This document shows positions 1 to 64,000 of a DNA stretch of 64,000 nucleotides, piece after piece. How positions within the stretch are numbered: the first letter of the stretch is position 1; each line of letters opens with the position of its first letter. Source of the DNA: Myxococcota bacterium (lineage in GTDB: Bacteria; Myxococcota_A; UBA9160; UBA4427); the NCBI GenBank assembly GCA_965223565.1, contig CBDCWV010000016.1, positions 828,518-892,517 on the forward strand. Direction: 5' to 3'. A program made the translations under genes and the position numbers. A model generated the notes under the pieces. It had not been told where the DNA came from, ran no database searches, and was given only the letters and a program-made list of their open reading frames with translations.

Positions 1-536
1 GGAATCCCGTCTCCAAAGGGCTCGCGGTCCGGTCCCACCGCCAGCAGGAACGGGTCGTCCTGCCCGTGGTAATGACCCTGGAACTTGACGACGTGCGATT
101 TGCCGGTGTACGCGCGGGCGTACCGAACGGCCGTCATGACCGCCTCGGTCCCGCTGTTGAGAAATCGCACGCGCTCGGCGCTCGGGATCGAGCGCTTCAG
201 CTGCTCCGCGCAGGCCACCATCAGCTCGGGGTTGACGACGAGGGTCCCGACCCGCTCGACCTCGGCGATCGCTCGCATCACCGCCGGGTGCCGATGGCCC
301 AGCAGGAGCGGGCCGTTGCACAGGAAGCAATCGACGTAGCTCGCCCCATCGACGTCGATCGCACGACAGCCGTCTCCAGATTGCATGTAGAGGGGGTAGG
401 GCTCGAAGTAGCGGAGGTTGCCCGACACGCCCCCGGGCAGGACGGCCCGTGCGCGGTCGAAGAGCGCACGGGAGCCCGGTGTCTTCTTTGCGTAGTCCGC
501 AAAGATCTGGTCGCGGCAGGCTTCGAGCCAGTCCAT
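1..536 (-). CDS. Class-III PLP aminotransferase (glutamate-1-semialdehyde aminomutase-like), N-terminal part only; the 3' end lies beyond the window start
   Basis: Hand translation of the minus strand from ATG (complement of 534-536): MDWLEACRDQIFADYAKKTPGSRALFDRARAVLPGGVSGNLRYFEPYPLYMQSGDGCRAIDVDGASYVDCFLCNGPLLLGHRHPAVMRAI...RFLNSGTEAVMTAVRYARAYTGK. This is the typical class-III aminotransferase N-terminus. It is absent from the ORF track because there is no stop in the window; + ORF 66..638 is its antisense shadow. Confidence 0.8.
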   Translation of the reverse strand, partial: MDWLEACRDQIFADYAKKTPGSRALFDRARAVLPGGVSGNLRYFEPYPLYMQSGDGCRAIDVDGASYVDCFLCNGPLLLGHRHPAVMRAIAEVERVGTLVVNPELMVACAEQLKRSIPSAERVRFLNSGTEAVMTAVRYARAYTGKSHVVKFQGHYHGQDDPFLLAVGPDREPFGDGI

Positions 537-641
537 CTAGAACGCCGCCTCTTCGGTAGGGGTCCACCCGCTCGCGGCTGCGTTTCGACGATCCCGCCAG
601 ACCGACCGGAACGGGCGAGCGGTCCCGATCGCGGTTAGTCT

Positions 642-670
642 TTTTTAGGCCATTGGCCTTTTTCGAGCAA
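642..670 (-). promoter_or_regulatory. Possible sigma70-type promoter for the aminotransferase gene, inside an AT-rich island that also holds a small hairpin
   Basis: The minus strand reads TTGCTC (670-665), a 17-nt spacer, then TAAAAA (647-642). The island contains the AGGCC-ATT-GGCCT hairpin (647-659) flanked by T-tracts. It is an isolated AT-rich patch in the divergent intergenic region 537-767. Confidence 0.25.
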
Positions 671-767
671 CTCGAGCGGTCTCGCGGCGCGACACCGCTG
701 CGCGACGCGAGAACACGGATCCTGGCGGCCGGTCGCCTTCGAGCGTCCGACCCGGGAAGGAAGAGCG

Positions 768-1559
768 ATGACCGCAGCGCCCGACGAGGCACTCTCACTC
801 GATGGAACGATCGCCTTGGTCACGGGTGCCGCGGGCGGGATCGGACGCGCGAGCGCACTGGCGTTGGCGACGCGCGGCGCGCGCGTCGTCGCGACGGATC
901 TCGCGTCGGCACGCGAACGGCTCGACGAGACGATCGAGACGATTCGAGAGGCGGACGGTAGCGCCGCGCCAATCCATACCGACCTCTCGTCGCGGTCGGC
1001 GATCGAGGGGCTGGTCGCTCGCGCGCAGAGCGAATTCGGTCCGATCGACGCCCTCGTGAATGCCGCCGGCATCCACTCCTATCCGTCACCGCTACTCGAG
1101 ATGCGCGAGGCCGATTGGGATCGGGTCTTCGACGTGAACCTGAAGGGCTGCCTCGCGCTCTGCCAACGCCTGATCCCATCCATGGCCGAGCGGGGAGGAG
1201 GCTCGATCGTGAACATCGCGTCGGACAGCGCGTTCGACGTCATTCCGGGCGAAGGGGCCTACGGCATCTCGAAGATGGGATTGACGAAGATCACGTCGTA
1301 CCTCGCGAAGGAGACCGCGGGAACCGGCGTGCGGCTGAACGCGATCGCGCCCGGCTGGGTCAAGACCGAGATGACACGCCCGTTCTGGGAGGACCAGGAT
1401 GAGCTCGAACGAGCACTCGGCGAGATCCCGTTACGCCGGATTGCCGATCCGTCGGAGATCGCGAACGTCGTCGTCTTCTTGATGTCGAGCCTGGCGAGCT
1501 ACGTCCATGGACATTGCATCGTCGTCGACGGCGGACGCGTCGCGGGCCTGCCCGCCTGA
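768..1559 (+). CDS. SDR-family oxidoreductase (FabG-like short-chain dehydrogenase)
   Basis: ORF 768..1559 carries TGAAGGIGRA (the TGxxxGxG NAD(P) motif), NAAG and YGISKMG (the YxxxK catalytic motif). The SD-like GGAAGGAAG lies upstream of the ATG at 768. Confidence 0.9.
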   Translation: MTAAPDEALSLDGTIALVTGAAGGIGRASALALATRGARVVATDLASARERLDETIETIREADGSAAPIHTDLSSRSAIEGLVARAQSEFGPIDALVNAAGIHSYPSPLLEMREADWDRVFDVNLKGCLALCQRLIPSMAERGGGSIVNIASDSAFDVIPGEGAYGISKMGLTKITSYLAKETAGTGVRLNAIAPGWVKTEMTRPFWEDQDELERALGEIPLRRIADPSEIANVVVFLMSSLASYVHGHCIVVDGGRVAGLPA

Positions 1560-1609
1560 CGCATCCGTGCCGCCGAGGAGATCGCGCGCTCCCCGCTAGG
1601 TTCATCCCG

Positions 1610-4600
1610 ATGACACCCGCTCTCTCGCGCCTCAACAAGCGACTGGTCCTTCTCGGAGTCTGGATCACGGTCCTGGGTGTGACGTTCTGGGCCGGGTCCC
1701 GCTATCCGTCGCTGAACGCCAAGGCGTTCATGGGCGGCGAGACGATGCTCGAAGATCCGCTGAGCTTCGAGGCGTTGGTCGAGCTCCAGGAAGGCGATTC
1801 GGCGGGGCGGCTGATCCTGCTGACCACGATCAACTGGATCCACACGAACCTCCGCGGAATGGCCTTCGGTCTCCTGCTGGGCGCCTCGTTGCTCTCCGCC
1901 ATCCAGCTGATCCATCGACGTTCCGTCCAGTCCGGCGTCGGAAACACACTGCTCGGGATGGCGATCGGCGCGCCCCTGGGTGTCTGCGTCAACTGCGCCG
2001 CACCCGTCGCCAAGGGGATCCACGACGGCGGTGCTCGCCTCGAGACGACGCTCGCGGCCATGGTCAGCTCCCCGACGCTCAATGTCGTGGTGCTCACGAT
2101 GTCGTTCTCGATCCTGCCGACCTATCTGGCCGCCACGAAGCTCGCGTACTCCCTCCTCTTCATCCTGCTCGTGATCCCGCTCCTGTCCCGGACCGTCTTC
2201 GAGAGCGAGCGCGCGCAGACGATCGAGAACGCGACCTGCGACCTCTCGACCTCGCTACCGGGCGACGCGGCAGAGAGCTGGCGAGACGCGCTCATCGCAA
2301 CCCTGCGCGGCTTCCTGGCCAGCCTCTGGTTCATCGTCCGAAAGACGCTGCCGCTCATGCTGCTCGCCGGGCTCCTCGGAGCGACGATGGCGACACTCGT
2401 ACCGCTCACCTCGCTCGCGAGCGTCGAATCGAGTGCCCTGGCGGCGGTCCTGCTCGCCGTCGTCGGCCTGCTCCTTCCCGTGCCGATGGCCTTCGACGTT
2501 GTGCTCGCGGCCGTGCTCCTCGGTGCCGGCATGCCGATCCCCTACGTGATGATCCTGCTCTTCGTGCTCGGCATCTTCAGCTGCTATTCCGCGTTCATCG
2601 TCGCCACGACGATCTCTCCGCGCGTCGCGTTCGTCATGAGCGCGCTGTTGATCGGGCTGGGACTCCTCGCCGGCCTGACGGCGGACGGCATTCACGAATC
2701 CGAGCTTCGTGGGATGATCGCGGGTGCCAGCGCGACCCGGAGCAACACGGAGCAAACCCTTCTCGACGGTCCCCGCGGCATATTGCCGCGCCTTCCGGAT
2801 ACCACGAAACGCAGTCGCGACGACACGCCTCCACCGCGCGCCCACGTCGTGATCGAATCCGTGGCCCATCGACCGCGACGCTCCGAGGGCCCGACGCCGT
2901 TCACCCGTCGCGACGGAGACTCGCTGGGGCTGATTGCGCCGATGGACTTCTCGGTCGAAGATTTCTGGCCCCCCTTCTACAACGCACGCGGCATCGCCTC
3001 GGCCGATTTCGATAACGACGGCTGGCAGGACCTCGTCGTCGCAACGGAGAATGGACCGCGCCTCTACCGAAACGAGGAGGGCCTGCGATTCGAGAGGCGA
3101 CCGTTCGACTCGCCCGACGTCGAGCAACTCGATGCGTTCGTCGTCGCCCCCGCCGATCTCGATGACGACGGATGGCTCGATCTGCTGGTCACGACCTACC
3201 GCAGCGGGAGCTACGTCCTCCTCAACGAGCGAGGCCGGATCGAAGCCAGTCCCCTGTATCGCATGCCCGCCCGCGACGAGATCATCAGTCATGCCGTCTC
3301 GTTCGGAGACGTCGACCGGGACGGCGATCTCGACGCGGCGGTCGGAAACTGGTTCTTCGGGGGGATGCGCGGCAGCACGGCGCTCCCCGCGAACGCCGAG
3401 AACTTTCTCTACCGGAACGTCGCGGGCAGCTTCGAGCGCGAAATCCTAGCGGGCATCGCCGGCGAGACACTCGCGCTCCTGCTCTCCGACTGGACAGGGG
3501 ACGGCGTGCTCGATTTGATCATGGGCAACGACTTCGATCCTCCCGACGTCTACTCGATCGGGCTCGGCGACGGCCGCTTTCGACAGGTCTCGAGCGAAGA
3601 TCGTCTGATCCCGATCTCCACGGCGGCGACGATGAGCGTCGACACCGCAGACATCGACAACGACCTGGTCCCCGAGATCTACCTCACCAATATCGCGATG
3701 CGTCCGAGTGATGTGGGATCTGCCGGCGTCGGACCGCGGCTCCCGGGCTATTGCCGAGACATCGAGAACGAGCAGGTACGCGCCGCATGCCGAGCGAATC
3801 TGCCGATCCGCAGGCGATTCGCGTACGGGGGTGCCCATCAACCGTCCCACCTCCGCGAGTGCGGACGAATCGAAGACGAGACGGAGCGGGTCCATTGCCA
3901 GGGGATGATGCTGATGAAGACGGCGCTCCGAGAGCGGGATGCATCACTCTGTGAGCATATTCCACTCGCACATGAACGCGGGCGCTTTCTCTGCGACATC
4001 TTCTTCTGGCCCGGCGTCGACGTTCCGGAGCGCCTGTCCCGAACCGCGATCCCTCAGACTCGCGGCCGCAACGTCCTGCTCGCACGACGCGGTCCGAGCT
4101 GGCAGAACCGAGCGCGGGAGCTCGGCGTCGAGAACACCGGATGGAGCTGGGCAGGCAAATTCGCGGACCTCGACGACGACGAATGGAAGGACCTCTACGT
4201 GGTGAACGGAACCTGGCTCAAGCCGACGCGCGTTCCCTCGAACGTCTACTTCCACAATCTCGCGGGCGAACGATTCAGGAACGAGACGAGAGACTCGGGC
4301 CTCGAAGACCACCTGATCGTCTCGGCCTATACCTACTCGGATCTCGACAACGACGGAGACCTCGACATCGTCACGAACTCGGTGAACGGCCCCTTCCGCT
4401 TCTACCGGAACAACGACTCGACGCATCACGCCATCACGATCGAGCTGAGAGATCGCCTCGGCAACCGATTCGGACTCGGCTGCAAGATCACGATCTTCTA
4501 CGGGGCCGAGGCCGAACGGCGACAGATCGTCGAGATCAAGTCGGGCGCGGGCTTCCTGTCCCACGATCCGCCGATCGCCCACTTCGGGCTCGGGCGATTC

Positions 4601-4867
4601 GAGTCCGTCGGTCGAATCGAGGTCGATTGGTCGACCGGCGAGCGAACGATCCACGCGGGACCGTTCCGTGCCAACCGTCACTACCGCCTCGAACGACGCG
4701 CCGACCGCAGCTCGCGAAGCGCTTCCAGATCCTCGGCCAGCCGCGGCGCCGCGAGCCCGCCGCGTTCGACGGCGCGTTCCAACGCCCGCTCGGCTTCGTC
4801 GAGCTCGCCGCGCGCGAAATGCGCGACCGAGATCGCACCGAGCTCCGCCTGTGTCGGTCGACGGTAG
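1610..4867 (+). CDS. Fusion protein: N-terminal multi-TM 'predicted permease' (ArsP/DUF318-like) plus C-terminal FG-GAP/VCBS beta-propeller with an ASPIC/UnbV-like end (CRTAC1-family-like)
   Basis: The ATG at 1610 (MTPALSRLNKRLVLLGVWITVL...) lies inside ORF 1514..4867. The N-terminal ~400 aa are hydrophobic and carry GVCVNCAAPVAKG...SSPTLNVVVL. The C-terminal part has repeated Ca-loop motifs DFDNDGWQDLVV, DLDDDGWLDLLV, DVDRDGDLDAAVGNW, DLDDDEWKDLYVVNG and DLDNDGDLDIV. It ends with EIKSGAGFLSHDPPIAHFGLG. The reading frame is continuous. Confidence 0.8.
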   Translation: MTPALSRLNKRLVLLGVWITVLGVTFWAGSRYPSLNAKAFMGGETMLEDPLSFEALVELQEGDSAGRLILLTTINWIHTNLRGMAFGLLLGASLLSAIQLIHRRSVQSGVGNTLLGMAIGAPLGVCVNCAAPVAKGIHDGGARLETTLAAMVSSPTLNVVVLTMSFSILPTYLAATKLAYSLLFILLVIPLLSRTVFESERAQTIENATCDLSTSLPGDAAESWRDALIATLRGFLASLWFIVRKTLPLMLLAGLLGATMATLVPLTSLASVESSALAAVLLAVVGLLLPVPMAFDVVLAAVLLGAGMPIPYVMILLFVLGIFSCYSAFIVATTISPRVAFVMSALLIGLGLLAGLTADGIHESELRGMIAGASATRSNTEQTLLDGPRGILPRLPDTTKRSRDDTPPPRAHVVIESVAHRPRRSEGPTPFTRRDGDSLGLIAPMDFSVEDFWPPFYNARGIASADFDNDGWQDLVVATENGPRLYRNEEGLRFERRPFDSPDVEQLDAFVVAPADLDDDGWLDLLVTTYRSGSYVLLNERGRIEASPLYRMPARDEIISHAVSFGDVDRDGDLDAAVGNWFFGGMRGSTALPANAENFLYRNVAGSFEREILAGIAGETLALLLSDWTGDGVLDLIMGNDFDPPDVYSIGLGDGRFRQVSSEDRLIPISTAATMSVDTADIDNDLVPEIYLTNIAMRPSDVGSAGVGPRLPGYCRDIENEQVRAACRANLPIRRRFAYGGAHQPSHLRECGRIEDETERVHCQGMMLMKTALRERDASLCEHIPLAHERGRFLCDIFFWPGVDVPERLSRTAIPQTRGRNVLLARRGPSWQNRARELGVENTGWSWAGKFADLDDDEWKDLYVVNGTWLKPTRVPSNVYFHNLAGERFRNETRDSGLEDHLIVSAYTYSDLDNDGDLDIVTNSVNGPFRFYRNNDSTHHAITIELRDRLGNRFGLGCKITIFYGAEAERRQIVEIKSGAGFLSHDPPIAHFGLGRFESVGRIEVDWSTGERTIHAGPFRANRHYRLERRADRSSRSASRSSASRGAASPPRSTARSNARSASSSSPRAKCATEIAPSSACVGRR

Positions 4868-6399
4868 GAATGCACGAGCTCGATATAGCGCCCCGCCGAC
4901 TCGTAGACGAAGCCCCTGAAGGCCGGGTCGTCCGCAATCGACGCGAACGCCGAGTCGAGCAGGAGCGTCTGAAAATGATCCCGCCCGAGGGTCGCGGCTG
5001 CTCGAAGCTGCGCCACGGCGCGAGCCGCATCGCCGGACCGCGCGGCACGGCGTGCCTCGAGCATCAGAGCCGATCGACCATTGGGAAACCGCGTGGCCGA
5101 ATCCGCCGAGAGAAGCGATTGATCGGTCCACAGACGAGCGCGCTGCGCGGCGGTCACGCCGAGCAGGGTCGCGAGCAGGAGGACGAGCACGCCGGACGCC
5201 CGTCGTGCAGCCATTCCGGACGACCCGCTCGGGAGCGCGCCGAGGCTCGAGCACTTCGCTTTTGCGTCGCGCAACAGGAACAGCGTCCCGCCGATCAGCC
5301 CAGGCAGCAGGAAATAGAGGTATCGATTCGCGATCGGGTAGCTGAATGGAACCAGCTGGGAGACCGGCCCGAACGCGAATGCTGCGCCCAGCCAGTAGGC
5401 CGCTTCGACCTGCCGACGCCGCAACGAGATGGCGATCCGCCAGAGAAAGAACGCCGCGAGCGGGATCGACGAGAGCACCCAGGGATCGAAGATCGACCCA
5501 ACGGCGTCATGCTCCTGCGCATGGGCGATTCCGACCGTCGTGAAGGCCATCACGAGGTAATGCACACCGATCGAAGCGATCGTGTAGAGATGCGTCCAGA
5601 CGTCCGCGTAGGCGGCCACGACGACCGAGCCACGCGGATGGATGGCCGAGTATTGCGGAACGCTGTAGAGGAGGAACGAGACGAGCCATCCAGCGAGCCA
5701 GCCCCACGCCGAACGCGTCCGAGGCCAGGCCTCGCAGCGACTCCAGACGAGGGCTGCAGCGACCGGAAGCGCCATGATGGCAGACGCCTTCGTGAGGAGC
5801 CCCATTCCGAAGAGCAGGGTCGACCAGGCGGGATGGCGTGGCAGCAGCAGGAGGGATCCGAGGCAAAAGGCGAGTGCACCACTGGTCTTCAGCTGGGAGA
5901 TCCAGGCCACCGCCTCGACGTTTCCCGGATGCACCAGGAAGAGAAGACCTCCGAGCATGGCCGGCGTCGACCCGGCGCCCGTCGCGGCCAGCAGACGCGC
6001 GAGGAGCGCTGCGTTAAGCGCATGGATCACGACGTTGATCGCGTGATAGCCGAAGGTGTCTTCGGCGAAGAGCGACCGCTCGAGCGCATGGGCGAGCAAC
6101 GTGAGCGGGGCGTAGTTCGCGCCCTGGAACCGCGCCTCGCCGGTCGGGTCGAAGATCGCGACGATGGATTCGAACGAGAGCGTCTCGACCCAGGGATTCA
6201 TCACGAGATAGATCAGATCATCCGAGAGAAAGGGACCGTCGAGCGCGGGTAGGTAGATCGCGAAGGCCAGGAACGAGAAGACGAGCCAGAGACCCGAGAT
6301 CGGCGCGGACGTCGTGATCGGCTCCGAATCGGACGGGACGCGCCCCGCCCCGGACGACACGCGCTCGCCCCGAGTCACCGATTCGCTACTGCGCGACAT
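4681..6399 (-). CDS. Polytopic membrane protein with C-terminal TPR repeats (TMTC/PMT-like GT-C glycosyltransferase candidate)
   Basis: ORF 4681..6399. The N-terminal ~400 aa hold many TM segments, with GPFLSDDLIYLV in the first loop (a DD/DE acidic motif as in PMT/TMTC-type GT-C enzymes). The C-terminal ~150 aa are helical TPR-like (ARRAARSGDAARAVAQLRAAATLG...YRRPTQAELGAISVAHFARGELDEAERALERAV). Confidence 0.7.
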   Translation of the reverse strand: MSRSSESVTRGERVSSGAGRVPSDSEPITTSAPISGLWLVFSFLAFAIYLPALDGPFLSDDLIYLVMNPWVETLSFESIVAIFDPTGEARFQGANYAPLTLLAHALERSLFAEDTFGYHAINVVIHALNAALLARLLAATGAGSTPAMLGGLLFLVHPGNVEAVAWISQLKTSGALAFCLGSLLLLPRHPAWSTLLFGMGLLTKASAIMALPVAAALVWSRCEAWPRTRSAWGWLAGWLVSFLLYSVPQYSAIHPRGSVVVAAYADVWTHLYTIASIGVHYLVMAFTTVGIAHAQEHDAVGSIFDPWVLSSIPLAAFFLWRIAISLRRRQVEAAYWLGAAFAFGPVSQLVPFSYPIANRYLYFLLPGLIGGTLFLLRDAKAKCSSLGALPSGSSGMAARRASGVLVLLLATLLGVTAAQRARLWTDQSLLSADSATRFPNGRSALMLEARRAARSGDAARAVAQLRAAATLGRDHFQTLLLDSAFASIADDPAFRGFVYESAGRYIELVHSYRRPTQAELGAISVAHFARGELDEAERALERAVERGGLAAPRLAEDLEALRELRSARRSRR

Positions 6400-7147
6400 A
6401 GGCCCCGTCGACCGCGATCGCCTGGCCGGTCACGAACGAAGCTTCTTCCGAGCACAACCAGGCCACGGCGTTCGCGACCTCTTCGGGCTCACCGAAGCGC
6501 CCAACCGGTTGGCGAGCGATCACCTGCGACCGCAGCTCCGGCGCGTTCGCGAGGAACGCCTCCTGCATCGGGGTCATGATCTCCCCCGGACAGACCGCGT
6601 TGATCCGAACGCCCTGCTTGGCGCATTCGAGCGCGGCCGTCCTCGTCAGGCCAACGACGGCGTGCTTGCTCGGCGCGTAGGCCGGAAGCCTGCTGTCGTA
6701 GCCGACGAGACCGGCGACCGACGCCATGTTGACGATCGACCCGTGGCCCTGATCGAGCATCTGCCTCAGCTCGTACTTCATGCAGAGCCAGACGCCCTTG
6801 AGGTTGACCTCGATGACCCGATCCCAGGTCTCCTCCGTGCATTCGACCAGGGTCGCTTCGTCGCCCGTGATGCCGGCGTTGTTGCAGGCGTAGTCCAACC
6901 TCCCGAACTCGCTCAATGTCCGCTCGACCATTCGCTCGACAGACGATGCCTCCGTCACATCCACACGGATCGAGCATGCGCGGCCACCGTTGCGAACGAT
7001 CATCGCCGTCGTCTCGCTCGCGCTCGCGCTATCAACGTCTGTTACCGCGACGGCGGCGCCCCTGCGCCCGAATCCGATCGATACGGCGCGGCCGATCCCC
7101 GAGCCCGCCCCCGTTACGACCGCCACTCTCTCGCGCAAGTCGATCAT
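6386..7147 (-). CDS. SDR-family oxidoreductase
   Basis: MIDLRERVAVVTGAGSGIGRA..., NNAG and YAPSKHAVVGLT (YxxxK). The start codon is the complement of 7145-7147. It overlaps the start of the downstream gene by 14 nt. Confidence 0.9.
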   Translation of the reverse strand: MIDLRERVAVVTGAGSGIGRAVSIGFGRRGAAVAVTDVDSASASETTAMIVRNGGRACSIRVDVTEASSVERMVERTLSEFGRLDYACNNAGITGDEATLVECTEETWDRVIEVNLKGVWLCMKYELRQMLDQGHGSIVNMASVAGLVGYDSRLPAYAPSKHAVVGLTRTAALECAKQGVRINAVCPGEIMTPMQEAFLANAPELRSQVIARQPVGRFGEPEEVANAVAWLCSEEASFVTGQAIAVDGAYVAQ

Positions 7148-7270
7148 CGATCTGGTCCCCTGCTACGTGTACTTCGAGCGAAGGATGGCATCTTCAGCCA
7201 CGGCTACGCAGCCTCCTGGCCGGATGCCAATCGACGTGGAATCCGTTCGGACGAAGCCACTCGCGACGAG

Positions 7271-8674
7271 ATGGGTGCCATGACGAAATACAGAATACGC
7301 GAACGAGCCATGACGTTCCTGGTCATCTCGGCAATGTCGCTGGTCGCCTGTGATCGACCTGCGACTTCGGAGCGACCAGACGTCGTACTCGTGGTCGTCG
7401 ACACGCTTCGCGCCGACCACCTGCGTGCCTACGGCTTCGAATACGACACGAGCCCGAACTTCGATTCACTCGCGTCCGAGAGCGTCTTGTGGGAGCGAGC
7501 CGTAGCGGCGAGCTCGCTCACGGCCCCGTCGCACGCGAGCATGATGACGTCGCGATTCGTGCGCGGACACTCGATCGGGTCGCGGAACGGGAGCAGCCGC
7601 TTGGTGGGACGCGACACGCTCGCAACCCGTTTTCGTCGTGCCGGATACGCGACCGCGGCGTTCGTGAGCAACTACGTCCTCGGGCTTCGAATCGGTCTCG
7701 ACCAGGGCTTCGACGTATACGACGCAGACCTGCCCACGGCCGAAGCGAGTCGGGAGACGGTCTTCGAGCGGATCGCCGAACAGACGACGGACGCGGCACT
7801 CGCATGGCTCGAGGAGCAGCCGGATACTCCCTATTTTCTCTGGGTCCATTATCAGGATCCCCACGGACCCTACACGCCTCCCTCGCCGCACGACGTCTCT
7901 TTCCCCGACCTCGCGCAAGCGGATGGACGCGAGCTGCGGGTCCTGCGCGACCACTCGGGGCGCGGCGGGATCCCGCGCTACCAGGCGCTTCGCGGGATCG
8001 CGTCGCTCGGCGGCTACCGCCGCGCCTACGCCGGTGAGATCGAGTACTTCGATCGCTCTCTCGGGCGTCTGCTTCGAGCGATCGATCGACGCAGCCGAGA
8101 CACGATCGTGCTGCTCACGGCGGACCATGGCGAGTCGATGGGCGAAGGGGATCGCTACTTCTGCCATGGACACGCGACGACGCTCGATCAGGTCCACGTA
8201 CCTCTATTGATCCGCGCACCCGGCCTCGACCCGGGCCGACGTCGCGACGTCGTGCACCACGTCGATATCCTGCCCACGCTGCTCGAGCTCGCAGGACTCG
8301 AGCCGGTCGAGGAGGCCAGTGGCTTGGCGCTCGGCCCCTTCGCGCGCGACGGTCGTCCACTCCCTGCACGCTTCCTCTTCAGCGACAGTGTTCGCGACGC
8401 GACGGTGTTCCACGGCGATCGGATCGTGCGAATCGAGTCCGTCGCCGACCAGCAAGCCGTCCGAAGCAAAGCGCGCAAGACGGCCTACGCGTGGACCGAT
8501 CGCGATGTCGAGCATCCGGACGACTCGGATCGATCGATGGAGCGCGCGATTCGGGACTACCTGGGGACACGCGAGGCGATCGAGCCGATTCTCGGCGTAC
8601 TCGATCCGCGTGCGAGATCCCGGCTGCGCGCGCTCGGCTATCTCGCGCCCGACGTTGGTGATCGCGGCGACTGA
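7271..8674 (+). CDS. Sulfatase-fold (alkaline-phosphatase superfamily) lipoprotein with a non-canonical T-A-P-S-H active-site motif
   Basis: This is the in-frame part of ORF 6314..8674. Candidate ATGs lie at 7271, 7280 and 7310. The lipobox is FLVISAMSLVAC. Sulfatase motifs are present: VVLVVVDTLRADHL, SSLTAPSHASMMTSRF, LWVHYQDPHGPY and LLTADHGESMGE. The upstream ~950 nt of the ORF is antisense to the SDR gene. Confidence 0.85.
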   Translation: MGAMTKYRIRERAMTFLVISAMSLVACDRPATSERPDVVLVVVDTLRADHLRAYGFEYDTSPNFDSLASESVLWERAVAASSLTAPSHASMMTSRFVRGHSIGSRNGSSRLVGRDTLATRFRRAGYATAAFVSNYVLGLRIGLDQGFDVYDADLPTAEASRETVFERIAEQTTDAALAWLEEQPDTPYFLWVHYQDPHGPYTPPSPHDVSFPDLAQADGRELRVLRDHSGRGGIPRYQALRGIASLGGYRRAYAGEIEYFDRSLGRLLRAIDRRSRDTIVLLTADHGESMGEGDRYFCHGHATTLDQVHVPLLIRAPGLDPGRRRDVVHHVDILPTLLELAGLEPVEEASGLALGPFARDGRPLPARFLFSDSVRDATVFHGDRIVRIESVADQQAVRSKARKTAYAWTDRDVEHPDDSDRSMERAIRDYLGTREAIEPILGVLDPRARSRLRALGYLAPDVGDRGD

Positions 8675-9031
8675 TCTCCGCAGCTCCCCTTATCGTCGCC
8701 GCGCCTCGTCGCCGCGCCGGCGTCGGCGTTCGAGGTCGGACTCGTGGTGCGAAGTCGGCGTCGCTGTCGAAACGCTGAAGCCGAGAATGCCGTTCGAGTC
8801 TGCCCGCGGAACCCTGCTACGGGGTGCGCTATGTCTGCTCTGTCCTTTGCTCGCTCAATCGAACGCCTACGCGGGAAGTGCGACGAACGACGGCCTCTCA
8901 GTCCGCGTCCTCGCCGATGGCATCGAAATTGCGAACACGGGTTCGATCGTTGCAAGTGGAACGCTCGACGGCCCACCCCGCTGTATCCGACGGATCGGTA
9001 CGACTGGGATGCCGAGGTACCCACGCCGGCC

Positions 9032-9067
9032 CGTCGTTGAGGACTCTTCGATCGAGCCTCAACGACG
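9032..9067. terminator. Stem-loop (11-bp perfect stem) between convergent genes; terminator-like, without a U-tract
   Basis: CGTCGTTGAGG (9032-9042) pairs with CCTCAACGACG (9057-9067) across a 14-nt loop. It lies 32 nt past the stop of the minus-strand gene 9099..9413 and downstream of the + gene that ends at 8674. Confidence 0.35.
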
Positions 9068-9098
9068 ACCGGACTCGGCTGCCTGGATCGACTGGTTA

Positions 9099-9413
9099 CT
9101 AGTCGACGGTCGAATAGAAGGCCGTCGACATGCTCTCGACAGCGGGGTCGTCGGAGGACTTCGCCGCGCGCTCCATCAGTGCTTTGTAGGCCGGAGCGGA
9201 TTGGATCTTCTCTGCGGCGGCACCGAACTGCTTCCAGTCTTCGTACTCACTCACGAGCGAGAGAGTACCCGGGTTGTCCCCCGTGACGGGCCGAAGCAAT
9301 CGGACATTCACGCCCTGCTTCTCGAGGATCTCCTTCATCTCGGTCACGCCGTCGCGAACTCGCTGGTACTTTCCGGGCAAGGCTGTCGTCGTCTGAACTG
9401 CGGTGATGCTCAT
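9099..9413 (-). CDS. Small hypothetical protein (104 aa), possibly a ferredoxin-like alpha+beta fold
   Basis: MSITAVQTTTALPGKYQRVRDGVTEMKEILEKQGVNVRLLRPVTGDNPGTLSLVSEYEDWKQFGAAAEKIQSAPAYKALMERAAK... A strong SD (AAAGGAG) lies 8 nt upstream of the ATG (complement of 9411-9413). The composition is non-Arg-rich, unlike the upstream extension of ORF 9099..9650. Confidence 0.65.
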   Translation of the reverse strand: MSITAVQTTTALPGKYQRVRDGVTEMKEILEKQGVNVRLLRPVTGDNPGTLSLVSEYEDWKQFGAAAEKIQSAPAYKALMERAAKSSDDPAVESMSTAFYSTVD

Positions 9414-9894
9414 TGATCGTACTCCTTTGATGCCCCCCAGATCGATTCGGTGCAACACGCGTGCCGACGGAGAATTCGCCAGGGTGCTGCCCGAAGCGAC
9501 CGCCAACCTCGCCGAATCCGGTCGATATTCTCGTCGCGGCGGAGGGCAGTGACCGTTCGCCGCGGTAGGCCTCGAGGGAAAAGTGTGGCGGTTCGCCGCG
9601 CACTGTGGTCCAGGTGCAGTTCGAACCATCGCTCTGCGGCGATGTGACACACTATATGGTGTCGTCGCCCCGGAGGCCTACGCTCGCTGCCAGCCGATAG
9701 GCGGGGAAATAGACCGAATCGAGACCGACCGAGCCCGGCCCGACCGAACGGGCCGGGCCCGATCCGTGATCTACGCTCTCGCCGTCGCCTCGTCGAAGGC
9801 CTCACCCAGCCGTCGTCGATCTGCCCGCCGAGACTACGACACTGCCCGAATGGAGATCGCGCGAGCTGGCTCGCGGACCGACAGGGAGAACACG

Positions 9895-10356
9895 ATGAAG
9901 CTCAAGATCAACGGCACGACGCACGAGATCGACGCACCCGCCGATACGCCCCTGCTGTGGGTACTGCGTGACCGCTTACGGCTCACAGGAACCAAATTCG
10001 GCTGCGGTATCGCACAGTGCGGCGCGTGCACGGTCCACGTCGACGGTCGGGCGCGACGGGCCTGCGTGACACCCATCGCCGCTGTCGAGGGGGCGGACGT
10101 CCGCACGATCGAGGGCGTCTCCGGCGAGACGGCTGCGGCCGTTCAGGAGGCGTGGGTCGCGCTGGACGTTCCGCAGTGCGGCTACTGCCAATCGGGCCAG
10201 ATCATGTCGGCGATCGCGCTGCTCGACGCAAACGGCGAGCCGAGCGACGTCGACATCGCGAATGCGATGTCCGGCAATCTCTGTCGATGCAACTGCTATG
10301 TGCGGATTCGGCAGGCCGTCCACGACGCGGCCGAGGCGAAGCGGGGTCGGGCATGA
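9895..10356 (+). CDS. (2Fe-2S)-binding small subunit of a molybdopterin oxidoreductase (isoquinoline oxidoreductase / aldehyde dehydrogenase alpha-type)
   Basis: [26 protein letters not shown]...[12 protein letters not shown]...CGYCQSG...CRCNCY gives both 2Fe-2S Cys clusters. The ATG is at 9895 with GGGAGA upstream. The stop overlaps the next start (ATGA at 10353-10356). Confidence 0.9.
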
Positions 10357-12638
10357 GCGCAGGACGAGACGTGGAGGACATCGAGATTCGACAGCTGGAC
10401 GAGGGCTGGACACGGCGCGACTTCCTCGGTCGGAGCCTGATGGGGAGCGGCGCGCTCGTGCTCGGCGTCGGGCTCTCGGCCTGTGCATCCGGCGACGAAC
10501 GGGCTCCGCAGTTGACGCGCCTACGCGAAGCGGGGTCGACCCCGCCCGGGGCGGGGCCCGAGTTCGCACCGGACGCCTTCATCCGAATCGGTCGCGACGA
10601 CACGATCACGATCCTTTCGAAGCACCTCGAGATGGGGCAGGGACCGTATACGGGGCTCGCGACGTTGATCGCCGAGGAGCTCGACGCCGACTGGTCGAAG
10701 GTCCGCGCGATTGCGGCCCCTGCGGACGACGCCCTCTACGCAAACACCTTCCGCGGCGTCCAGGGGACGGGCGGATCGACGGCGATCGCGAACTCCTACG
10801 ACCAGATGCGTATGGCGGGGGCGGCAGCCCGCCATATGCTCGTCGAAGCCGCCGCGGAGACGTGGGGCGTGCCGGCCGAGCAGATCACGGCTTCGAAGGG
10901 CGTGCTGAGCCATCGTGCGAGCGGACGACGAGGTCTCTTCGGCGAGTTCGTCGAGGCCGCCGCTACGCGTCCCGTGCCGAAGTCGCCGCGCCTCAAGTCG
11001 CCGGAGGAGTTCGTTCTGATCGGCCACGAGGCACCTCGGCTCGATTCGGCAGCGAAGAGCGACGGGTCGGCCCAATTCGCGATCGACGTCTACCGCGACG
11101 ACATGCTCGTCGTGATGATCGAGCGGCCGACGGTCTTCGGCGCCCGTGTGAAGCGGGTCCGGTCCGACGCGGCACTCGCCGTGCCGGGCGTAGTCGCCGT
11201 GCGAACGCTCTCCCAAGGCGTGGCGGTCTACGCCGAGGAGACCTGGGCGGCGATTCAGGGTCGGCGGGCGCTCGAAGTCGAGTGGGACGAATCGGCGGGT
11301 GAGACGCGATCGAGCGAGGAGCTCTTCGCGACGTTCCGGAAGGCGGCGGGCGAGGCCGACGTCGTGGCGGCGGAGCGCGGCTCGGCGGCGACCGCGGTCG
11401 CAGAGGCCGCGGCGCGCACCGACGTGCACGTGGTCGAGGCCGAATACGCCTTTCCGTTCCTCGCCCATGCGATGATGGAGCCGCTCGACGGGTTGATCGA
11501 GGTCGATCCGGAGGGCGACGGTCGGGCCGTGCTCGTGACGATCGGGAGTCAGGGCCCGGGTCGCGACCGCCCAGCGATCGCGAAGCGACTGGGTCTACCG
11601 ATCGAGCAGGTACGCTTCGACATCACCTACGCGGGCGGGAGCTTCGGACGCCGGTCGCAATTCGACGCACAGTTCCCGATCGAGCTCGCCGACGTCTTCA
11701 CGCACCAGCCCGGCGCCCCCGCCGACCGCCGACCGACGAAGCTCCTCTGGACGCGCGAAGACGACATCCGAGGTGGCTACTACCGCCCGATGGTCGTCCA
11801 TCGCCTTCGCGGCGCGATCAGCCAGTCGGGTGAGCTCGTCGGCTGGGACCAATCGATCGCAGCCCAGAGCTTCTTCCCCGAGGCGATCCGCGCGCGGCTC
11901 GCGAAGAACGGCGTCGACCCGACGGTCGTCGAAGGTGCGTCGAATCTCGCCTACGCGACGGCAAACCTGAGCGTACGACAGCGCCTCGTCGAAACCGGAG
12001 TCCCCGTGCTCTGGTGGCGTTCGGTCGGCCACACGCATACGGGCTTTGCCGTCGAGGCGTTCATCGACGAGCTGCTCGAGCGCGCCGGTCGTGATCCCGT
12101 CGAGGGGCGCCTCGCGCTCTTGGCCGATCACCCGCGCCATCGAGGCGTCCTCGAACGCGCCGCCGAGATCGCCGGCTGGGGGCGCGCGCCGGATTCCGGT
12201 CGCGCGTTCGGCGTCGCGGTTCACGAGTCCTTCAGCAGCTTCGTGGCCCAGATCGTCGAGATCTCGCTCGAGCGATCGCCCGTCCGTCGGCCACGGGTCC
12301 ATCGCGTCTGGTGCGCCGTCGATTGCGGCGTACCGGTCAACCCGAACGTGATTCGTGCTCAGATGGAGGGGGGCATCGGCTTCGGCCTCGGCGCCGCGCT
12401 CTACAGCGAGATCCGGCTCGGCGCCGGCGGTCGCGTCATCGAGGGCAACTTCGACGCCTATCGCTCGCTGCGCCTGGACGACATGCCCGAGGTCGAGGTC
12501 GCGATCCTGCCATCGACTGAAAAGCCCACCGGCGTCGGAGAGCCCGGCGTGCCGCCGATTGCACCGGCCGTCGCGAACGCCTGGCGTCGCCTGACCGGCG
12601 AGCGTGTGTCGCAGCTACCCTTCGTTCGTTCGACCTGA
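10353..12638 (+). CDS. Molybdopterin-binding large subunit (xanthine dehydrogenase family; IorB-type) with a Tat signal
   Basis: [45 protein letters not shown] carries a twin-arginine motif. The body carries [49 protein letters not shown] and [21 protein letters not shown]. It is translationally coupled to the 2Fe-2S subunit. Confidence 0.9.
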
Positions 12639-13082
12639 TCGGGTGGCTCCCGATACCGGGCGATCGAGACCGCAGAGCGGCAGCGCGTTCGGAACCAGGA
12701 GCATCGCGGCGTCGGGCGCAGGCAAGCGGGTGAGGCTGAACGTAGATCGCGAGGAGAAGATCCTCAATCGCGCAACCTGGACGCGAGCCGCTTCACGCAG
12801 GAACCGTTGGTAGGTCCGGGCCATCCCACTCGACTGGCTCGCCTGCATCGTGCGCGCCCCAGCGCAGCCGAGCCGCTCGGCGAGCCGATGGGGCGCGTTC
12901 GCGTATTGCCGAGTTCCGATCTTGGAGAGCGCGACGAGATCGAGTGGCGGCGCGGCACCGCCGCCGCAATCGGCGATCGCGCGCTCGGCGGCGATCGAAA
13001 TCAAATCGATCGGTTCCTCGGCGCCGTTCTTGCCGTTCACCTGACCAACACCGACGATGACAGGGGTTCGCGGATCCATCAT
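12615..13082 (-). pseudogene. Truncated thiolase-like (acetyl-CoA acetyltransferase-type) gene remnant; only about the first 110 codons look homologous
   Basis: MMDPRTPVIVGVGQVNGKNGAEEPIDLISIAAERAIADCGG...LVALSKIGTRQYANAPHRLAERLGC resembles the N-terminus of ~400-500-aa thiolase-like proteins. The sequence then degenerates (RIFSSRSTFSLTRLPAPD...) and stops at 155 aa, overlapping the 3' end of the Mo-subunit gene. An intact SD (AAAGGAGAG) lies upstream of the ATG at 13082. Confidence 0.5.
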
Positions 13083-13232
13083 GCCTTCTCTCCTTTCCAC
13101 TTCGAAGGTCGGCTCTCCCGCTATGTCTGCGAGACGAACACAGAGAATGGAAACGGATGAATCGGAGCCATGTTGCGGCGTCGATCAGATCGCGACTAGC
13201 TTCCGCAATCTGCCATTCAGCAAGGGCCTACC

Positions 13233-13796
13233 ATGTCGAACGATACCGACCCGCACGACGTTCTCTATCCGGACGAAGCCTATTTCGACGACGGGACGCC
13301 TCGTCGCCAACGAATCTTCGATGCCGAGCTCCTGGAAGAGCCCGTCACGCTCCTACCGAGCCGGCCGCCCTTCGCGCTCCCGCGCGAGGCCTCCACCAAG
13401 CAAGCGATGCGGACGATGCAGCGAGACCATCGCGGTTGCGTCTTGATCACGGAGGACGGCACACTCCGCTCGCGGATCACCGGGATCTTCACCGAGCGCG
13501 ACGTCGTAATCAAGGTCATCGACTCCGGACGAAATCCGACCGAGGTGCCGCTCGCCGACGTGATGACGCCGGACCCCGAATCGCTGACGGTCGACGCCAA
13601 GCTCGCCTGGGCGCTCAACATGATGTCGGTGGGCGGATTTCGGCACCTTCCCGTCGTCGACGAGCGCGGCTGGCCGGCCTTCATCCTCTCCGTCCGGCTG
13701 ATCGTCGACTTCCTCGTTCAGTCCTTCCCGGCCGAGATCCTCAACCTCCCGCCCGATTTCCAGCTCGAGAAGAGCATGTCGCGAGACGGCGCGTGA
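13233..13796 (+). CDS. CBS-domain pair protein
   Basis: ORF 13233..13796 shows two CBS-like units: ...ASTKQAMRTMQRDHRGCVLITEDG...GIFTERDVVIKV and ...VMTPDPESLTVDAKLAWALNMMSVGGFRHLPVVDERG. Confidence 0.85.
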   Translation: MSNDTDPHDVLYPDEAYFDDGTPRRQRIFDAELLEEPVTLLPSRPPFALPREASTKQAMRTMQRDHRGCVLITEDGTLRSRITGIFTERDVVIKVIDSGRNPTEVPLADVMTPDPESLTVDAKLAWALNMMSVGGFRHLPVVDERGWPAFILSVRLIVDFLVQSFPAEILNLPPDFQLEKSMSRDGA

Positions 13797-14182
13797 GCTC
13801 GTACCCAACCTGTTAGTCCGGGGACGAGGACGCGTCCGCGCTCGCGGCGCGATCTTGCGTGGCTCCGCGCGAGACTCGAAGAACAGAGAGCGTCGCAGCG
13901 ATCGACGAGCCGGCGACCGACAGTGGTCGTCTCCTCGAACTCGAATCGGCCGGTTGATCCGACTGGCGTTATGAAATGCGGAGTGGGCTCCGCGATTCGG
14001 GCGAAGGTGCGGTCTTGAGCATCCTGCCCCAAGGAGAGACCGTTCTCCTGCAACAGACGGTTGCGTGTGGCGACTCTCAATCGTCAGATCCCCGTCTCAT
14101 TCGATCTCTCGAGTTTATGGTTGCAATCCATCTCCTCGATAGGCCAAGGTAACGGGCCAATCTGATTCCGGTGGAGTACCTC

Positions 14183-15337
14183 ATGATCGTCGGTGTGCCG
14201 AACGAGACCTATCCCGGGGAACAACGGGTCGCGATGGTCCCTTCCGTGATCTCGATGCTCGAGAAGCTCGGCGCCGAGGTCGTGATGGAGCAGGCGGCGG
14301 GTGAGAGCGCGGGCTTCAGCGACGACGAGTACTCCTCGCGCGGTGCCCGGACGGGTCTTCGTCGCGAAGAGGTCTTCGAAGCCGCCGACGTGATCATTCA
14401 GGTCCGAGGGCTGGGTGCCAATTCGGATGCAGGCCGATCCGATCTGCCCATGCTGCACAGCGAACACGTGCTGGTGGCGCCACTCGATCCGCTGGGCAAT
14501 CCGGCCGCGGCGACGGAGCTCGCGCGCACGGGCGTCACGAGCTTTGCGCTCGAGCTGTTGCCACGAATCAGCCGAGCGCAATCGATGGACGTCCTGAGCT
14601 CGATGGCGACCGTGGCGGGCTATCACGCGACCCTGCTCGCCGCGACCGAGACGCACATGATGTGGCCGCTGATGATGACGGCAGCCGGCACGATCAAGCC
14701 GGCCAACGTGCTGGTCGTCGGCGCAGGCGTCGCGGGCCTCCAGGCGATCGCCACGGCGCACCGGCTCGGCGCCGTCGTCCAGGCATACGACGTGCGGCCC
14801 GCTGCGAAGGAGCAGGTCGAGAGCCTCGGCGCCAAGTTCGTAGAGCTCCAGCTCGAGACCGAAGAGGCCGAGGGCAGCGGCGGGTACGCGCAAGCGATGG
14901 GCGAGGATTTCTACCGAAAACAACGCGAGCTGATGGCCCGCGTCGTCGAGGGCTGTGATGCCGTGATCACGACGGCCGCCGTTCCGGGCAAGAAGGCGCC
15001 CATTCTCGTGACCGAAGAGATGGTCCGAAGCATGAGACCGGGTTCGGTCGTCGTGGACCTCGCGGCCGAGACGGGCGGGAACTGCGAGGTGACGGAGCTC
15101 GGCCAGCGCAAGCTCATGGGCGGCGTGACGATCATCGGCCCGGCGAATCTCGCATCGGAGCTGCCGCACGACGCCAGTCAGATGTTCGCGCGCAACGTCG
15201 AAGCCTTCCTGAAGAACGTCGTGGAGGATGGTGCACTCCAGCTCGACAAGGACGATCCGATCGTCCAGGAGTGCATGCTCACGCGAAACGGCGCCGTCGT
15301 GAACGAGCGCGTCAACGAGCTACTCAGCGATTCATAG
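14183..15337 (+). CDS. pntAA: NAD(P) transhydrogenase subunit alpha part 1
   Basis: MIVGVPNETYPGEQRVAMVPS..., VLVVGAGVAGLQAIATAHRLGAVV (Rossmann fold) and ITTAAVPGKKAPILVT. The ATG is at 14183 with GGTGGAG upstream. Gene order is pntAA-pntAB-pntB. Confidence 0.9.
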   Translation: MIVGVPNETYPGEQRVAMVPSVISMLEKLGAEVVMEQAAGESAGFSDDEYSSRGARTGLRREEVFEAADVIIQVRGLGANSDAGRSDLPMLHSEHVLVAPLDPLGNPAAATELARTGVTSFALELLPRISRAQSMDVLSSMATVAGYHATLLAATETHMMWPLMMTAAGTIKPANVLVVGAGVAGLQAIATAHRLGAVVQAYDVRPAAKEQVESLGAKFVELQLETEEAEGSGGYAQAMGEDFYRKQRELMARVVEGCDAVITTAAVPGKKAPILVTEEMVRSMRPGSVVVDLAAETGGNCEVTELGQRKLMGGVTIIGPANLASELPHDASQMFARNVEAFLKNVVEDGALQLDKDDPIVQECMLTRNGAVVNERVNELLSDS

Positions 15338-15412
15338 CGCTCGACCGGCGAGACCTTCCGGGCCCTGCGATCTTCGGCCCGATCGACTCGACCACCATTG
15401 GAGGAAAACCGA

Positions 15413-15694
15413 ATGGAGACCTTCGTCCCCGCCCTGACGATCTTCGTCCTCGCGCTCTTCGTGGGGCACGAGATCATCAACAAGGTTCCCCCTCTGCTGC
15501 ATACGCCGCTGATGTCGGGATCGAATGCGATCTCCGGGATCACGCTGGTCGGCACCCTCGTCACGTCGGGCGTCCAGCTGACGACGTTCACCACGATCCT
15601 GGGCTTCCTGGCCGTCGCGATGGCCACGGCGAATGCCGTCGGGGGCTTCATGGTGACCCACCGAATGCTCGCGATGTTCGCGAAGAGGGACTGA
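15413..15694 (+). CDS. pntAB: NAD(P) transhydrogenase subunit alpha part 2 (membrane)
   Basis: METFVPALTIFVLALFVGHEIINKVPPLLHTPLMSGSNAISGITLVG... The SD GGAGGA lies upstream of the ATG at 15413. The track's earlier start at 15398 is a TTG. Confidence 0.85.
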   Translation: METFVPALTIFVLALFVGHEIINKVPPLLHTPLMSGSNAISGITLVGTLVTSGVQLTTFTTILGFLAVAMATANAVGGFMVTHRMLAMFAKRD

Positions 15695-15695
15695 A

Positions 15696-17099
15696 GTGTC
15701 CGAGCACGCGATCAATCTCTTCTATCTCGTCTCTTCGGTCCTCTTCATTCTCGGATTGAAGGGGCTGAGCTCTCCCAAGACGGCCGTCCGAGGCAACTTC
15801 CTCGGCTCGATCGGCATGCTGATCGCGATCGTGGTCACCCTGCTCGACCATCGGATCGTGAGTTACGGCGTGATCATCGCCGGCATGTTGAGCGGCGGTC
15901 TCATCGGCGCGTTGATGGCCCAGCGGGCACCGATGACCGCGATGCCGCAGGTCGTCGCCGTCTTCAATGGCTTCGGTGGCGGTGCCTCGGCGCTCGGCGT
16001 CGGCGCCGCGCTCGAGGAGGCACTCAAGGGCGGCTTCGTCGAAGAGATCTCGCTCACATTCACGACGGCGACGGCGCTCTCTGGCTTGATCGGCGGGGTT
16101 TCGCTCACGGGGAGCGCGATCGCCTTCGGCAAGCTCCAGGGAATCGTGACCGAACGCCCCGTCCTGCTGCCGGCGCGTCACATCATGAACGCCGGCCTGC
16201 TGGCCGCGACGATCGTGCTCGGCCTCTGGCTGATCATCAATCCGACGAGCTCCGCCCCCTTCTGGCTCCTGATGGGGCTCGCCGCCCTGCTCGGCCTCTC
16301 TCTCACGCTCGCAATCGGCGGCGCCGACATGCCCGTCGTGATCGCGCTCCTCAACTCCTACTCGGGGATTGCCGCAGCGGGTCATGGCTGGGTGCTGGAC
16401 AACAGCGTATTGATCATCGTCGGCTCGCTCGTCGGTGCGTCGGGCTTCATCCTGACGGCGTTGATGTCGAACGCGATGAACCGCTCGCTCCCGAACATCA
16501 TCTTCGGGGGTCTGGGTGCCGTCGAAGCGAGTGCAGAGGACGACGCCGAAGACATCTACGCGGGGCGCGTCAAGGCAGCCTCGCCGGAAGAGATCGCGAT
16601 GTTGCTCGAAGGCGCCCGGCGTGTCGTCTTCGTGCCGGGCTACGGCATGGCCGTGGCGCACGCCCAGTATGCAATCCAGGAGCTGGCCTCGGTCCTCGAG
16701 AGTCGAGGCGCGGAGGTCGAATACGCCATCCATCCCGTCGCGGGTCGAATGCCCGGGCACATGAACGTGCTGCTGGCCGAGGCGAACGTGCCGTACGATC
16801 AGCTGAAGGAAATGGACGAGATCAACTCGTCCTTCAAGCAGACCGACGTGGTCTTCGTCGTCGGGGCGAACGACGTGGTGAATCCGATGGCCCGCGATGC
16901 GGACCCATCGATTCCGATCGCCGGCATGCCGATCCTGGACGTCGACCAGGCACGAACCGTCGTCGTCATCAAACGGAGCCTGAGCCACGGCTTCGCGGAC
17001 ATTGCGAACCCGCTCTTCGCGGCGGACAATACGTTGATGCTCTTCGCCGACGCGAAGCAGGCGGCGACGGACCTGACGCGCGCGGTCAACGAGGTCTGA
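15696..17099 (+). CDS. pntB: NAD(P) transhydrogenase subunit beta
   Basis: ORF 15696..17099 has a multi-TM N-terminal half and the C-terminal NADP(H) domain (VVFVPGYGMAVAHAQ...HPVAGRMPGHMNVLLAEANVPYD...VVGANDVVNP). Confidence 0.92.
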   Translation: MSEHAINLFYLVSSVLFILGLKGLSSPKTAVRGNFLGSIGMLIAIVVTLLDHRIVSYGVIIAGMLSGGLIGALMAQRAPMTAMPQVVAVFNGFGGGASALGVGAALEEALKGGFVEEISLTFTTATALSGLIGGVSLTGSAIAFGKLQGIVTERPVLLPARHIMNAGLLAATIVLGLWLIINPTSSAPFWLLMGLAALLGLSLTLAIGGADMPVVIALLNSYSGIAAAGHGWVLDNSVLIIVGSLVGASGFILTALMSNAMNRSLPNIIFGGLGAVEASAEDDAEDIYAGRVKAASPEEIAMLLEGARRVVFVPGYGMAVAHAQYAIQELASVLESRGAEVEYAIHPVAGRMPGHMNVLLAEANVPYDQLKEMDEINSSFKQTDVVFVVGANDVVNPMARDADPSIPIAGMPILDVDQARTVVVIKRSLSHGFADIANPLFAADNTLMLFADAKQAATDLTRAVNEV

Positions 17100-17282
17100 A
17101 GCCCCGAGGTCGGATGATATCAACGCCTCGATCGCAAGATCGGCAAGCAGCCGGCCGAGCGCTCGCATTCCCCCATCGACGCCCTACACGCTGGCGAATT
17201 CGACCTGCGTGCGGGCCAGAAGAAGCTCCAGGCGGTCCTGTCCAAAGCGGAACTCGGCGACCTCGAGCGCCTCGAGACCGAC

Positions 17283-17960
17283 TTACCGCTCCAGACTCGC
17301 GTGCTCGAGGCCATCGCGATTCAGTGTCCTGACGGACCTGCTCCATTCCGCGAGATGACCGCGTTGCTCGAGCTGGCACAGGGCGAGCCGAAACCACGGC
17401 GTGAAACGCTCGGGCTCCGAGGCGCACGCGCGCAGCAGCTCGACGGGACTTCGGCGATCGATCGCACTCACCTCGTCTCGCGCGGGTCGCGGCTCGCCCT
17501 CGGCGCGGCCGACGAACACATGGTCGTACTCGCGCTCCACGAGACCCGAGGCGGGGTCACGCGCGGTGTAGACCATGCCGAAGAGTCGGGTCAGATCGGC
17601 GCTCATCCCAAGCTCCTCTCGTAGCCGCCTGCGAGCCGCGTCCGCGACCGGCTCTCCCGGTCGCGGATGACTGCAGCAGGCGTTCGTCCAGAGACCCGCG
17701 AAGTGGTACTTCCCCGGCGCCCGTCGTTGGATCAGCATTCGACCCGATCGATCGAAGAGGAAGACCGAGAAGGCTCGATGCAGGAATCCGGCACCCTGAT
17801 GGGCCGCGAGCTTGTCGATGATGCCGACCGGCTCGTCCAGCTCGTTCACGAGCACGACCCGCTCCGAGTCCGCATGACTCTCTCCAAGACCACCCGGCAT
17901 GGCCTCGGTCGCGAAGGCCATGTCGTTCGGCGTCAGGGTTGGACGAAGTGCGATCCTCAT
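17283..17960 (-). CDS. idi: Isopentenyl-diphosphate delta-isomerase, type 1 (Nudix fold)
   Basis: ...LVNELDEPVGIIDKLAAHQGAGFLHRAFSVFLFDRSGRMLIQRRAPGKYHFAGLWTNACCSHPRPGE...REYDHVF carries the TNxCCSHP and E-rich motifs of IDI-1. The start is either ATG 17960 (MRIAL...) or ATG 17921 (MAFATE...). The rest of ORF 17283..18305 is an Arg-rich extension. Confidence 0.85.
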   Translation of the reverse strand: MRIALRPTLTPNDMAFATEAMPGGLGESHADSERVVLVNELDEPVGIIDKLAAHQGAGFLHRAFSVFLFDRSGRMLIQRRAPGKYHFAGLWTNACCSHPRPGEPVADAARRRLREELGMSADLTRLFGMVYTARDPASGLVEREYDHVFVGRAEGEPRPARDEVSAIDRRSPVELLRACASEPERFTPWFRLALCQLEQRGHLAEWSRSVRTLNRDGLEHASLER

Positions 17961-18015
17961 GGGGTCGAGCCTAGCCCGTAATCCGTGGATGCCATCCGAG
18001 CGAGCGCTTCGTTCC

Positions 18016-19959
18016 CTACTCGAGAACGTAGTCCTCGGGGTCGACCTCACGCGTCCGCTCCCAGTAGTCGTCGATCGTCCAGGGCGAGAGCGTGTAGACC
18101 TTGCCGTCCGGGTTCTTGTAGTGACTGTGCTGGATCGTCGGATGTGCCCATACGAGTGACGAGATCTGCCCGACCAGCTCCTCGACGTAACGGTCGTGGA
18201 CCTCCGTCCGAACCTCGATCGTCCGCGCATCGGCCGTGAGGACGCGTCGAATCGCGTCCATCGCGTGCATCGTCTGGAACTCCGAATGGAAGAAGAGACC
18301 GGCACTGTGTGCGAGGTTGGTCCCGGGTCCGTAGCAGAAGAAGACGTTGGGAAAGTTGGGCACGCTGATCCCCAGGTAGGCCGTCGGCTCGTCGCCCCAC
18401 TGCTCGCGCAGTGATACGCCCCCGCGACCCTTCATGTCGAAGGCGACGAAATCGTTGTGCCGGAATCCGGTCGCATAGCAGATCACGTCTGCGGGATGCA
18501 GCGTGCCGTCGACGGTGACGATCCCTTCGGGCACGATCCGGTCGATTGCGGTTCGCACGAGCGACACGTTCGGCTTCTTGAGACATCGGAACCAGCTGCC
18601 GTCGTCCTGCAGCACGCGCTTGCCCATCGCCGGATAGTCGGGCAGCACCTTTTCGACGAGATCCGGTCTCTCGGCGAGATGCTCGTTCATGAAGCCGATC
18701 AGGTGATCCCGGCTCGCAGCGTTCACGGCATTCACCGAGCGGTTGTCGGGATCGACGTGGTCGGGGTCGATGCGGAAGGGCTCGGCGCCGTTGGCGATCC
18801 CGGACTGGGTCATCAGGTAACGCAGCCAGCGCCCGTAGAAGGGCAGGTGTCGCATGGCCCAACGCTCACCTTCGGGTACGGCGGTGTGATAGATCGGATT
18901 CGGCATCACCCATTGGGCCGTTCGCTGGAAGATCGTGAGCTGTGCGACGTCGTCGGCGATGGTCGGCGCGATCTGGAAGCCGCTCGCTCCGGCGCCGAGG
19001 AGCGCGAAGCGGAGTCCCCGATAGTCGAGATCCTCGGGCCAGCGCGTCGAATGGAAGGAGGGACCTGCAAAGGAGTCGATCCCCTCGATCTCTGGCATTC
19101 GCGGGATGTTGAGCGAACCGACCGCGGAGATCACGAAGCGAGCCTCGAGCACGTCCGTCTCGCCATTGCCCGCCCGCGTCGCGACGTGCCATCGCCCTGC
19201 GGCCTCGCTCCACTCCGCACCCGTGACCTCCGTCTCGAAACGGCAATGGGGCCGCAATCCGTACTGGTCGAGGACGCGCGTGAAGTAGTGGCGCAGCTCG
19301 GGATGCTGGCAGTAGTACTCGCTCCAATGGTCGCTCGGCTCGAACGCATAGCAGTACTGGTGGCTCGCCACGTCGACGCGTGCGCCCGGATAGCGATTCT
19401 CCCACCAGGTTCCGCCCGGTCCCGCGTTCTTCTCGACGATCGTGAAGGGCAGCCCCGCCTGCGTCAGGCGGATACCTGCGTGGATGCCCGCCATGCCGGC
19501 ACCGATCACGACGACGGGCGAATCGGCCTTCGCCGCCGGATCGATCTCGTCGCCCCACGTGATCGCCGCGCTGTCCCGACCGTCGAATTGGAGGTCGAAC
19601 AGGAAGAGTGCCTGCTGCCGCTCCGTGAGCGGCCGACAGGCGAGGAACTCCATCATCTCCAGCAGCAAGGCCCGCGAGGGCGGGTGCGGCCGGCCGCCGG
19701 CATCGCGATAGGCCGCGATGATCGGGAGCGCTTCCGCTCGGATCGAGGCTTGCTCTTCGGGCGGCATCTCGCCCTGGAGCAACGCTGGGCCCGCCGTCCG
19801 GGGCCGTCTGGGGCCGCGGATCCAGCTGGGATCCCCCGTCATGTGGACGAGCGAGCAGAGGAGCGCCGGAGCACTCACGTCCTCGAGCAATCGCGCGATC
19901 GTCGCGTCTTCTTCCGTGATGGGCTGGCCCAGATGCCGGTTGTTCGCGAGGTCGTTCAT
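18016..19959 (-). CDS. Baeyer-Villiger-type flavin monooxygenase (FAD/NADPH-dependent)
   Basis: VVVIGAGMAGIHAG (GxGxxG motif 1), the BVMO fingerprint FAGPSFHSTRWPED (FxGxxxHxxxW[P/D]), LLGAGASGFQ (GxGxxG motif 2) and ICYATGF. Confidence 0.9.
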   Translation of the reverse strand: MNDLANNRHLGQPITEEDATIARLLEDVSAPALLCSLVHMTGDPSWIRGPRRPRTAGPALLQGEMPPEEQASIRAEALPIIAAYRDAGGRPHPPSRALLLEMMEFLACRPLTERQQALFLFDLQFDGRDSAAITWGDEIDPAAKADSPVVVIGAGMAGIHAGIRLTQAGLPFTIVEKNAGPGGTWWENRYPGARVDVASHQYCYAFEPSDHWSEYYCQHPELRHYFTRVLDQYGLRPHCRFETEVTGAEWSEAAGRWHVATRAGNGETDVLEARFVISAVGSLNIPRMPEIEGIDSFAGPSFHSTRWPEDLDYRGLRFALLGAGASGFQIAPTIADDVAQLTIFQRTAQWVMPNPIYHTAVPEGERWAMRHLPFYGRWLRYLMTQSGIANGAEPFRIDPDHVDPDNRSVNAVNAASRDHLIGFMNEHLAERPDLVEKVLPDYPAMGKRVLQDDGSWFRCLKKPNVSLVRTAIDRIVPEGIVTVDGTLHPADVICYATGFRHNDFVAFDMKGRGGVSLREQWGDEPTAYLGISVPNFPNVFFCYGPGTNLAHSAGLFFHSEFQTMHAMDAIRRVLTADARTIEVRTEVHDRYVEELVGQISSLVWAHPTIQHSHYKNPDGKVYTLSPWTIDDYWERTREVDPEDYVLE

Positions 19960-20051
19960 GGCGTCAGCATGTCACAGTCGCGGCGCCCTGCCAGTCGGGC
20001 CGGCGGCCACGCTCGGCCGCGACTCTGGAGCGCAGTCGCTAGGCTCTCGAC

Positions 20052-20939
20052 ATGCCAACGATCTCGACGCGACCCTTCGGATCGACCGGTCACGACAGCA
20101 GCTGCGCCATCTTCGGCGCCGCTGCACTCGCCAGGATGAGTCCCGACCGCGCCCAAGACGTGCTCGATCTGCTCCTCGCATACGGCATCAACCACATCGA
20201 CACAGCTGCCGCCTACGGCGACGCCGAGCTCAGGCTCGCGCCCTGGATGGCCAGCCATCGCGACGACTTCTTTCTCGCCACCAAGACCATCGACCGCGAC
20301 GGCGACGGTGCGCGCCGAAGCCTCGAGCACTCGCTCGAGCGGATGCAGGTGGATCGGGTCGATCTGATCCAGCTCCACAACCTCGTCGACGAAGCCGAGT
20401 GGGGTGAGGCCTTTGCGAAGGGGGGCGCAGTCGGGGCGTTGGCAGCCGCGCGGGACGAGGGACTCTGTCGCTTCATCGGCGTCACCGGCCACGGGACCCT
20501 CGCACCCGAAATGCATCTGCGCAGTCTCGACGCCTTTCCCTTCGATGCAGTCCTGGCGCCCTATAACTTCGCGATGATGGCCCAGCCCGACTACGCTGCG
20601 GACTTCGAGCGCCTGGACAGCGCGTGTCGCGAGCGGGGCGTGGCGTTGCAGACGATCAAGGCCATCGCGCGACGGCGTTGGCGGAGCGAACCGTCGCGGC
20701 GCTTCAGCTGGTACGAGCCGCTGAAGGACCGCGAAGCGATCGCGCGCCACACGCATTGGGTGCTCTCCCGTCCGGGGATCTTTCTCAACACGACGAGCGA
20801 CGCGACGGTGCTGCCGGACGTGATCGCGGCCGCCGCGCGCTTCGGGGCCGATTCGCCCTCGGACGCAGCGATGCGTGGCGACGTGACGCAGTACGACATG
20901 GAGCCGCTCTTCGTACGCGGGGTGTCGGACCAGATCTGA
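20052..20939 (+). CDS. Aldo/keto reductase
   Basis: ORF 20052..20939 shows AKR-like motifs: GINHIDTAAAYGDAE, VDLIQLHN and IGVTGHG. Confidence 0.85.
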   Translation: MPTISTRPFGSTGHDSSCAIFGAAALARMSPDRAQDVLDLLLAYGINHIDTAAAYGDAELRLAPWMASHRDDFFLATKTIDRDGDGARRSLEHSLERMQVDRVDLIQLHNLVDEAEWGEAFAKGGAVGALAAARDEGLCRFIGVTGHGTLAPEMHLRSLDAFPFDAVLAPYNFAMMAQPDYAADFERLDSACRERGVALQTIKAIARRRWRSEPSRRFSWYEPLKDREAIARHTHWVLSRPGIFLNTTSDATVLPDVIAAAARFGADSPSDAAMRGDVTQYDMEPLFVRGVSDQI

Positions 20940-20955
20940 CGGCGAGACGAGCGGA

Positions 20956-20979
20956 CTCGTGTGAAGCGATTCACACGAG
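20956..20979 (+). terminator. Perfect 10-bp stem with a GCGA tetraloop, 17 nt after the AKR stop (terminator-like, no U-tract)
   Basis: CTCGTGTGAA (20956-20965), GCGA, then TTCACACGAG (20970-20979). The two arms are perfectly complementary. Confidence 0.4.
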
Positions 20980-21086
20980 CACGAGATGTCTCGATCTCTC
21001 GCGATCGATCGACGGACAGATTTCGAGCCGCGGCTCGACTCTCCTCTCGCAACCGGCCGACGCGTCGGCCTCGAAAGGAGAATCCC

Positions 21087-22868
21087 GTGTCCAGGAACAC
21101 TCGTCCGATCCCCTACTTCTCGGCTCTGCTCGCGACTGCAATCACGATGCTGATGGCGTCGGCGGCTGCCGCGCAATGGACGCTACGGACGACGAGCGCG
21201 CCGATCGCGACGCAGTCGACCGGATACGCCAGCGACTCGGGCACGACGAATACCTCCTGGGGCGCCTCGTGGACGCAGCCCGGACTCTATTTCGATCCCT
21301 ACGAGGGCTGTGCGGACGATGCGACGGTCGAGTCCCTGCAATTCGCGACGCCGGACCCGGACGATCTGTTGCTGCAGGCGGACGAGCCCTGGGCCGCCGG
21401 AGGAGTGCTGTGGATCGACCTGGTCGTTTCGCGATGTGCGCGTGTCGCCTCCTTCGAATACGGCGGGATCGAGATCTGGGGTCATCAGGGCGGCATCGAT
21501 TCGCCGTCGTACTCGGCCCATCTCGTGTCGACGACGACGGCCACGAATACCTCGACGCTTCGGATCGAGCTCCGTCATCCGACCGTCGGAACCGGTCTCC
21601 GTCAGGAGATTCGCGTCGGACTCGAGCAGCCCAAGACGGGCGCAGCCGGCAACCGGTCGTTCCCCGTCAACTGGGTTTCGGAGGTCGGCGGCGGCACCGA
21701 GATCACGATCCTCGAAGAAGAGGTGCGCAATTCGATGCTCGCATCGATCTACGCGAGCTTCGGGGACGATGCGCGCGCGCCGATCGACGACGAGGGGAGT
21801 TGGTTCATTCGCGATCCCGCCCTGCGGGCCTGCGCGGCGTGGGACCTGGACGACGACGACTGCTTGCGTGTCGAGATCGTCGAGAACGAGGGCATTCGTT
21901 TCTCGATGGCCATGAAGATGGCGATCGACAATTTCTGCGACCCCGACATCGTGGCGTCCGGCACGATCGCATACGAACGGAACGGGACAGGGTTCGCGCC
22001 CGTCTGGGTGGACGACCTGAGCGTCGACATCGAGATTCCTGCCCTCTGCAAGCTCCTGACGGGGATCGTCATCCCGATCATCGCTCAGGAGGTCGCGGAA
22101 GAATTCGTCGTCGACCGGGTCAAGGCCCAGATCGAGCCCATGCTCGATCAATCTCCGGATTGCGGTCTCGGATGCAGCTACGCGAACGATCCGCTCTACC
22201 TCGATGGGGAGATGGTCGTCCCGATCGATTTCGATTTCGCACACGTCACGATCGACGTGCCCTACCGCGGGCGCAACCCCGACCATACCCATTGGGGTGC
22301 GAATCTCTTCATGGCAGAGGGCGAGCCCGTCCTGCTGATCGGGTCGGGAAGTGCGCGACTCTGTGGCGGGCAGAGCGAGTCCTACCAGCACTGCGATCCG
22401 ACCCATCCCGTTGGAGTCAGCGGCCTCGAGAACTTCCGATCGAGCGTGCCGTCCGTCCCCGATCCCTGGTGGCTCGGGAACCAGCAGTGGGTTCACAACG
22501 CGTTTCGCCAGGCGCTGCGCGACGAGATGGTGTTGCCGGATCGATTCCTCGAGGAGCTTCCGGCGCCCTTCGAACCCGTCGGTGCGCTCCTGACGAAGTC
22601 GCTCGGTTCGAGCCGAATCCGTAGCGTGACATCACCCTGCCGTGTGCCGGCGCCGAGCCAGCCCCGATTCCTGGGCTTCTCACCGAACGAGCGCTCGGAT
22701 CGGGTCCTCGGAACCGGAAGCCAGCAGGTCACGATGGTCTTCCTGGACCAGCTCGGTGCGATCGCGGACGGAATTCCAGTCTGCCCGTTCGCCGGCGAGC
22801 TCGTGCCGCTCGTCCAACAGACCGGCAGCGAGACGAGCTTGGCGGCGGAAACGCTGGCCGAGTTCTGA
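21087..22868 (+). CDS. Hypothetical secreted protein (593 aa, Cys- and Asp-rich); no family recognised
   Basis: The GTG at 21087 is preceded by AAAGGAGAA. The signal-peptide-like N-terminus is VSRNTRPIPYFSALLATAITMLMASAAAAQW. It lies in frame within ORF 20961..22868. Confidence 0.6.
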   Translation: MSRNTRPIPYFSALLATAITMLMASAAAAQWTLRTTSAPIATQSTGYASDSGTTNTSWGASWTQPGLYFDPYEGCADDATVESLQFATPDPDDLLLQADEPWAAGGVLWIDLVVSRCARVASFEYGGIEIWGHQGGIDSPSYSAHLVSTTTATNTSTLRIELRHPTVGTGLRQEIRVGLEQPKTGAAGNRSFPVNWVSEVGGGTEITILEEEVRNSMLASIYASFGDDARAPIDDEGSWFIRDPALRACAAWDLDDDDCLRVEIVENEGIRFSMAMKMAIDNFCDPDIVASGTIAYERNGTGFAPVWVDDLSVDIEIPALCKLLTGIVIPIIAQEVAEEFVVDRVKAQIEPMLDQSPDCGLGCSYANDPLYLDGEMVVPIDFDFAHVTIDVPYRGRNPDHTHWGANLFMAEGEPVLLIGSGSARLCGGQSESYQHCDPTHPVGVSGLENFRSSVPSVPDPWWLGNQQWVHNAFRQALRDEMVLPDRFLEELPAPFEPVGALLTKSLGSSRIRSVTSPCRVPAPSQPRFLGFSPNERSDRVLGTGSQQVTMVFLDQLGAIADGIPVCPFAGELVPLVQQTGSETSLAAETLAEF

Positions 22869-22944
22869 GGCGAGCGACGGGTGCGCCGAAGAGCCGCGCG
22901 CTCGCCTCTGCCCCCAGGGGGCAACCGACCCTTCAGTGCGATAG

Positions 22945-22968
22945 AGATAGTGTCGATCGACACTATCT
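22945..22968. promoter_or_regulatory. 24-bp perfect palindrome, a candidate operator 20 nt upstream of the gene that starts at 22989
   Basis: AGATAGTGTCGATCGACACTATCT. All 12 pairs were checked base by base. An extra GATAG half-site lies at 22940-22944, giving GATAG-A-GATAG...CTATC. Confidence 0.6.
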
Positions 22969-22988
22969 GTGTTAGCCTGAGAGGCACC

Positions 22989-23498
22989 ATGGCCTATCTC
23001 GTACGGCGCGACGCGGACGCGATCGAGATCCGCGAGAGTCGGTCGACGCCGCGCGGCCCGCGGTCGCGTCGGCTGACGAGATTTCGCGGCGCGCTCACGC
23101 CGGCGGTGCTCGCGGCGGCCGCCGCGAACGCGAGCCGACCCCTCGATCCGCATGCGCTCGTCGAGCGGGCGGAGTCGCTGGGCATTCCGGTCGACGTAAG
23201 AGCGCCAGAGCGGGAAGCCCGCGCGCTGCTGGCGCGGCTGCGACGCGCGGATCCGATCGATCCGAGGATGGCGAGCCTGCTCGCACGCGCCCTGGACGGC
23301 GTCGCGCAGGCTCCGCTTCCCGACACGCTCGCCGAGGTGGGCGAGTGGATCGGCGCGACACCGGCCGAGCGAGGTGCGGCGCTTCGCGACCTGCTCGACA
23401 CCTACGGTCGCATCGCGGCCTCGCGACCCACGCGCAGGAAACGACCCGCGCGGACCTTCCCGCGCTTCTCGTCCGTGGAGACGGCGGTCGCCTCCTGA
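22989..23498 (+). CDS. Hypothetical 169-aa protein, first gene of the palindrome-controlled pair (candidate antitoxin/regulator)
   Basis: The ATG at 22989 has GAGAGG upstream: MAYLVRRDADAIEIRESRSTPRGPRSRRLTRFRGALTPAVL... The stop TGA (23496-23498) overlaps the ATG (23498-23500) of the next gene. Confidence 0.6.
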   Translation: MAYLVRRDADAIEIRESRSTPRGPRSRRLTRFRGALTPAVLAAAAANASRPLDPHALVERAESLGIPVDVRAPEREARALLARLRRADPIDPRMASLLARALDGVAQAPLPDTLAEVGEWIGATPAERGAALRDLLDTYGRIAASRPTRRKRPARTFPRFSSVETAVAS

Positions 23499-24088
23499 TG
23501 GCGACGGCGCCATCCGAGCCCTCCCTCTCACAGCCCTCCCTCTCACAGAAGGTGCTGTCGATCGAGTCGACCTTCCGCGCGAGCGGAATTCCGCACGCCT
23601 TCGGCGGGGCGATCGCCCTCGCCTACTACGCGACCCCACGTGGCACGATCGACATCGACGTGAACGTCTTCCTACCGGCCGATCGGGCCGGCGAGGTCCT
23701 CGACGCACTGGCTCGCCTGGGCGTCGAGGCACCTTCCGAGCGCGAGGCCACGCGCCTGCGTCGCGACGGTCAGACGCGCATCCACTGGGGTGCCTCGCCG
23801 ATCGACCTCTTCTTCTCCTACGACCCGCTCCACGATGCCTGCCTGACACGACGGCGCGCCTTCCCGTTCGGGGAGAGCGAGACGATCCACGTCCTCTCGG
23901 CCGAAGACCTCGCCGTCTTCAAGGTCGTCTTCGATCGCGAGAAGGACTGGCGAGACCTGGACGAGCTCACCTTCTCGATGGGTGACGAGCTCGACCACGC
24001 GTGGATCGAGACCTGGCTCGAGCGCATCGTCGGACGCGAGGATGCGCGATTCGATCGCTGGAATGCGCTCCTCGCGCGCCGCGACTGA
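23498..24088 (+). CDS. Minimal nucleotidyltransferase-fold protein (Pol-beta superfamily; AbiEii/MNT-like)
   Basis: FGGAIALAYYATPRGTIDIDVNVF fits the hG[GS]-x(9-13)-[DE]h[DE]h NTase signature. A later DLFFSY supplies a third acidic residue. LSAEDLAVFKVVFDREKDWRDLDEL is also present. 196 aa. Confidence 0.7.
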   Translation: MATAPSEPSLSQPSLSQKVLSIESTFRASGIPHAFGGAIALAYYATPRGTIDIDVNVFLPADRAGEVLDALARLGVEAPSEREATRLRRDGQTRIHWGASPIDLFFSYDPLHDACLTRRRAFPFGESETIHVLSAEDLAVFKVVFDREKDWRDLDELTFSMGDELDHAWIETWLERIVGREDARFDRWNALLARRD

Positions 24089-24097
24089 GGCGAGGGG

Positions 24098-24778
24098 CTA
24101 GCGGCGGCAACGCGCAGAGGGAGAGGTGACGACCCGTGCCGCACCGGCGAGCGACAGCAAAGGGATCAACAGCAGCGGATGGGCGCCCGGCACGCTCGCG
24201 GGCACGCCCGTTACGCGCAGCGTCAGGACACCGGGAACCGAACGATCTTCGACGATCGTGTAGCCCGCAGGCGCGACGAGATTCGGCGTACCGGAGACAC
24301 TCCCTCCACTGATCGTGGCGAAGCTCCAGGCATCTCCCAAGGAGGGAGTGTAGTCTGCGACGTCGAGCTCGAGCGTCGGGCTCGCGCCGACGTACGCGAC
24401 GAATAACGCCTGGATCTGACCCAAGCCAGCGGCCCCGTTCGCGCTCGGTCGAAGCCGCAGCGTTCCCGCGCCATGGATCGTCACACTATTCGGGACCACC
24501 ACGTTCTGGCTGGAGAGGACGAGCGTGCCAGCCGACGGTTGACCGATGTTGAGCACGTTCGCGTTCGCGCCGGGCGACTGAACCGTCACGACGTGCGCGA
24601 TGTTGACCTGCTCGCCCAGTCCGGCGTCGGGCGGTGCGCCCTTGTCCCAGGTGCTGGCAGTGTTCCAATCACCATTCTGGACGGAAGTGACGAAGGTACC
24701 ACCCGCAAATACGACCGGCGGACCTCCCAGCAGTAGAGCCGGCGTCACCAGGAGACACAGGATTCGAATCGCGCGCAT
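24098..24778 (-). CDS. Secreted protein with a C-terminal TM-plus-basic sorting-tag-like tail (non-canonical, PEP-CTERM-related?)
   Basis: The signal peptide is MRAIRILCLLVTPALLLGGPPVVFAGG. The SD GAGAGGAG lies upstream of the ATG (complement of 24776-24778). The C-terminus is ...VPASVPGAHPLLLIPLLSLAGAARVVTSPSARCRR. Confidence 0.65.
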   Translation of the reverse strand: MRAIRILCLLVTPALLLGGPPVVFAGGTFVTSVQNGDWNTASTWDKGAPPDAGLGEQVNIAHVVTVQSPGANANVLNIGQPSAGTLVLSSQNVVVPNSVTIHGAGTLRLRPSANGAAGLGQIQALFVAYVGASPTLELDVADYTPSLGDAWSFATISGGSVSGTPNLVAPAGYTIVEDRSVPGVLTLRVTGVPASVPGAHPLLLIPLLSLAGAARVVTSPSARCRR

Positions 24779-24964
24779 GCAACGTACTCCTCTCAGCAAG
24801 AAGAAGGCAACGACATCGGACGGCAGCAACCTCTTCTACGACCTTCCCACCCTGCCGGAAAGCGCTTCCCAGATCAAGCAGAGACCGACCCGACGAGCAC
24901 GCCGATGCAGACGTTGCTCCCGCTTGCGGTCGCGAAGACCGCCGAAGTCTCGTCGCCGAGCTGC

Positions 24965-25783
24965 TCAGGGCGCGTCGAGGATGGCTCTCAACGCATTGAT
25001 ACGGCGGCTCAGATCCCGCCGGGCGGGCGTTCCGCGCAAGTGACTCAGCTGCACCGAGGCGAGATCGAGGTGACGTCGCGCCTCCTTCTCGCGTTCGAGT
25101 CGGGCCGAGAGCTCCGCCATCTGGACTCGCCATTCGGGTCCGTCCCCGACCACGGATTCGAGGCTCGCGAGGCGCTCGAGCGCTCGCTCGAATCTCCCGT
25201 GCGCGCCCTCGAGCTCGATCGCGAATTGCTGGAGCTGGGGGATCATGCCCAGCTTGTCGATACCGCGATCGAGGATTCCGAGCGCCCGGTCGACATCGGC
25301 GTTCTCGCCTGATGAGAGGAGCTTCGCGGCCGCAATGTACAGACCCGGATTCGGTCGAGGGGTCGTCGCGAAGACTTCCTCGTAGTCCGCGACGGCCGCG
25401 GCCACATCCCCCAGATCCGCGTGGACCCGCGCGCGCTGTTCGCGCGCCCGCGTGTGTCGCGGAAAACGCTCGAGAAATTCGTCGAGACGGGCCTTGGCGA
25501 GCGCGAGCTTGCCCATGCGATGGTGGAGGAGACCGAGCTCGTAGGCGACGGCGATCGGGTCACCCAGTCCTTCCGCCTCGCGAAGATCGGCCATCGCGAG
25601 CGCGTATTGGCCGTCGTGCGAGTACAACGCGCCGCGCGCAACGCGGAGTCGTTGATCCGTCGGCCGCGCATCGATCTGACGTGTGAGGATCTCGATCTTC
25701 TCGAGCGAGGCCGGGTGGGCGAGCCCGTACGATGCGTCCAGCAGCAGCACACCGAGAACGATCGTCGCGAATCGTCCCGCCAC
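24965..25783 (-). CDS. TPR-repeat protein (secreted/periplasmic)
   Basis: This is the frame of ORF 24965..26167: ...RVARGALYSHDGQYALAMADLREAEGLGDPIAVAYELGLLHHRMGKLALAKARLDEFLERFPRHTRAREQRARVHADLGDVAAAVADYEEV... There is no ATG near the hydrophobic N-terminus (VAGRFATIVLGVLLLDASYG). I propose the GTG at 25783, but the start is uncertain. Confidence 0.6.
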   Translation of the reverse strand: MAGRFATIVLGVLLLDASYGLAHPASLEKIEILTRQIDARPTDQRLRVARGALYSHDGQYALAMADLREAEGLGDPIAVAYELGLLHHRMGKLALAKARLDEFLERFPRHTRAREQRARVHADLGDVAAAVADYEEVFATTPRPNPGLYIAAAKLLSSGENADVDRALGILDRGIDKLGMIPQLQQFAIELEGAHGRFERALERLASLESVVGDGPEWRVQMAELSARLEREKEARRHLDLASVQLSHLRGTPARRDLSRRINALRAILDAP

Positions 25784-25853
25784 GCCTCGAAGAGGCTGTA
25801 GGCGATCGCGATCACCGCAGCCCGCTCGGCGCGAGCCGCGGCAATCGATCGAC

Positions 25854-27467
25854 CTAATCGACGTCACGACCGTAGTAGCGCTTCTTGTGCCGGGGATGGC
25901 GACGACTGCGCTTGATCGTGAACTCGTCGAGCACTTCGCCATTGACGTCGATGAAGCGGGACGTGAGCTGGCGCCGGCCAGCGTCGACGACGACGGATCC
26001 CTTGACGGCGATGCTGAAGTGGTGCGCGGGGTGCTGGAGCCAATCGGAACGCGTGCAGCCGAGCTGGGGCTCTTCTCCGGTCTCCGGGTCGATTGGACAC
26101 GGATCGAGCTCGTCGGCCTTGCCCGAGCTGCCCGCCACGGTGTAGACGACCTTGTCGTCATCGCCACTTCCCTTGCTCACCTGGAAGTACTTCTCGGAGC
26201 CCTGTCCCGTCGCTGGCTCGCCCGCGTCGTTGAGCTCGGCATGCTGCGCGGGATCGAACGTGTCGGAGAGTCCCTGGTGGCCGTTCAGGTAGTAGGAGCG
26301 CTCGTAGGAATGCGCGTGGCCTCCGTAGACGACATCGACACCGTAGTCCTCGAAGACCGGCGTGAACTGCTCTCGCATGTCGATCTCGCGCTGCTCCCAA
26401 TCGGAGTTGTGGTTCTCGCCTTTCGAGTAGGGCGGGTGGTGGAAGATCACGATCGTCCAATCCCGACGGTTGTGCGAGAGATCGGATACGAGCCAGCTTC
26501 GCATCGCCTCGCGTTGGTCGTCGTCGGCGTTCGAGAGCTGTGCGTCCAGGCTGACGAGATGCACGTTCCCGTAGTTCATCGAGTAGTACTGCTCGGTTCC
26601 GCTCGGAACTCCACCCTGACTCCCATCCCAGGGAAGGCTGAAGATCCCGAGGTATGGCAGACCGCTCCCGTCCGGACCGGGTACGGGCTCGCCCGAGCTG
26701 CAGTCCGCCGAACCGATATAGGAGAGGGGGTCGGAGGATCCACTCACACCCCCGATGAAGGTAAAGAAGGACCCGGGCGGCAGACCGACGAAGGCACTGA
26801 GGTCGAAGCAACCGCCTCCCATCTCGTGGTTGCCGATCGTCGGCCAGACGGCTGCCTTGTTCATGATGTTCGGGTAGATGTCGAAGAAGGCGCCCTGCCA
26901 CTGCTCGTCGGTCCCTTCGAGATAGGCATTGTCGCCGAGCAGGACGAAGAGGTCGACGGGCTCCTTGCCCTGGTTGTACGTCAGGAATCCCTGTTTCACC
27001 TCCTCCGCTTCACCGAGGTGTGTGAACTCGCCCGTGAAGGGGCTCTGCTCCGTCTGGGTTCCCGAATCGCCGACCAGCCAGATATGCGTGTTGCCGTCGC
27101 GTGGAGTCCGATTGAATCGCGGCGCCGTTCGAAACCGCTGCTCGGGATCGAACGCGTGAGGACCCGGATCGCCGAGGATATAGAAGTAGGTGCGATCTGG
27201 ACGGAGATGTCTCAGCCGGGCCTCCATATGGCCGAGCTCCGTCTCCGTCGCGTCGACGCAGACCGGCCACCAGCGGAGCTTCAGCAGCGCCGGCCACCGC
27301 GAATAACAAACTCGGTCGGCGTCGCCCCCGCGCCACTTCACGATCGCGCTATGCGCTCCGACCTGCTGCAGGAACAATCGTTCGGGCGGCTGCGAACCCG
27401 TCGCGATTCCTGCAAGCAAGAGCATCGAGGCACAGATGGCCGAAACGAGCGTTCTCGTCCAATTCAT
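25854..27467 (-). CDS. Purple-acid-phosphatase-like metallophosphoesterase (secreted)
   Basis: MNWTRTLVSAICASMLLLAGIATG is the signal peptide. An FN3-like N-domain follows. Metallophosphoesterase motifs are present: WLVGDSG, LLGDNAY, GNHE, VIFHHPPYS and GGHAHSYERS. Confidence 0.85.
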   Translation of the reverse strand: MNWTRTLVSAICASMLLLAGIATGSQPPERLFLQQVGAHSAIVKWRGGDADRVCYSRWPALLKLRWWPVCVDATETELGHMEARLRHLRPDRTYFYILGDPGPHAFDPEQRFRTAPRFNRTPRDGNTHIWLVGDSGTQTEQSPFTGEFTHLGEAEEVKQGFLTYNQGKEPVDLFVLLGDNAYLEGTDEQWQGAFFDIYPNIMNKAAVWPTIGNHEMGGGCFDLSAFVGLPPGSFFTFIGGVSGSSDPLSYIGSADCSSGEPVPGPDGSGLPYLGIFSLPWDGSQGGVPSGTEQYYSMNYGNVHLVSLDAQLSNADDDQREAMRSWLVSDLSHNRRDWTIVIFHHPPYSKGENHNSDWEQREIDMREQFTPVFEDYGVDVVYGGHAHSYERSYYLNGHQGLSDTFDPAQHAELNDAGEPATGQGSEKYFQVSKGSGDDDKVVYTVAGSSGKADELDPCPIDPETGEEPQLGCTRSDWLQHPAHHFSIAVKGSVVVDAGRRQLTSRFIDVNGEVLDEFTIKRSRRHPRHKKRYYGRDVD

Positions 27468-27718
27468 ATCGTCACCCCTCTGAATCGGTGATTCCGTAGC
27501 GCATCGCTTCCAACCACCGGGTCCGGAGTCGACGCCCAACCCGAGTTTCTCACCATCCCGCGTCGAATCGGACGTCAAAAGAAGCAGGATCGGAGGCGAT
27601 GGAGGGGATCCGCGTGGCGCTCCGCGCCTTCGGTGTAGCGACTTTCACCCGCCCGAACGCATCAGCGGTCGGGGTCGCCAGCCGTCCGCCGCCTGGTCTC
27701 GCGCACCCACGGAGCGGG

Positions 27719-28846
27719 CTAGACCTCGCCGAGCTCCCGCGCGAAGAACTCGAGATATGCCGCAGTCGCCTTCGACCGCGTTTCGTCGTCACGACCGATC
27801 ACGTAGCCATACCCGACGCAGTCGGCCATCGGCCCGCCACTCGCCAGCCGTTGTACCACGCGCTCCGCTCGTGTGTCGTCGGCGTCGCCCTGAACGATCG
27901 GGACCCCATCGATCGAGGAGTGGCCGCGTTCGTCGTAGCGAATCGTACAGCCCGCCACGAACGGCGAGTCCTCGAAGAGCTGCCGAGGTGTATCCGACTC
28001 CCAGGCGTGGCCGGCACCCTCGTAGATCCGTGCATCGACCGAGACGCCGAGCGCTCGGAGCTCCGCCTCTCGCTCGGCGCAGGCCTCGAGATCGTTCGAC
28101 CGGTCTTCCGTTCCGCGCAACGTGAGCAGAGGCGCGCCATTGACCCGCGTGGTCCCCCAGTCCTGGAAGCAGGGGCCATAGGAATCGACGAAGGCCGCAA
28201 AGCCCGGATGGTCCGGAGCGACGGCGGCGCGCACGCGTTCGTCCATCGCGATCCGCACGGCCATTCCGCCATAGGAAAAGCCCATGATGCCGATCCGTCG
28301 ACCATCGATCGCGGGATGGGTGGAGAGCAGACGTAGAGCGGCATAGGCGTCGGTCGCCGCGTCGAACTCGGTCACTGCGAGCACCTTCGACATGTACGGC
28401 GTATCGGGCGTCACGCCGCGCGGCCGGTAGTAGTCGATCACAAAGGCGGCGATGCCCTCGTTCGCGAGCGTTCGTGCCACGCGCATCTCACGCCCCGGCG
28501 TGATGCCGCCACTCCCATGGACCAGGACCACCGCCGGCACTGGCGACGCACTCGAAACGCCGTCCGGCAACACCAGGGTGCCGAGCCCGGTGGTCGGCAC
28601 GGGAAGGGGCTCCTTTCGAAGCAGGATGTCGAAGTCGTACGGCGACCACGTCGCAAAGTAGATCTCACCCGATCCGCCCGCCGAGAGGTCGACTCTCGGC
28701 GCCGGCCAGTCGGGGAAAGCCGGCAGGCTCGACTCCGCCAATCCCACCACTCCCCCGACCCAGTACCACGCGATCCCCGCTACGAGCGCGACACCCGCGA
28801 TCACGAGCAAGATCCTTCTCAGTAGACCGTTCGCGACTTTTGCCAT
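27719..28846 (-). CDS. Alpha/beta hydrolase (dienelactone-hydrolase-like), membrane-anchored
   Basis: The N-terminal TM segment is LLRRILLVIAGVALVAGIAWYWV. VVLVHGSGG and the nucleophile elbow GIMGFSYGG are present. Confidence 0.8.
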   Translation of the reverse strand: MAKVANGLLRRILLVIAGVALVAGIAWYWVGGVVGLAESSLPAFPDWPAPRVDLSAGGSGEIYFATWSPYDFDILLRKEPLPVPTTGLGTLVLPDGVSSASPVPAVVLVHGSGGITPGREMRVARTLANEGIAAFVIDYYRPRGVTPDTPYMSKVLAVTEFDAATDAYAALRLLSTHPAIDGRRIGIMGFSYGGMAVRIAMDERVRAAVAPDHPGFAAFVDSYGPCFQDWGTTRVNGAPLLTLRGTEDRSNDLEACAEREAELRALGVSVDARIYEGAGHAWESDTPRQLFEDSPFVAGCTIRYDERGHSSIDGVPIVQGDADDTRAERVVQRLASGGPMADCVGYGYVIGRDDETRSKATAAYLEFFARELGEV

Positions 28847-28917
28847 GCGCGAAACCTAGCCTAACCCGCGTCGGCACCGCGCGAGATGGCGTAGGCCCTC
28901 CCTGTCCATGCCTCCAT

Positions 28918-30192
28918 TCAGCCGCGAGTGCCGAACGCTTCCGTGGCGGCGTTTCGGCCATCTACCGCCCGCGCAGGCAACCGGATCGCAGCGACGAAGA
29001 TCGCCGCGGTGCTCGCGGCAGCCAGCCAATAGGGCGCGTGGGGGTGGAGCTGGTTGTAGGCAATGCCCGAGCCGATCATGCCGAGCGTGCGCGCGACGGT
29101 ACCCACCGAGGCGAAGAGTCCCATCACCTCGCCGCGATGGGCAGGGTCTGCGAGCCTCGACGCGAGGATGTGATTGGCGGCGATCACGAGCGCCGCGAAG
29201 ATCGCCATCACGCCGGAGACGCAAATCGCCGCGGGCAGACTCGCCAGATCGGCGGCGATCGTCATCCCGTAGGTGAGCGCCGCGAGCGGCAGCGCCGAGA
29301 CGAGGATGACTCGCGCCTCGCCGAACCGATTCGACAGCGGACCGATCAGCGCGGCCTGCGCCAGAACGAAACCGAGTCCGCCCGGCAGAATCAGGATCCA
29401 CATGTCCTCGGCTCCCTCGAGCAGGCCGAAGTCCGCCGCCCAAAGCGGAAGGATCGTCTCGTAGAAGCCGCTCGCGATGCCGCTCAGGGCGTGGCAGACC
29501 ATCACGAGCAGGAGGAGGGGGCTCAGGCGTCGAATTCGCTCGGCGAACCCGCCGACATGCTTGCCCTCGTGCTTCCCTCTCGCAGCGCTCCGCGGGTGAC
29601 TCTCCGGTAGGAAGAGCATGATCGCCAGGAAGGCGAGCAGCGTCATGGCCGCAGCGACCGCGATCGGTCGAACGAAGTCCGTTCCGCTCGCGCCCTGACT
29701 GAGCAGGCTGCCGAGCACGGGACCGACCACGAACCCCAGCCCGAAGAGCGCGCCGCCGAGTCCCATGTACTTCGCGCGCTCGGACTCCGGCGTGACGTCG
29801 ATCAAGTAGGCGGTACAGGCGGCAGCATTGCCCGCGACGACGCCACCTGCGAGGCGGGCGACGATCAACATCCAAACGCTCGTGGCGCTCGCCAAGGCGC
29901 CATAACACACCACCACGCCAATGAGCCCGCCACAGATCACGGGCTTGCGACCGAACCGGTCGCTCAGGCGTCCGAAGATCGGCATGCTCAGGAAGAGCCC
30001 GCCGGTGTAGACAGCCATGGTGAGCGTGATCAGCTCGGGGCCAGCGCCGAGGCTGCGGGCAAAGAACGGAAGCGTGGGGAGCAGGATCCCGAAGCCGAGC
30101 GCGTCCATCAGACTCGCGAAGAGCACGAGCGAGATGGAGAAGATCGGCACGCGCCCTTCGAGCGTCGAAGGCGCGAGATTCGATGGCGGCAT
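28918..30192 (-). CDS. MFS transporter
   Basis: ORF 28918..30192 has about 12 hydrophobic segments. The MFS signature-like GRLSDRFGRKPV lies after TM2. Confidence 0.9.
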   Translation of the reverse strand: MPPSNLAPSTLEGRVPIFSISLVLFASLMDALGFGILLPTLPFFARSLGAGPELITLTMAVYTGGLFLSMPIFGRLSDRFGRKPVICGGLIGVVVCYGALASATSVWMLIVARLAGGVVAGNAAACTAYLIDVTPESERAKYMGLGGALFGLGFVVGPVLGSLLSQGASGTDFVRPIAVAAAMTLLAFLAIMLFLPESHPRSAARGKHEGKHVGGFAERIRRLSPLLLLVMVCHALSGIASGFYETILPLWAADFGLLEGAEDMWILILPGGLGFVLAQAALIGPLSNRFGEARVILVSALPLAALTYGMTIAADLASLPAAICVSGVMAIFAALVIAANHILASRLADPAHRGEVMGLFASVGTVARTLGMIGSGIAYNQLHPHAPYWLAAASTAAIFVAAIRLPARAVDGRNAATEAFGTRG

Positions 30193-30405
30193 AGAGGGTC
30201 CTCTCGAGGGAACGTCGTCAGTGACTCACCCTGATCGGCGCGGTGCGAGTCTATCCACAGCCTAGGGGCGATCGCCCGCCTTCGGGCTGAGCTCAAACGA
30301 CGATTTAGAAGATGCGCGCAGATCCATCGCGGTCGCAACGCCTGGCCGAAGATCACTCGTCTGAAGCGGCCTCCGGGGCCGGCTGGTGATCGGCGATTCC
30401 CGCGC

Positions 30406-32022
30406 CTACTCTTCCCCGATCTCGACCTCGTCTGCCTCACCGAGCGTCGCCAGATCCACCGCATCCCGATCCTCGGCCTTCACGAGATCACCGAGCATGA
30501 CGTCTCCGGGGTTGCGAAAGAACTGATCCTCGGAGCGCGGCGTGCCCGTCGCATCGAGGTAGAGGGTCCCGCCATCGAGCGGAATCACGAGCCCGAGAAT
30601 CTCGAGCCTCGGCACGAGCGGATCCAGATCCGTCACGGGCCCCTGAATCATTACGTCGTCCTCGCCCGCCGTCGCGTCGTTGCGCTCGATCGATCGCGCG
30701 CGAATCGTCGCGCCACCTTCGTCGACGCCCCGAATCTCCAGGTAATCGCCGGGCTGGATCTCCTCGAACCTGAAGCTCTCGTCCTCCTGGGAGCTGTCGT
30801 CTTCGATGCGCGTATCGCCGTTCGCGGCGACCGTGAGGCCCAGAATCACGAGTGTCCGCGCGCCGGCATCGACGCTGGTGACGGCTCCCTCGAGACGTAC
30901 GTTTCGGACCGAGGGCTCCTCCTCTTCCTCGGACCGGATTCGTTCGGCCTCGAGTGTTCCGCCGACGAGCGGTCCTTCGATCTCCAACCGATCTCCGACC
31001 ATGGGCGTGAAGCCGATCGGTTGGATCATTGCCATCGAGGCATCGATCGGGATCCCGTTCACGCAGAAGTCCGGCGTTTCCGCACAAGCGTTCGCGATGC
31101 CCTCGACCTCGACGCGCGCACGATCGCCGTCGCCGAGTCCTTCGCTCTCGAGCTCGATCCTCGTCGCGTCGACCTCGTTGCCGGTGACGCGAAGGACGCC
31201 GTCGATGTCGACCCGTTCGCCGTTCGCGAGCGCCTCGCGCGTCACGCCCTCGAAGGTCGTCGACGCGACGTAGCGCACGACGATCGGACCGAGGTCGAAC
31301 GTTCCCGTCCCGTCGGAGTTGGCGAGGTGATTCGTCACGATACCCGCGATCTCGATCTCGTCGTCGCCTGGGAAGACGCCACGAAGGGCCACGCGGGTCG
31401 CCTGCACGCCGCCGCTACCGTCCGGGAAGCCGGAGACCTCGAGCACGTCGTCGGCAGCGAGGCCAGCGAAGCTCGCGCCGCCGTCGTAGACCGTCTCGGC
31501 TACATCGACGGTCACAGTCTGACCCAGGATCGTAAAGATCTTGACCGACCCGGGAACCGTCACGACCGGCGCAGCATCGATGGGGCCTTCGATCACGTCT
31601 TCGAAGCGCACCCGAATCGCTGTGCCAAACGCGTTACCCGCTGTGAAGTCGCCTTCGACCTCGACGACCATGCCGACCCGAAGATCGTTCTCGCTCGCAG
31701 GCTGGTCGTCGATCTCGATCGTGGCACCGGACACGTCCCACTCGGTCGCGTTCACGAAGATGCTGCCGAAGGCGGTGATCACGCCCTGACTGATGCCAGT
31801 CCCGCTCATGCCGCCATTGTCGGCGAAGCCGTCCCCACCACCGCCGCCGTCGGTGCAACCGAAGGACGACGCAGCCACGAGGCCCGCGAGGGTCGCACCT
31901 ACCCGACGAAGCGCCCGCGAGCGGAGCACGTGAAGGCCACCCCATGCAGGGATCCTGAACGCTCTGAGGTCGATGGTCGAATTCCGCGTCGCCCGGGTCG
32001 ATCGATCAATCGTCGCCATCAC
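30406..32022 (-). CDS. DUF5666-repeat lipoprotein (paralogue B)
   Basis: The lipobox is LAGLVAASSFGC, followed by a Gly-rich linker and then GVITAFGSIFVNATEWDVSGATIEIDDQPASENDLRVGMVVEVEGDF. Further units of the type ...LEVSG/VDIDG/LEIEG/LEIRG follow. An alternative GTG start at 31929 would give a normal-length signal peptide. Confidence 0.75.
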   Translation of the reverse strand: MMATIDRSTRATRNSTIDLRAFRIPAWGGLHVLRSRALRRVGATLAGLVAASSFGCTDGGGGGDGFADNGGMSGTGISQGVITAFGSIFVNATEWDVSGATIEIDDQPASENDLRVGMVVEVEGDFTAGNAFGTAIRVRFEDVIEGPIDAAPVVTVPGSVKIFTILGQTVTVDVAETVYDGGASFAGLAADDVLEVSGFPDGSGGVQATRVALRGVFPGDDEIEIAGIVTNHLANSDGTGTFDLGPIVVRYVASTTFEGVTREALANGERVDIDGVLRVTGNEVDATRIELESEGLGDGDRARVEVEGIANACAETPDFCVNGIPIDASMAMIQPIGFTPMVGDRLEIEGPLVGGTLEAERIRSEEEEEPSVRNVRLEGAVTSVDAGARTLVILGLTVAANGDTRIEDDSSQEDESFRFEEIQPGDYLEIRGVDEGGATIRARSIERNDATAGEDDVMIQGPVTDLDPLVPRLEILGLVIPLDGGTLYLDATGTPRSEDQFFRNPGDVMLGDLVKAEDRDAVDLATLGEADEVEIGEE

Positions 32023-32350
32023 GCGCCGCCTCGAAGTAGTGGATACCGATCATCGCGCACGAGCGGCACTCAACGCCCACCTCGCATGCATCGGGACGCG
32101 TATATGCATCCTGCGCCGACATCTCGGCGTTGAGGTCTTCGAGCAGCGCCTGGCCGCGCTCCGAGAGCCGCTCGCGAGCCTGCGTGACCAATTCCGTCGA
32201 GCCCGGTCCCCTCTCCGACTCGAAGGTCAGCGATGCCGGCGCGCCGCGACCGTCGTGATAGGTCCGGTCCTCGACCCAGACAGTCACGACGCGGGCCGCA
32301 CGATCGACGTGTCTGCGAAGCCGCGATCCCAGGTCGCGGTCCGGAAGCAT
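32006..32350 (-). CDS. Small hypothetical protein (114 aa) with a C-x5-C-x2-C motif, between the two DUF5666 genes
   Basis: ORF 32006..32350. My hand translation shows predominantly G/C at third codon positions, like the neighbouring real genes. The sequence ends ...DACEVGVECRSCAMIGIHYFEAARDGDD. No family was recognised. Confidence 0.45.
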   Translation of the reverse strand: MLPDRDLGSRLRRHVDRAARVVTVWVEDRTYHDGRGAPASLTFESERGPGSTELVTQARERLSERGQALLEDLNAEMSAQDAYTRPDACEVGVECRSCAMIGIHYFEAARDGDD

Positions 32351-32386
32351 GAGGCCCGGTACGGCATCCTCCGGACATCCTACGCG

Positions 32387-33946
32387 TTACGCCGTCGCGT
32401 CCTCCCCATCGTCGTCGGAGTCGTCGCGATCATCTCCATCGTCGTCGCGATCGTCCCGGTCGCGTTCACCGTCGTCACCATCGTGATCTTCGAGCTCGGG
32501 CTCCTCGATCTCGACCTCGTCGGCAACGTCGAAGTCCGTCTCGTCGCCGTCCTCCTTGTCCTTCGCCTGAACGATCAGGCCCGATTCGACCCGGTCGTAG
32601 AACTCGGACTCGCTGATCCGCCCCCGATCTTCGATCTCGAATTCGGTCGCCGAATCCGTCGGAATCTCGACACCCAGGATCGTGAATACGCGGTTCGGCT
32701 CGTCGACCATGTCGACCGGTCCCCGCAGCCGCAGATCGTCGTGGCGTTCTCGCTCGAAGCGGGTCGCCACGACGCGACCATCGGAGCGCGCCAGACCGCG
32801 AACTTCGAGGAAATCGCCCGCTCGAACGTCGGAAAGGTCGAAGCCGTCTTCGCGGTCGCGTTTGTCGCGAATCCGCGTCGCGGCGTCCAGGTCGATCGGG
32901 ATGTCGAGCAGATAGATGCGCTGATTCTCGACGTCCACGTCCTCGTCGGAGGCGACCTCGGCATGGATCCGCACACGATTCGATCGGAACTTGACCTTCT
33001 CTGCGATCAGGACGCCTTGCGCGTCGATGCGTCCCTCGACCTCGACACGGACCCCGTCGCGCAGCAGATCCGGATCGTTCGGAAGGAAGCGCGCCCGACG
33101 CGCGTCGACGGGGCGCCCCGCCACACGAAAATCGCCGACGGACACGAAATTCGTCACGATTCCCTGGATCTCGGTCTCTCGGAATCGACCGTCACCATCC
33201 CGGCGTCGCGGCGACTCGATCTCCGTGGCGTCGACGGCGTCGTTCGCGCGCAGGATGCCCTCGACGCGCACCTCGATTCCGTCTCGTAGCCCCTCCGCTC
33301 CGAAATCGTCGATTTCGGTCGATTCGTCGAAACGGACCTCGCTCGTACCGAGCACGAAGCTTCCCCCCGCCAGGCCCGACACGACGCCGAAGAGCTTCAC
33401 CTCGGATTGATTCACGAAGGGACCGCTTCGCAGTCGAAGGTGGGTCGTCTCGACTTCGCCCATTTCGTTCACCAGACCGCTCAGCTCGACCATCGTGTCG
33501 ACGGCCAGAGCGTCGAAGTCCGTTCCCCTGAAACGCGTCTCGGCACGGGACACCAGGGCGCGGATGCCGAAGATCTCGAGCGCGCGGGAATCGGGTCCGA
33601 GATCTTCGATCGACCGAACCGGTCCCCGCAGTCGGGATTCGAAGATGACGCGATCGGCGCGCGCCGAGCCGTCGCGGCGGCGGCTTCCCTCGACGCGCAC
33701 GACCATTCCGACGCGCAGGTCATCCTGGCTGCCGCGTCGACCGTCGATCTCGAATTCCGCCGCGTCCGTGTTCCATCGAACGCCGTTCATGATCACGCTG
33801 CCAAAGCCGGCGATCGGCCCTTCCGAGGCCGCGGAGATCGAGCCACCCGATTCGCCGCCACCACCACCAGAGCAGCCGACCAACAAGCCGATTCCAAAGA
33901 TCAATCCGATCCAGGCGCCCCGCGCCCGTCGTCCTCGCTCCCGCAT
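32387..33946 (-). CDS. DUF5666-repeat lipoprotein (paralogue A) with a poly-acidic C-terminal tail
   Basis: The ATG (complement of 33944-33946) has a strong SD (GGAGGAGG). MRERGRRARGAWIGLIFGIGLLVGC is the lipobox. GPIAGFGSVIMNGVRWNTDAAEFEIDGRRGSQDDLRVGMVVRVEG follows. The tail is EEPELEDHDGDDGERDRDDRDDDGDDRDDSDDDGEDATA. Confidence 0.75.
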   Translation of the reverse strand: MRERGRRARGAWIGLIFGIGLLVGCSGGGGGESGGSISAASEGPIAGFGSVIMNGVRWNTDAAEFEIDGRRGSQDDLRVGMVVRVEGSRRRDGSARADRVIFESRLRGPVRSIEDLGPDSRALEIFGIRALVSRAETRFRGTDFDALAVDTMVELSGLVNEMGEVETTHLRLRSGPFVNQSEVKLFGVVSGLAGGSFVLGTSEVRFDESTEIDDFGAEGLRDGIEVRVEGILRANDAVDATEIESPRRRDGDGRFRETEIQGIVTNFVSVGDFRVAGRPVDARRARFLPNDPDLLRDGVRVEVEGRIDAQGVLIAEKVKFRSNRVRIHAEVASDEDVDVENQRIYLLDIPIDLDAATRIRDKRDREDGFDLSDVRAGDFLEVRGLARSDGRVVATRFERERHDDLRLRGPVDMVDEPNRVFTILGVEIPTDSATEFEIEDRGRISESEFYDRVESGLIVQAKDKEDGDETDFDVADEVEIEEPELEDHDGDDGERDRDDRDDDGDDRDDSDDDGEDATA

Positions 33947-34034
33947 TTCCTCGCCTCCTCCGGCACGATCCGCACCCGGTATGCCCTTGCGCGACGCGCG
34001 AGCCCCTCGCCCACGAAGCGCCATCGAGACCCCG

Positions 34035-34063
34035 ATTCTACATAATTGGGAAAAAAATCCCAA
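34035..34063 (-). promoter_or_regulatory. Sigma70-like promoter for the DUF5666 operon inside a sharply AT-rich island
   Basis: The minus strand reads TTGGGA (34063-34058), a 17-nt spacer, then TAGAAT (34040-34035), preceded by an A-tract (34071-34066). This lies about 90 nt upstream of the ATG at 33946. The same bases form the hairpin AATTGGGA/TCCCAATT (34044-34065). Confidence 0.45.
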
Positions 34064-34215
34064 TTTTTTTTGGCTGGGAGCCGCCCATTCTTCCATACCA
34101 GGGCCAGCGGACGCCCTCGAGCTGGCGCCGCTCGGCCGCGTGACGACGCCTGCAGCCGGGACGCGGAGGGCCCGCGACCCGCGGCTCTACGCGCGGGATC
34201 GGCGCCGCCGGGCGC

Positions 34216-35040
34216 TCAGCGCGGGCGATCTCCGGCGATCGTGACCCGGTGCATGATGCGACGCTCGCTGAAGTCTGCGACGCCGCAGTGCTGGGTGCAT
34301 CGATTGTCCCAGAAGACGATGCTGTCCATCGTCCAGCTGATCCGGCACTGGAACTCCGGCTTGCGTACGTGGGCCAGGAGGAAGGGCAGCAGCAGATCGT
34401 TCTCCTCGGGCGAGAGATCGACCAGACGACAACCGGTCGTCGGCGTCAGAAAGAGCGCCTTGCGGCCGCTCACGGGATGGGTCCGCACGACCGGATGCTC
34501 GATCGGCGGCCACTGGGCGGCGAGCTCGTCGAAGCCTTCGGGACTGATGCCGCGATCGACCGAGATCCGTAGCTGCCCCGTGAGATCGTGCTCGGCCTTC
34601 ATCCCGTCGAGCATCTGCCTGAGCGTCGGCGAAAGCGCCTCGTAGGCCTCGTACATGTTGGCGAAGCAGGTATCACCGCCCGTCGACGGCAGCTGAATCG
34701 GACGCAGTACCGCACCCAGCGGCGGCTCGGGCATGAAGGTCGCGTCGTAGTGCCAGCGGTCGGCCCCGGCACCCTTTGGCGTCGTCGTATCGAGCAGCAT
34801 GATCTCGGGATGCTCCGGCGGAAAAGCGGACATCGCCGGGCAGTAGACCTCACCGAAACAACGTCCGAAGCCGAGATGTTCCTCGGGCGTGAGTCCCTCC
34901 TGACCGCGGAATACCAGCACCAGATGGTCGAGCAGAGCCTGCTCGATCTCTTCGAGGATCGCCTTCGGGAGGTCCGGCCCGAGACGAACGCCGTGCACCT
35001 CCGCACCGATCACGGGATTGAGGGGACGGATCGAGAGCAC
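34216..35040 (-). CDS. TauD/TfdA-family Fe(II)/2-oxoglutarate dioxygenase
   Basis: (M)LSIRPLNPVIGAEVHGVRLG..., WHYDATF (HxD facial triad), GGDTCFANMYEAYEAL and NRCTQHCGV. The start is a GTG at 35040. Confidence 0.9.
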   Translation of the reverse strand: MLSIRPLNPVIGAEVHGVRLGPDLPKAILEEIEQALLDHLVLVFRGQEGLTPEEHLGFGRCFGEVYCPAMSAFPPEHPEIMLLDTTTPKGAGADRWHYDATFMPEPPLGAVLRPIQLPSTGGDTCFANMYEAYEALSPTLRQMLDGMKAEHDLTGQLRISVDRGISPEGFDELAAQWPPIEHPVVRTHPVSGRKALFLTPTTGCRLVDLSPEENDLLLPFLLAHVRKPEFQCRISWTMDSIVFWDNRCTQHCGVADFSERRIMHRVTIAGDRPR

Positions 35041-35095
35041 GCCAATCAGACCTCCAGAGTGAAGTGGGCGAAGGCGCCGGCCAGCGCGGCGCCGA

Positions 35096-36346
35096 TCAGT
35101 CGACGAGCCGGTAGCGGACGGGCAGCGATTTGATTCCGCCCGTACTGCTCGAACGCAACAGCTCGGGCTCGCCCGCCGGCTCGATCGAAGCGAAGCGCGT
35201 CGCCAGCTGCTCCATCATCGATCGCATTTCGAGCCGGGCGAGGTTCGCCCCCATGCAGAAATGCTCGCCGATACCGAAGGCGAGGTGGGGATTCGGGAAG
35301 CGGCTGATGTCGAAGCGGTCGGGGTCGGCAAAGACCCGCTCGTCGCGGTTGGCAGATCCGTAGAACATCGCGATCGTCTCGCCCTTGCGGATCGCCTGGC
35401 CGTGGATCTCGACGTCCTGCACGGGTGTGCGTGCCATCTGGATCACCGGCGTCGACCATCGCAGCACCTCTTCGATCGCGCCGCCGATCCGGTCGGGATC
35501 TTCGGTCAGCAGCCGCCACTGGTCGGGGAATGCGAAGAAGGCACGCATCCCGCCGGAGAGAGCGTTTCGGGTCGTCTCGGTCCCGCCGGCCACGATGAAC
35601 AGACAGTAGGAGACGAGCTGATGCGGCGTGAGTGGCGCGCCCTGGACCTCGGCTCGGGTCAGCACGCTTACGAGATCGTCCCGATTCGACTTGCGACGCT
35701 CCGCCGTCAGCGCGTGGAAATAGGCGTAGATCTCCGTCGTCGCGCGCAGCCGCGTCTCGTGGGCCGTCTCGCCGGGCAGCTGGTAGTCCGGGTCGGTGGC
35801 GCCGACGACGGCGTTGGCCCAGCGGTAGAGTGACGTCCAGTCTTCGCGCGGCAGCTCCAGGAGCCAGGCCACGGCAGCCAGAGGCAAGGGCGCCGCAATC
35901 CGCTCGACGAAGTCGCACTCGCCCCGGCTTCCCTCCGCCGCGAGTCCGTCGATGATCTCGGAGGCCAGCGCGCGCATGCCCTCGGCGAGTGACGAGAGCG
36001 CGCGCGGCGTGAAGCGACGCGCGAGGATCTCGCGCAGCCAGCGGTGCTCGGGCGGATCCATGTGAGACATCGTCTCCGGCTCGCGCGCGTCGCCACTTCC
36101 ATAGTCCGCCCCGACGACGATCTGGAAGCGTGGCTTGCTCGAGTAGACGAAGGGGTTGCGCGAGACCTCGACGATGTCCCTGTGGCGGGTCAAGGCCCAG
36201 AACGGGTAGTCGGGCCCTTCGACGTAGTGGACCGGCGACACTTCGCGCAGTCGTCGCCAGGCGTCGTGGGGATAGCCGAAGCGTGCATAGGCCTCGGGAT
36301 CGATCAGCTCGGGTCCGGCACCCTCGATCGGCTGAGCACTCGCCAC
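35096..36346 (-). CDS. Cytochrome P450
   Basis: The heme loop is FGIGEHFCMGANLA (FxxGxHxCxG). The I-helix is AGGTETT and the ExxR motif is EEVLRW. The GTG at 36346 follows GAGGGGGA and gives about 416 aa. The upstream part of ORF 35096..36721 has no P450 similarity. Confidence 0.85.
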   Translation of the reverse strand: MASAQPIEGAGPELIDPEAYARFGYPHDAWRRLREVSPVHYVEGPDYPFWALTRHRDIVEVSRNPFVYSSKPRFQIVVGADYGSGDAREPETMSHMDPPEHRWLREILARRFTPRALSSLAEGMRALASEIIDGLAAEGSRGECDFVERIAAPLPLAAVAWLLELPREDWTSLYRWANAVVGATDPDYQLPGETAHETRLRATTEIYAYFHALTAERRKSNRDDLVSVLTRAEVQGAPLTPHQLVSYCLFIVAGGTETTRNALSGGMRAFFAFPDQWRLLTEDPDRIGGAIEEVLRWSTPVIQMARTPVQDVEIHGQAIRKGETIAMFYGSANRDERVFADPDRFDISRFPNPHLAFGIGEHFCMGANLARLEMRSMMEQLATRFASIEPAGEPELLRSSSTGGIKSLPVRYRLVD

Positions 36347-36574
36347 GTCGATCCCCCTCGGCCCGACGCGCCACCGGCGCGCCGCGCCAGCGATTCGTCG
36401 CGAACGTTCCGAGTCCGCTGGCGATGTTAACGAGACGGAAGGAGAGATGTCAGGCGCCCCGACCGCGCCGGGTGCAGGGTCGGTTCGCGCCGTGGCGCGC
36501 GCACTCGCTCCCAGGGTAGCTTTGAGCGCCGCCGCGAGCGGCCATCCACGTCCCTTCCTGGGAGGAGAATCACC

Positions 36575-37438
36575 GTGCGCATCGGCATCTCGCTCCCGGT
36601 TCGAGAGCTCGAGAACGATCTCGGCGCGATCCGCGAATTCGCGCAGACCGCGGATGGTCTCGGGCTCGCGCACCTGCGCGTCCCGGATCAGGTGATCCGC
36701 CCGAAGAGTGGCCATCTGCACGAACCGATGACGCTGCTGGCCTGGGTCGCGGGGATCACGCAGAGGATCGAGCTCGTCCCCTCGGTCGTCGTCACACCCT
36801 CACGACAGACGGCACTGCTCGCAAAGCAGGCGGCCGAAGTCGACATTCTCTCGGCGGGGCGATTGCGAATGGGAATCGGCGTCGGCGGAAGCCGCGAGGA
36901 ATACGCCGTACTGGGACAGGATTTTCATACGCGCGGACGGCGATGCGACGAACAGATCGATCTGCTCAGGAAGCTCTGGACCGAGGCGACCCCGACCTTC
37001 GCGGGAGAGTTCGACCGGATCGACGGCTTCGGCCTCGACCCACTCCCCATTCAGCGACCGATCCCGATCTGGATCGGCGGCGGCGCGGGCTTCGGCAACG
37101 AAGCCGGGCGCGAAGCGCTCCTGCGCCGAATCGGGCGACGAGCGAACGGCTGGTTCGCGATCGTCCCGATCGACGCCGTCGAAGGGATGCGGGCGCGAAT
37201 CGACGAGCACGCGCGGGCGGCGGGTCGCGATCCCGGATCGATCGGCCTCGAAGGCGGCTGCGGTATGGCGGGCAAGACGACCGCAGAATGGCTCGGCCGG
37301 CTTCGCGATTGGGACGGTGTCGGCGCCTCCCATGTCTGCCTGCGGACCCTCGATGGAGAGCTCGACGCGGCGAGCCAGCTCGACCTGATGCGAGACGCCC
37401 ACCGCATCCTCCACCTCGAGGGCATCGCCTGCGACTGA
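36575..37438 (+). CDS. Luciferase-like (LLM-class) flavin/F420-dependent oxidoreductase
   Basis: (M)RIGISLPVRELENDLGAIREFAQTADGLGLAHLRVPDQVI...IPIWIGG. The GTG at 36575 is preceded by GGAGGAG. Confidence 0.85.
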   Translation: MRIGISLPVRELENDLGAIREFAQTADGLGLAHLRVPDQVIRPKSGHLHEPMTLLAWVAGITQRIELVPSVVVTPSRQTALLAKQAAEVDILSAGRLRMGIGVGGSREEYAVLGQDFHTRGRRCDEQIDLLRKLWTEATPTFAGEFDRIDGFGLDPLPIQRPIPIWIGGGAGFGNEAGREALLRRIGRRANGWFAIVPIDAVEGMRARIDEHARAAGRDPGSIGLEGGCGMAGKTTAEWLGRLRDWDGVGASHVCLRTLDGELDAASQLDLMRDAHRILHLEGIACD

Positions 37439-37447
37439 GAGTCGTCA

Positions 37448-38626
37448 CTAGTCGATGCGAACTGGCAGCGAAGAGAATCCCTGTACGAACTCGGTGCGGA
37501 ATCGCTTCGCGTTGTCCAGATCGACCTCGTACTCCGGGAATCGTGAGAGCATCTGCTCGAGGCAAACCTTGCCTTCCATGCGAGCCACGTGGGTTCCGAG
37601 GCATGCATGATGGCCGGCACCAAAGGAGAGGAAGCGCGGCGCCTTGCGCCGGATGTCCAGGCGATCCGGATCCTCGAACTCACGCTCGTCGCGATTGGCG
37701 GAGGCGTAGAGGAAGATCACGGGCTGACCTGTCTCGAGCTTTCGCCCATGCAGCTCGAAGTCGCGCCTCACCGTCCGTCCCAGGAACTGGGTCGGCATGT
37801 CGAAGCGGAGCACCTCGTTGAAGGCGTCGACCGCCAAGCTCGGATCTCGTACGACGAGCGCGCGCTGGTCGGGGTACTCCCAGAGTCTGCGCAGACAGCT
37901 GGCCAGCACCTTGGGAAAGGTCTCAGAGCCACCGATCACGAGCATCACGACGTGGGAGGCAGCATCCGAATCCGAGAAACGCTGACCGTCGAGCTCGAAG
38001 CGGGAGAGACAGGCGAGCGCCTGCGAGGAATCCGTGGGCGCCTTGCGATGTTCTTTGATCTTGTCCTCGCAGTAGGCATTCAGCTCCGCGAGCGAAGCGA
38101 GCCCCTCCTCCGTCACGCCGCCCGAATCCGGGTCGTGATGAAAGAAGCCCTGCACCATACGGGTCAATGTCGGGCCGTCCTCGACCGGCAGTCCGATCGC
38201 CATGCAGGCGGTCGAAACGGAGAGAAGCGCAGCGAAGTCGTTGATCGCATCGAACTCGTCCTTGCCGGCGACGTCGTCGAGCAGCTTTCCGGCGAGATCG
38301 GACACCACCGGCTCGAGCGCGCGTACGTGCTTGGGCATGAAACACTTTCGGATCACGCTTCGGAGCTGGGTGTGGATCGGCGGGTCGAGCACGTTCAGCA
38401 TCGGGGTGACGGGTTGGTCCCGGGTCAGCAGCTGAGCCGGCGTCGTGCCCTTCGCGGCGATCAGGTCGTCGTTCGAAGAAGAGTCCCAGATGTCCTGGAA
38501 GCGTGAGAGCGCCCAGGCCTCGTACTTCTTCATGTAGTGGACCGGGTCCTCGTCGCGCAGCCGCTTGTAGATCGGCAGCGGGTCGTTGCGTACTTCCTCG
38601 GAGAAGGGGTCGTATTCGATCGCCAT
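37448..38626 (-). CDS. Cytochrome P450
   Basis: MAIEYDPFSEEVRNDPLPIYKRLRDEDPVHYM... The heme loop is FGAGHHACLGTHVA. IGGSETF and NEVLRF are present. The ATG is the complement of 38624-38626. Confidence 0.9.
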   Translation of the reverse strand: MAIEYDPFSEEVRNDPLPIYKRLRDEDPVHYMKKYEAWALSRFQDIWDSSSNDDLIAAKGTTPAQLLTRDQPVTPMLNVLDPPIHTQLRSVIRKCFMPKHVRALEPVVSDLAGKLLDDVAGKDEFDAINDFAALLSVSTACMAIGLPVEDGPTLTRMVQGFFHHDPDSGGVTEEGLASLAELNAYCEDKIKEHRKAPTDSSQALACLSRFELDGQRFSDSDAASHVVMLVIGGSETFPKVLASCLRRLWEYPDQRALVVRDPSLAVDAFNEVLRFDMPTQFLGRTVRRDFELHGRKLETGQPVIFLYASANRDEREFEDPDRLDIRRKAPRFLSFGAGHHACLGTHVARMEGKVCLEQMLSRFPEYEVDLDNAKRFRTEFVQGFSSLPVRID

Positions 38627-38666
38627 TGTCGGAGTCCCTCGTTGTGAGTCGCCCGAGTCGAGGTGG

Positions 38667-38723
38667 GGAGTATTGTTCCTTATGATTATAGTAATTCTTG
38701 TTCTATTCTCCATAGGGTAGATT
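38667..38723. promoter_or_regulatory. AT-rich divergent promoter/operator region between P450 and TetR
   Basis: A perfect TATAAT lies on the minus strand (38690-38685), about 60 nt upstream of the P450 ATG. The direct repeats TTGTTCCTTAT and TTGTTCTATTC are present. An imperfect inverted repeat, GGAGTATTG ... CTATTCTCC, flanks them. Confidence 0.35.
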
Positions 38724-38784
38724 TCGACCCCGAATGAGGCCCGGCTGCAGCGGCGAGTGGGCTCAGCTGGGTGAAGGAGGGCCT

Positions 38785-39486
38785 GTGGCGACTGGGTCGA
38801 GCCGAACGGCGAGCGCCTCGAGGCGAGCGGCCGGTACGCGGGGGCGACGCAGCTCACCCGTCGCGGAGGCACGGGAGCAGATGTATCGCGCCGTCGTACT
38901 CGATGCCGCGGAGCGTGTATTCGCGCGCGGCGGCTTCCACAGCGCCAGGATGCAGGACGTGGCGCGGGAGGCCGGAATCTCCCTCAATACCCTCTACGCG
39001 ACCTATTCGAGCAAGCGCGGCGTCTTCGATGCGCTCCACGAGACGCGCGGTGCGGCGTTCCTCGCGCAGGTCTCGAAGGCGCTGGCGCGACCGGGTGACG
39101 CACGCGCGTCCCTCGGTCGCGGCGTCGCCGCCTTCGTGGGGTATCTGATCGACCATCCGAACTACTTCCGCGTGGATCTGCGCGAGGGACGCTCGTGGGC
39201 GATCGGCGACGTCGAGGCGAGTCCCGCTTTCCAGACCGGAATCGAAAACTGGACCGAGCTGATGCGCCGCGGAATCGCGGAGGGAGTCTTCTACGACGAC
39301 GACGCGAGTGTGATGGCCGCAACGACGTTTGGCGTCATGCAGATCCAGCTCGCCGCCTGGCTCGCAAAGCCCGACTCCCCAATGGAAGAACATATCGCGG
39401 AGCGCATCACGGCCTCGCTCGAACGTCTGCTCTGCATCCCGACATCTTCCGCGAGCCGATCCAAGGGTCGAAACCATTCGACGTGA
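38785..39486 (+). CDS. TetR/AcrR-family transcriptional regulator
   Basis: The HTH is FHSARMQDVAREAGISLNTLYATYSSKRGVF. The GTG at 38785 is preceded by GAAGGAGG. It lies in frame with ORF 38734..39486. Confidence 0.85.
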   Translation: MATGSSRTASASRRAAGTRGRRSSPVAEAREQMYRAVVLDAAERVFARGGFHSARMQDVAREAGISLNTLYATYSSKRGVFDALHETRGAAFLAQVSKALARPGDARASLGRGVAAFVGYLIDHPNYFRVDLREGRSWAIGDVEASPAFQTGIENWTELMRRGIAEGVFYDDDASVMAATTFGVMQIQLAAWLAKPDSPMEEHIAERITASLERLLCIPTSSASRSKGRNHST

Positions 39487-39593
39487 GCCGATCCAGGCCG
39501 GTCGAGGAACCCGAGAGGATGGATTCGGCACCATCCGGATGGACGATCGCGATGTCATCGATATCACGTACTCGGACAGGCTAACCTGCGCGA

Positions 39594-40304
39594 ATGCAGA
39601 CTTCTCTCGCTCGATCCCCACTCGACAAACGCCGTGCCGGATTCACTGGCATGCAGGTCATGATCATCGTGCTCGCTGCGATGCTCCTCACGGCCGGCGC
39701 CACGTACTGGGTGGCCCGCACCTATATCTGGCCACGCGATTTCGAGCCAGTGCGACTAACGCAGAACGAACAGGTGCGGCTCGATTCGAAGCTGCGCGCA
39801 CTCGGAATCGATCCGCCGCGGCCGCCCGTGAGCGCCGCGCCTCCGAGCGAGGAGGCGCGCGAGACCGATGAGGAGTGGCTGCGCGCCGAGCCGTATCGAG
39901 AGGATGGATCGAAACGAGAGATCGGTCTCAGCGAGCGGGAGCTCAACGCCCTGCTCGCCCACAACACGGAGCTCGCGAAGAAGCTCGCCGTCGACCTCTC
40001 GAGTGATCTCGCGAGCGCGCGCCTGCTCGTTCCGATCGATCCCGACTTCCCCGTGCTGGGCGGCCGCACGCTACGCGTCGCTGCCGGCATCGAGCTCTCC
40101 TACGGCGACGGCCGGCCAGTCGTGATCCTGCGTGGCATCAGCCTCTGGGGCGTGCCGATTCCGAACGCATGGCTCGGCGGACTCAAGAACGTCGATCTCG
40201 TCGATCAGTTCGGCGGCGAGGCGGGTCTCTGGAAGGCCTTCGCGGACGGGGTGGAGTTCGCCCAGATCCGTGAGGGCGAGCTCAAGATCAAGCTGCGCGA
40301 GTAG
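39594..40304 (+). CDS. Hypothetical membrane-anchored protein
   Basis: ORF 39594..40304 has a single N-terminal TM segment (MQVMIIVLAAMLLTAGATYWVA). The remainder has balanced composition (…GISLWGVPIPNAWLGGLKNVDLVDQFGGEAGLWKAFADGVEF…). No family was recognised. Confidence 0.55.
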   Translation: MQTSLARSPLDKRRAGFTGMQVMIIVLAAMLLTAGATYWVARTYIWPRDFEPVRLTQNEQVRLDSKLRALGIDPPRPPVSAAPPSEEARETDEEWLRAEPYREDGSKREIGLSERELNALLAHNTELAKKLAVDLSSDLASARLLVPIDPDFPVLGGRTLRVAAGIELSYGDGRPVVILRGISLWGVPIPNAWLGGLKNVDLVDQFGGEAGLWKAFADGVEFAQIREGELKIKLRE

Positions 40305-40335
40305 CGACCAGCCGGCCAAGGACGGCCCGCCCGGC

Positions 40336-42237
40336 TCAACCCTCCATCTCGCGGGTCGCGCGCCGCCACAGCCACGGGAGGAGTGCTGCACCGACGAGGA
40401 CGTTGCCCGCGATCCATACCCCACGTCCAGCCGGTGGCCAGCCGGCAGGCACGACGCCTCCGACGAGCCAGCTGCCGAGTCCGACGAGAAGGCAGCCCGC
40501 GCAGAGCGACCCGGCCGCGGCGGTCCCGACCGCGCGCGCGAGGCGGATCCGGTCGGCACGCGCATCGACCCGGGCCCGAGCTGCAACGGGCCCCCAGAAG
40601 CCAACCGGCCGAACACGTACGTAGAAACGGTCGAGCACCTGCGTCGTCTCGGACCCGAAGCCGAACGACGCGGCGATGCACGCGAGCGTCGAAGCCGCCG
40701 CCATCATCAGGAGCCGCGCCGCCTCACTCTCGACCGCAGTCAGGAGCCACGGCGCGAGCGCGGCCGAGGCGACGAGCGCGCCGAGCTCGCCCCGGGCCGT
40801 GATCCGCCACCACAGCCAACGCAACACCAACGGAAGCCCCATGCCGGCGCCCAACATGAGCGAGACATGCCAGGCATCCTGGATCGACGCGAGCCGGGTC
40901 ATGATCGCGAGGGCGAGAACGAGGACGACGGGATTCGCGATCCGAGCGACCCGAACCAGCTCGCGCCGCGACGGCTCGCGACCGAGCCAGCGTTGGCAGA
41001 CCAGCCGAGCGTAGAGATCGTGAGTCCAATACGACGCCCCCCAGTTGAGGTGCGTATCGACGGTCGAAGCCAACGCCGCGAGCATGGCCGTCAGCATCAG
41101 GCCGAGCACACCCGGCGGTAGGAGATCGGTCATGCCCCGCACGAAGGTCGCCTCGCGGGCGGCAGCCTCGACAGGGGCACCGGCTGCGAAGGGATAGAGG
41201 ACGATCAGTCCGATACCGATCGGCAGCCAGAGCAGACTGCGAAGCACGATTTGTATCCCGGTGAAGACGACGGCAGCGATTCGGGCGTCGCGGTCGCTAC
41301 GACAGGCCATCACGCGCTGGGCGAGATAGCCGGTCCCGTCCGCGTTCATCTGTACGAGCCATTGCAGCGCCAGCACGGCGAGCACCGCGCCTCCCGCATC
41401 CCGCGCTCGGAAAGGCGTGAACGCGAGCACCTCGCTCACGCGGATCGTGCCTGGTCCCGCTGCGGCGAGTGAATCTTCGAGCGCGCGCGGGAGCGCCGCG
41501 AAGCCGCCGACCTCGGCGACGACGAAGCCGGCGTAGGCGGCGGTGCCCCCGAGCATGAGCACGAGCTGAAGTAGATCCGTGCGCACGACGCCCCGCAGTC
41601 CCCCGGTCGTCGAGTAGAGCGCCGTGAAGGCGAGCAGCGCGAAGATCGAGATCAGATTGCTGGTCGATCGCAGCCAGACGTTGGAGCCGTCGCTCCCGGC
41701 GAGCGCGAAGGGTATGCCGACCGATCGAACACAGGCTTCGATCGCCGCGAAGAGACCGCTCGGCAGCCACGCGTCCCAGCGCAGGAAGGGCTCGGCGATC
41801 CCGATCGCAGCCCAGAGCACCATCGCCAGGACCGTGCAGTTGAAGATCGTGCCGAAGTAGATCGACTTCGTGATGCGCAGCCAGAACGCGGACTCGCCAC
41901 CGTATCGAAGCTCGGCGAGCGCGGCGTCGGTGAGCACGCCCGCTCGGCGCCAGAGCGGTGCGAAGAGAAAGCCCAGCAGCAGGAAGGCGACGGCATAGAT
42001 CCAGAGCCGCCAGAGCGAGAAGATTCCGGCGGTGGCGATCAGGCCGGTCACGAGCAGCGGCGTATCGGCTGCGAACTGCGTGGCCGCCATGCTCGCACCC
42101 GCCTGCCAGCCGGGTAGCGAACGACCTGCCAGGAAATACTCCTCGAGGCTCTCCGAGGCGCGCTTGCGGGCGGCGAGACCGGCGGCGACCGAGACGAGGA
42201 CGAAGGCGAGCACGATCGAGGCGTCGACGAGCGACAT
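40336..42237 (-). CDS. Sodium:solute symporter (SSF) family transporter
   Basis: MSLVDASIVLAFVLVSVAAGLAARKRASESLEEYFLAGRSLPGWQAGASMAATQFAADTPL... has the typical SSF N-terminus. About 13-14 TM segments. Confidence 0.88.
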   Translation of the reverse strand: MSLVDASIVLAFVLVSVAAGLAARKRASESLEEYFLAGRSLPGWQAGASMAATQFAADTPLLVTGLIATAGIFSLWRLWIYAVAFLLLGFLFAPLWRRAGVLTDAALAELRYGGESAFWLRITKSIYFGTIFNCTVLAMVLWAAIGIAEPFLRWDAWLPSGLFAAIEACVRSVGIPFALAGSDGSNVWLRSTSNLISIFALLAFTALYSTTGGLRGVVRTDLLQLVLMLGGTAAYAGFVVAEVGGFAALPRALEDSLAAAGPGTIRVSEVLAFTPFRARDAGGAVLAVLALQWLVQMNADGTGYLAQRVMACRSDRDARIAAVVFTGIQIVLRSLLWLPIGIGLIVLYPFAAGAPVEAAAREATFVRGMTDLLPPGVLGLMLTAMLAALASTVDTHLNWGASYWTHDLYARLVCQRWLGREPSRRELVRVARIANPVVLVLALAIMTRLASIQDAWHVSLMLGAGMGLPLVLRWLWWRITARGELGALVASAALAPWLLTAVESEAARLLMMAAASTLACIAASFGFGSETTQVLDRFYVRVRPVGFWGPVAARARVDARADRIRLARAVGTAAAGSLCAGCLLVGLGSWLVGGVVPAGWPPAGRGVWIAGNVLVGAALLPWLWRRATREMEG

Positions 42238-42343
42238 GCCGTTCAGGTTACTCGCCGTGTAGGCAGCTCGCGCGCGAATCGGACGAGCGGAGCGCAGGCG
42301 TCGCGAATGCGATCGAGATCGAGACCGACCCCAATTACCCCTG

Positions 42344-43153
42344 CTACCCCTGCGCAGACGAGCGCCGGCCTCGGAGGCTCGCGGCCCCTGCGGCGAGCAA
42401 TAGACCCGGGAGGATCACGAAGAGAATGTGGGACTGGAGCAGGGGTACGCCGGGCGCCTCGGTATCGAGGACGACCACGTCGATGACTTCGCCCACGGCC
42501 TGGCTGACCTGTCCCGATTCGAGCACGACCCCGTCCCCCGCGTAGCCGGTTCCGATCAGGATCTGCGCTGTGCCGGGCGCGACGGCCTCGAAGGTCACCC
42601 GAAACTGCGCACCTCCACCGCCGATGACCCCGTCGAGCCCCGGATCGTCGGGGCTTGCAGGGTTGGCGCTCAAGGTCGAGCCCGTGAACAGCCACACGCG
42701 GTTGCCCTGATTCCCGATTGCGCTCTCGGCCAGTGGGGCGTCGATGCGATTCGGGACGCCGATCATGCAACCCGTCGGCGGCGGCGCGCAGAGCGCATGG
42801 AAGATCTCACTGACGGCCTCTCCCGAGGCGTCGACGTAGTCGATGACGGCTTCGTCGTATCCATGGACCGAGGCGCCGAGGCCGTACACCGCATCGCCAT
42901 CCGCGCTCACGCGCACGTCGATCACGAGCGTTTCTCCGGGGCGCATGCCGGCCGGATCGGCGCCGCTCATGCCAATCACGTCGAACGTCACTGCGGTGGC
43001 GCCGGTCGCGACGAGGAGCATGACCGCGCCCAGCAGGCCGTCGACGAAGAGCGCGGTGGACACCGCCGAGGCCCGCGCGACCGAGACCGCCGCAGAGCTC
43101 TCCGGCGGGACCTCTCCTGGGATCATGGAGTGCATGGCAGCGTCCCAGCACAA
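42344..43153 (-). CDS. Secreted hypothetical protein with a C-terminal TM-plus-basic tail (same tag type as 24098..24778)
   Basis: ORF 42344..43153. The C-terminus is ...DTEAPGVPLLQSHILFVILPGLLLAAGAASLRGRRSSAQG. The start is uncertain (ATGs at 43153, 43135 and 43126) and overlaps the upstream gene's 3' end. Confidence 0.6.
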   Translation of the reverse strand: MCWDAAMHSMIPGEVPPESSAAVSVARASAVSTALFVDGLLGAVMLLVATGATAVTFDVIGMSGADPAGMRPGETLVIDVRVSADGDAVYGLGASVHGYDEAVIDYVDASGEAVSEIFHALCAPPPTGCMIGVPNRIDAPLAESAIGNQGNRVWLFTGSTLSANPASPDDPGLDGVIGGGGAQFRVTFEAVAPGTAQILIGTGYAGDGVVLESGQVSQAVGEVIDVVVLDTEAPGVPLLQSHILFVILPGLLLAAGAASLRGRRSSAQG

Positions 43154-43620
43154 GCGAGTCCCGAGGGCCCGGGCGCGGCGTTGGTCGTCTGGAAGCGCTC
43201 TAGAAACACGGCGAAATCGGTGATGGTCACGACTCCGTTGCCATCGTGGTCCGCCTCGCCGCCCGGCTCGGTCAATGCTTCGACCAAGACACCGTAGTCG
43301 AGCGTCGTAATCTGGAAATCATCGTTGTAGTCCGGGTCGCAGGCGTTGCCGTAGCCGTCGAGGTCGCTGTCGACCTGGTTCGAGGCCTCGTTGGGACCGT
43401 TCGGGATGACCGAGCAATTGTCGAAAGCGTCCGGGACGAGATCGCCATCCGCATCGCTCAAGGCCAACGCTGCGCTCACCGCCCAGAAGGGGGCCGTCCA
43501 GAGCGGGGCTGACCCGAGTGCGGCCCAGGCCAGGCTTGCCATCACGGGGAGGGCCAATGCGGTCGGGACATGCCGAAGACCGGATCGGGACTCGATGATC
43601 GAAACGGGGTCGTGGGACAC
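43123..43620 (-). CDS. Secreted Ca-binding protein with thrombospondin type-3 repeats and a dockerin/EF-hand-like loop
   Basis: DADGDLVPDAFDNCSVIPNGPNEASNQVDSDLDGYGNACDPDYNDD matches the TSP3 pattern DxDxDGxxDxxDNC...Q.D.D.DG.G..CD. It is followed by DHDGNGVVTITDFAVFLERF. Confidence 0.65.
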   Translation of the reverse strand: MSHDPVSIIESRSGLRHVPTALALPVMASLAWAALGSAPLWTAPFWAVSAALALSDADGDLVPDAFDNCSVIPNGPNEASNQVDSDLDGYGNACDPDYNDDFQITTLDYGVLVEALTEPGGEADHDGNGVVTITDFAVFLERFQTTNAAPGPSGLACAGTLPCTP

Positions 43621-43883
43621 GGATGGCCCCCTTGGATTTCCGAGCGAGGTCCTTCTCGCTTGAGTCTCATGTCCGGATCACGTTGTCAAGCGCCGTAGCC
43701 GGCGCGAATGCACGCGCGCCGACGCACCCGGGTGGAGCCGCATTCTTCGCCTTCTACCCACCCGCGGACCGCAACGACAGCCGGGCTCACGTGGCGGCGC
43801 CGAACCGTCGCGTCGATCCCTCTCGGAGTCGACCCGGGTACCCCGCCCGCAGCCGTAGGCGGCCTGCTCCACGGGCGTTCGAT

Positions 43884-43907
43884 AATTGCATTCTCAGAAA
43901 ATGAGAG
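43884..43907 (+). promoter_or_regulatory. AT-rich bipartite motif/inverted repeat upstream of the TonB-dependent receptor
   Basis: AATTGCATTC (43884-43893), TCA, then GAAAATGAGAG (43897-43907). It contains the inverted repeat TTCTCA/TGAGAG. The first element ends 113 nt before the ATG at 44006. Both 10-mers recur at 47472-47491. Confidence 0.35.
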
Positions 43908-44005
43908 TAGCGTGTTACCGACCGGGTCGAGCACGGGCTACCGAACCATCCATCGCGCGACGACCGGATGGGACCCGCGTCCGGAGAGGGAGATTCGAGG
44001 GCCCG

Positions 44006-46291
44006 ATGCCGACTCTTCGCGCTGCGTGCCTAGCGTACGCGACATGCCTCGCGATCGATGCGACCTCCGCGTTGGCCCAGAGCGACGATTACGGGGACGG
44101 TGGCGACCCCTGGACCGGGATCGAAGAGTTCATCGTCACGGGAACGGGAAGCCTCAGCTCCCTCGCCCAGGCGACCTCGACGGCGGTCACCGCCTTCGAC
44201 GCCCTGGAGCTCGATCGCCGTGGAATCGCCGACATCGACACGCTCGGTCTGAACGTTCCAAACCTGTTCATCAGCAAGAACGGCGCGAGCCCGGTGGTGA
44301 CGATCCGCGGCATCGGCTCGACCTCCGGCGGCATCTCGGCCGACGAGGCCGTCGCCGTCCACGTCGACGGCGTCTACATGAAGCGCCCGCTCTTCCTCGC
44401 CGCCGAGTTCTTCGATCTCGAAGACCTCCAGGTCGCACGCGGTCCGCAGGGATTCCGAGGCGGAAAGAACGCGAACGGCGGATCCCTCAACTTCGTGTCC
44501 CGGAAGCCGACCGACGACTTCGCGGCCTCGGCGCAGGCGACCTTCGGCAACTACGGACAGAAGCGGATCACCGGATTCGTGAACGCTCCCATCGTCGAAG
44601 CCGTCTCGACAAGAGTCGCCTACTTCTACGAGAAGCGGGATCCTTACTCGACGCTCACGGGACGATTCGCAGGTGAGTTCGCCGAGGAGGCCGGCGACGA
44701 CGCGGACGATCTCGGTTTTCGCGCGCACGTCCGCGTCGCGCCGAGCGAGGGACTCGAGCTCTTGCTCTCGGGCAACTACTTCCAGCAAAAGGGCGCCGGG
44801 CCGGCCGTGAGCCTCGACGGCGACCTGAGTGCAGCACAGCTGAATCTCGGGGCGACGCCCCTCTCCTCGGACGTGCGAAGGGTGAGCCTCAACGCGCCGC
44901 CGGATCAGAACAACAAGATCTTTGGCGGCAGCGCGACCCTGTCCTGGGAGATCCCCTCTCCCAAATGGCTCGACGTCCTGGACCTGACGGCAATCGGCGC
45001 CTGGGAGCGTGTCCAGCGGTCCGACAAGCGCGACGGCGACCTGACGGATGTCGAGTTCCAGCGACAGGATCTGCAGGACGCCCAGGAGCAGGGAAGCGTC
45101 GAGGCCTTCGTCGACGTGGAAGCGGGCCAGCTGACGGGTCGGGCCGGCGTGTGGTTCTTCGACGAACGATTCGATACGGATCTCGCGGTCGACTGCCCGA
45201 TCTGCACCGGCGGCGGCGGGATCAACCGGACGCTCGACATCCGCACCGGCCTCGACGGCAGGAGCTACGGAGTCTACGGGGATGTCGAGTGGAGATTCGA
45301 CGAGAGCTGGACGCTGAAGCTCGGCGCCCGGTATTCCTGGGACGAGCGAAACGGCTTCGGCGAGCGCCTGAGTCGATTCGGTGGCTTGATCGGCCAGCCC
45401 TTCGGCTTCGGGGCCTCGGGCGACGAATGGGACGGTCTGACCGCGCGGGTGAACCTCGAGTGGGGCCCCACCGAGGACAACCTCTTCTATATCGAGCTGG
45501 CCCGCGGCTACCGATCGGGCGGACTCAATCTCGGCCTCGACAGCGACCCGAACGTCGGTGCCGACGGCTTCTCGAACATCGTCCTGCCGCCCTACGATCC
45601 GGAATACGTCTGGACCTACGAGGCGGGCACGAAGAACGAGTTCCTGGGCGGCGACCTGCGCATCAACGCGACGTTCTTCTTCATGGACTACACCGATCTA
45701 CAGGTCGCGCAGCCGGTGTTCGGCGTCGTCAAGACGGACAACGTCGCAGAGGTCCAGAATCTGGGCATCGAGATCGAGGGGCACTACTCGCCCATCCCCG
45801 ACGCGCGATTGGATTACACACTCTCCTGGCAGCACGCGCGGACCCGACGCGGTCTCGCCAACGATCCTATCCAGACGATCCGTGGCGTCGTGACTCGTGA
45901 CCTACTCCAGGACCTGGGCGGGAATCGCCTGCCCAACGCGCCGGATCTGACCGTGAAGCTCGGGCTGGAGTACGAGTTCCAAATCGGCCGCTACGGCACG
46001 CTCACGCCGCGCATCCAGTATTTCTGGCAGGACGAGACCTACTATCGTGTCTTCAACACCGATCTGGATCTCGACGAGTCCCGCCAGATTCTCGACGCCA
46101 AGCTGAGCTGGCAGCTGAGCGACGGAATGATCCGCGTCGTCCTGTTCGTGAACAACCTCCTCGACGAGGACATGATAAGAAGGCTCACGCCGATCATCGG
46201 ATTCGGGGTGCCTGGCAACACACCGCCGCAGCTCCAGCGTCAGAGCACGGCACCTCGCACGGTCGGCATCACGGTCGGCGTCAGCTACTGA
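44006..46291 (+). CDS. TonB-dependent receptor
   Basis: The signal peptide is MPTLRAACLAYATCLAIDATSALAQ. The plug region is IEEFIVTGT...VTIRGIG. A long beta-barrel follows, ending in the aromatic terminus ...TVGITVGVSY. Confidence 0.9.
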   Translation: MPTLRAACLAYATCLAIDATSALAQSDDYGDGGDPWTGIEEFIVTGTGSLSSLAQATSTAVTAFDALELDRRGIADIDTLGLNVPNLFISKNGASPVVTIRGIGSTSGGISADEAVAVHVDGVYMKRPLFLAAEFFDLEDLQVARGPQGFRGGKNANGGSLNFVSRKPTDDFAASAQATFGNYGQKRITGFVNAPIVEAVSTRVAYFYEKRDPYSTLTGRFAGEFAEEAGDDADDLGFRAHVRVAPSEGLELLLSGNYFQQKGAGPAVSLDGDLSAAQLNLGATPLSSDVRRVSLNAPPDQNNKIFGGSATLSWEIPSPKWLDVLDLTAIGAWERVQRSDKRDGDLTDVEFQRQDLQDAQEQGSVEAFVDVEAGQLTGRAGVWFFDERFDTDLAVDCPICTGGGGINRTLDIRTGLDGRSYGVYGDVEWRFDESWTLKLGARYSWDERNGFGERLSRFGGLIGQPFGFGASGDEWDGLTARVNLEWGPTEDNLFYIELARGYRSGGLNLGLDSDPNVGADGFSNIVLPPYDPEYVWTYEAGTKNEFLGGDLRINATFFFMDYTDLQVAQPVFGVVKTDNVAEVQNLGIEIEGHYSPIPDARLDYTLSWQHARTRRGLANDPIQTIRGVVTRDLLQDLGGNRLPNAPDLTVKLGLEYEFQIGRYGTLTPRIQYFWQDETYYRVFNTDLDLDESRQILDAKLSWQLSDGMIRVVLFVNNLLDEDMIRRLTPIIGFGVPGNTPPQLQRQSTAPRTVGITVGVSY

Positions 46292-46313
46292 GCCCGTCGC
46301 CTCGTCGTCCGCG

Positions 46314-47228
46314 CTAGAACCCGCGCCACTTCAGGCGGAAGCCCGCCGACACCGCAGCCGCGACCCGCTCGAAGTCGTAGTCGTAGCGCGTGAGCCAATT
46401 GGTTCCGAGCACGTCCAGCGAGCCGTCGAAGTCGCCGAAGAGGTAGGCGGCCTGCGCCTCGAGGAAGAGCGTGGGAATCCACGTCCCGCGCTCGCGCATC
46501 TCCGCTTCCAGGGCGAGTCGTCCGCCGACGCCGTGATGCGTGAGACTGTCGCTCGCGGTTCGCTCGAGCTGGACTCGCGGCAGTGGGCGCGGCCAGATCT
46601 CTTCCTCGAACACGCCGCGGACCGTGAGTGACTGCCCCACGTAGTCGACAGACGGTCGCACGACGAGGCTCCAACCCGGTTGTGGAGCGACGAACTCGAC
46701 GCCAACGCCCACGAACCAACGCCAATGGAAGCGGGCATCGGCGTAGATCACGGGCTCTTTGACGGTCTGCGGACCGATCCCCTCGGCGGAGGCGATCGTG
46801 ACCCGCCCGTCGAGCGGTACGTAGAGACCGGCATCCACGAAGACCCGCGGCGCGCCCGGAATCGACTCGAGCGTGGGACCGGCGAGCTGGGCAGAGAGCG
46901 CGATCGCCCCCTTGATCAGATCGCGTTTCGAGCTGTCGCCAAACGGCTCGAACGAAGGCTCGGGCGGCTGGCCGCGATCGGGCGGGTCGAAAAGTAGCGT
47001 CTCGCCGAATACCGACGCCTTCGCACGATGGCCGATCCCGGCGATCCCGAGACCCGCTGCGAGCGTGAGACGACCGCGCTCTTCGCGACGGAGGTTCGGT
47101 TCGTCCGTCGAGCTCGATTCGTTCGCGAACGCGACGTGGGGAAGCGTCGCGCACGCCGCCAACAGAGCGCGGAAGACCGCGCGGCGATGCCCATGAGCCT
47201 TCGATGTTCGACTGAGGTGGGACGGCAT
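46314..47228 (-). CDS. Outer-membrane beta-barrel protein (hypothetical)
   Basis: MPSHLSRTSKAHGHRRAVFRALLAACATLPHVAFA is the signal peptide. The body has an alternating beta-strand-like pattern. The C-terminus is ...SAGFRLKWRGF (terminal Phe). This is the frame of ORF 46314..47417. Confidence 0.65.
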   Translation of the reverse strand: MPSHLSRTSKAHGHRRAVFRALLAACATLPHVAFANESSSTDEPNLRREERGRLTLAAGLGIAGIGHRAKASVFGETLLFDPPDRGQPPEPSFEPFGDSSKRDLIKGAIALSAQLAGPTLESIPGAPRVFVDAGLYVPLDGRVTIASAEGIGPQTVKEPVIYADARFHWRWFVGVGVEFVAPQPGWSLVVRPSVDYVGQSLTVRGVFEEEIWPRPLPRVQLERTASDSLTHHGVGGRLALEAEMRERGTWIPTLFLEAQAAYLFGDFDGSLDVLGTNWLTRYDYDFERVAAAVSAGFRLKWRGF

Positions 47229-47471
47229 GCTTTCCCTGCGGGTATCCGCGCGCGATACCCCACACGATCTGTGATCCGCTCGCGACGAGACTAGATGATG
47301 GGTGCCCAGTTGGGAGAGCCCTCTGCTTCCCCGTGGAAAGCGCTTGCGGCCGAATCCCATCCACGGCCGCCCGCCCGGGGTGAATCGATCCGCCCCTAGG
47401 CCGCTCTCTGCGACCACAGAATCGTCGGCGGACGCGCGACGCCTCTAGAATCGCGGCGTAACGAACCTCTG

Positions 47472-47491
47472 GAAAATAGAGAATCGCATTC
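47472..47491 (+). promoter_or_regulatory. Second copy of the bipartite AT-rich motif, upstream of the PEP-CTERM gene
   Basis: GAAAATAGAG (47472-47481) is directly followed by AATCGCATTC (47482-47491). The motif ends 118 nt before the ATG at 47609. Confidence 0.3.
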
Positions 47492-47608
47492 CACTCTGCC
47501 GAGAAGCAAGTAGAAAAAAAGAGCCCATCTGCCACGGCTTTCGTGGTAGAAGATAGCTTTGGCGGCCCTCTCACCGGGGCGTCAAACCGGGACAGAGGGG
47601 ATTCATCG

Positions 47609-48964
47609 ATGCGATTCGGTCGACGAGATCGCGGTGCTACGGGCATTCTCGCCCGCATTCTTCTTTCTACTCTTGGTGTGGTTCTCGCGATGGCGCTTGC
47701 CGGCCTGGCCGCGAGCCCATCGATCGCCCAGGAGCGCGCGATCTATCGCCTCGACCTGACCGCCCAGATCGACGCCGCGGCGACCGGGTCCGCCGGCGGC
47801 AGCGCGATTCCGGACGGCTACCTCGTGATCGATCACGACGGCGCCGGCAACGTCGCCCTCCAGCTCGGCAGCTGGGTCTCCGGCGACGTCGACCTCACCT
47901 TCGGCAACGGCGAGACGACGAATGATCACTTCGCGGTCGCGCTGGCCGGCGCCACCGGCACGCTCACAGGCACCCTCGCGAGCGGAACGATCGTCTGGTC
48001 GACCGACGCCTACGTCTACCGCACGTTCGGCACCCGAACGTGTACCCAGGCCGCCGACGGCCAGCGCTGCTCGACCGATCCCGACATGGGCGCATCGGGC
48101 GCCGGCGTGTTCGTGATCCTCCAGCCCGGGATCACGAACACGACGCCGGCCGGCCCGACGGGTGGCCTGCCCCTCCCGGCGCCCGTCGCACTGCCGACGA
48201 TGGCGCTCAGCGGCTCGAGCCTGACGGCCTCCCTCGCCGACTTCGTAGATCTCGGGGCGGGCGTCTCGACAGACCTCACGATCGAGGCCACCCGGATCGA
48301 CACGCCCTCGGCCGAGAAGGTCATCATCGATCTCGACCCGACCACGAGCACCGAGATCATCACGGGCACACCCGTGATCAACACGACGCCTCTCGACGGA
48401 TTCGTCACCCTCGAGATCGACGGAACGGACGTGACGCTGCTCGGCTCCAGCTGGTTCTTCTCGGTAAACTGGCTCGACTGGGGCCCAACGCAGGTCGGCC
48501 CGGGAAGCTTCAACGGCCGCTACAGCATGTTCCAGCTCGCGGGCGGCTCCGGCACGCTCACGGGTACCTCCGCCTCCGGCTCGATCATCTGGGACGTCTT
48601 CTCGCCCTCGCGTCTCGCGCTCGAGACGAGCGGCAAGATGTGCACCCAGCCGGCGGACGATGGCCTCTGCACGTCGGATCCGGATTTCTTCCTGGTACTC
48701 GGCGATCCCGTGCCGGCCGGTCCGACCGTCGTTCGAGCGAATATGGTCGACTTCACGGACTTCACGCTCGGGGACCTGACGCTCTCGGCATCGAGCGTGA
48801 GCTCGACGGTCTTCGGCTTCAACGATGATGGCATCGCCGGCAATGGTGTCTTCAACAACCAGTTCGACGGCGACGTCGTTCCCGTCCCTGAGCCGGGTCT
48901 CTTCACCGGGCTCGCCGCCGGCCTGGTCGCCTGTGGCGCGCTCTCGCGCTCGCGACGGAGGTAG
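47609..48964 (+). CDS. PEP-CTERM-tagged secreted protein with an internal ~200-aa duplication
   Basis: The signal peptide is MRFGRRDRGATGILARILLSTLGVVLAMALAGLAASPSIAQ. The C-terminus VPVPEPGLFTGLAAGLVACGALSRSRRR has PEP, a TM segment and an Arg cluster. Confidence 0.8.
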   Translation: MRFGRRDRGATGILARILLSTLGVVLAMALAGLAASPSIAQERAIYRLDLTAQIDAAATGSAGGSAIPDGYLVIDHDGAGNVALQLGSWVSGDVDLTFGNGETTNDHFAVALAGATGTLTGTLASGTIVWSTDAYVYRTFGTRTCTQAADGQRCSTDPDMGASGAGVFVILQPGITNTTPAGPTGGLPLPAPVALPTMALSGSSLTASLADFVDLGAGVSTDLTIEATRIDTPSAEKVIIDLDPTTSTEIITGTPVINTTPLDGFVTLEIDGTDVTLLGSSWFFSVNWLDWGPTQVGPGSFNGRYSMFQLAGGSGTLTGTSASGSIIWDVFSPSRLALETSGKMCTQPADDGLCTSDPDFFLVLGDPVPAGPTVVRANMVDFTDFTLGDLTLSASSVSSTVFGFNDDGIAGNGVFNNQFDGDVVPVPEPGLFTGLAAGLVACGALSRSRRR

Positions 48965-49073
48965 GCTCGCGAGCTCCGATTTCCGCTGTCCTGTCACGGC
49001 GGAGCACGACGGGCGCGACCGCCCGGAATGAGTTGTTGGCAGGGATCCTATTCCAACCTGGGAGGGGAATGAG

Positions 49074-49799
49074 GTGATCAGAATGTTGCTGCACGAAAAG
49101 CTGACTGCGATGAAGCGAGGCCCGTTGCGGGCGGCTTCGATTCTGGCGATCGGGATGGTCCTGATCGCGAGCGGTGTCCACGCGAGCCCGGTGGGCCTGC
49201 AATATGACGTCAACTTCGACGACTTCGGTGTCGTTGGCGGCGCCGATCTCGATCAGACGGTGACCTTCGACGGGACGACGAAGACGATCGGGGACGTCAC
49301 GCTCAGCGAGCAGGCCCGCTTGCTGCCGGACGGAACCGAGCTGATCGAATTCAACATCTCCGCGAGCCAGCCGCTCGTCGATCTGTCCAGCAATACCCGA
49401 TCGGACTGGCGAATCGGCTTCGACAACATCGTCTACGGCGATGGCTTGACGAGACAACGAAGCGCGTTCATTCTCGGCTTCACGGCCGGCGGGAGCTACA
49501 TCACGGCGTCCCCGCTGACCCAATCGTTCGTGGTCGGCACCCATCCGATCGACGGCCATCCAATCATCTCGCTCATTCCCCAGCACCCGAGCCTCCCGGG
49601 TCCGGGCGACAACGTCGGGGCGAGCTCGGGCGGCTTCGCGACCTTCGACAGTCTGCTGGACATCTACATCGGGGATGCGACGCTCGCCGAGCAGATCGAC
49701 GGGATCCAGATCGCGATGGTCGTGCCGGAGCCGGGCACCGCGCTCCTGATGGGCCTCGGCCTGGCCGGACTCGCGGGCTCACGGAGGCGCCGCGCCTAG
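49074..49799 (+). CDS. PEP-CTERM-tagged secreted protein
   Basis: The C-terminus is VVPEPGTALLMGLGLAGLAGSRRRRA. The N-terminal signal is ...MKRGPLRAASILAIGMVLIASGVHA. Start options are GTG 49074, ATG 49083 and ATG 49110. Confidence 0.8.
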   Translation: MIRMLLHEKLTAMKRGPLRAASILAIGMVLIASGVHASPVGLQYDVNFDDFGVVGGADLDQTVTFDGTTKTIGDVTLSEQARLLPDGTELIEFNISASQPLVDLSSNTRSDWRIGFDNIVYGDGLTRQRSAFILGFTAGGSYITASPLTQSFVVGTHPIDGHPIISLIPQHPSLPGPGDNVGASSGGFATFDSLLDIYIGDATLAEQIDGIQIAMVVPEPGTALLMGLGLAGLAGSRRRRA

Positions 49800-49961
49800 A
49801 CGCGCTCGGGGATCGACACGCCCGTCCTCCGACGGGCCCCCTCGACGACGCGATGCGATGAAGGTTCGTAGGGCACTACGATCGCGTCGCCCGGCGTTCG
49901 TGCGCCCCCCATGCCCTGGCGGCACGGGGGGCGCGTCTGCTGGCGGGTTCGCCCCCCGGCC

Positions 49962-50031
49962 TCGCTGTTGGCGCGTACGATAACCCGCCTCGACGCACGT
50001 CGACCCGGGTTATCGTACGCGCCAACAGCGA
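49962..50031. repeat. Perfect inverted repeat, 26-bp arms with an 18-nt spacer, in the intergenic region
   Basis: The arm TCGCTGTTGGCGCGTACGATAACCCG (49962-49987) is the exact reverse complement of 50006-50031. The spacer cctcgacgcacgtcgacc contains the nested TCGACG-CA-CGTCGA. Confidence 0.9.
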
Positions 50032-50102
50032 TCGCTCCGCGAGACGCCGATTCCCCGAACGGTCGATCGGCTCGCACGGTGGAACGACGACGAGTCGAGA
50101 CC

Positions 50103-51296
50103 ATGACCCCCGACGCTCTCGAGACACGCGACTTCCCGCCGCCGCCTGCCGACCTCGCCGCGTACCGAGCCGCGCTCTCCGCCTGGCTCGATGCTCATCA
50201 CGACGCGCTCGCCCCGAAATACGATCCGCCGGGCGAGCTCGACCAGCACGTGGACCAGATGCAGCGTGTGAAGCGACTCCTTTGGGACGCGGGCTTCATG
50301 CAGTGCGGCTGGCCCACGCGCGTCGGCGGCCGCGGCGGCTCTCCGATGATGCGGATCGAGCTCGGCGCCCAGATCGCCGCGCGCGACTACGCCGACCCCG
50401 GACTCTTCTCGCTGATCGAGGTGCTCGCACCGACGGTGATCGACTTTGCGCCGACGGAGCTCGCGGCGGAGATGATCCCGCTGCTGCTCTCCGGCCGCGA
50501 GATGTGGTGTCAGGGCTTCTCGGAGCCCGGCTCGGGAAGCGACCTCGCGGCGCTCGCCTGCCGCGCGACGCCCAAGGAAAGCGACCGCGGGACCGCGACA
50601 ACCTGGGTCGTGAACGGCCAAAAGGTCTGGACCAGCCTCGCGCAGTTCTCCGAGCGCTGCGTTCTGCTCACACGCACCGGCACGCCCGAGTCCCGCCACC
50701 GCGGGATCACGGCCTTCTTCGTCGACATGGACACGCCCGGCATCTCGGTCGCGCCGCTCGAGATGATGAACGGCGAGCTCGAGTTCGCGGAGGTCTTCTT
50801 CGACGACGTAGAGGTCCCCGCGGATCGCATCTTCGGCGGCGTGAACGGCGGCTGGGCCGTCGCGATGAGCATCCTCCCCTACGAACGCTCCTCCTGCTTC
50901 TGGCAGCGCATCGGCTACCTCTACACCCGCCTGCAGAAGCTGGTCGAGCGGGCCCCCGACGACGATCGCGCAGCCGCGGCGCTCGGGGAGGCCTACGCCG
51001 AGCTCCACGCCCTGCGCTCCCGTTCGCGGGTGACCCAGCACAAGCTCGCGAACGAGGGCACGATCGGCGCCGACACGTCGATCGACAAGGTGCTGATCGC
51101 GTCGGCCGAGCAGAGCCTCTTCGATACGGTGCGCAGGCTGCTGCCCGGCGTGGTCGAGTTCGACGACTCGCCCGATGGGCAGAGCTGGCGCCTCGAATTC
51201 CTCTATTCGCGCGCGGCGTCGATCTACGGCGGCACGGGGGAGGTCCAGCGCGACATCATCTCGCGCCGCCTGCTCGATCTCGGAGATTTTCGATGA
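50103..51296 (+). CDS. Acyl-CoA dehydrogenase (alpha-type subunit of a split pair)
   Basis: MTPDALETRDFPPPP...WCQGFSEPGSGSDLAAL...GQKVWTSLAQFSERCVLLTRTG...IYGGTGEVQRDIISRRLL. The ATG is at 50103. The stop overlaps the next start (ATGA at 51293-51296). Confidence 0.9.
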   Translation: MTPDALETRDFPPPPADLAAYRAALSAWLDAHHDALAPKYDPPGELDQHVDQMQRVKRLLWDAGFMQCGWPTRVGGRGGSPMMRIELGAQIAARDYADPGLFSLIEVLAPTVIDFAPTELAAEMIPLLLSGREMWCQGFSEPGSGSDLAALACRATPKESDRGTATTWVVNGQKVWTSLAQFSERCVLLTRTGTPESRHRGITAFFVDMDTPGISVAPLEMMNGELEFAEVFFDDVEVPADRIFGGVNGGWAVAMSILPYERSSCFWQRIGYLYTRLQKLVERAPDDDRAAAALGEAYAELHALRSRSRVTQHKLANEGTIGADTSIDKVLIASAEQSLFDTVRRLLPGVVEFDDSPDGQSWRLEFLYSRAASIYGGTGEVQRDIISRRLLDLGDFR

Positions 51297-52267
51297 TCGA
51301 CGCCGAGGATCGCGCGCTACTCGAGAAATCCGTCGAGGCCGCCCTCGCCGACGCCGAGCCCGGCGGCGACGTGGATGCGCTGCTCGCCGAGCTCGACTGG
51401 GCCGACCTGCTCGACGCGGAGCCCGCGGACGCGATCGACATCGTCTTCCGCGCCCTCGGTTCGGTCGACGTCCGCTCGTCGGCCCTCGACGACGTGCTGC
51501 TCCACGCTCTCGGCATGCCGCCACGCGGCGATCTCGCGGTCGTCCTCCCTGCGTTCGGAACGTGGAGCCCACCCGGCCACGACGTGACCACGACGGGCGG
51601 TAGGATCGAAGCGAGCGGACTCGTGACAGGGCGCGGCGCGCGAGCGAGCGAGCTCCTCGTCGTGTGCGGCCCCGAAGACGCGCCCCGCGCCGCGACGATC
51701 GCGGCGGCCGATGCCGAATGCGCGGGTATCACGGGTGTCGACCCCGCCTTCGCCTATCAATCGTTCCGATTCGAAGGCCATCCGTCGGAAATCACGCCGC
51801 TCGAAGCCACCCGTTGGAGCGAAGCCGTCGCCCTCGCCCGCCGCGCCCTAGCCACCTGGATCGCAGGCGCGAACCGCACCATGCTCGAGATGGCGCGAAC
51901 CCACTCTCTCGAGCGTGAGCAATTCGGTGCACCGATCGCCCAGTTCCAGGCCGTTCGCCACCGCCTCTCCGAGGCGCTCGTCGCCGTCGAGTCGACCGAG
52001 GCCTGCCTCGTCTCCGCGCGCGACGAGCCGAACGAGCAGACCGCCGCGATGGCCAAGGCGCTCGCCTCGCGCAACGCACGGATCGTCGCGCGCCATTGCC
52101 AGCAGGTCCTCGCCGGAGTGGGCTTCACGACCGAGCACGCCTTCCACCGCTTCCTCAAGCGCGTGATGGCCCTCGAAGGCCTCCTCGGCACGGCGGACGC
52201 GATTCTGCTCGAGGTCGGCCGTCGGCTCCTCGAGACGCGACGGGCACCCACGTTGATCGAGCTCTAG
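51293..52267 (+). CDS. Acyl-CoA dehydrogenase-family protein (beta-type partner subunit)
   Basis: MIDAEDRALLEKSVEAALADAE... The C-terminal ACAD helical domain is ...TMLEMARTHSLEREQFGAPIAQFQAVRHRLSEALVAVESTEA...VLAGVGFTTEHAFHRFLKR. It lies in frame within ORF 50282..52267. Confidence 0.8.
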   Translation: MIDAEDRALLEKSVEAALADAEPGGDVDALLAELDWADLLDAEPADAIDIVFRALGSVDVRSSALDDVLLHALGMPPRGDLAVVLPAFGTWSPPGHDVTTTGGRIEASGLVTGRGARASELLVVCGPEDAPRAATIAAADAECAGITGVDPAFAYQSFRFEGHPSEITPLEATRWSEAVALARRALATWIAGANRTMLEMARTHSLEREQFGAPIAQFQAVRHRLSEALVAVESTEACLVSARDEPNEQTAAMAKALASRNARIVARHCQQVLAGVGFTTEHAFHRFLKRVMALEGLLGTADAILLEVGRRLLETRRAPTLIEL

Positions 52268-52292
52268 GAACCACCCCGCCACGGAGACCGAC

Positions 52293-54401
52293 ATGATCGG
52301 CACGAACCCTTCGCTCGAGGCACTCGCCGAGGCGTTCCAGGCCTGGATCGAAGAGCGCGCGGACGATCACCGTGCACTGAAGACGCTCCCCTACGAATAT
52401 GCCGAACGTTATGCGCCGCTCTGCAGACTACAGAGCGAGCTCTACGACGCGGGCTGGGCGCGCTACGGCTGGCCCGAGGAGTACGGAGGCCTCGGCGGCA
52501 CGGTGCTCCACCGTGCTCTCGTGCTCGACCTGCTCGCACGCAACGGCTACCCCGCGAGACATTTCTTCGAGCACCTCGAGATCCTGCCGCCCGCGCTCAG
52601 CCGCTTCGCGCGACCCGAGCTGGCGAAGGCGCTGATCCCGCCGACGCTACGCGGCGACGTGCTCTGGTGTCAGGGCTTCTCGGAGCCGACGGCGGGGTCC
52701 GACCTCGCGAATCTCAAGACGACGGCCCGACTTACGGACGAGGGCTATCGGCTCGACGGTCACAAGATCTGGACGACCTGGGCCGGCTGGTCGACCCACC
52801 TGCTGGTCCTCGCGCGAACCGGCAGCCAGGAGTCTCGCCATCGCGGCATCTCCGCCTTCGTGACGCCGCTCGACGTCCCGGGCCTCGAGGTGGGCAGGAT
52901 CCGCCAGTCGAACCAGCACGACGAGCTCGCAGAGGTCTTTCTCGACGACGTGCTCGTGCCGCAAGACAGTCGCATCGGCGAGGAGGGCGACGGCTGGGCG
53001 GTCGCCATGCACATCCTCGCGGGCGAGCGCGGAAGCTTCGCCTGGCTGCGCTCGAACGAGATCTTCGTGAAGCTCGAACGAATCGCGGCGCAGGCCGGGG
53101 CCGAGCACGACGGCCGGCTGGGCGAATCGCTTGCGCGTCTGCTGGCCGTCCGCTGTCGGACTCGCCCCGTCCTCGAGAAGCTCGCGCGCGGCGAGGCCCC
53201 GGGACCCGAGTCCTCGGTCACCAAGGCCGGTCTCATCGACACGGAACAGCAGTTCTACGACACCGTGCGAGCGATCCTCGCCGGGGGTCTCGACCTCGGT
53301 ACGAGTGAAGACATCCTCGAGTGGCAAGAGCGCTACCTCTATTCGCGCGCCGGGAGCATCTACGGCGGCGCGCGACCGATCCAGCTGAACGTGATCGCGA
53401 GGCAGCTCGTCGGAGGCGACGGCCAGATCGATGCGGACGCCAGCGAAGACGAAGCGATGATGCGTCGGAGCGTGGCGGAGGCGATCGAGAAGACGGAGCG
53501 CGGACGCGAAGCGCTCGACGGACTCGACTGGTGGTCCTTCGCGGCGACGCCCGAAGACGAGTTCGGTCGCACGGCGTTCAGCAGCTGGTTCGAAGAGCAG
53601 GGGCGCGCACTGGCAACGAGTCCGGCGCTCGCCGGCATCTGGGTCGCTCCGGTCGTCGCGAAGCTAGGCCTCGAGGCGGGCCGGGTCGCGGTGGGCTGGG
53701 CGGCGCGCGAGGGCGACGAGCGGAGGCTCGTCGTCGGCTTCGAGCCGGGCGAGACGACGCACCTGGTCGTCCCGGACGAGGGCGGATACCTCGTGCTCGC
53801 CGCCGATTCCGCCGTGGAGCAGCCTTCGAACGCGCTCGATTCGGGGCTCGTCCGCTGCTTGGTGGCGGGCACTTCGGCGGCGGAGTTCGTAGCGGTCGAT
53901 GCACGGGACCTCGCGCACGCCCGTGATCTGGCGATGATCGCCGCGGCGCTCGAGATCGGTGGTGCGGGTGTGGCACTTCTCGAGGCGGCAGTCCGACATA
54001 CGAAGGAGCGCGAGCAGTTCGGCCAGCCGCTCGCCGCCCTCCAGTCGGTCCAGCACCTCCACGCCGAGAGCCATATCGAAGTCTCGACCGCCCGCGCACT
54101 TTCCCGGGCCGCGCTCGAGGAGTGGAGCCAGGGCGACGCAAGCGCGATCGCGCGGTCGGCCAAGCTCGTCGCCGGCCGCACCGGTCTGCGCCTCGCACAA
54201 CGCGCGCTCCAGTGCTTCGGCGCGATCGGCTTCACCGACGAGCACGTGCACCACCTCTATTCCCGGCGCATGCACACGCTCGACGCGCTCCTCTCGACGT
54301 CGGATGCCCTCGCCGAGTCCCTCGGCGCTGAGCTCCGGAGGAGCGGACGCGCTCCGCGCGGCATCGAGATCTACCACTCGGCCACAGACGCCGCCGTCTG
54401 A
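52293..54401 (+). CDS. Fused alpha-beta acyl-CoA dehydrogenase (single 702-aa polypeptide)
   Basis: Residues 1 to ~376 parallel the alpha protein (WCQGFSEPTAGSDLANL, GHKIWTTWAGWSTHLLVLARTG, IYGGARPIQLNVIARQL). The linker is DGQIDADASEDEA. Residues from M389 onward (ATG ATG at 53457-53462) parallel the beta protein (ALLEAAVRHTKEREQFGQPLAALQSVQHLHAE..., FGAIGFTDEHVHHLYSRR). Confidence 0.85.
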   Translation: MIGTNPSLEALAEAFQAWIEERADDHRALKTLPYEYAERYAPLCRLQSELYDAGWARYGWPEEYGGLGGTVLHRALVLDLLARNGYPARHFFEHLEILPPALSRFARPELAKALIPPTLRGDVLWCQGFSEPTAGSDLANLKTTARLTDEGYRLDGHKIWTTWAGWSTHLLVLARTGSQESRHRGISAFVTPLDVPGLEVGRIRQSNQHDELAEVFLDDVLVPQDSRIGEEGDGWAVAMHILAGERGSFAWLRSNEIFVKLERIAAQAGAEHDGRLGESLARLLAVRCRTRPVLEKLARGEAPGPESSVTKAGLIDTEQQFYDTVRAILAGGLDLGTSEDILEWQERYLYSRAGSIYGGARPIQLNVIARQLVGGDGQIDADASEDEAMMRRSVAEAIEKTERGREALDGLDWWSFAATPEDEFGRTAFSSWFEEQGRALATSPALAGIWVAPVVAKLGLEAGRVAVGWAAREGDERRLVVGFEPGETTHLVVPDEGGYLVLAADSAVEQPSNALDSGLVRCLVAGTSAAEFVAVDARDLAHARDLAMIAAALEIGGAGVALLEAAVRHTKEREQFGQPLAALQSVQHLHAESHIEVSTARALSRAALEEWSQGDASAIARSAKLVAGRTGLRLAQRALQCFGAIGFTDEHVHHLYSRRMHTLDALLSTSDALAESLGAELRRSGRAPRGIEIYHSATDAAV

Positions 54402-54613
54402 GTCGGACGTGACCTTCGTTGCGAACGGCGCGACGAGGGGGTAGACAGGACTGAGATGATCCGGCGCACGCCGAATCTCGCTGGGCCGGGCTCGGGTGGG
54501 ACGCTCGGCTCGACGAGGCGGAACGCGATCGACGTTCGATTCGCGAGGAGTGGCCCGCTCGGAGAGCAACGGAGGCTTCGACGCCGGATCGGCGGTCGGA
54601 CGACCCAGAAATC

Positions 54614-55834
54614 ATGACCATCAAGGACAAGGCGGCCATCGTCGGGGTCGGCGCAACGCCCTACTACAGGCGGGGGCAATCGTATCCCGAAGACGAGCTC
54701 TCGATGGCCTGCACCGCAATCCTGTCGGCGCTCGAGGACGCTGGTCTCACGATCAAGGACCTGGACGGATTCTCGATCTACTCGAACAGCTGCGATCCCG
54801 CGACGGTCGGCGCGCAGCTCGGTGTTCCCGAGATCCGCTGGGCGACGACCACCACCTCGGGCGGTGGAGGCTGTGCAGGCGCGCTCGGTGTGGCGGCCGC
54901 CGCCGTACACGGGGGTCTCGCGAACTGCGTCGTCAGCCTGATGACGCTGCAGCAGCTGAACAAACGACTGGGTGGGTCGGCGGTCGGCGGCATGCTCGCC
55001 TATGCCATGACGTCGGATGCCGGGGGGAGCCCTTACGGCAGCAGCGGAATTCCTCCGTCGGCCGCATTCACCGCCAACAACGGTCTGCTCGCGCCGGGGC
55101 ACAGCTTCGCGCAGCTGGCCCAACGCCACATGTATCTCTACGGAACCCAACGCGAGCATTTTGCCGAGGTGTGTATCTCCACGCGTGAGAATGCGATGAA
55201 ACGACCGACGGCGCTCCGGCGAACCGAGCTGACGCTCGACGACTACTTCAATGCGCGCATGATCTCCGACCCACTCTGTCTGTTCGACTACACGATGGAG
55301 AGCGATGGGGCGGTCGCCGTCATCACGGTCTCGGCCCGCCGAGCCCGCGACCTGCGTCAACCGCCCGTCTACATCATGGGGTCGTGTCATGGCGGCTCGG
55401 GTCGCTGGGGTCCAGCGATCTTCCGCTACTTCCAGACACCCGACGATGAGTTCGCGTCCTCGGGGCATCGTCCCGTTGCGAAGCGGCTCTACGAGCTCGC
55501 CGGGGTCGGGCCGGCGGACGTCGATGTGGCCCTGCTCTACGACCACTTCTCGCCGATGGTGATCATGCAGCTCGAGGACTACGGGTTCTGTCCGATCGGG
55601 GAAGGCGGCCCCTTCGTCGCGGATGGCCACATCCGCTTCGGCGAGGGGTCGATTCCGGTGAATACGCACGGCGGCAATCTCTCGGAGGCGTACATCATCG
55701 GAATGACGCACGTGCGAGAGGCAGTCGAGCAGCTTCGCGGCACCGCCATCAACCAGGTGGCCGACGCCGAGATTGCGCTCGTCACCGGTGGGCCGGCGGG
55801 CCTGCCCGTGTCCGGCGCCCTGCTGCGACGTTAG
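54614..55834 (+). CDS. SCP-x/lipid-transfer-type thiolase-like protein
   Basis: MTIKDKAAIVGVGATPYYRRGQSYPEDELSMACTAILSALEDAGLTIKDLDG...VNTHGGNLSEAYIIGMTHVREAVEQLRG. The adjacent DUF35 gene matches the usual pairing. Confidence 0.85.
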   Translation: MTIKDKAAIVGVGATPYYRRGQSYPEDELSMACTAILSALEDAGLTIKDLDGFSIYSNSCDPATVGAQLGVPEIRWATTTTSGGGGCAGALGVAAAAVHGGLANCVVSLMTLQQLNKRLGGSAVGGMLAYAMTSDAGGSPYGSSGIPPSAAFTANNGLLAPGHSFAQLAQRHMYLYGTQREHFAEVCISTRENAMKRPTALRRTELTLDDYFNARMISDPLCLFDYTMESDGAVAVITVSARRARDLRQPPVYIMGSCHGGSGRWGPAIFRYFQTPDDEFASSGHRPVAKRLYELAGVGPADVDVALLYDHFSPMVIMQLEDYGFCPIGEGGPFVADGHIRFGEGSIPVNTHGGNLSEAYIIGMTHVREAVEQLRGTAINQVADAEIALVTGGPAGLPVSGALLRR

Positions 55835-55848
55835 TGGAGGATCGAATC

Positions 55849-56310
55849 ATGGCCGAGACAGAATCCTTCGGCGAAGTCGTCCAGGGAGTCTTCCCCTCGC
55901 TTCTCACGCAGACGCACGCGGACGAGGCGACCCAGCCCTTCTGGGACGCGGCACGCGAAGACCGGTTGATCGCGCCACGATGCGTGAATTGCGGGACGTT
56001 TCGACTACCGCCGAGCTCGTTCTGCTTCGAGTGTCAGCACCGCCGAGTCGAGTGGGTCGAGCTCCCGGGTACGGGCACGATCTACACCTTCACGGTCGTG
56101 CGACACCCGCTCCACCCGGATCTCGCGCCCGTTGTCCCCTACGCGTCGGGGGTCGTCGAGCTCGACGGGACCCAGGGCGCCGGCGCGCGCATGCTGGTGA
56201 ATATCATCGACTGCGACGTCGATTCGATCGCAATCGGCGATCCGGTCGAGATCGTCTGGGACCACGTCAACGACGAGATGACGACCCCGCGGTTCCGGCC
56301 GCGACGCTGA
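55849..56310 (+). CDS. Zn-ribbon/OB-fold protein (DUF35 family)
   Basis: CVNCGTFRLPPSSFCFECQH is a 4-Cys ribbon, followed by the OB-fold region WVELPGTGTIYTFTVVRHP. The ATG at 55849 has GGAGGA upstream. Confidence 0.85.
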   Translation: MAETESFGEVVQGVFPSLLTQTHADEATQPFWDAAREDRLIAPRCVNCGTFRLPPSSFCFECQHRRVEWVELPGTGTIYTFTVVRHPLHPDLAPVVPYASGVVELDGTQGAGARMLVNIIDCDVDSIAIGDPVEIVWDHVNDEMTTPRFRPRR

Positions 56311-56489
56311 GGGGGCCGACGGGCTGCTCTCTCGAGGAAATCGCCGCCAGGAGGCTACCTTTGGCCGTCGAGCCGGTCGGCGGCAGCCTCCAGAGTGCGG
56401 ACTACGGCTTCCCATCGCTCCAGGAGGCTCGATGAGTTTCGCCTCGCATGCGCCGCGCCGGCGGCATGCTTTCCAGGAGGAAAAGAGAC

Positions 56490-57620
56490 ATGGATATGAT
56501 CTGGGCGAACTCTGGAGACTCCCACTTTCTCGAGCCCGAGGATCTGTGGCGGGAGAACCTGCCGTCCCATCTCGCGGAGCTGATGCCGCGGAGCGAGAAG
56601 GACCCCGACGGTAAGTACGAGACGGTCCACGTCGATGGCCAGCGCTTTCGACGAAGGCTCCCGAGTCCCAAGCTCGCGGAGTTTCGGGAGTCGAGCAGTC
56701 GTGCGCCCGGTGCGCGCGACGCGGTCAAGCGGCTCGAAGATCTCGACCAGGAAGGCATCTGGGGAGAGGTCGTGTTTCCGTCCCTCGGCATGTGGAACGC
56801 GTCGTTTCGGACGCGCGAGGCGCTTCGAGAGGCGATCAGGGTCTCGAACGATTGGGCGCACTCGGAGATCATGAAGGCATCGCCACGCCTCGTCCCGACC
56901 GCGCAGGTCTCGCAGCTCTCGATCGACGATGCGGTTACGGAGGTCGAGCGCACGGCGGGCATGGGCTTCAAGGTCGTCTTTCTCCCGACGGCCCCGCCGC
57001 CCTACGTCAAGGACTACCACTACGACGACTGGGAGCCCTTCTGGACCACGTGTGAAGCGGCGAACATGGTCGTCGCCTTCCACATCGGCTCGGATCCGGT
57101 CGATCTCGCTGCCGGCGAGACCATCGGAATCACCTATCGCGGTCCGGGTGGAGCGGTACTCAACTACACGGAGACGACGTTCTCCGGGCAGCGGGCGACG
57201 ATGAAGATGGTGGCGTCGGGAGCGCTCGATCGACATCCGAGCCTCAAGATCCTGATCTCGGAGGGCGGCGCGACCTGGGTTCCCTTCCTCGGCGATCGCA
57301 TGACCGAGGGCTACCGCCAGCACCACATGATGGCGTTCCCGAAGCTGTCCCGATCGCCCAAGGAGATCCTGTACGAGCAGGTCTACGCCTCCTTCCAGCA
57401 CGACGAGACAGCGATCGCGGCCGTGACCGCCATGGGCTATCGAAACGTCATGTGGGGCAGCGACTATCCGCACATGGAGGGGACCTACGGGCACACCCAG
57501 GAGACGCTGCACGAACTCTTCGATGGTGTCGACGACGACACACGTTACCGGGTGACGGTGGGTGCGTTCCTCGATCTCTTCCCGGAGGTCGGAGCTCCGC
57601 CGGCACTCGAGGCGGCCTAG
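56490..57620 (+). CDS. Amidohydrolase-2 (ACMSD-like metal-dependent hydrolase/decarboxylase) family protein
   Basis: MDMIWANSGDSHFLEP..., VVFPS, AFHIGS and MWGSDYPHMEGTY. The SD AGGAGGA lies upstream of the ATG at 56490. Confidence 0.8.
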   Translation: MDMIWANSGDSHFLEPEDLWRENLPSHLAELMPRSEKDPDGKYETVHVDGQRFRRRLPSPKLAEFRESSSRAPGARDAVKRLEDLDQEGIWGEVVFPSLGMWNASFRTREALREAIRVSNDWAHSEIMKASPRLVPTAQVSQLSIDDAVTEVERTAGMGFKVVFLPTAPPPYVKDYHYDDWEPFWTTCEAANMVVAFHIGSDPVDLAAGETIGITYRGPGGAVLNYTETTFSGQRATMKMVASGALDRHPSLKILISEGGATWVPFLGDRMTEGYRQHHMMAFPKLSRSPKEILYEQVYASFQHDETAIAAVTAMGYRNVMWGSDYPHMEGTYGHTQETLHELFDGVDDDTRYRVTVGAFLDLFPEVGAPPALEAA

Positions 57621-57731
57621 CGCTGTCCGCGCGCCGAGACCCGCCGACCCAGCGGATGGAGACTGCCGGGGCGGCGGCCGAAGCCGCGCCCGGTCATGAT
57701 GGCGCGTGAGCGCACCGCAAATGGAGCCGCT

Positions 57732-60161
57732 TCAGCCGACGATCTTGCGCTCGCGGAGGTCGGCGATCGCCGAATCGGTGTAACCGAGCTCGGAGAGTAG
57801 GTCGTCGGTATGCGCGCCGGCGAGGACGCCGGGCTTCGCCTGGGTCGACGATCTCGAGAAGCGCGCGAGCGGCGCCAGCCGCGCATGGGCGTCGAAGGTC
57901 GGATGGACGACGTCGGCCAGGTAGCCCGAGGCCCGCCCGAATTCCTCGCTCAGCAGGAGATCTTCGATGCCCTCGGTTGCGACGGCGACGCAGCCGACGT
58001 CGGCCGCCAACATTCGCGCCTCCCATTCCTGCTTGCCGCGAGCGGCAAAGACGTCGGTCAGGATCTCGACCAGCGCCGCGTCGTGCTCGGTGCGTCGCTC
58101 CGGCGTCGCGAAGCGATCATCGGTCGCCAGGTCGACTTCGGATACAAGTGCCGCCACCAGCGCTTCCCACTCGTGCTCGGCCGGCGCGGCGAGGAAGATC
58201 CAGCCATCTTTCGCATCGTAGACGCGATAGAGAGCCGACAGGCCCCGCAGCTCCGCGTCCGGCGTGGGCGCCGCCGGAGCGCCCGGATACACGACGGCCT
58301 CGCCGGACATCGCGTGGACGTTGGTCCGGAGCATGGTCGCACTGATCTCTTGCCCACCGGCGCCCCTTGCCCGCGCAACCAGCCCGAGCGTCAACGCCGT
58401 CGCGACGCCCAGTGCCGCAAAGCCGTCCGCCTGGGCGTGAACGACGGTGCCCCCCAACGCGAGCAGTCTGGCACCAGACCGTACCTGCTCGAGATCGACC
58501 TCGTCTACAGCGTGAAGCAGTGGATCGATATTCGCGCGCGTGATACCCGCCGCCGCGCCGAAGCTCGGTGCGTAGGCCGGCCGATGCCCATCCGGTCCGC
58601 CATTGCCATAGCCCTGGGCATTGACATAGACGACGTCGGGGTTGAGGGCGCGGATTCGTTCGTACCCGAGCTCGAGGCGCTCCGCGACCCCTGCCCGAAA
58701 ACCCTGCATCACGACATCCGCACGCTTCGCGAGCGCGTGAACCAATTCGAGACCTTCGGGCGTCGAAAAGTCGATGCAGACGCTCTCCTTGCCCTGCATC
58801 ACCTTCGCGCCGCCCGCCTCGGGAAAGGGCACCATCGTTCGGATCGCATCACCCTCGAGCGGCTCGACCTTGATCACTCGGGCACCCAGATCGGACAGCA
58901 GCGTCGATCCGTAGGGCGCTGCGTAGAGTCCCGCGATCTCGAGGATCGTGATCCCCTCGAGCGGCATGCCAGTGAGCGTCGTCTCTGCGGAATCGGCCTG
59001 GGATCGCCCCTGCTGGCGGTCGCGCGTCGCGTCGTGTTCGCCGAGCCGGGGGGCCGAGCGCCCGAGCGAGGCGGGCGTTGCGGCCAGGTCGAAGAGCGCA
59101 CCGGGCTGGCGCACGACGCCCCGTTCGGCGTCTTCGATCTCGACGACGAAGCCTTCCGCGAGCAGTTGTCGGTGGTCCAGCACTTCCGGACCGATCCGAA
59201 ACTCCTCGGCGAAGACATTCGGATCCTCCTCGAAGATCGCCTGCCACTCGGCCAGGGTCTTGCTGCGAACCCTTTCGAGCATCATCGACCAGGCCGCCGA
59301 TCGCTTCGCTTTGTCTTCCAGGCGCGGAAAGCCTTTCCACTTCGGATCCGTGAACAGCTGCGCAAGCTCCAACGCCTCGATCAGCGCCTGGAAGAGCCGC
59401 GGGGCAACTTGTGCGAACTGCAGCCAGTGGCCGTCCTTGGTCAGGCCGACCAACAGGAAGAAGGAGAACGGTCCGGTCGGAATACCGTCCGCGTCGTAGT
59501 TCGGCACCCGCTGGAAACCGCCCGGCCACTTCTGGTCGACCAGATGCTCGAACCAGCCCCAGGTGTCGAGCGCCGTCAACGCCTGAGCCAGGCTCGTCTC
59601 GACGTGCTGGCCGAGCCCGCTCGATTCGCGTTCCAACAACGCCGCGAGCGTCGCGTGGAGCGCGACCTGAGAGGCGGAGAAGGAACACCAGGGGGCCGCC
59701 AGCATCGGTGGTCGGCCGAACGGGATGATTCGGGCGAAGCCCTGCATCAGGCCGATCTTCGCGGCGACGAGCCCTTCGTATCCCTTGATCCCCGAGGCCG
59801 GCCCGAGGCGGCCGAAGCCGCTGATCGACGTGTACACGAGCCGCGGATTCGCGGCCGCAAGCGCGTCGTATCCGAGCCCGCGACGCTCGAGCGTGCCCGG
59901 GCGGAAGGTCTCGATCAGGACGTCCGCCGACTCGGCGAGGTCGCGAACCGCCTGCTGACCCGCTCCCGTTCTCAGGTCTGCCTCGACGCTCTGCTTGCCG
60001 CGTGCCCACGCGGCGAAGGCCGGATGGGCACGCAGCGACGCCCCGCCCGGCGGCTCCACCCACAAGACCTCGGCACCGAAGTCCGCGAAGAGCTGGCTCA
60101 CCTGGGCGCCTACACGGTTCGGTGAGAGATCGACGATGCGAAGCCCGTCCAGTGCGCCCAC
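57732..60161 (-). CDS. Tandem-fused family-III (CaiB/BaiF-type) CoA-transferase, two complete domains in one chain
   Basis: Domain 1: LDGLRIVDLSPNRVGAQVSQLFADFGAEVLWVEPPGG...LIETFRPGTLERRGLGYDALAAANPRLVYTSISGFG. Domain 2: LEGITILEIAGLYAAPYGSTLLSDLGARVIKVEPLEGD...VMQGFRAGVAERLELGYERIRALNPDVVYVNAQGYG. No ATG lies near domain 1. The GTG at 60161 is proposed, but the start is uncertain. Confidence 0.8.
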   Translation of the reverse strand: MGALDGLRIVDLSPNRVGAQVSQLFADFGAEVLWVEPPGGASLRAHPAFAAWARGKQSVEADLRTGAGQQAVRDLAESADVLIETFRPGTLERRGLGYDALAAANPRLVYTSISGFGRLGPASGIKGYEGLVAAKIGLMQGFARIIPFGRPPMLAAPWCSFSASQVALHATLAALLERESSGLGQHVETSLAQALTALDTWGWFEHLVDQKWPGGFQRVPNYDADGIPTGPFSFFLLVGLTKDGHWLQFAQVAPRLFQALIEALELAQLFTDPKWKGFPRLEDKAKRSAAWSMMLERVRSKTLAEWQAIFEEDPNVFAEEFRIGPEVLDHRQLLAEGFVVEIEDAERGVVRQPGALFDLAATPASLGRSAPRLGEHDATRDRQQGRSQADSAETTLTGMPLEGITILEIAGLYAAPYGSTLLSDLGARVIKVEPLEGDAIRTMVPFPEAGGAKVMQGKESVCIDFSTPEGLELVHALAKRADVVMQGFRAGVAERLELGYERIRALNPDVVYVNAQGYGNGGPDGHRPAYAPSFGAAAGITRANIDPLLHAVDEVDLEQVRSGARLLALGGTVVHAQADGFAALGVATALTLGLVARARGAGGQEISATMLRTNVHAMSGEAVVYPGAPAAPTPDAELRGLSALYRVYDAKDGWIFLAAPAEHEWEALVAALVSEVDLATDDRFATPERRTEHDAALVEILTDVFAARGKQEWEARMLAADVGCVAVATEGIEDLLLSEEFGRASGYLADVVHPTFDAHARLAPLARFSRSSTQAKPGVLAGAHTDDLLSELGYTDSAIADLRERKIVG

Positions 60162-60428
60162 AGCCCTGCACCTCGGGTCCCGTTCATGGCTCGCGCGAAC
60201 GTGAACCCATCTGAAGCGTCGTGAGTGTGGACACTTCGGACTGGCCCTGCCACCCCTGCGTCGACGAAGCCAGTGGCGCACGCAAGAGCGCGAATTCGTC
60301 GCATTGGATCCCCTCCCCATGGAGATCGTCCGTTCATCCATCGCGTCGGCTTGCGAGCCAATCGAATCTCGAACGATTTCGATCGGTCGGCGCGGGGTGG
60401 ATCGGTAGATCGTGGCGGCTTCCGCACC

Positions 60429-61076
60429 TCAGCGCGCTCCGGACGACCCCGCGTCGAGCCAGCCCCGTTCGCGCAGCTGCCGGTCGTGAAGGCGACCGAG
60501 CAAGAGCAGCGCGGAGATCGCTCCGACCATCGCCAGGAACATGTCCCATTGCGTGTCCCAGGGATCCCCCTGCGTCCCAAGGAACGAGTCTGCGCCGGCG
60601 CCCATCGCAACGGCCGCCCACCATTCGAGCATTTCGTAGAAGGCGCTGAATGCCAGAGGCAGGGCCGCGCAAATCAGAAACAGCCAGCCGCCCACACGCA
60701 AGGGCGTACGCCGCAACAAGATCTCCCGGGCCAGGATCGCAGGCATGAAGCCCTGCGCGAAATGTCCCAGTCGATCGTAGTGATTGCGCGCGAGGCCGAA
60801 GAGATCCTTCACCCAATCCCCGAGCGGCACCTGGGCGTAGGTGTAATGCCCACCCAACGACAGAATCGCGCAGTGAAGAAAGATCAACGTGAGCAGCAGC
60901 GGAGTCAGGGGGAATCGTTCCCGCGTCCCGCTCAGGAGCGGAATCGCGATCATGACCGGCGCCACCTCCATCCACCAGGTCGCGCGATCATGGGGACCAA
61001 TGCCGCTCAGCAACAGACCGAGGATCGTAACCCCGAGCCCGGCCCAGAGGATCTGCGAGTCGTTTCGTTTCTGCAT
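60429..61076 (-). CDS. DUF2238-family membrane protein (YjdF-like)
   Basis: ORF 60429..61076: ...HDRATWWMEVAPVMIA...GHYTYAQVPLGDW...RNHYDRLGHFAQGF...YEMLEWWAA...GTQGDPWDTQWDM. This matches my recollection of DUF2238. Confidence 0.8.
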   Translation of the reverse strand: MQKRNDSQILWAGLGVTILGLLLSGIGPHDRATWWMEVAPVMIAIPLLSGTRERFPLTPLLLTLIFLHCAILSLGGHYTYAQVPLGDWVKDLFGLARNHYDRLGHFAQGFMPAILAREILLRRTPLRVGGWLFLICAALPLAFSAFYEMLEWWAAVAMGAGADSFLGTQGDPWDTQWDMFLAMVGAISALLLLGRLHDRQLRERGWLDAGSSGAR

Positions 61077-61305
61077 GGATCGAGACTAGTCGATCCGAGG
61101 AGGCAACGGACGTGGATTACACACCGGCCTCAACTGGACGGCTGCCTTTGATTGAAAAACTGCGGTTGTCATTCATCGACATATCCCGGTTCTCGGGACC
61201 ACACATCAACACGTGGTCTCTTCCCGAACTGGAGGTATTTCGCCGATGCCGGACAAGATGTCGAGAACGAATACGATTGGACCGAAGATCGAGCAGGAGC
61301 TGAGG

Positions 61306-62157
61306 ATGCCATTCGAGCACCGCATTCGGCGCCCAAGGACTCATGCGCTGCAATCCTCGGCGCTCGCAGTCATCGTCGTGCTTCTGCAGACGAGCGCGAC
61401 CGTTGCCGCAACCTTCGAGCTGGATTACCGGCCGCCCGGAACGTCGATTCGAGAGTTCTTCCGGGGTCCGGATCTGCTGGGCTCGGAAGCAACGATCGAG
61501 ACGGAGCTCGGGGATGTCGAAGTCGACAACGATCTGGAGTTCAACCACGTCAGACCAACGATCGAAGTGCTCTCCCCGGTCACTTTCGAAGTGGAAAGTC
61601 TATCGCCGGTCGTGCGGCACGGTGAATTCGAAATTCTCATTCATGAATGGGACCTCACGGAGCGGCTCCCGATCGCGGCCCAGAACGTGCCGGAGATCTC
61701 GGCAATCACTGACGAGATTCGACTCACGGTTCCGGGCGGCGGATTTGCCTACACCTGCTGCCTCGAGTCCAATGTGAGGACATTCGAGGGACGGTCTACA
61801 CCGATCCGGGTGCTGAATCGCATCTCCTACACGACGCCGCTGGGCGACGTCGTGGCCGAGGATGTCGCCGCCGACGTCGTCGTGGCACTCACCCTGCCCG
61901 TGGACCATCTCGGACGATTGATCGTTTCGAGGACGCTCGTTCGGCTCGAAGTGACGTACGAATCCGAGAGGCAGGTCGTGAGCGGAACGGATCCGATTTC
62001 CGGATTGCCGCTCGAGCTCCGATTCGGGCTGGAGGGTCCGATTGCGACCGCCCCGATCGTTCCCGAGCCGGGAACCGGCTTTCTGCTCGGCCTCGGCCTC
62101 TCGCTGCTCGCCGCTAGGCGTCGTCGTCGCGGGGATCGACTCGAGCGTAACGACTGA
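61306..62157 (+). CDS. PEP-CTERM-tagged secreted protein
   Basis: MPFEHRIRRPRTHALQSSALAVIVVLLQTSATVAA is the signal peptide. The C-terminus is IVPEPGTGFLLGLGLSLLAARRRRRGD... The ATG at 61306 has GGAGCTGAGG upstream; an alternative ATG lies at 61246. Confidence 0.75.
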   Translation: MPFEHRIRRPRTHALQSSALAVIVVLLQTSATVAATFELDYRPPGTSIREFFRGPDLLGSEATIETELGDVEVDNDLEFNHVRPTIEVLSPVTFEVESLSPVVRHGEFEILIHEWDLTERLPIAAQNVPEISAITDEIRLTVPGGGFAYTCCLESNVRTFEGRSTPIRVLNRISYTTPLGDVVAEDVAADVVVALTLPVDHLGRLIVSRTLVRLEVTYESERQVVSGTDPISGLPLELRFGLEGPIATAPIVPEPGTGFLLGLGLSLLAARRRRRGDRLERND

Positions 62158-62383
62158 CGGCGGTCGGCTCGCCATGCGGCAGCAGATACCACATCGAAGG
62201 GCGGTCAGGGTAGCTTCCTCTCCAACAGATCCCTCCCCGACAGGCGGGGCTCGTACGTGCGGAGGTCGCCGCGGTACGGCCCACGAATGATCGCACGGGC
62301 AAGTCACATACCGACACTCTCGTGAAACGATTCACAGACCGTGCACCCGGCGCTTCGTACATTGGGGGCCGAGTCACGGAGAA

Positions 62384-64000
62384 ATGAGCATGTCGATCGA
62401 GAGTCTGATCCGCGCGCGCGATGCGCTCGTTTGCCTTGCCCTGGGCTGCCTACTGCCGACCCAAACCCTGGCCATCACGATCGAGATTCGCGATGTCGGG
62501 TCGCCGCCGCTCACGACGAGCGAACGCCGGGCCGTCGAGCGAGCCGCAGCACAGTGGGAGGCCCACTTCGACGATCCGATCACGATCCGAGTCGATCTAG
62601 GATGGTCGGACGAGCTGCCCGAAACGGTGGGCGCGCGCACACGCCTTGCTTTCGTTACCCATCCCTACTCGGCGGTCCGGCAGGCATTGCTCGACGATGC
62701 GAACACGCGCGAGGAGCGCGATGCGGCCGGGCTCTTGCCGCGCGGCGAAATTCGCGTATGGACTCCTTCGGGCGATCCCGACGAGACCCGAGACTTCGTA
62801 ACACTCTCCTCAGCGAACGCCAAAGCGCTCGGTCTGGGAACGGGTCGCGACCCGCGCTACCCGCAACCGCCGGAAGGGCGGGACGTGGCCATCGACATGA
62901 ATCGTGGCCGAACCGACGTCTTCGACTATGACGCAACCGACGGGATCTCACCGGGACTCGCTGATTTCGAGAGCCTCATAGCGCACGAAATCGGCCATGC
63001 CCTCGGCTTCTCGACAGGGATCGAGACACAATCCAATCTCGCCGACGAGACGATCTTTCCTTCCGTTCTGGACCTCCGGCTCTTCTACCTCCGTGATTCG
63101 CACCACGATCTCGGTGTCCACCGTCGCTACTTCAAGCAGGGGCCGATGGAATACGACGACGGTCTCCTCCGCGAGATCCCGATGTCCTTCGGCACACGCG
63201 TGCATGATCCCCACTGCGACGTGCCCGACGCGCGCTGTCAAGCGGGCCATTGGCGCGATGGTGGCGACGCGATGATGTCACCCATTCTGCGTCGCGAGCA
63301 GATCCTCCGACTCCGACCGACCGACCTCAATGCCGTCGACCGGATCGGATTCGATCGCTATGTCAGCCTGGCAACGACAGTCGTCGGCACGAATTGGGTC
63401 GTGATTCGCTGGCTAGACTTCGAAGGCGATCTGCCGCAATCCGATTGGCCATGGGAGGGATGGCAAGCTGCGCAGATGGGCGGAGCGGAAGAGATCTCGT
63501 GGGAGCCGGATCAGGCCGACTCGAATCCCTTTGAGGGCGGCATCTGGACGGTCCCGCTTGCCGTCGACTTCGATTTGCCATTGCTCGGTCGCGGCGAGGC
63601 CGTCGGGCTCTTCACGCTCAGGGAGCAGGAGCCGAATCGAGTCGAGGTGTTCGACTTGAAGCCCGTCGAGAGTGGGTTCGAGATGCTCGGCGGAGGCGAA
63701 CCTCTCGAACACCTGCCCCATCGACTGACGGAGTTCGTCCTGGCGGGTAGAGCCGATGCTTGCGACTTCCGATTCCGTGCCACGCTCTCCACCGGAGGCG
63801 CCGAGCTGGATTCGACGATCGGCGAGCTCGGTGGCTTCCGGATTCCGGGCGTCATCGATTGTCACTCGGATGGCTTCGGGACACAGGGAGACCTGGACAT
63901 CGATGCCCGCATCGTGCTGGAGCTGGCACTCGAGGCGCCGATCGAATTTGGTGACGAGACGGCCAGGTCGCTCCGGCTCAAATGGGCGCCCGAGTCCCGC
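62384..64000 (+). CDS. Secreted HExxH zinc metalloprotease (PEP-CTERM-associated 'NF038122-like' type); 3' end beyond the window
   Basis: This gene is not in the ORF track because it has no stop in the window. Hand translation from ATG 62384: MSMSIESLIRARDALVCLALGCLLPTQTLAITIEIRDVG...DYDATDGISPGLADFESLIAHEIGHALGFSTG...RCQAGHWRDGGDAMMSPIL... The frame stays open for 539 codons to position 64000. The listed ORF 62341..62931 is an Arg-rich shadow. Confidence 0.75.
   Translation, partial: MSMSIESLIRARDALVCLALGCLLPTQTLAITIEIRDVGSPPLTTSERRAVERAAAQWEAHFDDPITIRVDLGWSDELPETVGARTRLAFVTHPYSAVRQALLDDANTREERDAAGLLPRGEIRVWTPSGDPDETRDFVTLSSANAKALGLGTGRDPRYPQPPEGRDVAIDMNRGRTDVFDYDATDGISPGLADFESLIAHEIGHALGFSTGIETQSNLADETIFPSVLDLRLFYLRDSHHDLGVHRRYFKQGPMEYDDGLLREIPMSFGTRVHDPHCDVPDARCQAGHWRDGGDAMMSPILRREQILRLRPTDLNAVDRIGFDRYVSLATTVVGTNWVVIRWLDFEGDLPQSDWPWEGWQAAQMGGAEEISWEPDQADSNPFEGGIWTVPLAVDFDLPLLGRGEAVGLFTLREQEPNRVEVFDLKPVESGFEMLGGGEPLEHLPHRLTEFVLAGRADACDFRFRATLSTGGAELDSTIGELGGFRIPGVIDCHSDGFGTQGDLDIDARIVLELALEAPIEFGDETARSLRLKWAPESR

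Follow-up and report, generated by a model that had tools for sequence, protein, structure and literature searches.

A YraQ-type permease joined to a CRTAC1-like beta-propeller: a widely conserved bacterial protein listed under generic names

One open reading frame in the 64,000-nucleotide stretch of Myxococcota DNA analysed here (hereafter, the window) appears to join a polytopic permease to an FG-GAP beta-propeller, raising the questions of whether such a protein is genuine and of what its two halves might do together. The ORF list shows this frame to be open from 1514 to 4867 (+), and the ATG at 1610, which gives an N-terminus lining up with those of the homologues in the alignment, opens a coding sequence of 1085 aa (Table 1). 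The homologues are 39–79% identical and cover about 94% of the protein, so the frame is not a chance ORF of high-GC DNA. The single uninterrupted frame encoding permease and propeller, as described in the first-pass annotation, was borne out by the ORF, the Pfam matches and the full-length homologues. However, although the fusion itself stands, the last 56 aa require correction, having no counterpart in the homologues. Judging from the homologue C-termini, the conserved part of the protein stops at ...YRLERR, and the tail (codons at nt 4697–4864) overlaps the 3' end of a convergent gene (4681..6399).

Table 1. Features of the permease-propeller gene, with positions in the protein and in the window.
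Feature	Residues (aa)	Window position (nt)	Strand	Description	Basis
Whole CDS	1–1085 plus stop	1610..4867	+	permease, linker, propeller, ASPIC domain, tail	ORF list, Pfam, full-length homologues
Permease module	1–360	1610..2689	+	ArsP_1/YraQ-type; TM1, then putative inverted repeat (3 TM + hairpin) x2	Pfam, YraQ alignment, AF2 secondary structure, charge counts
TM1	10–29	1637..1696	+	predicted inside to outside	AF2 helix 10–29; K/R at N-terminal end
Periplasmic loop L1	30–82	1697..1855	+	motifs SRYP..K(A)xMGG..LEDPLSFE and NW..TN..GM	invariant columns
Half-helix pair 3a/3b	109–139	1934..2026	+	invariant G-x-P-L-G-V-C126-V-N-C129-A-A-P at break; Cys codons 1985–1996	
Half-helix pair 7a/7b	276–305	2435..2524	+	invariant L-P-V-P-x-A-F-D296 at break	K/R absent from both flanks
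Linker	361–410	2690..2839	+	no hydrophobic segment	conservation 0.22; pLDDT <50 at aa 378–385 and 397–406
CRTAC1-like FG-GAP beta-propeller	411–938	2840..4423	+	seven Ca-loop-type motifs	Pfam FG-GAP_3 and FG-GAP, motif scan, Foldseek
Helical Cys-rich insert in propeller	701–815	3710..4054	+	Cys 715, 727, 751, 763, 781, 795	AF2 helices across 721–812
UnbV_ASPIC beta-sandwich	939–1029	4424..4696	+		Pfam; PDB sequence match to CRTAC1 over aa 909–1012; homologue C-termini
Non-conserved tail	1030–1085 plus stop	4697..4867	+	Ser/Arg/Ala-rich	not in L001 or any homologue; pLDDT ~30

The N-terminal module matched ArsP_1 (PF03773) over aa 114–356 (38.2 bits, cut-off 32.3), and the permease of a relative with separate genes (L005) scored 48.2 bits. 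The ArsP_1/YraQ family (UPF0718, DUF318), which includes E. coli YraQ, C. jejuni ArsP, Shewanella SO_0444 and Clostridioides SaoE, is large, and few of its members have a known substrate. The two permease segments already quoted in the first-pass annotation were confirmed at aa 124–136 (GVCVNCAAPVAKG) and 153–162 (SSPTLNVVVL). The window protein and E. coli YraQ have in common C-x-x-C-A-A-P-V-A-x-G, P-x-L-N and P-x-A-x-[DE] (YraQ first: MCTCCAAPVAAG versus VCVNCAAPVAKG, NPVLN versus SPTLN, and IPTAAE versus VPMAFD), and the Cys-A-A-P, P-x-L-N and acidic motifs by which the family is recognised are invariant in 31 homologues. The CxxC element named in the first-pass annotation is not peculiar to this protein, since the corresponding position in E. 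coli YraQ reads C-T-C-C-A-A-P; the invariant C-x-N-C-A-A-P is a family-wide YraQ/ArsP feature. The motif reads CVNC in the window protein, CSC in SO_0444 and SaoE, of which it is the most conserved feature (bioRxiv 10.1101/2022.07.06.499078), and CTCC in YraQ. The models for the SO_0444 (NF033936) and SaoE (NF040736) subfamilies gave only 20.3 and 19.3 bits, against NCBIfam equivalog cut-offs of 300 and 325, respectively. The combination of a membrane CxxC with a Cys-rich periplasmic domain also led us to consider a DsbD/CcdA-like electron relay, which was rejected because the two cysteines share a single hairpin, with no cysteine in its counterpart, and because the motif does not depart from the usual YraQ/ArsP form.

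The window protein and the ArsP_1/YraQ permeases have an N-terminal TM helix followed by a two-fold repeat of broken helices. The window protein differs from the YraQ family in its periplasmic extension of about 670 aa, and from YraQ in having L1, a long and conserved loop on the periplasmic side (LEDPLSFE). Conservation in the whole protein peaks within this loop (aa 30–60, 0.71), and the LEDPLSF motif is missing in three stand-alone relatives without a propeller neighbour. The motifs of both half-helix pairs do not vary in any of the 31 sequences, even at identities as low as 39%, and C126 and C129 are likewise kept in all 31. The AF2 model breaks pair 3a/3b at residues 124–126, both flanks of which are K/R-rich in the charge counts, and the C-x-N-C-A-A-P motif would thus lie at the tip of a re-entrant hairpin facing the cytoplasm; pair 7a/7b would form a re-entrant hairpin entering from the periplasmic side. 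This predicted hairpin topology derives solely from secondary structure and charge counts. A Foldseek comparison of the permease-only model with the PDB yielded no significant structural match, and we therefore claim no fold class for this module. No solved structure of the ArsP_1/YraQ family was found by sequence search, and no significant similarity to a solved elevator-type hairpin transporter (DASS, GltPh, CitS and others) was obtained.

The C-terminal half has the architecture of the CRTAC1/ASPIC-UnbV proteins (vertebrate cartilage acidic protein 1, PDB 9etn, and the bacterial "CRTAC1 family"), in which an FG-GAP propeller with Dx[DN]xDG-type loops is followed by UnbV_ASPIC. FG-GAP_3 matched four stretches (112.9 bits) and FG-GAP scored 48.5 bits, and the predicted ASPIC/UnbV-type C-terminal domain was confirmed by Pfam (aa 955–1016, 43.6 bits), with no Pfam domain detected beyond it; every one of these Pfam matches exceeded its cut-off. 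"At least five" FG-GAP calcium loops had been announced; the motif scan counted seven, as motifs of the Ca-binding type, six of them strict D-x-[DN]-x-[DN] and one a variant (DWTGDG). CRTAC1 was the top PDB match by both sequence and fold, the best Foldseek match being murine CRTAC1 (9etn_A, E 4.6e-17, TMt 0.65), and other structural neighbours were the PVL lectin and integrin alpha, which are ligand- or carbohydrate-binding FG-GAP propellers. Unlike the soluble CRTAC1, the window propeller is tethered to a polytopic permease and contains an extra helical insert of about 115 aa with six cysteines, each present in 30–31 of the 31 sequences; the Foldseek alignment is about 90 columns longer than the CRTAC1 chain, consistent with an insertion. 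Asp and Gly of the Ca-loops and the disulfide Cys make up the invariant residues of the propeller, among which no Cys/His metal site is apparent. Conservation is lowest in the linker between the two modules (about 50–70 aa; 0.22, versus about 0.6 for the domains), and long variants of the family add a Cys-rich linker. The full-length AF2 model (pTM 0.81) only hints at a defined arrangement of the domains.

Relatives are encoded in at least 407 species genomes. Of the 120 best homologues listed, most were about 1000–1070 aa long and 116 had all four Pfam families. A search with the permease alone retrieved 402 clusters (50% identity, E<=1e-30), and most of the 150 clusters listed had proteins of about 1000–1100 aa. 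Members of the family are common among marine Alpha- and Gammaproteobacteria, and the uninterrupted fusion also occurs in complete chromosomes and in isolates kept in culture, for example Maricaulis maris, Marinicauda salina and Mameliella alba. This recurrence settles the question of a frameshift or assembly artefact in favour of a genuine fusion, but, with hundreds of protein clusters and no fewer than 407 species genomes, it also weakens the claim of novelty. The suggestion that the architecture had not been described holds in so far as we found no paper on a permease + FG-GAP fusion in the literature on ArsP, the UPF0718/YraQ permeases and the CRTAC1 family. It does not hold for the databases, in which this real and widely conserved protein is common under generic names ("FG-GAP-like repeat-containing protein", "RNA-binding protein" and "YraQ (UPF0718)").

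Besides the fusion, the pairing exists in split form: at least six distinct relatives (L004/L005, L006, L066, L086, L087 and L091) have the two halves as adjacent genes, the permease gene abutting the propeller gene, lying no more than 66 nt from it, or overlapping it by 4 nt. In a rough NJ tree, the split forms occupy three or more separate positions, in keeping with repeated events. The stop, the start and the signal peptide of these forms fall at the position of the linker, and the propeller gene begins with its own signal peptide or lipobox. These adjacent genes with an exported propeller argue for functional coupling of the two modules, as the first-pass annotation had supposed, and for a periplasmic propeller. 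The K+R counts over 31 sequences (N-in; L2 +2.9 inside; L6 and L7 ~0 outside; C-out) suggest that the fused protein is likewise oriented C-out. Export of the CRTAC1 type and the proposed extracytoplasmic position of the propeller are thus supported, as far as can be judged from sequence, by the export signals of the split relatives, the charge distribution and the six conserved cysteines of the insert.

We propose that this is a two-module inner-membrane protein, a reading to which we assign a probability of roughly 0.55. The architecture, its conservation, the coupling at the level of genes and the export signals of the split propellers are direct observations; the steps that follow are conditional. 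Module 1 (aa 1–360) would be a secondary-transporter-like permease with an extra N-terminal TM, an inverted repeat and a hairpin on each side, the cytoplasm-facing tip bearing C126-x-N-C129-A-A-P and the periplasm-facing tip L-P-V-P-x-A-F-D296. Module 2 (aa 411–1029), a disulfide-containing propeller plus UnbV_ASPIC sandwich, would lie in the periplasm, held by the variable linker, and the two modules would work as a single unit. The substrate may be thiophilic, such as a soft metal or metalloid, and by analogy with ArsP, a methylarsenite efflux permease (PMC7229686), and SO_0444, which is required under Zn/Cu stress (PMC3219624), outward transport would be the likelier direction. At the periplasmic mouth, the propeller may act as acceptor, donor or gate for the substrate, with loop L1 as its likely contact surface.

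Neither ars or metal-resistance genes nor metal regulators turned up close to the gene in the window, and loci L081–L084 likewise have no ars genes. ArsP sensu stricto, by contrast, is located in an ars operon (arsR, arsC, arsM or similar) and confers organoarsenical resistance. The gene contexts of the relatives were not metal-themed, with the exception of a single CorA gene in L081. The absence of metal genes nearby, the scores of about 20 bits with the SO_0444 and SaoE models and the lack of an obvious metal site in the propeller speak against a metal-export reading. The annotated neighbours of the gene over about 20 kb downstream in the window comprise SDRs, a sulfatase, a Mo-enzyme, NUDIX and FMO, and the genes out to about 24 kb are metabolic and uninformative.

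In 56 of the 81 loci, all alphaproteobacterial, the gene clusters with those for two Sel1-repeat proteins, a small secreted protein and a 397-aa secreted protein, and this cluster persists although its order and strand are rearranged. T2SS genes are often found at these loci (GspG in 29, PilD in 27 and GspD in 10). The 397-aa protein has weak tail-fibre matches (phrog_9942 at 2e-8; PDB 8ond at E 0.002), the small secreted protein matched nothing in Pfam, NCBIfam or PHROGs, and the other matches were generic Sel1 or weak tail-fibre ones. This context speaks for a role in the envelope or at the surface, and not for detoxification: the propeller may bind a periplasmic or cell-surface macromolecule, such as a glycan or a secreted fibre protein, and the whole protein may be an inner-membrane sensor or platform through which transport is gated by, or coupled to, that ligand, and not a detoxifying exporter. 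The resemblance of the propeller to the PVL lectin and integrin alpha is in keeping with such a role, as are the polytopic membrane+TPR protein and the sulfatase kept near the gene in the clade of the window. However, the Sel1/secreted-protein cluster is clade-specific, being absent from the window, from L001 and from the gammaproteobacterial, planctomycete and myxococcal loci, and the invariant transporter motifs argue that transport is still essential. We regard an envelope role as a tentative, rather unlikely alternative. A broader version of our proposal, still more speculative, would make these proteins a bipartite transport class, in which a thiol-hairpin permease is obligately paired with a periplasmic propeller of the Ca-binding type that takes or delivers the substrate and which, in marine Alphaproteobacteria, would belong to a T2SS-linked set building or modifying a secreted tail-fibre-like surface protein.

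Uptake, with the propeller as a tethered substrate-binding protein capturing a periplasmic solute for import, seems improbable. In its favour, the genes couple the permease to an exported partner, which may be likened to binding-protein-dependent transporters, and the periplasmic loop L1 is conserved. The binding-protein-dependent ABC and TRAP systems are likewise transporters genetically coupled to an exported protein; here, however, the partner is a beta-propeller rather than a known solute-binding fold, and there is no energy-coupling subunit. CRTAC1-type propellers are not known to be solute-binding proteins. The Cys pair lies on a hairpin predicted to face the cytoplasm, as expected for substrate pick-up from that side, and the characterised members of the family are exporters (PMC7229686, PMC3219624). 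A permease-like part devoid of transport function and serving merely to hold the propeller is conceivable, but nothing positive favours it, and we consider it very improbable: the permease core matches the propeller in conservation (0.62 versus 0.61), its hairpin motifs are invariant, and split propellers with a signal peptide or lipid anchor of their own still keep the permease gene adjacent. The chance that a frameshift or mis-assembly joined two genes in this contig is negligible, for although two-gene versions exist in some relatives, the fusion recurs without interruption in hundreds of independent genomes and metagenomes, complete chromosomes and cultured isolates among them, and the window linker lacks the hydrophobic, signal-peptide-like stretch of the true split forms.

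A permease working with a tethered extracytoplasmic partner would be no surprise of principle, since such transporters are well known, and a PF03773 permease with a TIGR03943/DUF1980 protein forms a "two-component permease". If the proposed bipartite class is real, it would give the YraQ/UPF0718 family, which is poorly understood, a role beyond the detoxification of metals or metalloids. A permease subfamily nearly always fused to, or adjoining, a propeller would provide a handle on the mechanism of YraQ-type permeases, since it implies that they have a partner protein and a definite side turned to the periplasm, and the forms that occur in nature, fused as well as split, would lend themselves to structural work. 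A sizeable set of bacterial propellers of the CRTAC1 type would also gain a place in the cell, on the outer side of the inner membrane beside a transporter. Given how common the family is in marine Alpha- and Gammaproteobacteria, what it does may bear on the way metals, metalloids or envelope components are handled in the sea.

The fusion of a permease and an FG-GAP/ASPIC (CRTAC1-like) propeller in one polypeptide, proposed by the first-pass annotation, proved to be real: the same architecture was found in relatives encoded in 407 genomes (scan with one genome per species). Among the best 80 of these loci are some from cultured isolates and complete chromosomes (Maricaulis maris, Marinicauda salina, Mameliella alba, Tateyamaria, Litorimonas) and others from Gammaproteobacteria/Woeseiaceae, Planctomycetota and Myxococcota MAGs. 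The top 120 database homologues listed were mostly about 1000–1070 aa long, and 116 of them contained all four Pfam families. A query with the permease part only against 1.84 billion cluster representatives yielded 878 matches at E ≤ 0.001, of which 402 reached E ≤ 1e-30; lengths of 1000–1100 aa predominated among the 150 matches listed. Both kinds of module are known, and the tethering of an extracytoplasmic partner to a transporter is nothing unusual. The suggestion that the architecture was undescribed held in part: no paper on the combination was found in the literature searched, yet it is common in databases, where it already carries generic names only ('FG-GAP-like repeat-containing protein', 'RNA-binding protein', 'YraQ (UPF0718)'). 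One Myxococcota MAG (L048) carried two full-length fused paralogues in tandem. The locus of the closest relative, L001 (CAZETS010000058.1), shares its gene neighbourhood with the window and is labelled 'uncultured Spirochaetaceae bacterium'; this bin label may be wrong, since all other relatives are from Proteobacteria, Planctomycetota or Myxococcota.

The reading frame was open from 1514, and the N-terminus specified by the ATG at 1610 aligned with those of the homologues. The window DNA has about 66% GC and many long spurious frames in its ORF list, but this frame is valid, because homologues with 39–79% identity span about 94% of its length. The sequence motifs cited in the first-pass annotation were confirmed, and a motif scan identified six strict D-x-[DN]-x-[DN] calcium-type loops and one variant in the propeller. 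Conservation stops at ...YRLERR (aa 1029). The final 56 aa are rich in Ser, Arg and Ala (pLDDT of about 30 in the AF2 model), overlap the convergent gene by 187 nt at its 3' end, and lack a counterpart in L001 (79% identity), which terminates 7 residues past ...ERR, and in all other homologues. This tail may reflect the recent loss of a stop codon, or else an error in sequencing.

Coordinates of the permease-propeller gene, its parts, and neighbouring and related genes
Feature	Position or spacing	Strand	Description
Permease-propeller gene	1610–4867	+	ATG start; 1085 aa
ArsP_1	aa 114–356		Pfam 38.2 bits (cut-off 32.3)
FG-GAP_3	four stretches		Pfam 112.9 bits, above curated cut-off
FG-GAP			Pfam 48.5 bits, above curated cut-off
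UnbV_ASPIC	aa 955–1016		Pfam 43.6 bits, above curated cut-off
Loop L1	aa 30–60		SRYP..KAxMGG..LEDPLSFE
Propeller helical insert	aa 701–815		six Cys
C-terminal tail	4697–4867	+
Membrane+TPR gene	4681–6399	−	572 aa, polytopic
Xanthine-dehydrogenase/aldehyde-oxidase type enzyme	9583–12638	+	[2Fe-2S] subunit (Fer2/Fer2_2), molybdopterin-binding subunit (MoCoBD_1/2)
L048, tandem fused paralogues	3943–7077; 7944–11153
L089, gene before stand-alone permease	3046–3870		274 aa
L090, gene before stand-alone permease	827–1651		274 aa
Split pair L004/L005	TAG then ATG directly		propeller gene opens with signal peptide (MVLRSTLILAFALSAASAHSWA...)
Split pair L066	TAG then ATG directly		propeller gene opens with signal peptide
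Split pair L006	12-nt gap		propeller gene opens with signal peptide
Split pair L086	48-nt gap		propeller gene opens with signal peptide
Split pair L091	4-nt overlap		propeller gene opens with signal peptide
Split pair L087	66-nt gap		propeller gene opens with lipobox (LFLAGC)

Six distinct relatives encode the permease and the propeller as separate, adjacent genes with the same direction. Five of the six split propellers continued from the signal peptide into PFTRxEG, the conserved start of the propeller module; the sixth (L087) was identified from FG-GAP Pfam matches. The window's own linker contained no hydrophobic stretch, and the linker was the region of lowest conservation (0.22, versus about 0.6 in both modules). 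When the permease domains were placed in a rough neighbour-joining tree, constructed without support values, split forms occupied at least three positions, and one split clade was the sister group of the clade that holds the window protein. The partnership has therefore been retained through repeated fusion or fission. By their gene arrangement and export signals, the split relatives show functional coupling and a periplasmic location of the propeller. Three relatives basal in this tree (L088, L089/L090, L092/L093) stand alone, with no propeller gene nearby. The same 274-aa protein, which matches no Pfam family, precedes one of these permeases, P0244, on two independent contigs, and may be a different partner for it.

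The full-length AF2 model (mean pLDDT 79.4, pTM 0.81) agreed with that of the permease only: both had TM1 followed by two similar helix sets, each made up of an interrupted half-helix pair and then a further broken helix between two long TMs. Lys and Arg counts in 31 sequences were positive for the N-terminus, loop L2 (+2.9) and the stretch past half-helix 3b, and loops L6 and L7 were nearly free of these residues. From secondary structure and charge, we infer a first half running N-in, TM1, periplasmic L1, TM2, a cytoplasm-side re-entrant hairpin (predicted tip C126-V-N-C129), broken TM4 and TM5, and a second half running through a cytoplasmic loop, TM6, a periplasm-side re-entrant hairpin (predicted tip LPVPxAFD296), broken TM8 and TM9 to a C-out end. 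This C-out orientation fits the export signals of the split propellers, the six Cys residues of the propeller insert (each kept in 30–31 of 31 sequences) and the Cys-rich helical repeat linker of about 250 aa between permease and propeller in long variants of 1276–1310 aa (P0152, P0195, P0260). The latter region looks like an expanded Cys-rich propeller insert.

Loop L1 had the highest conservation in the protein (0.71), whereas E. coli YraQ lacks this stretch. Its motif was retained in two split forms beside a propeller gene (L005 and P0121), degenerate in remoter split forms (P0162 and P0188) and missing from the three stand-alone permeases. This small, correlative sample suggests that L1 may be the propeller contact surface. 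The CxxC motif, named in the first-pass annotation, was present but is an ordinary family motif, as E. coli YraQ has MCTCCAAPVAAG aligned with VCVNCAAPVAKG of the window protein (and NPVLN with SPTLN, IPTAAE with VPMAFD). The window protein scored about 20 bits against the SO_0444 and SaoE equivalog models (cut-offs 300 and 325); by sequence, it falls inside the broad permease family and outside these subfamilies. Within that family, ArsP is described as a methylarsenite efflux permease in a statement of PMC7229686 citing Chen et al. 2015, and SO_0444 is required under Zn and Cu stress (PMC3219624). The permease part matched no solved structure in a sequence search of the PDB, and its model had no significant PDB neighbour (top matches VcINDY, Pho90, ASBT and CitS at E ≥ 0.1). 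For the propeller, murine CRTAC1 (9etn) was the top PDB match both by sequence (phmmer E 1e-14) and by fold (Foldseek E 4.6e-17, TMt 0.65), followed by PVL lectin and integrin alpha propellers. Its invariant residues were chiefly Ca-loop Asp, Gly and insert Cys, with no obvious Cys/His metal site among them.

In the window, an SDR gene precedes the permease-propeller gene by 50 nt, and the convergent membrane+TPR gene is followed by a second SDR and a sulfatase. The membrane+TPR product has a C-terminal TPR-like region, an N-terminal 'PFLSDD' motif and only weak TPR and TPR_END_plus matches, with no Pfam family for its membrane part; it may resemble a GT-C/TMTC-type glycosyltransferase. Beside a relative with 63% identity (L081/L082), the membrane+TPR protein (53% identity), SDR and sulfatase were nearby but rearranged, the first being divergent upstream rather than convergent downstream; beside one with 51% identity (L083/L084), the SDR gene was nearby, and the other two were absent. 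Further along the window, the molybdopterin enzyme and the minus-strand NUDIX and flavin-monooxygenase-like genes after it apparently belong to ordinary metabolism, unrelated to the fused gene.

The main rival interpretation, a role in the envelope or a surface structure, is suggested by a gene cluster around the orthologue in 56 of 81 loci, all alphaproteobacterial (including L008, L010, L011, L016, L018, L025, L055 and L056). It comprises two Sel1-repeat proteins, a small secreted protein (about 155 aa) for which no family was found and a secreted protein of about 397 aa weakly similar to phage tail-fibre and to Bdellovibrio bd2133, often with type II secretion genes (GspD, GspG, pseudopilins, prepilin peptidase), in variable order and strand. 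This cluster is not present in the window's clade. Some Rhodobacteraceae loci also encode small putative sulfotransferase-like proteins. No metal theme was found in any gene context examined. An uptake role is less likely than an envelope role, and an anchor-only role less likely still. An assembly artefact, the least likely reading, is ruled out by the abundance of fused homologues in many genomes, including isolates and complete chromosomes.

We are confident that the gene product is an inner-membrane protein of two parts, a permease of the YraQ/ArsP type and a CRTAC1-like propeller in the periplasm, which act jointly. By analogy with its family, the permease substrate is most likely thiophilic and the direction of transport probably outward; the propeller would lie at the periplasmic mouth of the permease, as acceptor, donor or gate.

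Follow-up and report, generated by a model that had tools for sequence, protein, structure and literature searches.

The 24-bp palindrome AGATAGTGTCGATCGACACTATCT at positions 22945-22968 of the window, i.e. the whole 64-kb stretch of DNA that was analysed, is probably the autoregulatory operator of a mobile two-gene operon, here called A-B, and would be bound by the gene A product or by an A-B complex. Its outer half-sites form an inverted repeat, TAGTG...CACTA, which was found in the promoter of the same module in about 60 unrelated genomic contexts, and on sequence comparison the window palindrome is the best copy of this repeat. The features on which this proposal is built are as follows.

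22945-22968, no strand: palindrome AGATAGTGTCGATCGACACTATCT, 24 bp, perfect; the proposed operator O1
22948-22965, no strand: conserved core TAGTGTCGATCGACACTA, with the outer half-sites TAGTG (22948-22952) and CACTA (22961-22965)
22989-23498, + strand: gene A, 169 aa, starting MAYLV; the proposed DNA-binding antitoxin/repressor
23498-24088, + strand: gene B, 196 aa, a Pol-beta-type nucleotidyltransferase; the proposed toxin

The palindrome in the window

A direct check of the sequence confirmed that AGATAGTGTCGATCGACACTATCT is its own reverse complement at 12 of 12 pairs, as a previous sequence-only reading of this DNA had claimed; the letters from 22940 to 22968 are GATAGAGATAGTGTCGATCGACACTATCT. 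The same reading had described an AT-rich element inside GC-rich DNA, which agrees with a G+C content of 42% for the palindrome vs 66% for the window. With a half-length of 12, AGATAGTGTCGATCGACACTATCT is the longest perfect palindrome of the 64-kb window, the next longest having a half-length of 9. This runner-up, TCGCGGCGGCCGCCGCGA (23110-23127), is a perfect, GC-only palindrome of 18 bp located inside the Ala-rich coding stretch of gene A and is probably a compositional accident.

When the window was simulated 200 times with a first-order Markov model, 7 runs (3.5%) contained a perfect palindrome with a half-length of at least 12, i.e. the length alone is unusual, not extreme, and not decisive. 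The case for a palindrome that is more than chance therefore rests on its context and on the related loci, and the earlier statement that a chance origin is unlikely is not secured by length alone and draws its support from comparison with those loci. Within the window, the 22-mer of the palindrome (allowing up to three mismatches) and TAGTG-N8-CACTA (up to one mismatch) each occur a single time. The palindrome is located 20 bp upstream of the gene A ATG (22989).

The A-B module

Genes A and B were delimited by GC3 profiling and homology. The gene B ATG overlaps the gene A stop (TGATG), and the net charge of the products is +10 for the basic gene A protein and -10 for the acidic gene B protein. 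A total of 259 gene A homologues was found, almost all starting MAYLV; of the 120 listed, nearly all have a length of 167-169 aa and share the Met-Ala-Tyr start. Therefore, a longer gene A beginning at the GTG at 22881, which would have made the palindrome part of the coding sequence, was rejected.

Across homologues ranging from 75% to about 36% identity, A and B remain paired, B always being the next gene after A, and the pair was found in MAGs labelled Myxococcota, Deltaproteobacteria and Chloroflexota as well as in metagenomes. The flanking genes were different in every A-B locus inspected, and downstream of the gene B stop we found neither a conserved element nor terminal repeats marking a mobile element. 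Considering that the neighbours differ and that nothing is conserved after the B stop, the promoter would travel with the genes, and A-B, judging from these comparisons, behaves as a horizontally mobile two-gene module carrying its own promoter.

Upstream of the pair in the window lies an unrelated, co-directional ORF (20961-22868, + strand) of 635 aa with good coding statistics, which ends 77 bp before the palindrome and for which no Pfam or NCBIfam match was found. On the other side, 24098-24829 (- strand) encodes a 243-aa protein of no family, whose N-terminus resembles a signal peptide and whose C-terminal tail is hydrophobic and Arg-rich, perhaps of PEP-CTERM type, and is adjoined by a gene for a TPR protein (24965-26167, - strand) with a weak match to the PEP-CTERM system protein PrsT.

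No match to gene A was found in Pfam, NCBIfam, PADLOC, PHROGs or the PDB sequences, searched with the single sequence or a profile. The family is small, with 293 clusters (50% identity) in a set of 1.84 billion representatives, and searches of plasmids and viral contigs returned no gene A. Conservation within the protein is highest in the Arg-rich N-terminal 33 residues (YLVxRxGDRxEIRESRSTPRGPRSRQLARF), with the invariant motif EIRES..T..G.RS. For residues 1-72, AlphaFold predicts a three-stranded beta-sheet followed by two helices (pLDDT 92.4, pTM 0.79), and the C-terminal part is predicted to be helical, with lower model confidence. Foldseek gave no fold match for the gene A models, and the N-terminal domain showed no fold similarity to the solved N-terminal domains of AP2, lambda Int and Tn916 Int. 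Searches of gene A with Pfam, NCBIfam, a PDB profile and Foldseek revealed no known DNA-binding domain, and those with Pfam and Foldseek none of the usual antitoxin folds (RHH, HTH, AbrB, Phd/YefM). As no known DNA-binding domain was detected, the argument for DNA binding by gene A is one of context and co-variation only.

The window gene B gave sub-threshold matches to NTP_transf_5, DUF6036 and AbiEii, the latter with 14.9 bits vs a cut-off of 22.5. Across its family, 25 of 30 members match AbiEii at E<=0.01 (best 9.7e-6). When compared with the PDB, the family profile matched one solved structure, MenT1 of M. tuberculosis (8an4/8an5/8rr5, 196 aa), over the full length and with E=9.7e-4, so that this relationship is at the edge of significance. 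The gene B residues T50, D52, K142 and D153 are invariant in the family alignment and correspond to T39, D41, K137 and D152 of MenT1, i.e. the residues mutated in PMC10435456. On the basis of these alignments, gene B is a nucleotidyltransferase remotely related to MenT1 and AbiEii. MenT toxins add nucleotides to tRNA acceptor ends (PMC10435456), and gene B probably encodes a tRNA-modifying toxin. The roles of B as toxin and of A as antitoxin were assigned by gene order and homology only, and the reverse assignment could conceivably apply.

Conservation of the dyad among related loci

The comparison comprised the 63 loci with enough upstream sequence. In 53 of them, the 100 nt preceding gene A contain the motif TAGT[GT]-N3-16-[CA]ACTA, and most of the remaining loci differ from it by one base. 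All 55 occurrences of the motif in 308,778 bp (the window plus the loci, with the duplicate locus L002 counted) lie upstream of gene A, i.e. the background is zero. Three statements of the sequence-only reading can be judged by these counts. Its placement of the palindrome over the core promoter and the 5' end of an operon is borne out, the dyad being in the same place in the 53 loci. The REP-like element that it had named as an alternative is rejected, with a single copy in the window and the motif restricted to gene A promoters in the 309 kb. As for the dimeric-repressor operator, a conserved dyad at the promoter of its own operon and nowhere else in the 309 kb speaks for it, and binding and repression are what we infer from this pattern.

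In the most distant clade, the flanking DNA is unalignable or random, yet TAGTGG and CACT-ATGGC are invariant, giving 14 invariant dyad and start-codon positions. Clades differ in the bases at the inner arm positions but preserve their complementarity: position 6 is GC, TA or CG, position 7 is CG, TA or GC, and the clade variants are TGTC/GACA, TGGC/GCCA and TGGTA/TACCA. These operator variants track the protein clades of gene A. Within the window's clade, hardly any variation is seen in the left arm, and degeneracy is frequent in the right arm; therefore, the perfect symmetry of AGATAGTGTCGATCGACACTATCT is the extreme of a range and not the conserved state.

The spacing between TAGTG and CACTA also depends on the clade, being N8, N9 or N12 when L030, L033, L035, L037, L040, L042-L044 and L046 are compared with L049-L075 and with the window's clade. 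This is awkward, as such variation is hard to reconcile with one rigid dimer geometry. The type of leader likewise switches by clade, from ribosome-binding-site-led to apparently leaderless.

Promoter geometry and proposed mechanism

The dyad is consistently positioned on core promoter elements, in three arrangements. One clade combines clear sigma-70 hexamers, a TTGACA-like -35 and a TATnnT -10, with a GGAGG ribosome-binding site; here the dyad takes up the 16-17 bp spacer between the two hexamers, and a second dyad often comes after it. The distant Chloroflexota-like clade has a dyad that brackets a TAnnnT -10, located 9 nt before the ATG in 17 of 17 aligned promoters (19 of 19 with two duplicate loci included). 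The right arm of this dyad extends over the ATG, so that the mRNA would have essentially no leader. Finally, in the window's clade the dyad TAGTGTCGAnnGACACTAT is found at -41 to -24 from the ATG; behind it come a conserved (A/G)TGnTAnnn element and, before the ATG, a further 10 nt (alignment A2). The window itself has two candidate -10 elements.

22970-22978, + strand: candidate extended -10 TGtTAGCCT (TGnTAnnnT), 4 bp after the palindrome; TA nearly invariant and TG frequent in alignment A2
22964-22969: weaker alternative -10 TATCTG, inside the right arm

A sigma-70 consensus scan of the window promoter found no full -35/-10 promoter. From the alignment we infer an extended -10 promoter with transcription starting about 3-4 nt before the ATG, and the relatives suggest that the leader of the transcript is very short or absent. 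GAGAGG was considered as a conserved Shine-Dalgarno sequence and rejected, since it is not conserved in the window's clade. Relative to the start so placed, the palindrome would cover roughly -40 to -17, and a protein bound there would consequently exclude RNA polymerase.

The mechanism that we propose begins with a dimer of the gene A protein, which would bind the TAGTG...CACTA dyad via the conserved N-terminal beta-sheet domain. The dyad would occupy the -35/spacer region directly upstream of the likely extended -10 TGtTAGCCT, in front of a probably almost leaderless mRNA. Once bound, the A dimer or the A-B complex would keep RNA polymerase from the promoter, resulting in negative autoregulation as in AbiE and MenAT3/4, and the helical C-terminal part of the gene A protein would neutralise the gene B toxin. 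More tentatively, it is possible that gene A founds an undescribed antitoxin-repressor family, in which the Arg-rich N-terminal beta-sheet domain would recognise TAGTG dyads through a new, sequence-specific DNA-binding fold. Such a family would keep a minimal MenT1-like tRNA nucleotidyltransferase toxin under control and probably neutralise it, and would represent a fourth, transcriptionally autoregulated partner class for MenT/AbiEii toxins.

Sequence around the palindrome

Two further elements are located on the left side of the palindrome.

22940-22944, + strand: extra GATAG, a direct repeat of the start of the left half-site, occurring again at 22946-22950
22910-22922, + strand: hairpin GCCCCCAGGGGGC, with CCTTCAG at 22930-22936; both recur upstream of the operator in the closest relatives (alignment A2)

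The sequence-only reading had noticed that a GATAG precedes the palindrome, which is correct, and had taken it for a third half-site that suggests cooperative binding. In the 13 closest promoters, the 9 nt before TAGTG are unconserved and lack GATAG (alignment A2). Cooperative binding through a third GATAG is therefore unsupported, and the extra copy at 22940-22944 is probably fortuitous. Where relatives do possess a second site, it is a full second dyad on the ATG side of the first; at the corresponding side, the window has at most a weak remnant, i.e. GTG...CAC around the -10.

In most close relatives, a CCCC..GGGG-type hairpin and (C)TTCAG are found at similar offsets despite differing flanking genes. 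As a significant structure the hairpin was rejected, its folding energy being no better than that of shuffles (z about 0). The element at 22910-22936 may insulate the module as a terminator, mark its left edge or serve as a further binding site.

Other explanations of the dyad

The dyad could be a true operator that is bound by a host regulator encoded elsewhere, or one at which gene A acts as an activator. Such a role for a host protein would suit a gene A without a recognisable DNA-binding domain, and the centre of the site, about 28 bp upstream of the inferred start, is at a position also used by spacer-binding activators. We nevertheless regard both versions as unlikely, because the dyad is kept across differing neighbourhoods and phyla (with Myxococcota and Chloroflexota labels), because the motif is absent from all other DNA of the 309 kb, and because the operator variants follow the gene A clades, which fits a binder encoded in cis. 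An activator is further opposed by the spacer, which is of the optimal 16-17 bp in the clade with clear hexamers, unlike that of MerR-type activator promoters.

Alternatively, the palindrome might be transcribed as part of a leader and act as a stable RNA hairpin, i.e. as a terminator or attenuator of read-through from 20961-22868 or as a translational or processing element. The region 22900-23000 does fold well as RNA (-43.4 kcal/mol, z = -3.9), the palindrome forming a stem of 10 bp, and the upstream ORF is co-directional and ends only 77 bp away. The palindrome is, however, followed by GTGTTAGCC and not by a U-tract, there is no terminator-like site in 22500-24300, and 22700-23200 has no Rfam 15 match at E<=1. 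The related loci make the hairpin very improbable: an mRNA of the distant clade could not contain both arms, the left one preceding the -10 and the right one overlapping the ATG; the stem is frequently reduced to 5 bp among close relatives; and the upstream gene differs or sits on the other strand. In addition, the mismatches between the arms show no G-U preference on the coding strand, with 14 of G-U type on the + strand, 17 on the - strand and 70 others.

The exact sequence TAGTGTCGANNGACACTA was also sought in a genome collection of 596 Gb, which gave 31 sites, only two of them upstream of gene A relatives, and no second exact site was found on contigs bearing gene A. Some of the other sites have a context of their own: L096, L097, L099 and L102 (Prolixibacteraceae / Sunxiuqinia) belong to an unrelated multi-copy repeat, TAGTGTCGACCGACACTA, in a conserved context of about 50 nt, and L098 (Kineosporiaceae, an actinobacterium) has the exact TAGTGTCGATCGACACTA followed by a second TAGTGACA-type repeat, in both cases with no gene A nearby. 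Finally, the palindrome could have arisen by chance, or be one copy of a dispersed repeat (REP/MITE-like or restriction-related, CGATCG/GATC), and play no part in the operon. This reading could appeal to the 3.5% of composition-matched 64-kb simulations that give a palindrome this long and to the 29 exact TAGTGTCGANNGACACTA sites in unrelated genomes without gene A, but is already largely refuted and hardly credible, given that these 29 sites are spread across other phyla and are about as many as chance predicts for 596 Gb, that the palindrome is unique in the window and the dyad recurs at the same promoter and is absent elsewhere, and that the central CGATCG/GATC is not conserved, relatives having GAAAG, GATAG or others.

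Significance of the proposed operator

If the palindrome is the autoregulatory operator of A-B, this is in itself unsurprising, promoter palindromes being ordinary in toxin-antitoxin operons. The value would lie in the access that it gives to the gene A family, which is compact and uncharacterised and has a confidently predicted fold without a structural match. The DNA target of this family should be readable from about 60 co-evolving promoter-protein pairs, which would amount to a testable protein-DNA recognition code. Its partner is a minimal MenT1-like nucleotidyltransferase, from a toxin family that currently attracts attention in M. tuberculosis and phage defence, and autoregulation of A-B would contrast with MenAT1, which is reported to lack transcriptional autoregulation.

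Comparison with known systems

AbiE, MenAT3 and MenAT4 consist of a COG5340 AbiEi-type antitoxin and a DUF1814 nucleotidyltransferase toxin, and are autoregulated through inverted repeats in the promoter that are bound by the antitoxin (PMC7319586, citing Hampton et al. 2018). The A-B operon resembles them in having two genes, the first antitoxin-like and the second a nucleotidyltransferase, in the two-part structure of the first protein, with a putative DNA-binding N-terminus and a helical C-terminus, and in the inverted repeats of its own promoter, including the two dyads of some A-B relatives, as in Prv2827c. Negative autoregulation by the antitoxin, as proposed here for A-B, would follow the same logic. 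Unlike the AbiE/MenAT antitoxins, gene A has no sequence or fold similarity to AbiEi/COG5340 and no winged helix-turn-helix, being predicted as beta-beta-beta-alpha-alpha, and membership of AbiE/MenAT therefore fails on the antitoxin. Gene B, with 196 aa, is much shorter than a typical AbiEii and falls below the Pfam AbiEii cut-off, and the TAGTG/CACTA operator sequence is not taken from the AbiE/MenAT systems.

By toxin similarity, the closest system is MenAT1 (MenA1 Rv0078B / MenT1 Rv0078A; PDB 8an4, 8an5), in which MenT1 has the same size as gene B (196 aa) and the antitoxin gene is likewise upstream. The antitoxin, MenA1, is a helical peptide of 68 aa that possesses no DNA-binding domain, and MenAT1 has been reported to lack transcriptional autoregulation (PMC10435456, PMC11375011). 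The MenA1 chain of 8an5 was not retrieved by the gene A search even at E<=10. Gene A differs from MenA1 in its length of 169 aa and is unrelated to it in sequence, and the A-B promoter, unlike MenAT1, possesses a conserved dyad.

The operators of classical type II toxin-antitoxin systems are palindromes that overlap the -35 and -10 and are bound by antitoxin dimers. A-B is similar to these systems in the palindrome on the core promoter, the presumed regulator gene in first position, the translationally coupled genes and the mobility of the module, and is dissimilar in that the presumed DNA-binding domain of gene A matches none of the usual antitoxin folds. With regard to the HEPN-MNT systems (type VII; HEPN partner with Rx4-6H), gene A has no HEPN match in Pfam and no invariant histidine among its invariant columns. 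Since gene A is neither an AbiE/MenAT-type antitoxin nor similar to MenA1, the A-B locus is best described as a MenT1-like nucleotidyltransferase with a partner family that is previously undescribed, apparently novel in its fold and, by virtue of the conserved operator, predictable in its DNA target.

Follow-up and report, generated by a model that had tools for sequence, protein, structure and literature searches.

A 70-nt palindrome between a PEP-CTERM gene and acyl-CoA dehydrogenase genes of a Myxococcota bacterium, possibly a recent template-switch duplication within an old spacer

How does a bacterial intergenic region come to hold an inverted repeat whose 26-nt arms pair without a mismatch, and do the length and perfection of such a stem speak of function or of youth? 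The question is raised by a 70-nt palindrome (49962-50031) lying between a gene for a PEP-CTERM-anchored secreted protein and a group of acyl-CoA dehydrogenase (ACAD) genes in a 64-kb stretch of DNA from a Myxococcota bacterium, the whole of which is called the window below.

The palindrome and its setting

The left, ACAD-distal arm (49962-49987, 26 nt; TCGCTGTTGGCGCGTACGATAACCCG) is the exact reverse complement of the right, ACAD-proximal arm (50006-50031, 26 nt), and the 18-nt spacer between them (49988-50005; CCTCGACGCACGTCGACC) holds a nested 6-bp hairpin, TCGACG-CA-CGTCGA (49990-50003), with CC on both sides. Direct reading of the sequence thus bears out both the arms and the nested hairpin as described in the first-pass annotation of this DNA. 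A repeat finder renders the same structure as 34-nt arms, 94% complementary and 2 nt apart, in which the only mismatches are CC opposite CC; in the predicted fold a 26-bp outer stem and a 5-bp inner stem make up 31 bp, with CC/CC as a 2x2 internal loop. As RNA the palindrome folds at -60.6 kcal/mol, against -23.2 +/- 2.8 kcal/mol for shuffled versions (z -13.3), and it tops 12,786 sliding 70-nt segments of the window (-58.8, with a mean of -23.4, a standard deviation of 5.5 and a runner-up at -46.6), while as DNA it folds at -40 kcal/mol on either strand. Each arm on its own is unstructured, folding like its shuffles (-2.6 and -2.5 kcal/mol; z +0.4). A search of the window for the arm 26-mer with up to three mismatches returns two sites, the arms themselves, against none in 100 shuffles. 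The 70-nt palindrome is therefore real and far beyond chance.

Smaller repeats mark its boundaries. A 10-bp palindrome read from the sequence, AGCGATCGCT (50027-50036), straddles the right end, and the pentamer TCGCT occurs both at the start of the left arm (49962-49966) and directly after the right arm (50032-50036), a pair that could represent microhomology at a switch point or an ambiguous 5-bp direct repeat. The right arm includes the 9-mer GTTATCGTA (50009-50017), part of an AT-rich motif that is mirrored in the palindrome as TACGATAAC ... GTTATCGTA, 33 bp apart from centre to centre; no other AT-rich patches are seen within the 150 nt that precede the ACAD gene. Across the site, GC content stays level. 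The bases after the palindrome (TCGCTCCGCG) form no U-tract, as had been noted before, and a terminator and promoter scan of the region scored neither a terminator nor a sigma-70-like promoter. Sigma-70 and sigma-54 promoters in the arms were considered as candidates and rejected, the scan being negative and inspection by hand unconvincing.

The palindrome starts 163 nt after the end of the PEP-CTERM ORF (49799) and ends 72 nt before the ACAD start codon (ATG at 50103), both offsets having been given correctly in the first-pass annotation. The upstream gene (49074-49799, plus strand; Pfam PF07589) is the last of a four-gene block (43886-49799) comprising a TonB-dependent receptor, two unknowns and the PEP-CTERM protein (PF07589, PF00593 and PF07715 across the block). 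Downstream lie three ACAD genes (50103-54401), the first of which (50103-51296, plus strand; PF02770, PF00441) is read in frame from the ATG at 50103 into a 397-aa product that equals P0001 and has the same length as P0002. Pfam searches with nearly all substantial ORFs of the window recovered secreted/PEP-CTERM proteins and enzymes of catabolism, namely two P450s, TauD, a luciferase-like monooxygenase, a sulfatase, the ACADs, a thiolase-like protein and a family III CoA-transferase; no transposase, integrase, recombinase, telomere resolvase, RAYT or DNA-binding regulator was found among the ORFs scanned with Pfam in the 64 kb.

The region 50103-60341 encodes an ACAD pair (397 aa and approximately 324 aa, the latter with the C-terminal domain only) and a fused double ACAD of approximately 700 aa, accompanied by a thiolase-like protein, an amidohydrolase and a CoA-transferase. 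The ACADs of relatives (L002, L061 and L003-L007) are found beside a sulfatase, a luciferase-like monooxygenase, TauD, a P450 and ChsH2-type proteins, and the neighborhood resembles clusters for the degradation of steroid or sulfated-lipid side chains. The gene order 3' of the ACADs in the window differs from that in L002 and L061.

Several other repeats and folds are present elsewhere in the window. A perfect 24-bp palindrome, AGATAGTGTCGATCGACACTATCT (22945-22968), occupies the short spacer before an ORF that has no Pfam match (22976-24088), and looks like a classical operator of a dimeric regulator, for which it is a candidate. An inverted repeat with 24-nt arms that are 88% complementary (48096-48152; about -46.6 kcal/mol) lies within the coding sequence of the 451/473-aa protein of the four-gene block, which has no Pfam match and a homologue of which carries the NCBI name PEP-CTERM sorting domain-containing. 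The next strongest folds of the window are at 39071-39140 (-46.6 kcal/mol), between a P450 gene (37448-38983, minus strand) and the ORF 39585-40304, and at 17616-17685 (-44.4 kcal/mol), between convergent ORFs, where it may be a bidirectional terminator. On the minus strand, 30406-34186 holds two adjacent paralogous genes with four DUF5666 repeats each.

The spacer in related genomes

Relatives of the locus were sought by a word-indexed search of 5.8 billion proteins, in which the nearest ACAD homologue outside the source came from a Myxococcota metagenome-assembled genome, L002 (87% identity), and the third of the best 120 matches was already down to 79%. The ACAD of L061 (85%) is absent from those best 120 matches, as a word-indexed search can miss close relatives. 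A search with the 473-aa protein of the four-gene block returned three other genomes only, and the block is common to L002, L061/L062 and L063, L061 and L062 being one genome recovered twice. The closest relatives are thus 85-87% identical in the ACAD protein, the searches of the 5.8 billion proteins having yielded none nearer, and the window, L002 and L061 are roughly equidistant from one another.

In L061/L062 the order is that of the window: the PEP-CTERM gene, a 466-nt spacer and three ACAD genes. In L002 the four-gene block is inverted relative to the ACAD genes (43881-49768 in the window corresponding to 3899-9909 in L002). The shared tandem order, taken together with the equidistance of the three genomes, argues that the adjacency of the PEP-CTERM and ACAD genes is old and that L002 is the rearranged genome. 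A fresh inversion junction in the window, which the comparison with L002 had at first suggested, was accordingly dropped, as the same tandem order is found in L061/L062. The synteny comparison that had been proposed in the first-pass annotation likewise speaks against an insertion boundary at the palindrome, since the same genes flank the spacer on both sides in L061/L062 and the GC content does not change; the spacer as such is old.

Two noncoding elements of this locus are conserved across these genomes. The first, overlooked in the first-pass annotation, is a hairpin downstream of the PEP-CTERM gene (49902-49934, plus strand; 14-bp stem, 5-nt loop, -32 kcal/mol), which ends 27 nt before the palindrome. 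It aligns with L061 4459-4491, a perfect 14-bp hairpin that is followed by TTTGTTTGG and scored as a canonical terminator, and with a minus-strand hairpin of L002 (3751-3785) that is followed by the U-run UUUUGCGUUU. When the tails are aligned, the window (49935-49945) reads UCUGCUGG against UUUGUUUGG in L061 (4492-4500); across the three genomes the tails read UCUGCUGG in the window, UUUGUUUG in L061 and UUUUGCGUUU in L002. Judged by these alignments, 49902-49934 is the real terminator of the PEP-CTERM gene, the U-tract of which has decayed in the lineage of the window. Canonical hairpin-plus-U terminators show no enrichment in the window between 20 and 60 kb, and non-canonical transcript ends may therefore be common in this genome.

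The second is a noncoding motif of approximately 35 nt that precedes the gene for the TonB-dependent receptor, (GATAA)TTGCATTCTC-GAAAA-GAGAGTAGCGTGTT, which occurs at 43876-43917 in the window, 9873-9909 (minus strand) in L002 and 1-31 in L063. Over 37 nt it is approximately 92% conserved among the three genomes, whose proteins share only approximately 75-85% identity. The motif probably serves the receptor gene as an operator, promoter or leader, and a Fur-like or ECF-type identity would be a guess.

The conservation of the terminator and of this motif makes the absence of the palindrome from the relatives informative. It is absent from the orthologous 466-nt spacer of L061/L062, which shows no unusual structure (z +0.78 in L061), and from the spacer of L002, and no comparable palindrome was found at the loci of the relatives. 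The relatives check raised by the first-pass annotation hence shows no conservation of the palindrome as such in L061/L062 or L002, and what it shares with L061 comes down to a single 9-mer. On these comparisons, the palindrome is a novelty of the lineage of the window.

That 9-mer, GTTATCGTA, is the one trace of ancestry that we could recover, and lies inside the right arm. It is exactly shared between the window and L061 at matching offsets from the ACAD start codon (-94 and -95, respectively); 52 of 5000 dinucleotide shuffles did equally well, giving a p of about 0.01 for a comparison made post hoc. The pentamer TTATC is the only 5-mer at a like offset (-93 to -96) in all three genomes (equalled by 36 of 2000 shuffles), and the L002 copy forms part of the inverted TonB-upstream motif. 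The position of that copy, at -96, hints that the inversion was joined at a CGATAA/TTATCG microhomology. A 16-nt anchored test gave a p of about 0.09, unanchored local alignments of the spacers were not above shuffles, and alignment yielded no counterpart of the left arm in the orthologous L061 spacer. A likeness of the right arm to the upstream region of L002, picked out by eye, was rejected as not above shuffles. The inner part of the right arm, GTTATCGTA, is probably ancestral upstream sequence. By this modest evidence, a single 9-mer, the comparison points to the right arm as the resident sequence and to the left arm as its inverted copy.

Alternative origins and functions

We tentatively favor the view that a template switch during replication recently produced the palindrome as an inverted duplication within the old spacer, over several other readings. 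The alternative that survives best, although we consider it unlikely, is that the palindrome belongs to a species-specific mobile element of low copy number, such as a minimal MITE, a REPIN-like element or an IS200/IS605-type hairpin, with the other copies lying outside the 64-kb window. With two 26-nt inverted ends around a short core, it would match REP doublets or the smallest MITEs in size and shape, it is intergenic and downstream of a gene, where REPs mostly occur according to PMC3733652, and the TCGCT pair (49962-49966 and 50032-50036) might be a target duplication of 5 bp. Against this, searches of the 64 kb with up to three mismatches, with blastn-short or at relaxed stringency turned up neither a further copy nor a fragment, in agreement with the single copy reported earlier, and no transposase or RAYT gene is present among the window ORFs scanned.

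Wider searches left the palindrome an orphan across all the collections covered (GTDB, JGI metagenomes, IMG/VR, plasmids, phages and Rfam). A 20-mer of the arm has no exact match in 185,579 GTDB species genomes or in IMG/VR, and in the JGI metagenomes it returned one chance match, which falls in coding sequence on an unrelated contig of low GC. BLAST of 49950-50045 retrieved nothing from plasmids and, from phages, only matches of E >= 0.07 in helicase genes of Xanthomonas phages. A gapped pattern for the AT-rich core, CGATAACCCG-N8-30-CGGGTTATCG, detected 53 unrelated hairpins from scattered phyla in the GTDB species genomes, none of which shares the outer arms. The loose pattern also brought up by chance a clearly conserved, hairpin-containing motif that is unrelated to the palindrome, CGATAACCCGAATGAGAC-N-GTCTCATTCGGGTTATCG followed by GTCTCATGAG, in five species of Streptomycetaceae (L018, L022, L037, L054 and L058; Streptomyces/Streptoverticillium). 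As families of small mobile palindromes are often species-specific, absence from other species does not decide the matter.

The structure itself says more. Like REPs and REPINs, the palindrome is a GC-rich intergenic repeat downstream of a gene, with the length of a REP doublet and the potential to form an RNA hairpin. In REP palindromes, as described in PMC3733652, one end carries an unpaired tag, GTAG or CGTC. No such tag is seen here: the flanks read ...CCGGCC and TCGCTCC..., and CGTC is present only in the central hairpin. The palindrome further differs from REPs in that it is not repetitive in the data searched, its arms are not themselves hairpins of 20-40 bp and the window has no RAYT gene; with arms that are unstructured alone, it is not a REP doublet. 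With bacterial MITEs of the Correia or ERIC type it shares a lack of coding capacity and terminal inverted repeats of approximately 26 nt, which are trivial for any palindrome. However, most MITEs exceed its 70 nt, and it is single-copy in the window and has neither a clear target duplication nor a parent IS with matching ends: reading TCGCT as the duplication makes the inverted ends asymmetric, and no direct repeat lies outside 49962-50031. Moreover, an inserted element would not share a 9-mer with the L061 spacer at the same offset. The REP- or MITE-like identity entertained in the first-pass annotation accordingly finds no support in copy number within the 64 kb, relatives in the collections, end tags or a transposase/RAYT gene.

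A second alternative, to which we give rather less credence, is that the palindrome is an RNA element under selection, namely a back-up terminator or insulator, an RNase III site or a 3'-end stabilizer, the selection having followed the decay of the upstream U-tract in this lineage. The stem is extremely stable on either strand and lies 27 nt after the conserved terminator with the decayed tail UCUGCUGG; clusters of hairpins have, moreover, been proposed as terminators in PMC8355165. Like intrinsic (Rho-independent) terminators, it is a GC-rich stem-loop after a gene. It is unlike them in having a 31-bp stem, compared to 14 bp in the neighboring conserved terminator, in being followed by UCGCUCCGCG instead of a U-tract of 7-9 nt, and in not being conserved. 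In the GC-rich lineage tested in PMC3993855, RNA polymerase needed the U-tract. The 26 perfect pairs also exceed any known requirement, and neither L002 nor the orthologous L061 spacer has the palindrome. It belongs to no Rfam family: at E <= 10 only generic long-hairpin miRNA precursors were matched, with 34.6 bits against a threshold of 268 bits. What was said earlier about arms of unusual length and perfection stands. The stable RNA that had been offered as an option would, as a matter of physics, form in any transcript of the region, but the orthologous spacer of L061 does not share it.

We regard as improbable a third alternative, in which the palindrome is a DNA-level protein site, be it a bidirectional promoter, a large operator with dyad symmetry, or a site at which a site-specific recombinase or a hairpin-forming enzyme acts. 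Its perfect dyad symmetry around a non-palindromic central CA would suit such a role, as would the mirrored TACGATAAC and GTTATCGTA, about three helical turns apart, and the inversion breakpoint of L002 falls in the same spacer. However, the 64 kb hold no gene for a regulator, recombinase, integrase or telomere resolvase, no sigma-70-like promoter was scored, and at 70 bp the palindrome is far above known operators in size. Neither is the dyad conserved in L061/L062 or L002, only the 9-mer being shared with L061. The large operator suggested in the first-pass annotation has against it the lack of conservation in the relatives and of a nearby regulator gene; the recombination or integration site it also listed is weakened by the age of the junction in L061/L062 and the want of a recombinase gene, although the L002 breakpoint in this spacer still speaks for it. 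A potential att-type core, a 12-nt match (GTCGACCCGGGT) between the palindrome and 43828-43839 at the other end of the block, was rejected, as a match of this kind occurs in approximately 8% of shuffles or other windows.

Finally, an assembly or sequencing artefact, a concern with a 962,732-bp contig from the metagenome-assembled genome of an uncultured organism, is very unlikely: the palindrome is internal to this long contig, is short and presumably unlike common sequencing adapters, and its flanks are conserved and correctly oriented (the terminator at 27 nt and the ACAD start at 72 nt), whereas fold-back artefacts are usually of kilobase scale and lie at contig ends.

A proposed template-switch inverted duplication

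We posit that a small pre-existing hairpin, TCGACG-CA-CGTCGA, could have nucleated a template switch during replication, possibly helped by AGCGATCGCT at the right boundary, and that the switch would have copied approximately 26 nt of 50006-50031 as the reverse complement across the hairpin, yielding the left arm (49962-49987) in one event. Template switching can make a perfect stem in a single mutation (PMC8794818), and the palindrome resembles the template-switch (quasipalindrome-type) mutations described there and in PMC5941160 and PMC13100816 in being a perfect reverse-complement copy around a short hairpin. It further resembles them in that one arm is apparently ancestral while the other is absent from relatives, and in that a long stem would result from a single event. 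We propose that the arms are still perfect on account of a recent event rather than selection on the 26 pairs.

Certain features fit less well. The 26-nt copy is long, and the inner hairpin is flanked by the CC/CC mismatch; a simple fold-back from the central hairpin would leave no such mismatch beside it. The orthology of the right arm comes down to one 9-mer (p about 0.01, post hoc), with spacer alignments that are not significant. Further copies may lie in the approximately 900 kb of the contig beyond the window or elsewhere in the genome. With the closest relatives only 85-87% identical in the ACAD protein, the ancestral state and the switch points cannot be reconstructed.

Should the palindrome have arisen in this way, it might nevertheless have effects. 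RNA reading through from the PEP-CTERM gene would, on physical grounds, fold into the 31-bp stem at -60 kcal/mol. Lacking a U-tract, this stem should not act as an efficient intrinsic terminator, but it could pause the polymerase, block 3' exonucleases or attract RNase III, and might thereby separate the two transcription units. The same event would have produced a mirror copy of the sole AT-rich motif in the ACAD upstream region (TACGATAAC ... GTTATCGTA). This allows a more elaborate version, which we consider a long shot: a single switch that mirrored a conserved AT-rich motif could have created either a symmetric operator with two sites or a bidirectional promoter, together with a fragile spot prone to cruciform formation, the 6-kb block inversion of L002 having broken the same spacer. 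If true, one short inverted repeat would have seeded both a new promoter and a rearrangement at this locus.

Returning to the simpler template-switch duplication, the palindrome is ordinary in kind: it defines no new class of element and nothing about it suggests a new mechanism. Its practical value is chiefly negative, in that labels such as REP, MITE, riboswitch or att site are not called for in its annotation. If the proposed origin is true, it holds a caution, in that the perfection and length of a stem would signal its youth and not its function. It would also illustrate, cleanly and in nature, how a bacterial intergenic region can gain a very long perfect stem in one step, and could possibly serve as a small case study of template-switch mutagenesis in GC-rich bacteria.

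Follow-up and report, generated by a model that had tools for sequence, protein, structure and literature searches.

Heteromeric alpha2beta2 acyl-CoA dehydrogenases (ACADs) typify bacterial steroid catabolism and are drug targets in Mycobacterium tuberculosis. In a 64,000-nucleotide stretch of an uncultured Myxococcota genome (hereafter the window; contig CBDCWV010000016.1, positions 828,518 to 892,517) three consecutive ACAD genes raise the question of whether one locus can hold two versions of the same heteromeric enzyme (one split over two genes and one joined into a single polypeptide), how many active sites the joined version would possess, and from where the fusion originated. As a whole, we consider it quite probable that the locus encodes split and fused heteromeric ACADs with one active site per unit, that the fused form stems from an independent fusion in reverse order to those already known, and that both act in a shared pathway for bulky acyl-CoAs.

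Organization of the locus

The three ACAD genes (Table 1) had already been called, with identical protein sequences, on a contig of 962,732 bp in NCBI/ENA. The ATG of gene 2 overlaps the TGA of gene 1 (ATGA at 51293-51296), so that gene 2 is translationally coupled to gene 1; gene 3 starts 25 nt past the gene 2 stop (with GGAGA upstream), and its linker is directly followed by an in-frame ATG-ATG (53457-53462). The two alpha parts (gene 1 and the first half of gene 3) share 39% identity over their full length (E 3e-82), and the two beta parts 35% over the C-terminal 164 aa, i.e. the C-terminal domain (E 1e-22), which is far above chance. An earlier note, written from the bare sequence, had described one heteromeric ACAD type as present at this locus both as a split pair and in fused form, and its description was borne out together with its coordinates, the ATGA overlap, the 13-aa acidic linker and the ATG-ATG.

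Table 1. Features of the ACAD locus and of its neighbourhood (positions within the window).
Feature	Position	Strand	Description
Gene 1, split alpha subunit	50103..51296	+	397 aa; predicted flavin ring, substrate site and catalytic base
Gene 2, split beta subunit	51293..52267	+	324 aa; predicted supplier of the FAD-pyrophosphate arginine, without an active site of its own
Gene 3, fused alpha-linker-beta protein	52293..54401	+	702 aa
Gene 3, alpha half	52293..53417	+	aa 1-375
Gene 3, acidic linker DGQIDADASEDEA	53418..53456	+	aa 376-388
Gene 3, beta half	53457..54401	+	aa 389-702; starts at the in-frame ATG-ATG
SCP-x/Ltp-type thiolase-like protein	54614..55834	+	Pfam Thiolase_C_1, 7.6e-36
DUF35 protein, ChsH2-type zinc ribbon and OB fold	55834..56310	+	Pfam OB_ChsH2_C 5.9e-22, zf-ChsH2 2.4e-10
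Doubled family III CoA-transferase	57732..60341	-	869 aa, two CoA_transf_3 units; Pfam 1.6e-139
TonB-dependent receptor	43886..46291	+	Pfam Plug and TonB_dep_Rec_b-barrel

Gene 1 comprises the N, M and C domains of ACADs (Pfam) and carries the motif GFSEPGSGSDLAAL, SEPGSGSD (aa 140-147) and KVWTS (aa 174-178), with Y-E261-R at the position of the IVD/LCAD base and a Gly (in IYGG, aa 374-377) at that of the MCAD Glu. Its only PDB matches below 1e-20 were Tcur3483 (4.7e-29) and ChsE4 (4x28_A, 7e-27), both alpha subunits of steroid ACADs. Gene 2 has the ACAD C-terminal domain only (Pfam), REQFG at aa 208-212 and, by alignment to 1ukw, a Leu at the MCAD Glu position; it was best matched in PDB by Tcur3481, a steroid ACAD beta subunit (3e-13), with ChsE5 (4x28_D) matching too, and its best NCBIfam match (under the cut-off) was IpdE2. 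The fused protein repeats this arrangement within one chain, with ACAD N, M and C domains over residues 12 to ~385 and, as the only Pfam domain of its beta half, an ACAD C-terminal domain at residues 552-660. Complete and degenerate ACAD-fold partners are thus present in both sets (Pfam, PDB matches).

Domain order and origin of the fusion

FadE34/ChsE3 of M. tuberculosis and CasC of R. jostii RHA1, which act on C5 steroid side chains, are previously described fused two-domain steroid ACADs (PMC8399759). In CasC the catalytic Glu resides in the C-terminal domain only, and FAD binding needs the N-terminal domain (PMC8399759); such a C-terminal position of the Glu in fused ACADs implies a beta-alpha order, and in the literature that we searched the only fused forms found were those reported with the catalytic domain last. 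Gene 3 could accordingly be regarded as an ortholog or an ordinary member of the FadE34/ChsE3-CasC family, with nothing new in its architecture: it has two ACAD-fold halves, a ~700-aa chain and a single predicted active site, as CasC and FadE34 do (PMC8399759), and its distant fused homologs adjoin KshA-like, HpaB, P450, SDR and thiolase/DUF35 genes. We nevertheless hold this to be improbable, as the motif order of the fused family (SEPxxGSD at ~130, ER at ~245, RxxFG at ~573) is reversed in the two-domain ACADs of Rhodococcus, Nocardia and those named FadE22 (RxxFG at ~236, SEPxxGSD at ~464, ER at ~570-580), as 113 of the 120 matches obtained with a beta-alpha query were themselves beta-alpha, and as the alpha domains of the beta-alpha proteins fall outside the clade (100% bootstrap) that holds those of the window. 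The order ascribed here to FadE34 and CasC derives from a review (PMC8399759) and from homologs labelled FadE22 or ‘3-oxochol-4-en-24-oyl-CoA dehydrogenase’.

The favoured reading, a separate fusion with the opposite order, was further approached through distance-based neighbour-joining (NJ) trees of the alpha and beta domains. In the alpha tree the fused proteins grouped in one clade, itself lying inside a larger one of 66 members made up of alpha-then-beta pairs. Both this larger clade and the Myxococcota subclade of fused proteins had a bootstrap of 100, and the fused proteins taken together with their nearest split pair (L035, the genes of which show an ATGA overlap) had one of 63; the beta tree was congruent with the alpha tree. 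This position (a single clade nested among alpha-then-beta pairs, with the beta-alpha proteins elsewhere) suggests an independent fusion event, and the alpha-beta family thus appears, as far as sequence comparison goes, to have been joined independently of FadE34/CasC and in reverse order. For strict monophyly of the fused clade the bootstrap was no higher than 46% (alpha tree) and 55% (beta tree, 33/60).

Genomic context and putative substrate

The genes surrounding the ACAD trio suggest catabolism of bulky acyl-CoAs. The thiolase-like protein is likely to perform a downstream step of the same pathway, and is encoded next to a DUF35 protein; DUF35 proteins are the usual partners of SCP-x/Ltp thiolase-like proteins. 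A matching thiolase and DUF35 pair adjoins the fused homolog of another locus (L006), which also has similar CoA-transferase proteins (806 aa and 841 aa) nearby; the doubled CoA-transferase of the window is a candidate for the activation of the substrate with CoA. The TonB-dependent receptor, whose presence indicates that the host has an outer membrane, is a possible uptake component, and such receptors were also found beside the ACAD trio of L001 (the closest relative) and near the fused homolog of L004. Furthermore, the window contains P450 genes as well as sulfatase and TauD genes, the latter two being found near the trio of L001 too. Steroid ring-degradation genes (KshA, KstD or Hsa) were absent from the window, so that a steroid is not an established substrate; the distant fused homolog of L004 has a KshA-like gene nearby.

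The ACAD fold may alternatively serve another chemistry at this locus (that of an oxidase, a flavin-dependent monooxygenase or a desulfinase), as could be surmised from weak NCBIfam/Pfam matches to 3-sulfinopropanoyl-CoA desulfinase, HpaB_N and prolyl-PCP dehydrogenase, and from the sulfatase and TauD genes in the window and near the L001 trio. We attach a low probability to this possibility, given that true steroid acyl-CoA dehydrogenases are the nearest relatives of solved structure, that the Glu-Arg base motif is invariant, and that the CoA-transferase and thiolase-like/DUF35 neighbours fit a chemistry resembling beta-oxidation.

A wider reading than that of bulky acyl-CoA dehydrogenation, which we put forward tentatively and consider rather doubtful, would combine a convergent second fused ACAD (of reverse domain order to FadE34/CasC) and its adjacent split paralog with an undescribed pathway of uncultured marine Myxococcota, in which a bulky (possibly sulfated or steroidal) lipid would be imported by the TonB-dependent receptor and the two ACADs would catalyse successive side-chain-shortening steps. 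The members that this reading would assign to the pathway are the TonB-dependent receptor, the thiolase-like/DUF35 pair, the doubled CoA-transferase, the P450s and the sulfatase/TauD genes.

Conservation of the fused frame

We recovered 84 full-length collinear homologs of the gene 3 protein (38-78% identity) from independent Myxococcota and Acidimicrobiia assemblies (NCBI, ENA, JGI and Logan; different samples, two phyla). The linker segment is short and mostly acidic across these homologs, varying in length by a few residues. The retention of the fused frame in all 84 excludes a sequencing error at the junction, one of the two objections that the earlier note had raised against its own proposal, and GC3 is uniformly high over this region (0.85 before the junction and 0.86 after it).

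That note had also supposed that a retained internal ATG may still allow separate expression of the beta half. The internal Met-Met was found in only two proteins (P0001 and P0002, i.e. that of the window and its closest homolog), its place being taken by Leu-Met in the next two homologs and by other residues in the rest, so that separate beta expression is left unsupported; a search of the region for a promoter-like site found none. A fusion that is an assembly or sequencing artefact, or a beta subunit that is additionally made from the internal ATG, would agree with an in-frame ATG-ATG placed precisely where the beta half begins and with a split organization next door in the same genome; against the collinear homologs, the even GC3, the narrow distribution of Met-Met and the missing promoter-like site, however, we find either one very hard to sustain. 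The further suggestion that the fused form enforces a 1:1 alpha:beta stoichiometry is plausible.

Less of the idea that the locus captures both states of the enzyme could be upheld: split and fused sets are indeed present, but no recent event of fusion or fission is caught here, since the two sets (39% and 35% identity) are old paralogs belonging to different subclades. Among the fused loci, a split pair of the same family was found beside the fused gene only in L001; two others (L002 and L014) have a split pair of a distant type, in three loci from Acidimicrobiia an alpha and a beta of distant type lie in the vicinity, and all other fused loci lack a split pair near the fused gene.

Complementary halves of the fused protein

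Conservation of the motifs was read over the 84 fused homologs. In the alpha half S130-E131-P132, G135-S136-D137, W160-T161, E245-R246 and Y357-G358-G359 show no or almost no variation; in the alignment to the T. thermophilus ACAD and to VLCAD, E245 falls on the IVD/LCAD base position (helix G) and G358 on that of the MCAD Glu. No conserved Arg was found in this half at the equivalent of MCAD R281 (column 273, variable among the 84 homologs). In the beta half 82-83 of the 84 homologs retain R573, Q575, F576 and G577, and R573 is predicted to bind the FAD pyrophosphate; Ala547 occupies the IVD-type and Leu667 the MCAD-type base position, and SEPxxGSD and KxWT were sought in this half of gene 3 and found absent. 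In both sets the flavin-ring motifs (SEPxxGSD and KxWT) occur in alpha parts only and the RxQFG arginine in beta parts only, and the catalytic Glu is predicted for one partner alone (E261 in gene 1, E245 in the fusion). Neither half being complete without the other, a single FAD and a single active site are predicted for each fused chain. A simple tandem of two complete and independently active homotetramer-type ACADs (the other objection of the earlier note), for which one could cite two proteins with two full sets of flavin-ring motifs (P0410 and P0437, the former also with two YEG base motifs), is scarcely credible for gene 3, whose beta half has no Pfam match to an ACAD N-terminal or middle domain, no SEPxxGSD or KxWT and no acidic residue at either base position, and whose alpha half has no pyrophosphate arginine.

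In line with the heteromeric reading, the AF2 model of the whole gene 3 chain as a monomer (pLDDT 94.3, pTM 0.94) confidently places the two halves relative to each other. It shows a non-helical loop at aa 375-384, between helices 361-374 and 385-400, and a beta half built of helical, beta-sheet and helical subdomains.

Proposed model

Taken together, these observations lead us to propose that genes 1-3 encode two paralogous heteromeric ACADs of the steroid-type alpha2beta2 class, one split and one single-chain. In both, alpha alone would provide the flavin ring site, the acyl-CoA pocket and the catalytic base (E261 in gene 1, E245 in the fusion), and beta alone the arginine (R208 of gene 2, R573 of the fusion) that would reach across the interface to clamp the FAD pyrophosphate, such that every alpha-beta unit would contain a single FAD and a single active site. 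On folding, the fused chain would form a heterodimer within itself, and two such chains would together make the counterpart of alpha2beta2. We argue that the fusion may have arisen once, from an alpha-then-beta pair with overlapping stop and start codons, and been kept in uncultured Myxococcota and Acidimicrobiia. Both enzymes, split and fused, are likely to form the alpha,beta double bond of bulky acyl-CoAs, at different steps or chain lengths, within a pathway that would also include the TonB-dependent uptake, CoA-transferase, thiolase-like/DUF35 and P450 genes. Whereas the gene structure, the conservation, the complementary motifs, the position in the trees and a confident single-chain model are shown directly, the number of FAD bound, the quaternary state, the substrate and the role in the pathway are inferred for both ACADs.

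Although the advance is incremental and not conceptual, a conserved family of reverse order would demonstrate that either linker topology is compatible with the alpha-beta interface, and that there have been repeated fusions, each of which kept the ancestral gene order. Moreover, the alpha-beta and beta-alpha proteins represent a natural design pair for the engineering of single-chain ACADs. The signature of the family (SEPxxGSD, then ER, then RxQFG in a ~700-aa chain) allows entries named ‘acyl-CoA dehydrogenase family protein’ to be annotated, and the family itself flags clusters for bulky acyl-CoA catabolism in uncultured Myxococcota and Acidimicrobiia.

Comparison with known systems

In the long ACADs of the VLCAD type an extra C-terminal part replaces the neighbouring subunit, giving dimers and not tetramers. 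Solved chains of the VLCAD/ACAD9/FadE type (3OWA, 2Z1Q) were the sole ones to align along most of the model (~730 columns, TMq 0.57, identity ~15%); their extension, however, is a partial helical duplication, whereas the beta half of the window's protein is a complete three-subdomain unit, and membership in this class was rejected since its catalytic Glu lies at the MCAD position, where the window's protein has Gly358.

PimC/PimD resembles the present enzymes as a two-subunit ACAD, and pimC_large was the top NCBIfam match of gene 1 and the second-best of the fused protein, with pimD_small matched more weakly by both beta parts. Membership was likewise rejected (pimC_large 150.8 and 126.2 bits against a cut-off of 623.85; pimD_small 41.2 and 60.6 against 652.7), and nothing specific to dicarboxylate degradation was found in the neighbourhood. 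The IpdE2 model was not passed either (66.5 and 69.5 bits against 450), and as all three models remain far under their cut-offs, orthology to a characterised enzyme is not indicated.

The alpha2beta2 steroid ACADs, with the catalytic Glu in one subunit and FAD at the alpha-beta interface (PMC8399759), include ChsE4-ChsE5 (FadE26-FadE27, 4X28), ChsE1-ChsE2 (FadE28-FadE29), IpdE1-IpdE2, Tcur3481-Tcur3483 (6WY8) and Scd1AB. They share with the window adjacent genes for a full (alpha) and a degenerate (beta) ACAD and the same complementary motif pattern, and the best solved relatives of genes 1 and 2 are subunits of two crystallised members of this set. The window differs in that its proteins score only ~100-135 bits against the solved alpha subunits (which does not amount to orthology), in that the host is an uncultured Gram-negative bacterium and neither an actinobacterium nor a known steroid degrader, and in that it has one of its two copies as a single polypeptide.

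It is in this last trait that the fused protein approaches FadE34/CasC, with which it shares the ~700-aa chain and two ACAD domains forming one active site between which the Glu and FAD roles are divided. In those enzymes, however, the Glu is reported to be C-terminal and the FAD role N-terminal, whereas in the window E245 is N-terminal and R573 C-terminal; furthermore, the beta-alpha homologs lie elsewhere in the alpha-domain tree. Joined ACADs being already known, the opposite order of the halves appears to be a modest novelty and not a new kind of enzyme.

Architecture of the acyl-CoA dehydrogenase trio

The three acyl-CoA dehydrogenase (ACAD) genes of the window, whose products are identical in sequence to those of called genes on an NCBI/ENA contig of 962,732 bp, comprise a complete ACAD (alpha, gene 1), a degenerate partner (beta, gene 2) and a single chain in which an alpha and a beta half are joined (gene 3). 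The genes, overlap, linker and in-frame ATG-ATG are as the earlier note had described them, and its interpretation of the architecture, a split and a fused heteromeric ACAD at one locus, proved largely right, as seen in the division of motifs between the halves and in 84 collinear homologs. By BLASTP, the alpha of gene 1 shares 39% identity with the fused alpha half over its full length, and the beta of gene 2 shares 35% with the fused beta half over the C-terminal 164 residues; similarity between alpha and beta parts was undetectable by the same method.

The 84 full-length homologs of the fused protein (660-760 aa, 38-78% identity) were retrieved by a protein collection search and stem from NCBI, ENA, JGI and Logan assemblies; among species-representative genomes, fused homologs were found in MAGs of Myxococcota ('Deltaproteobacteria') and Acidimicrobiia. 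Because the halves are joined in all 84 homologs, from separate assemblies, by a short and mostly acidic linker (differing in length by a few residues), a sequencing error hiding a stop or start at the junction can, on this comparative evidence, be regarded as excluded, and the fused frame as genuine. The idea that an internal ATG had been retained for separate expression of beta found no support: in the comparison of the 84 homologs, the beta half begins with Met-Met in no protein other than the window's and the one closest to it (Leu-Met in the next two, other residues in the remainder), and a promoter and terminator scan of the region gave no promoter-like site and nothing useful.

Features of the window and of homolog loci (coordinates in nt unless stated)
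Locus	Feature	Coordinates (strand)	Remark
Window	Large sulfatase	6257-8674 (+)	further upstream of ACAD genes
Window	Two adjacent DUF5666 proteins	30406-32049 (-); 32387-34186 (-)	~550-600 aa, four repeats each
Window	TauD-family dioxygenase	34216-35214 (-)	further upstream
Window	P450-like ORFs	35096-36799 (-); 37448-38983 (-)	566 aa; 510 aa (as translated); further upstream
Window	Transporters		further upstream
Window	Baeyer-Villiger-type monooxygenase		further upstream
Window	ORF, coding-like GC3	42344-43318 (-)	just upstream of TonB-dependent receptor
Window	TonB-dependent receptor		just upstream of ACAD genes
Window	ORFs, coding-like GC3	46314-47444 (-); 47480-48964 (+)	between TonB-dependent receptor and ACAD genes
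Window	PEP-CTERM protein	49074-49799	just upstream of ACAD genes
Window	Gene 1, alpha	50103-51296	397 aa; complete ACAD (N-terminal, middle and C-terminal domains)
Window	Gene 2, beta	51293-52267	324 aa; ACAD C-terminal domain the sole match; start within ATGA at 51293-51296
Window	Gene 3, fused	52293-54401	702 aa; complete ACAD at residues 1-375; C-terminal domain alone recognisable in second part
Window	Gene 3 linker	residues 376-388	acidic DGQIDADASEDEA, then in-frame ATG-ATG at 53457
Window	Thiolase-like (Thiolase_C_1)	54614-55834 (+)	downstream
Window	DUF35 (zf-ChsH2 + OB_ChsH2_C)	55834-56310 (+)	ChsH2-type zinc ribbon and OB fold; immediately after thiolase-like gene
Window	Amidohydrolase_2 protein		downstream of ACAD trio
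Window	Doubled family III CoA-transferase	57732-60341 (-)	869 aa, two units in one chain
L001 (SGMAG-50)	Large sulfatase; TauD-family dioxygenase	13058-15487; 17710-18546	adjoin ACAD trio
L006	Doubled CoA-transferases	721-3141; 17595-20120	806 and 841 aa; near fused ACAD homolog
L048	Beta-alpha ORF	7462-9762	
L052	Beta-alpha ORF	3790-6003 (-)	
L053	Beta-alpha ORF	3662-5887 (-)	
L025	Beta-alpha ORF	14738-16954 (-)	
L026	Beta-alpha ORF	3978-6200 (-)	

Predicted division of the active site between the halves

In the 84 homologs, the invariant or nearly invariant residues of the alpha half include S130-E131-P132, G135-S136-D137, W160-T161, E245-R246 and Y357-G358-G359; in alignments to canonical ACADs, E245 corresponds to the catalytic-base position of IVD/LCAD and G358 to the MCAD-type one. 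A conserved Arg equivalent to MCAD R281 (the residue that binds the pyrophosphate of the FAD in the adjacent subunit) is absent from the alpha half, column 273 being variable across the homologs. As a profile-profile alignment of the alpha with the beta half was not significant, the beta residues were mapped through the canonical ACADs. The beta half keeps R573-x-Q575-F576-G577 in 82-83 of the 84 homologs, lacks both SEPxxGSD and KxWT in the motif check, and carries Ala547 and Leu667 in the two places where a catalytic base could lie; E295/D664 of beta, considered for the MCAD catalytic position, were ruled out (alignment to 1ukw gives Leu there). Genes 1 (SEPGSGSD, KVWTS, Y-E261-R and IYGG) and 2 (R208-EQFG) divide the motifs in the same way. 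The alternative of two independent active sites in tandem thus finds no match in the halves, whose motif sets are complementary, which argues that one FAD and one active site should be expected per alpha-beta unit.

An AlphaFold2 model of the whole fused chain, built on the 84-sequence alignment (mean pLDDT 94.3, pTM 0.94), fits an intramolecular heterodimer: a ten-residue loop (375-384) separates the halves, and the beta half is composed of helical, beta-sheet and helical subdomains. In Foldseek searches the full-length model matched only VLCAD-like long ACADs (TMq 0.57), and the alpha half matched Tcur3483 (TMt 0.82).

Gene 1 matched just two PDB sequences at E-values under 1e-20, Tcur3483 and ChsE4, which are the alpha subunits of the two crystallised steroid alpha2beta2 ACADs and its nearest solved kin; gene 2 had as top PDB match the beta subunit Tcur3481, with ChsE5 also retrieved. 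The most telling NCBIfam matches (pimC_large, IpdE2 and pimD_small) all fell far under their cut-offs, and phmmer with the alpha C-terminal domain alone did not retrieve the steroid ACADs. Judging by the PDB, NCBIfam and Foldseek matches, we place the window's proteins in the broad heteromeric ACAD class and consider them orthologs of no characterised enzyme. An identification of the mycobacterial split relative (L036) as ChsE4-ChsE5 was also rejected (134 bits).

Genomic context and candidate pathway

The alpha, beta and fused trio recurs in the same gene order in the closest relative, the Myxococcota MAG SGMAG-50 (77% identity), where it is accompanied by sulfatase, TauD, luciferase-like, CoA-transferase and further ACAD genes. 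A split pair of a more distant type lies beside the fused gene in two other loci (L002 and L014), and distant alpha and beta genes occur near it in three loci of Acidimicrobiia (L024, L025 and L031); around the fused genes of all other loci, no split pair occurs within 10 kb. The pairing of thiolase-like and DUF35 genes is likewise found beside the fused homolog in L006; in the window, a longer ORF in another frame (55773-56435) overlapping the DUF35 gene had no match. More distant fused homologs neighbour KshA-like Rieske, HpaB, P450, SDR, enoyl-CoA hydratase and thiolase/DUF35 genes, and the mycobacterial split relative neighbours MaoC hydratases, thiolases, an acyl-CoA synthetase and SDR. 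These neighbourhoods thus suggest a putative beta-oxidation-like pathway acting on a bulky substrate, and the presence of sulfatase and TauD genes in the window and beside the SGMAG-50 trio hints that the substrate is sulfated. Within the window, steroid ring-degradation genes are absent.

Family III CoA-transferases are normally homodimeric, so the two-unit chain of the window looks like another dimeric enzyme of the ACAD cluster condensed into one polypeptide. In both P450-like ORFs the match to the P450 profile is confined to its C-terminal third; they may be divergent P450s or the product of overextended ORF starts. The host has an outer membrane, as the TonB-dependent receptor and PEP-CTERM protein of the window (G+C 66%) show. 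The three ORFs with coding-like GC3 had no Pfam match.

Domain order and origin of the fusion

HMMs of the two halves identified five ORFs (~740 aa) of beta-alpha order in the fetched Acidimicrobiia loci. Three have a split alpha-then-beta pair no more than a few kb away (L048, L052 and L053) and the other two an alpha-beta fused gene (L025 and L026), so that the two fusion orders share one genome neighbourhood. Of the 120 proteins retrieved with one of these five ORFs as query, 113 were beta-alpha, including members from Nocardia, Rhodococcus and Gordonia and entries named by JGI '3-oxochol-4-en-24-oyl-CoA dehydrogenase'. This label (the ChsE3/FadE34 activity) is borne by P0196, P0204 and others, whose closest named kin is mycobacterial FadE22 (721 aa); a search seeded with such an entry gave mostly FadE22-named mycobacterial proteins. 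By this kinship FadE22 would itself be a two-domain beta-alpha ACAD, and the JGI label may be over-propagated. In the beta-alpha proteins the motifs (RxxFG at ~236, SEPxxGSD at ~464, KxWT at ~492 and ER at ~570-580) follow an order opposite to that of the window's family.

Among the best 150 representative-library matches of at least 600 aa, 40 were beta-alpha and ~20 alpha-beta (about ten in the window's family, the others in remote ones), and two were true tandems, P0410 (769 aa) and P0437 (773 aa), each with two complete flavin-ring motif sets (two SEPxxGSD); the YEG base motif is also doubled in P0410 and RxxFG in P0437. Sequence databases thus contain double ACADs of diverse kinds: the alpha-beta order is not confined to the window's family, and the tandems, as judged by motif content, form a third architecture.

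Neighbour-joining of 120 alpha domains groups every alpha-beta fusion into a single clade nested in a 66-member clade (bootstrap 100), the remainder of which consists of alpha-then-beta gene pairs of Actinomycetes, Acidimicrobiia and Myxococcota. The Myxococcota fused subclade has a bootstrap of 100, strict monophyly of the fused proteins 46, and the fused clade together with its nearest split pair (L035) 63. The latter is a genuine split pair with the same ATGA overlap as genes 1 and 2, an arrangement in which a small indel could produce a fusion. Gene 1 pairs with its SGMAG-50 counterpart (bootstrap 100) in another subclade of split pairs, and beta-alpha proteins are distributed over at least three other parts of the tree; the beta-domain tree is congruent, with weaker support. 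On the simplest reading of the trees, an alpha-then-beta pair would have fused once, in the distant past, in an event distinct from those that gave the beta-alpha proteins, and the fused gene would later have spread between two phyla.

The fused heteromeric ACAD is, as a concept, already established: ChsE3/FadE34 of M. tuberculosis has been grouped with CasC of R. jostii RHA1 as enzymes of two fused domains (2024 paper), and a review (PMC8399759) describes the fused FadE34/CasC, placing the catalytic Glu of CasC in the C-terminal domain and the need for FAD binding in the N-terminal one, which implies a beta-alpha order. The novelty lies in a conserved family of uncultured Myxococcota and Acidimicrobiia with an apparently reversed domain order and an apparently independent origin, which in the window adjoins a split paralog; its order is set apart from that of FadE34/CasC by the review and the beta-alpha homologs rather than by the sequences of FadE34 and CasC themselves.
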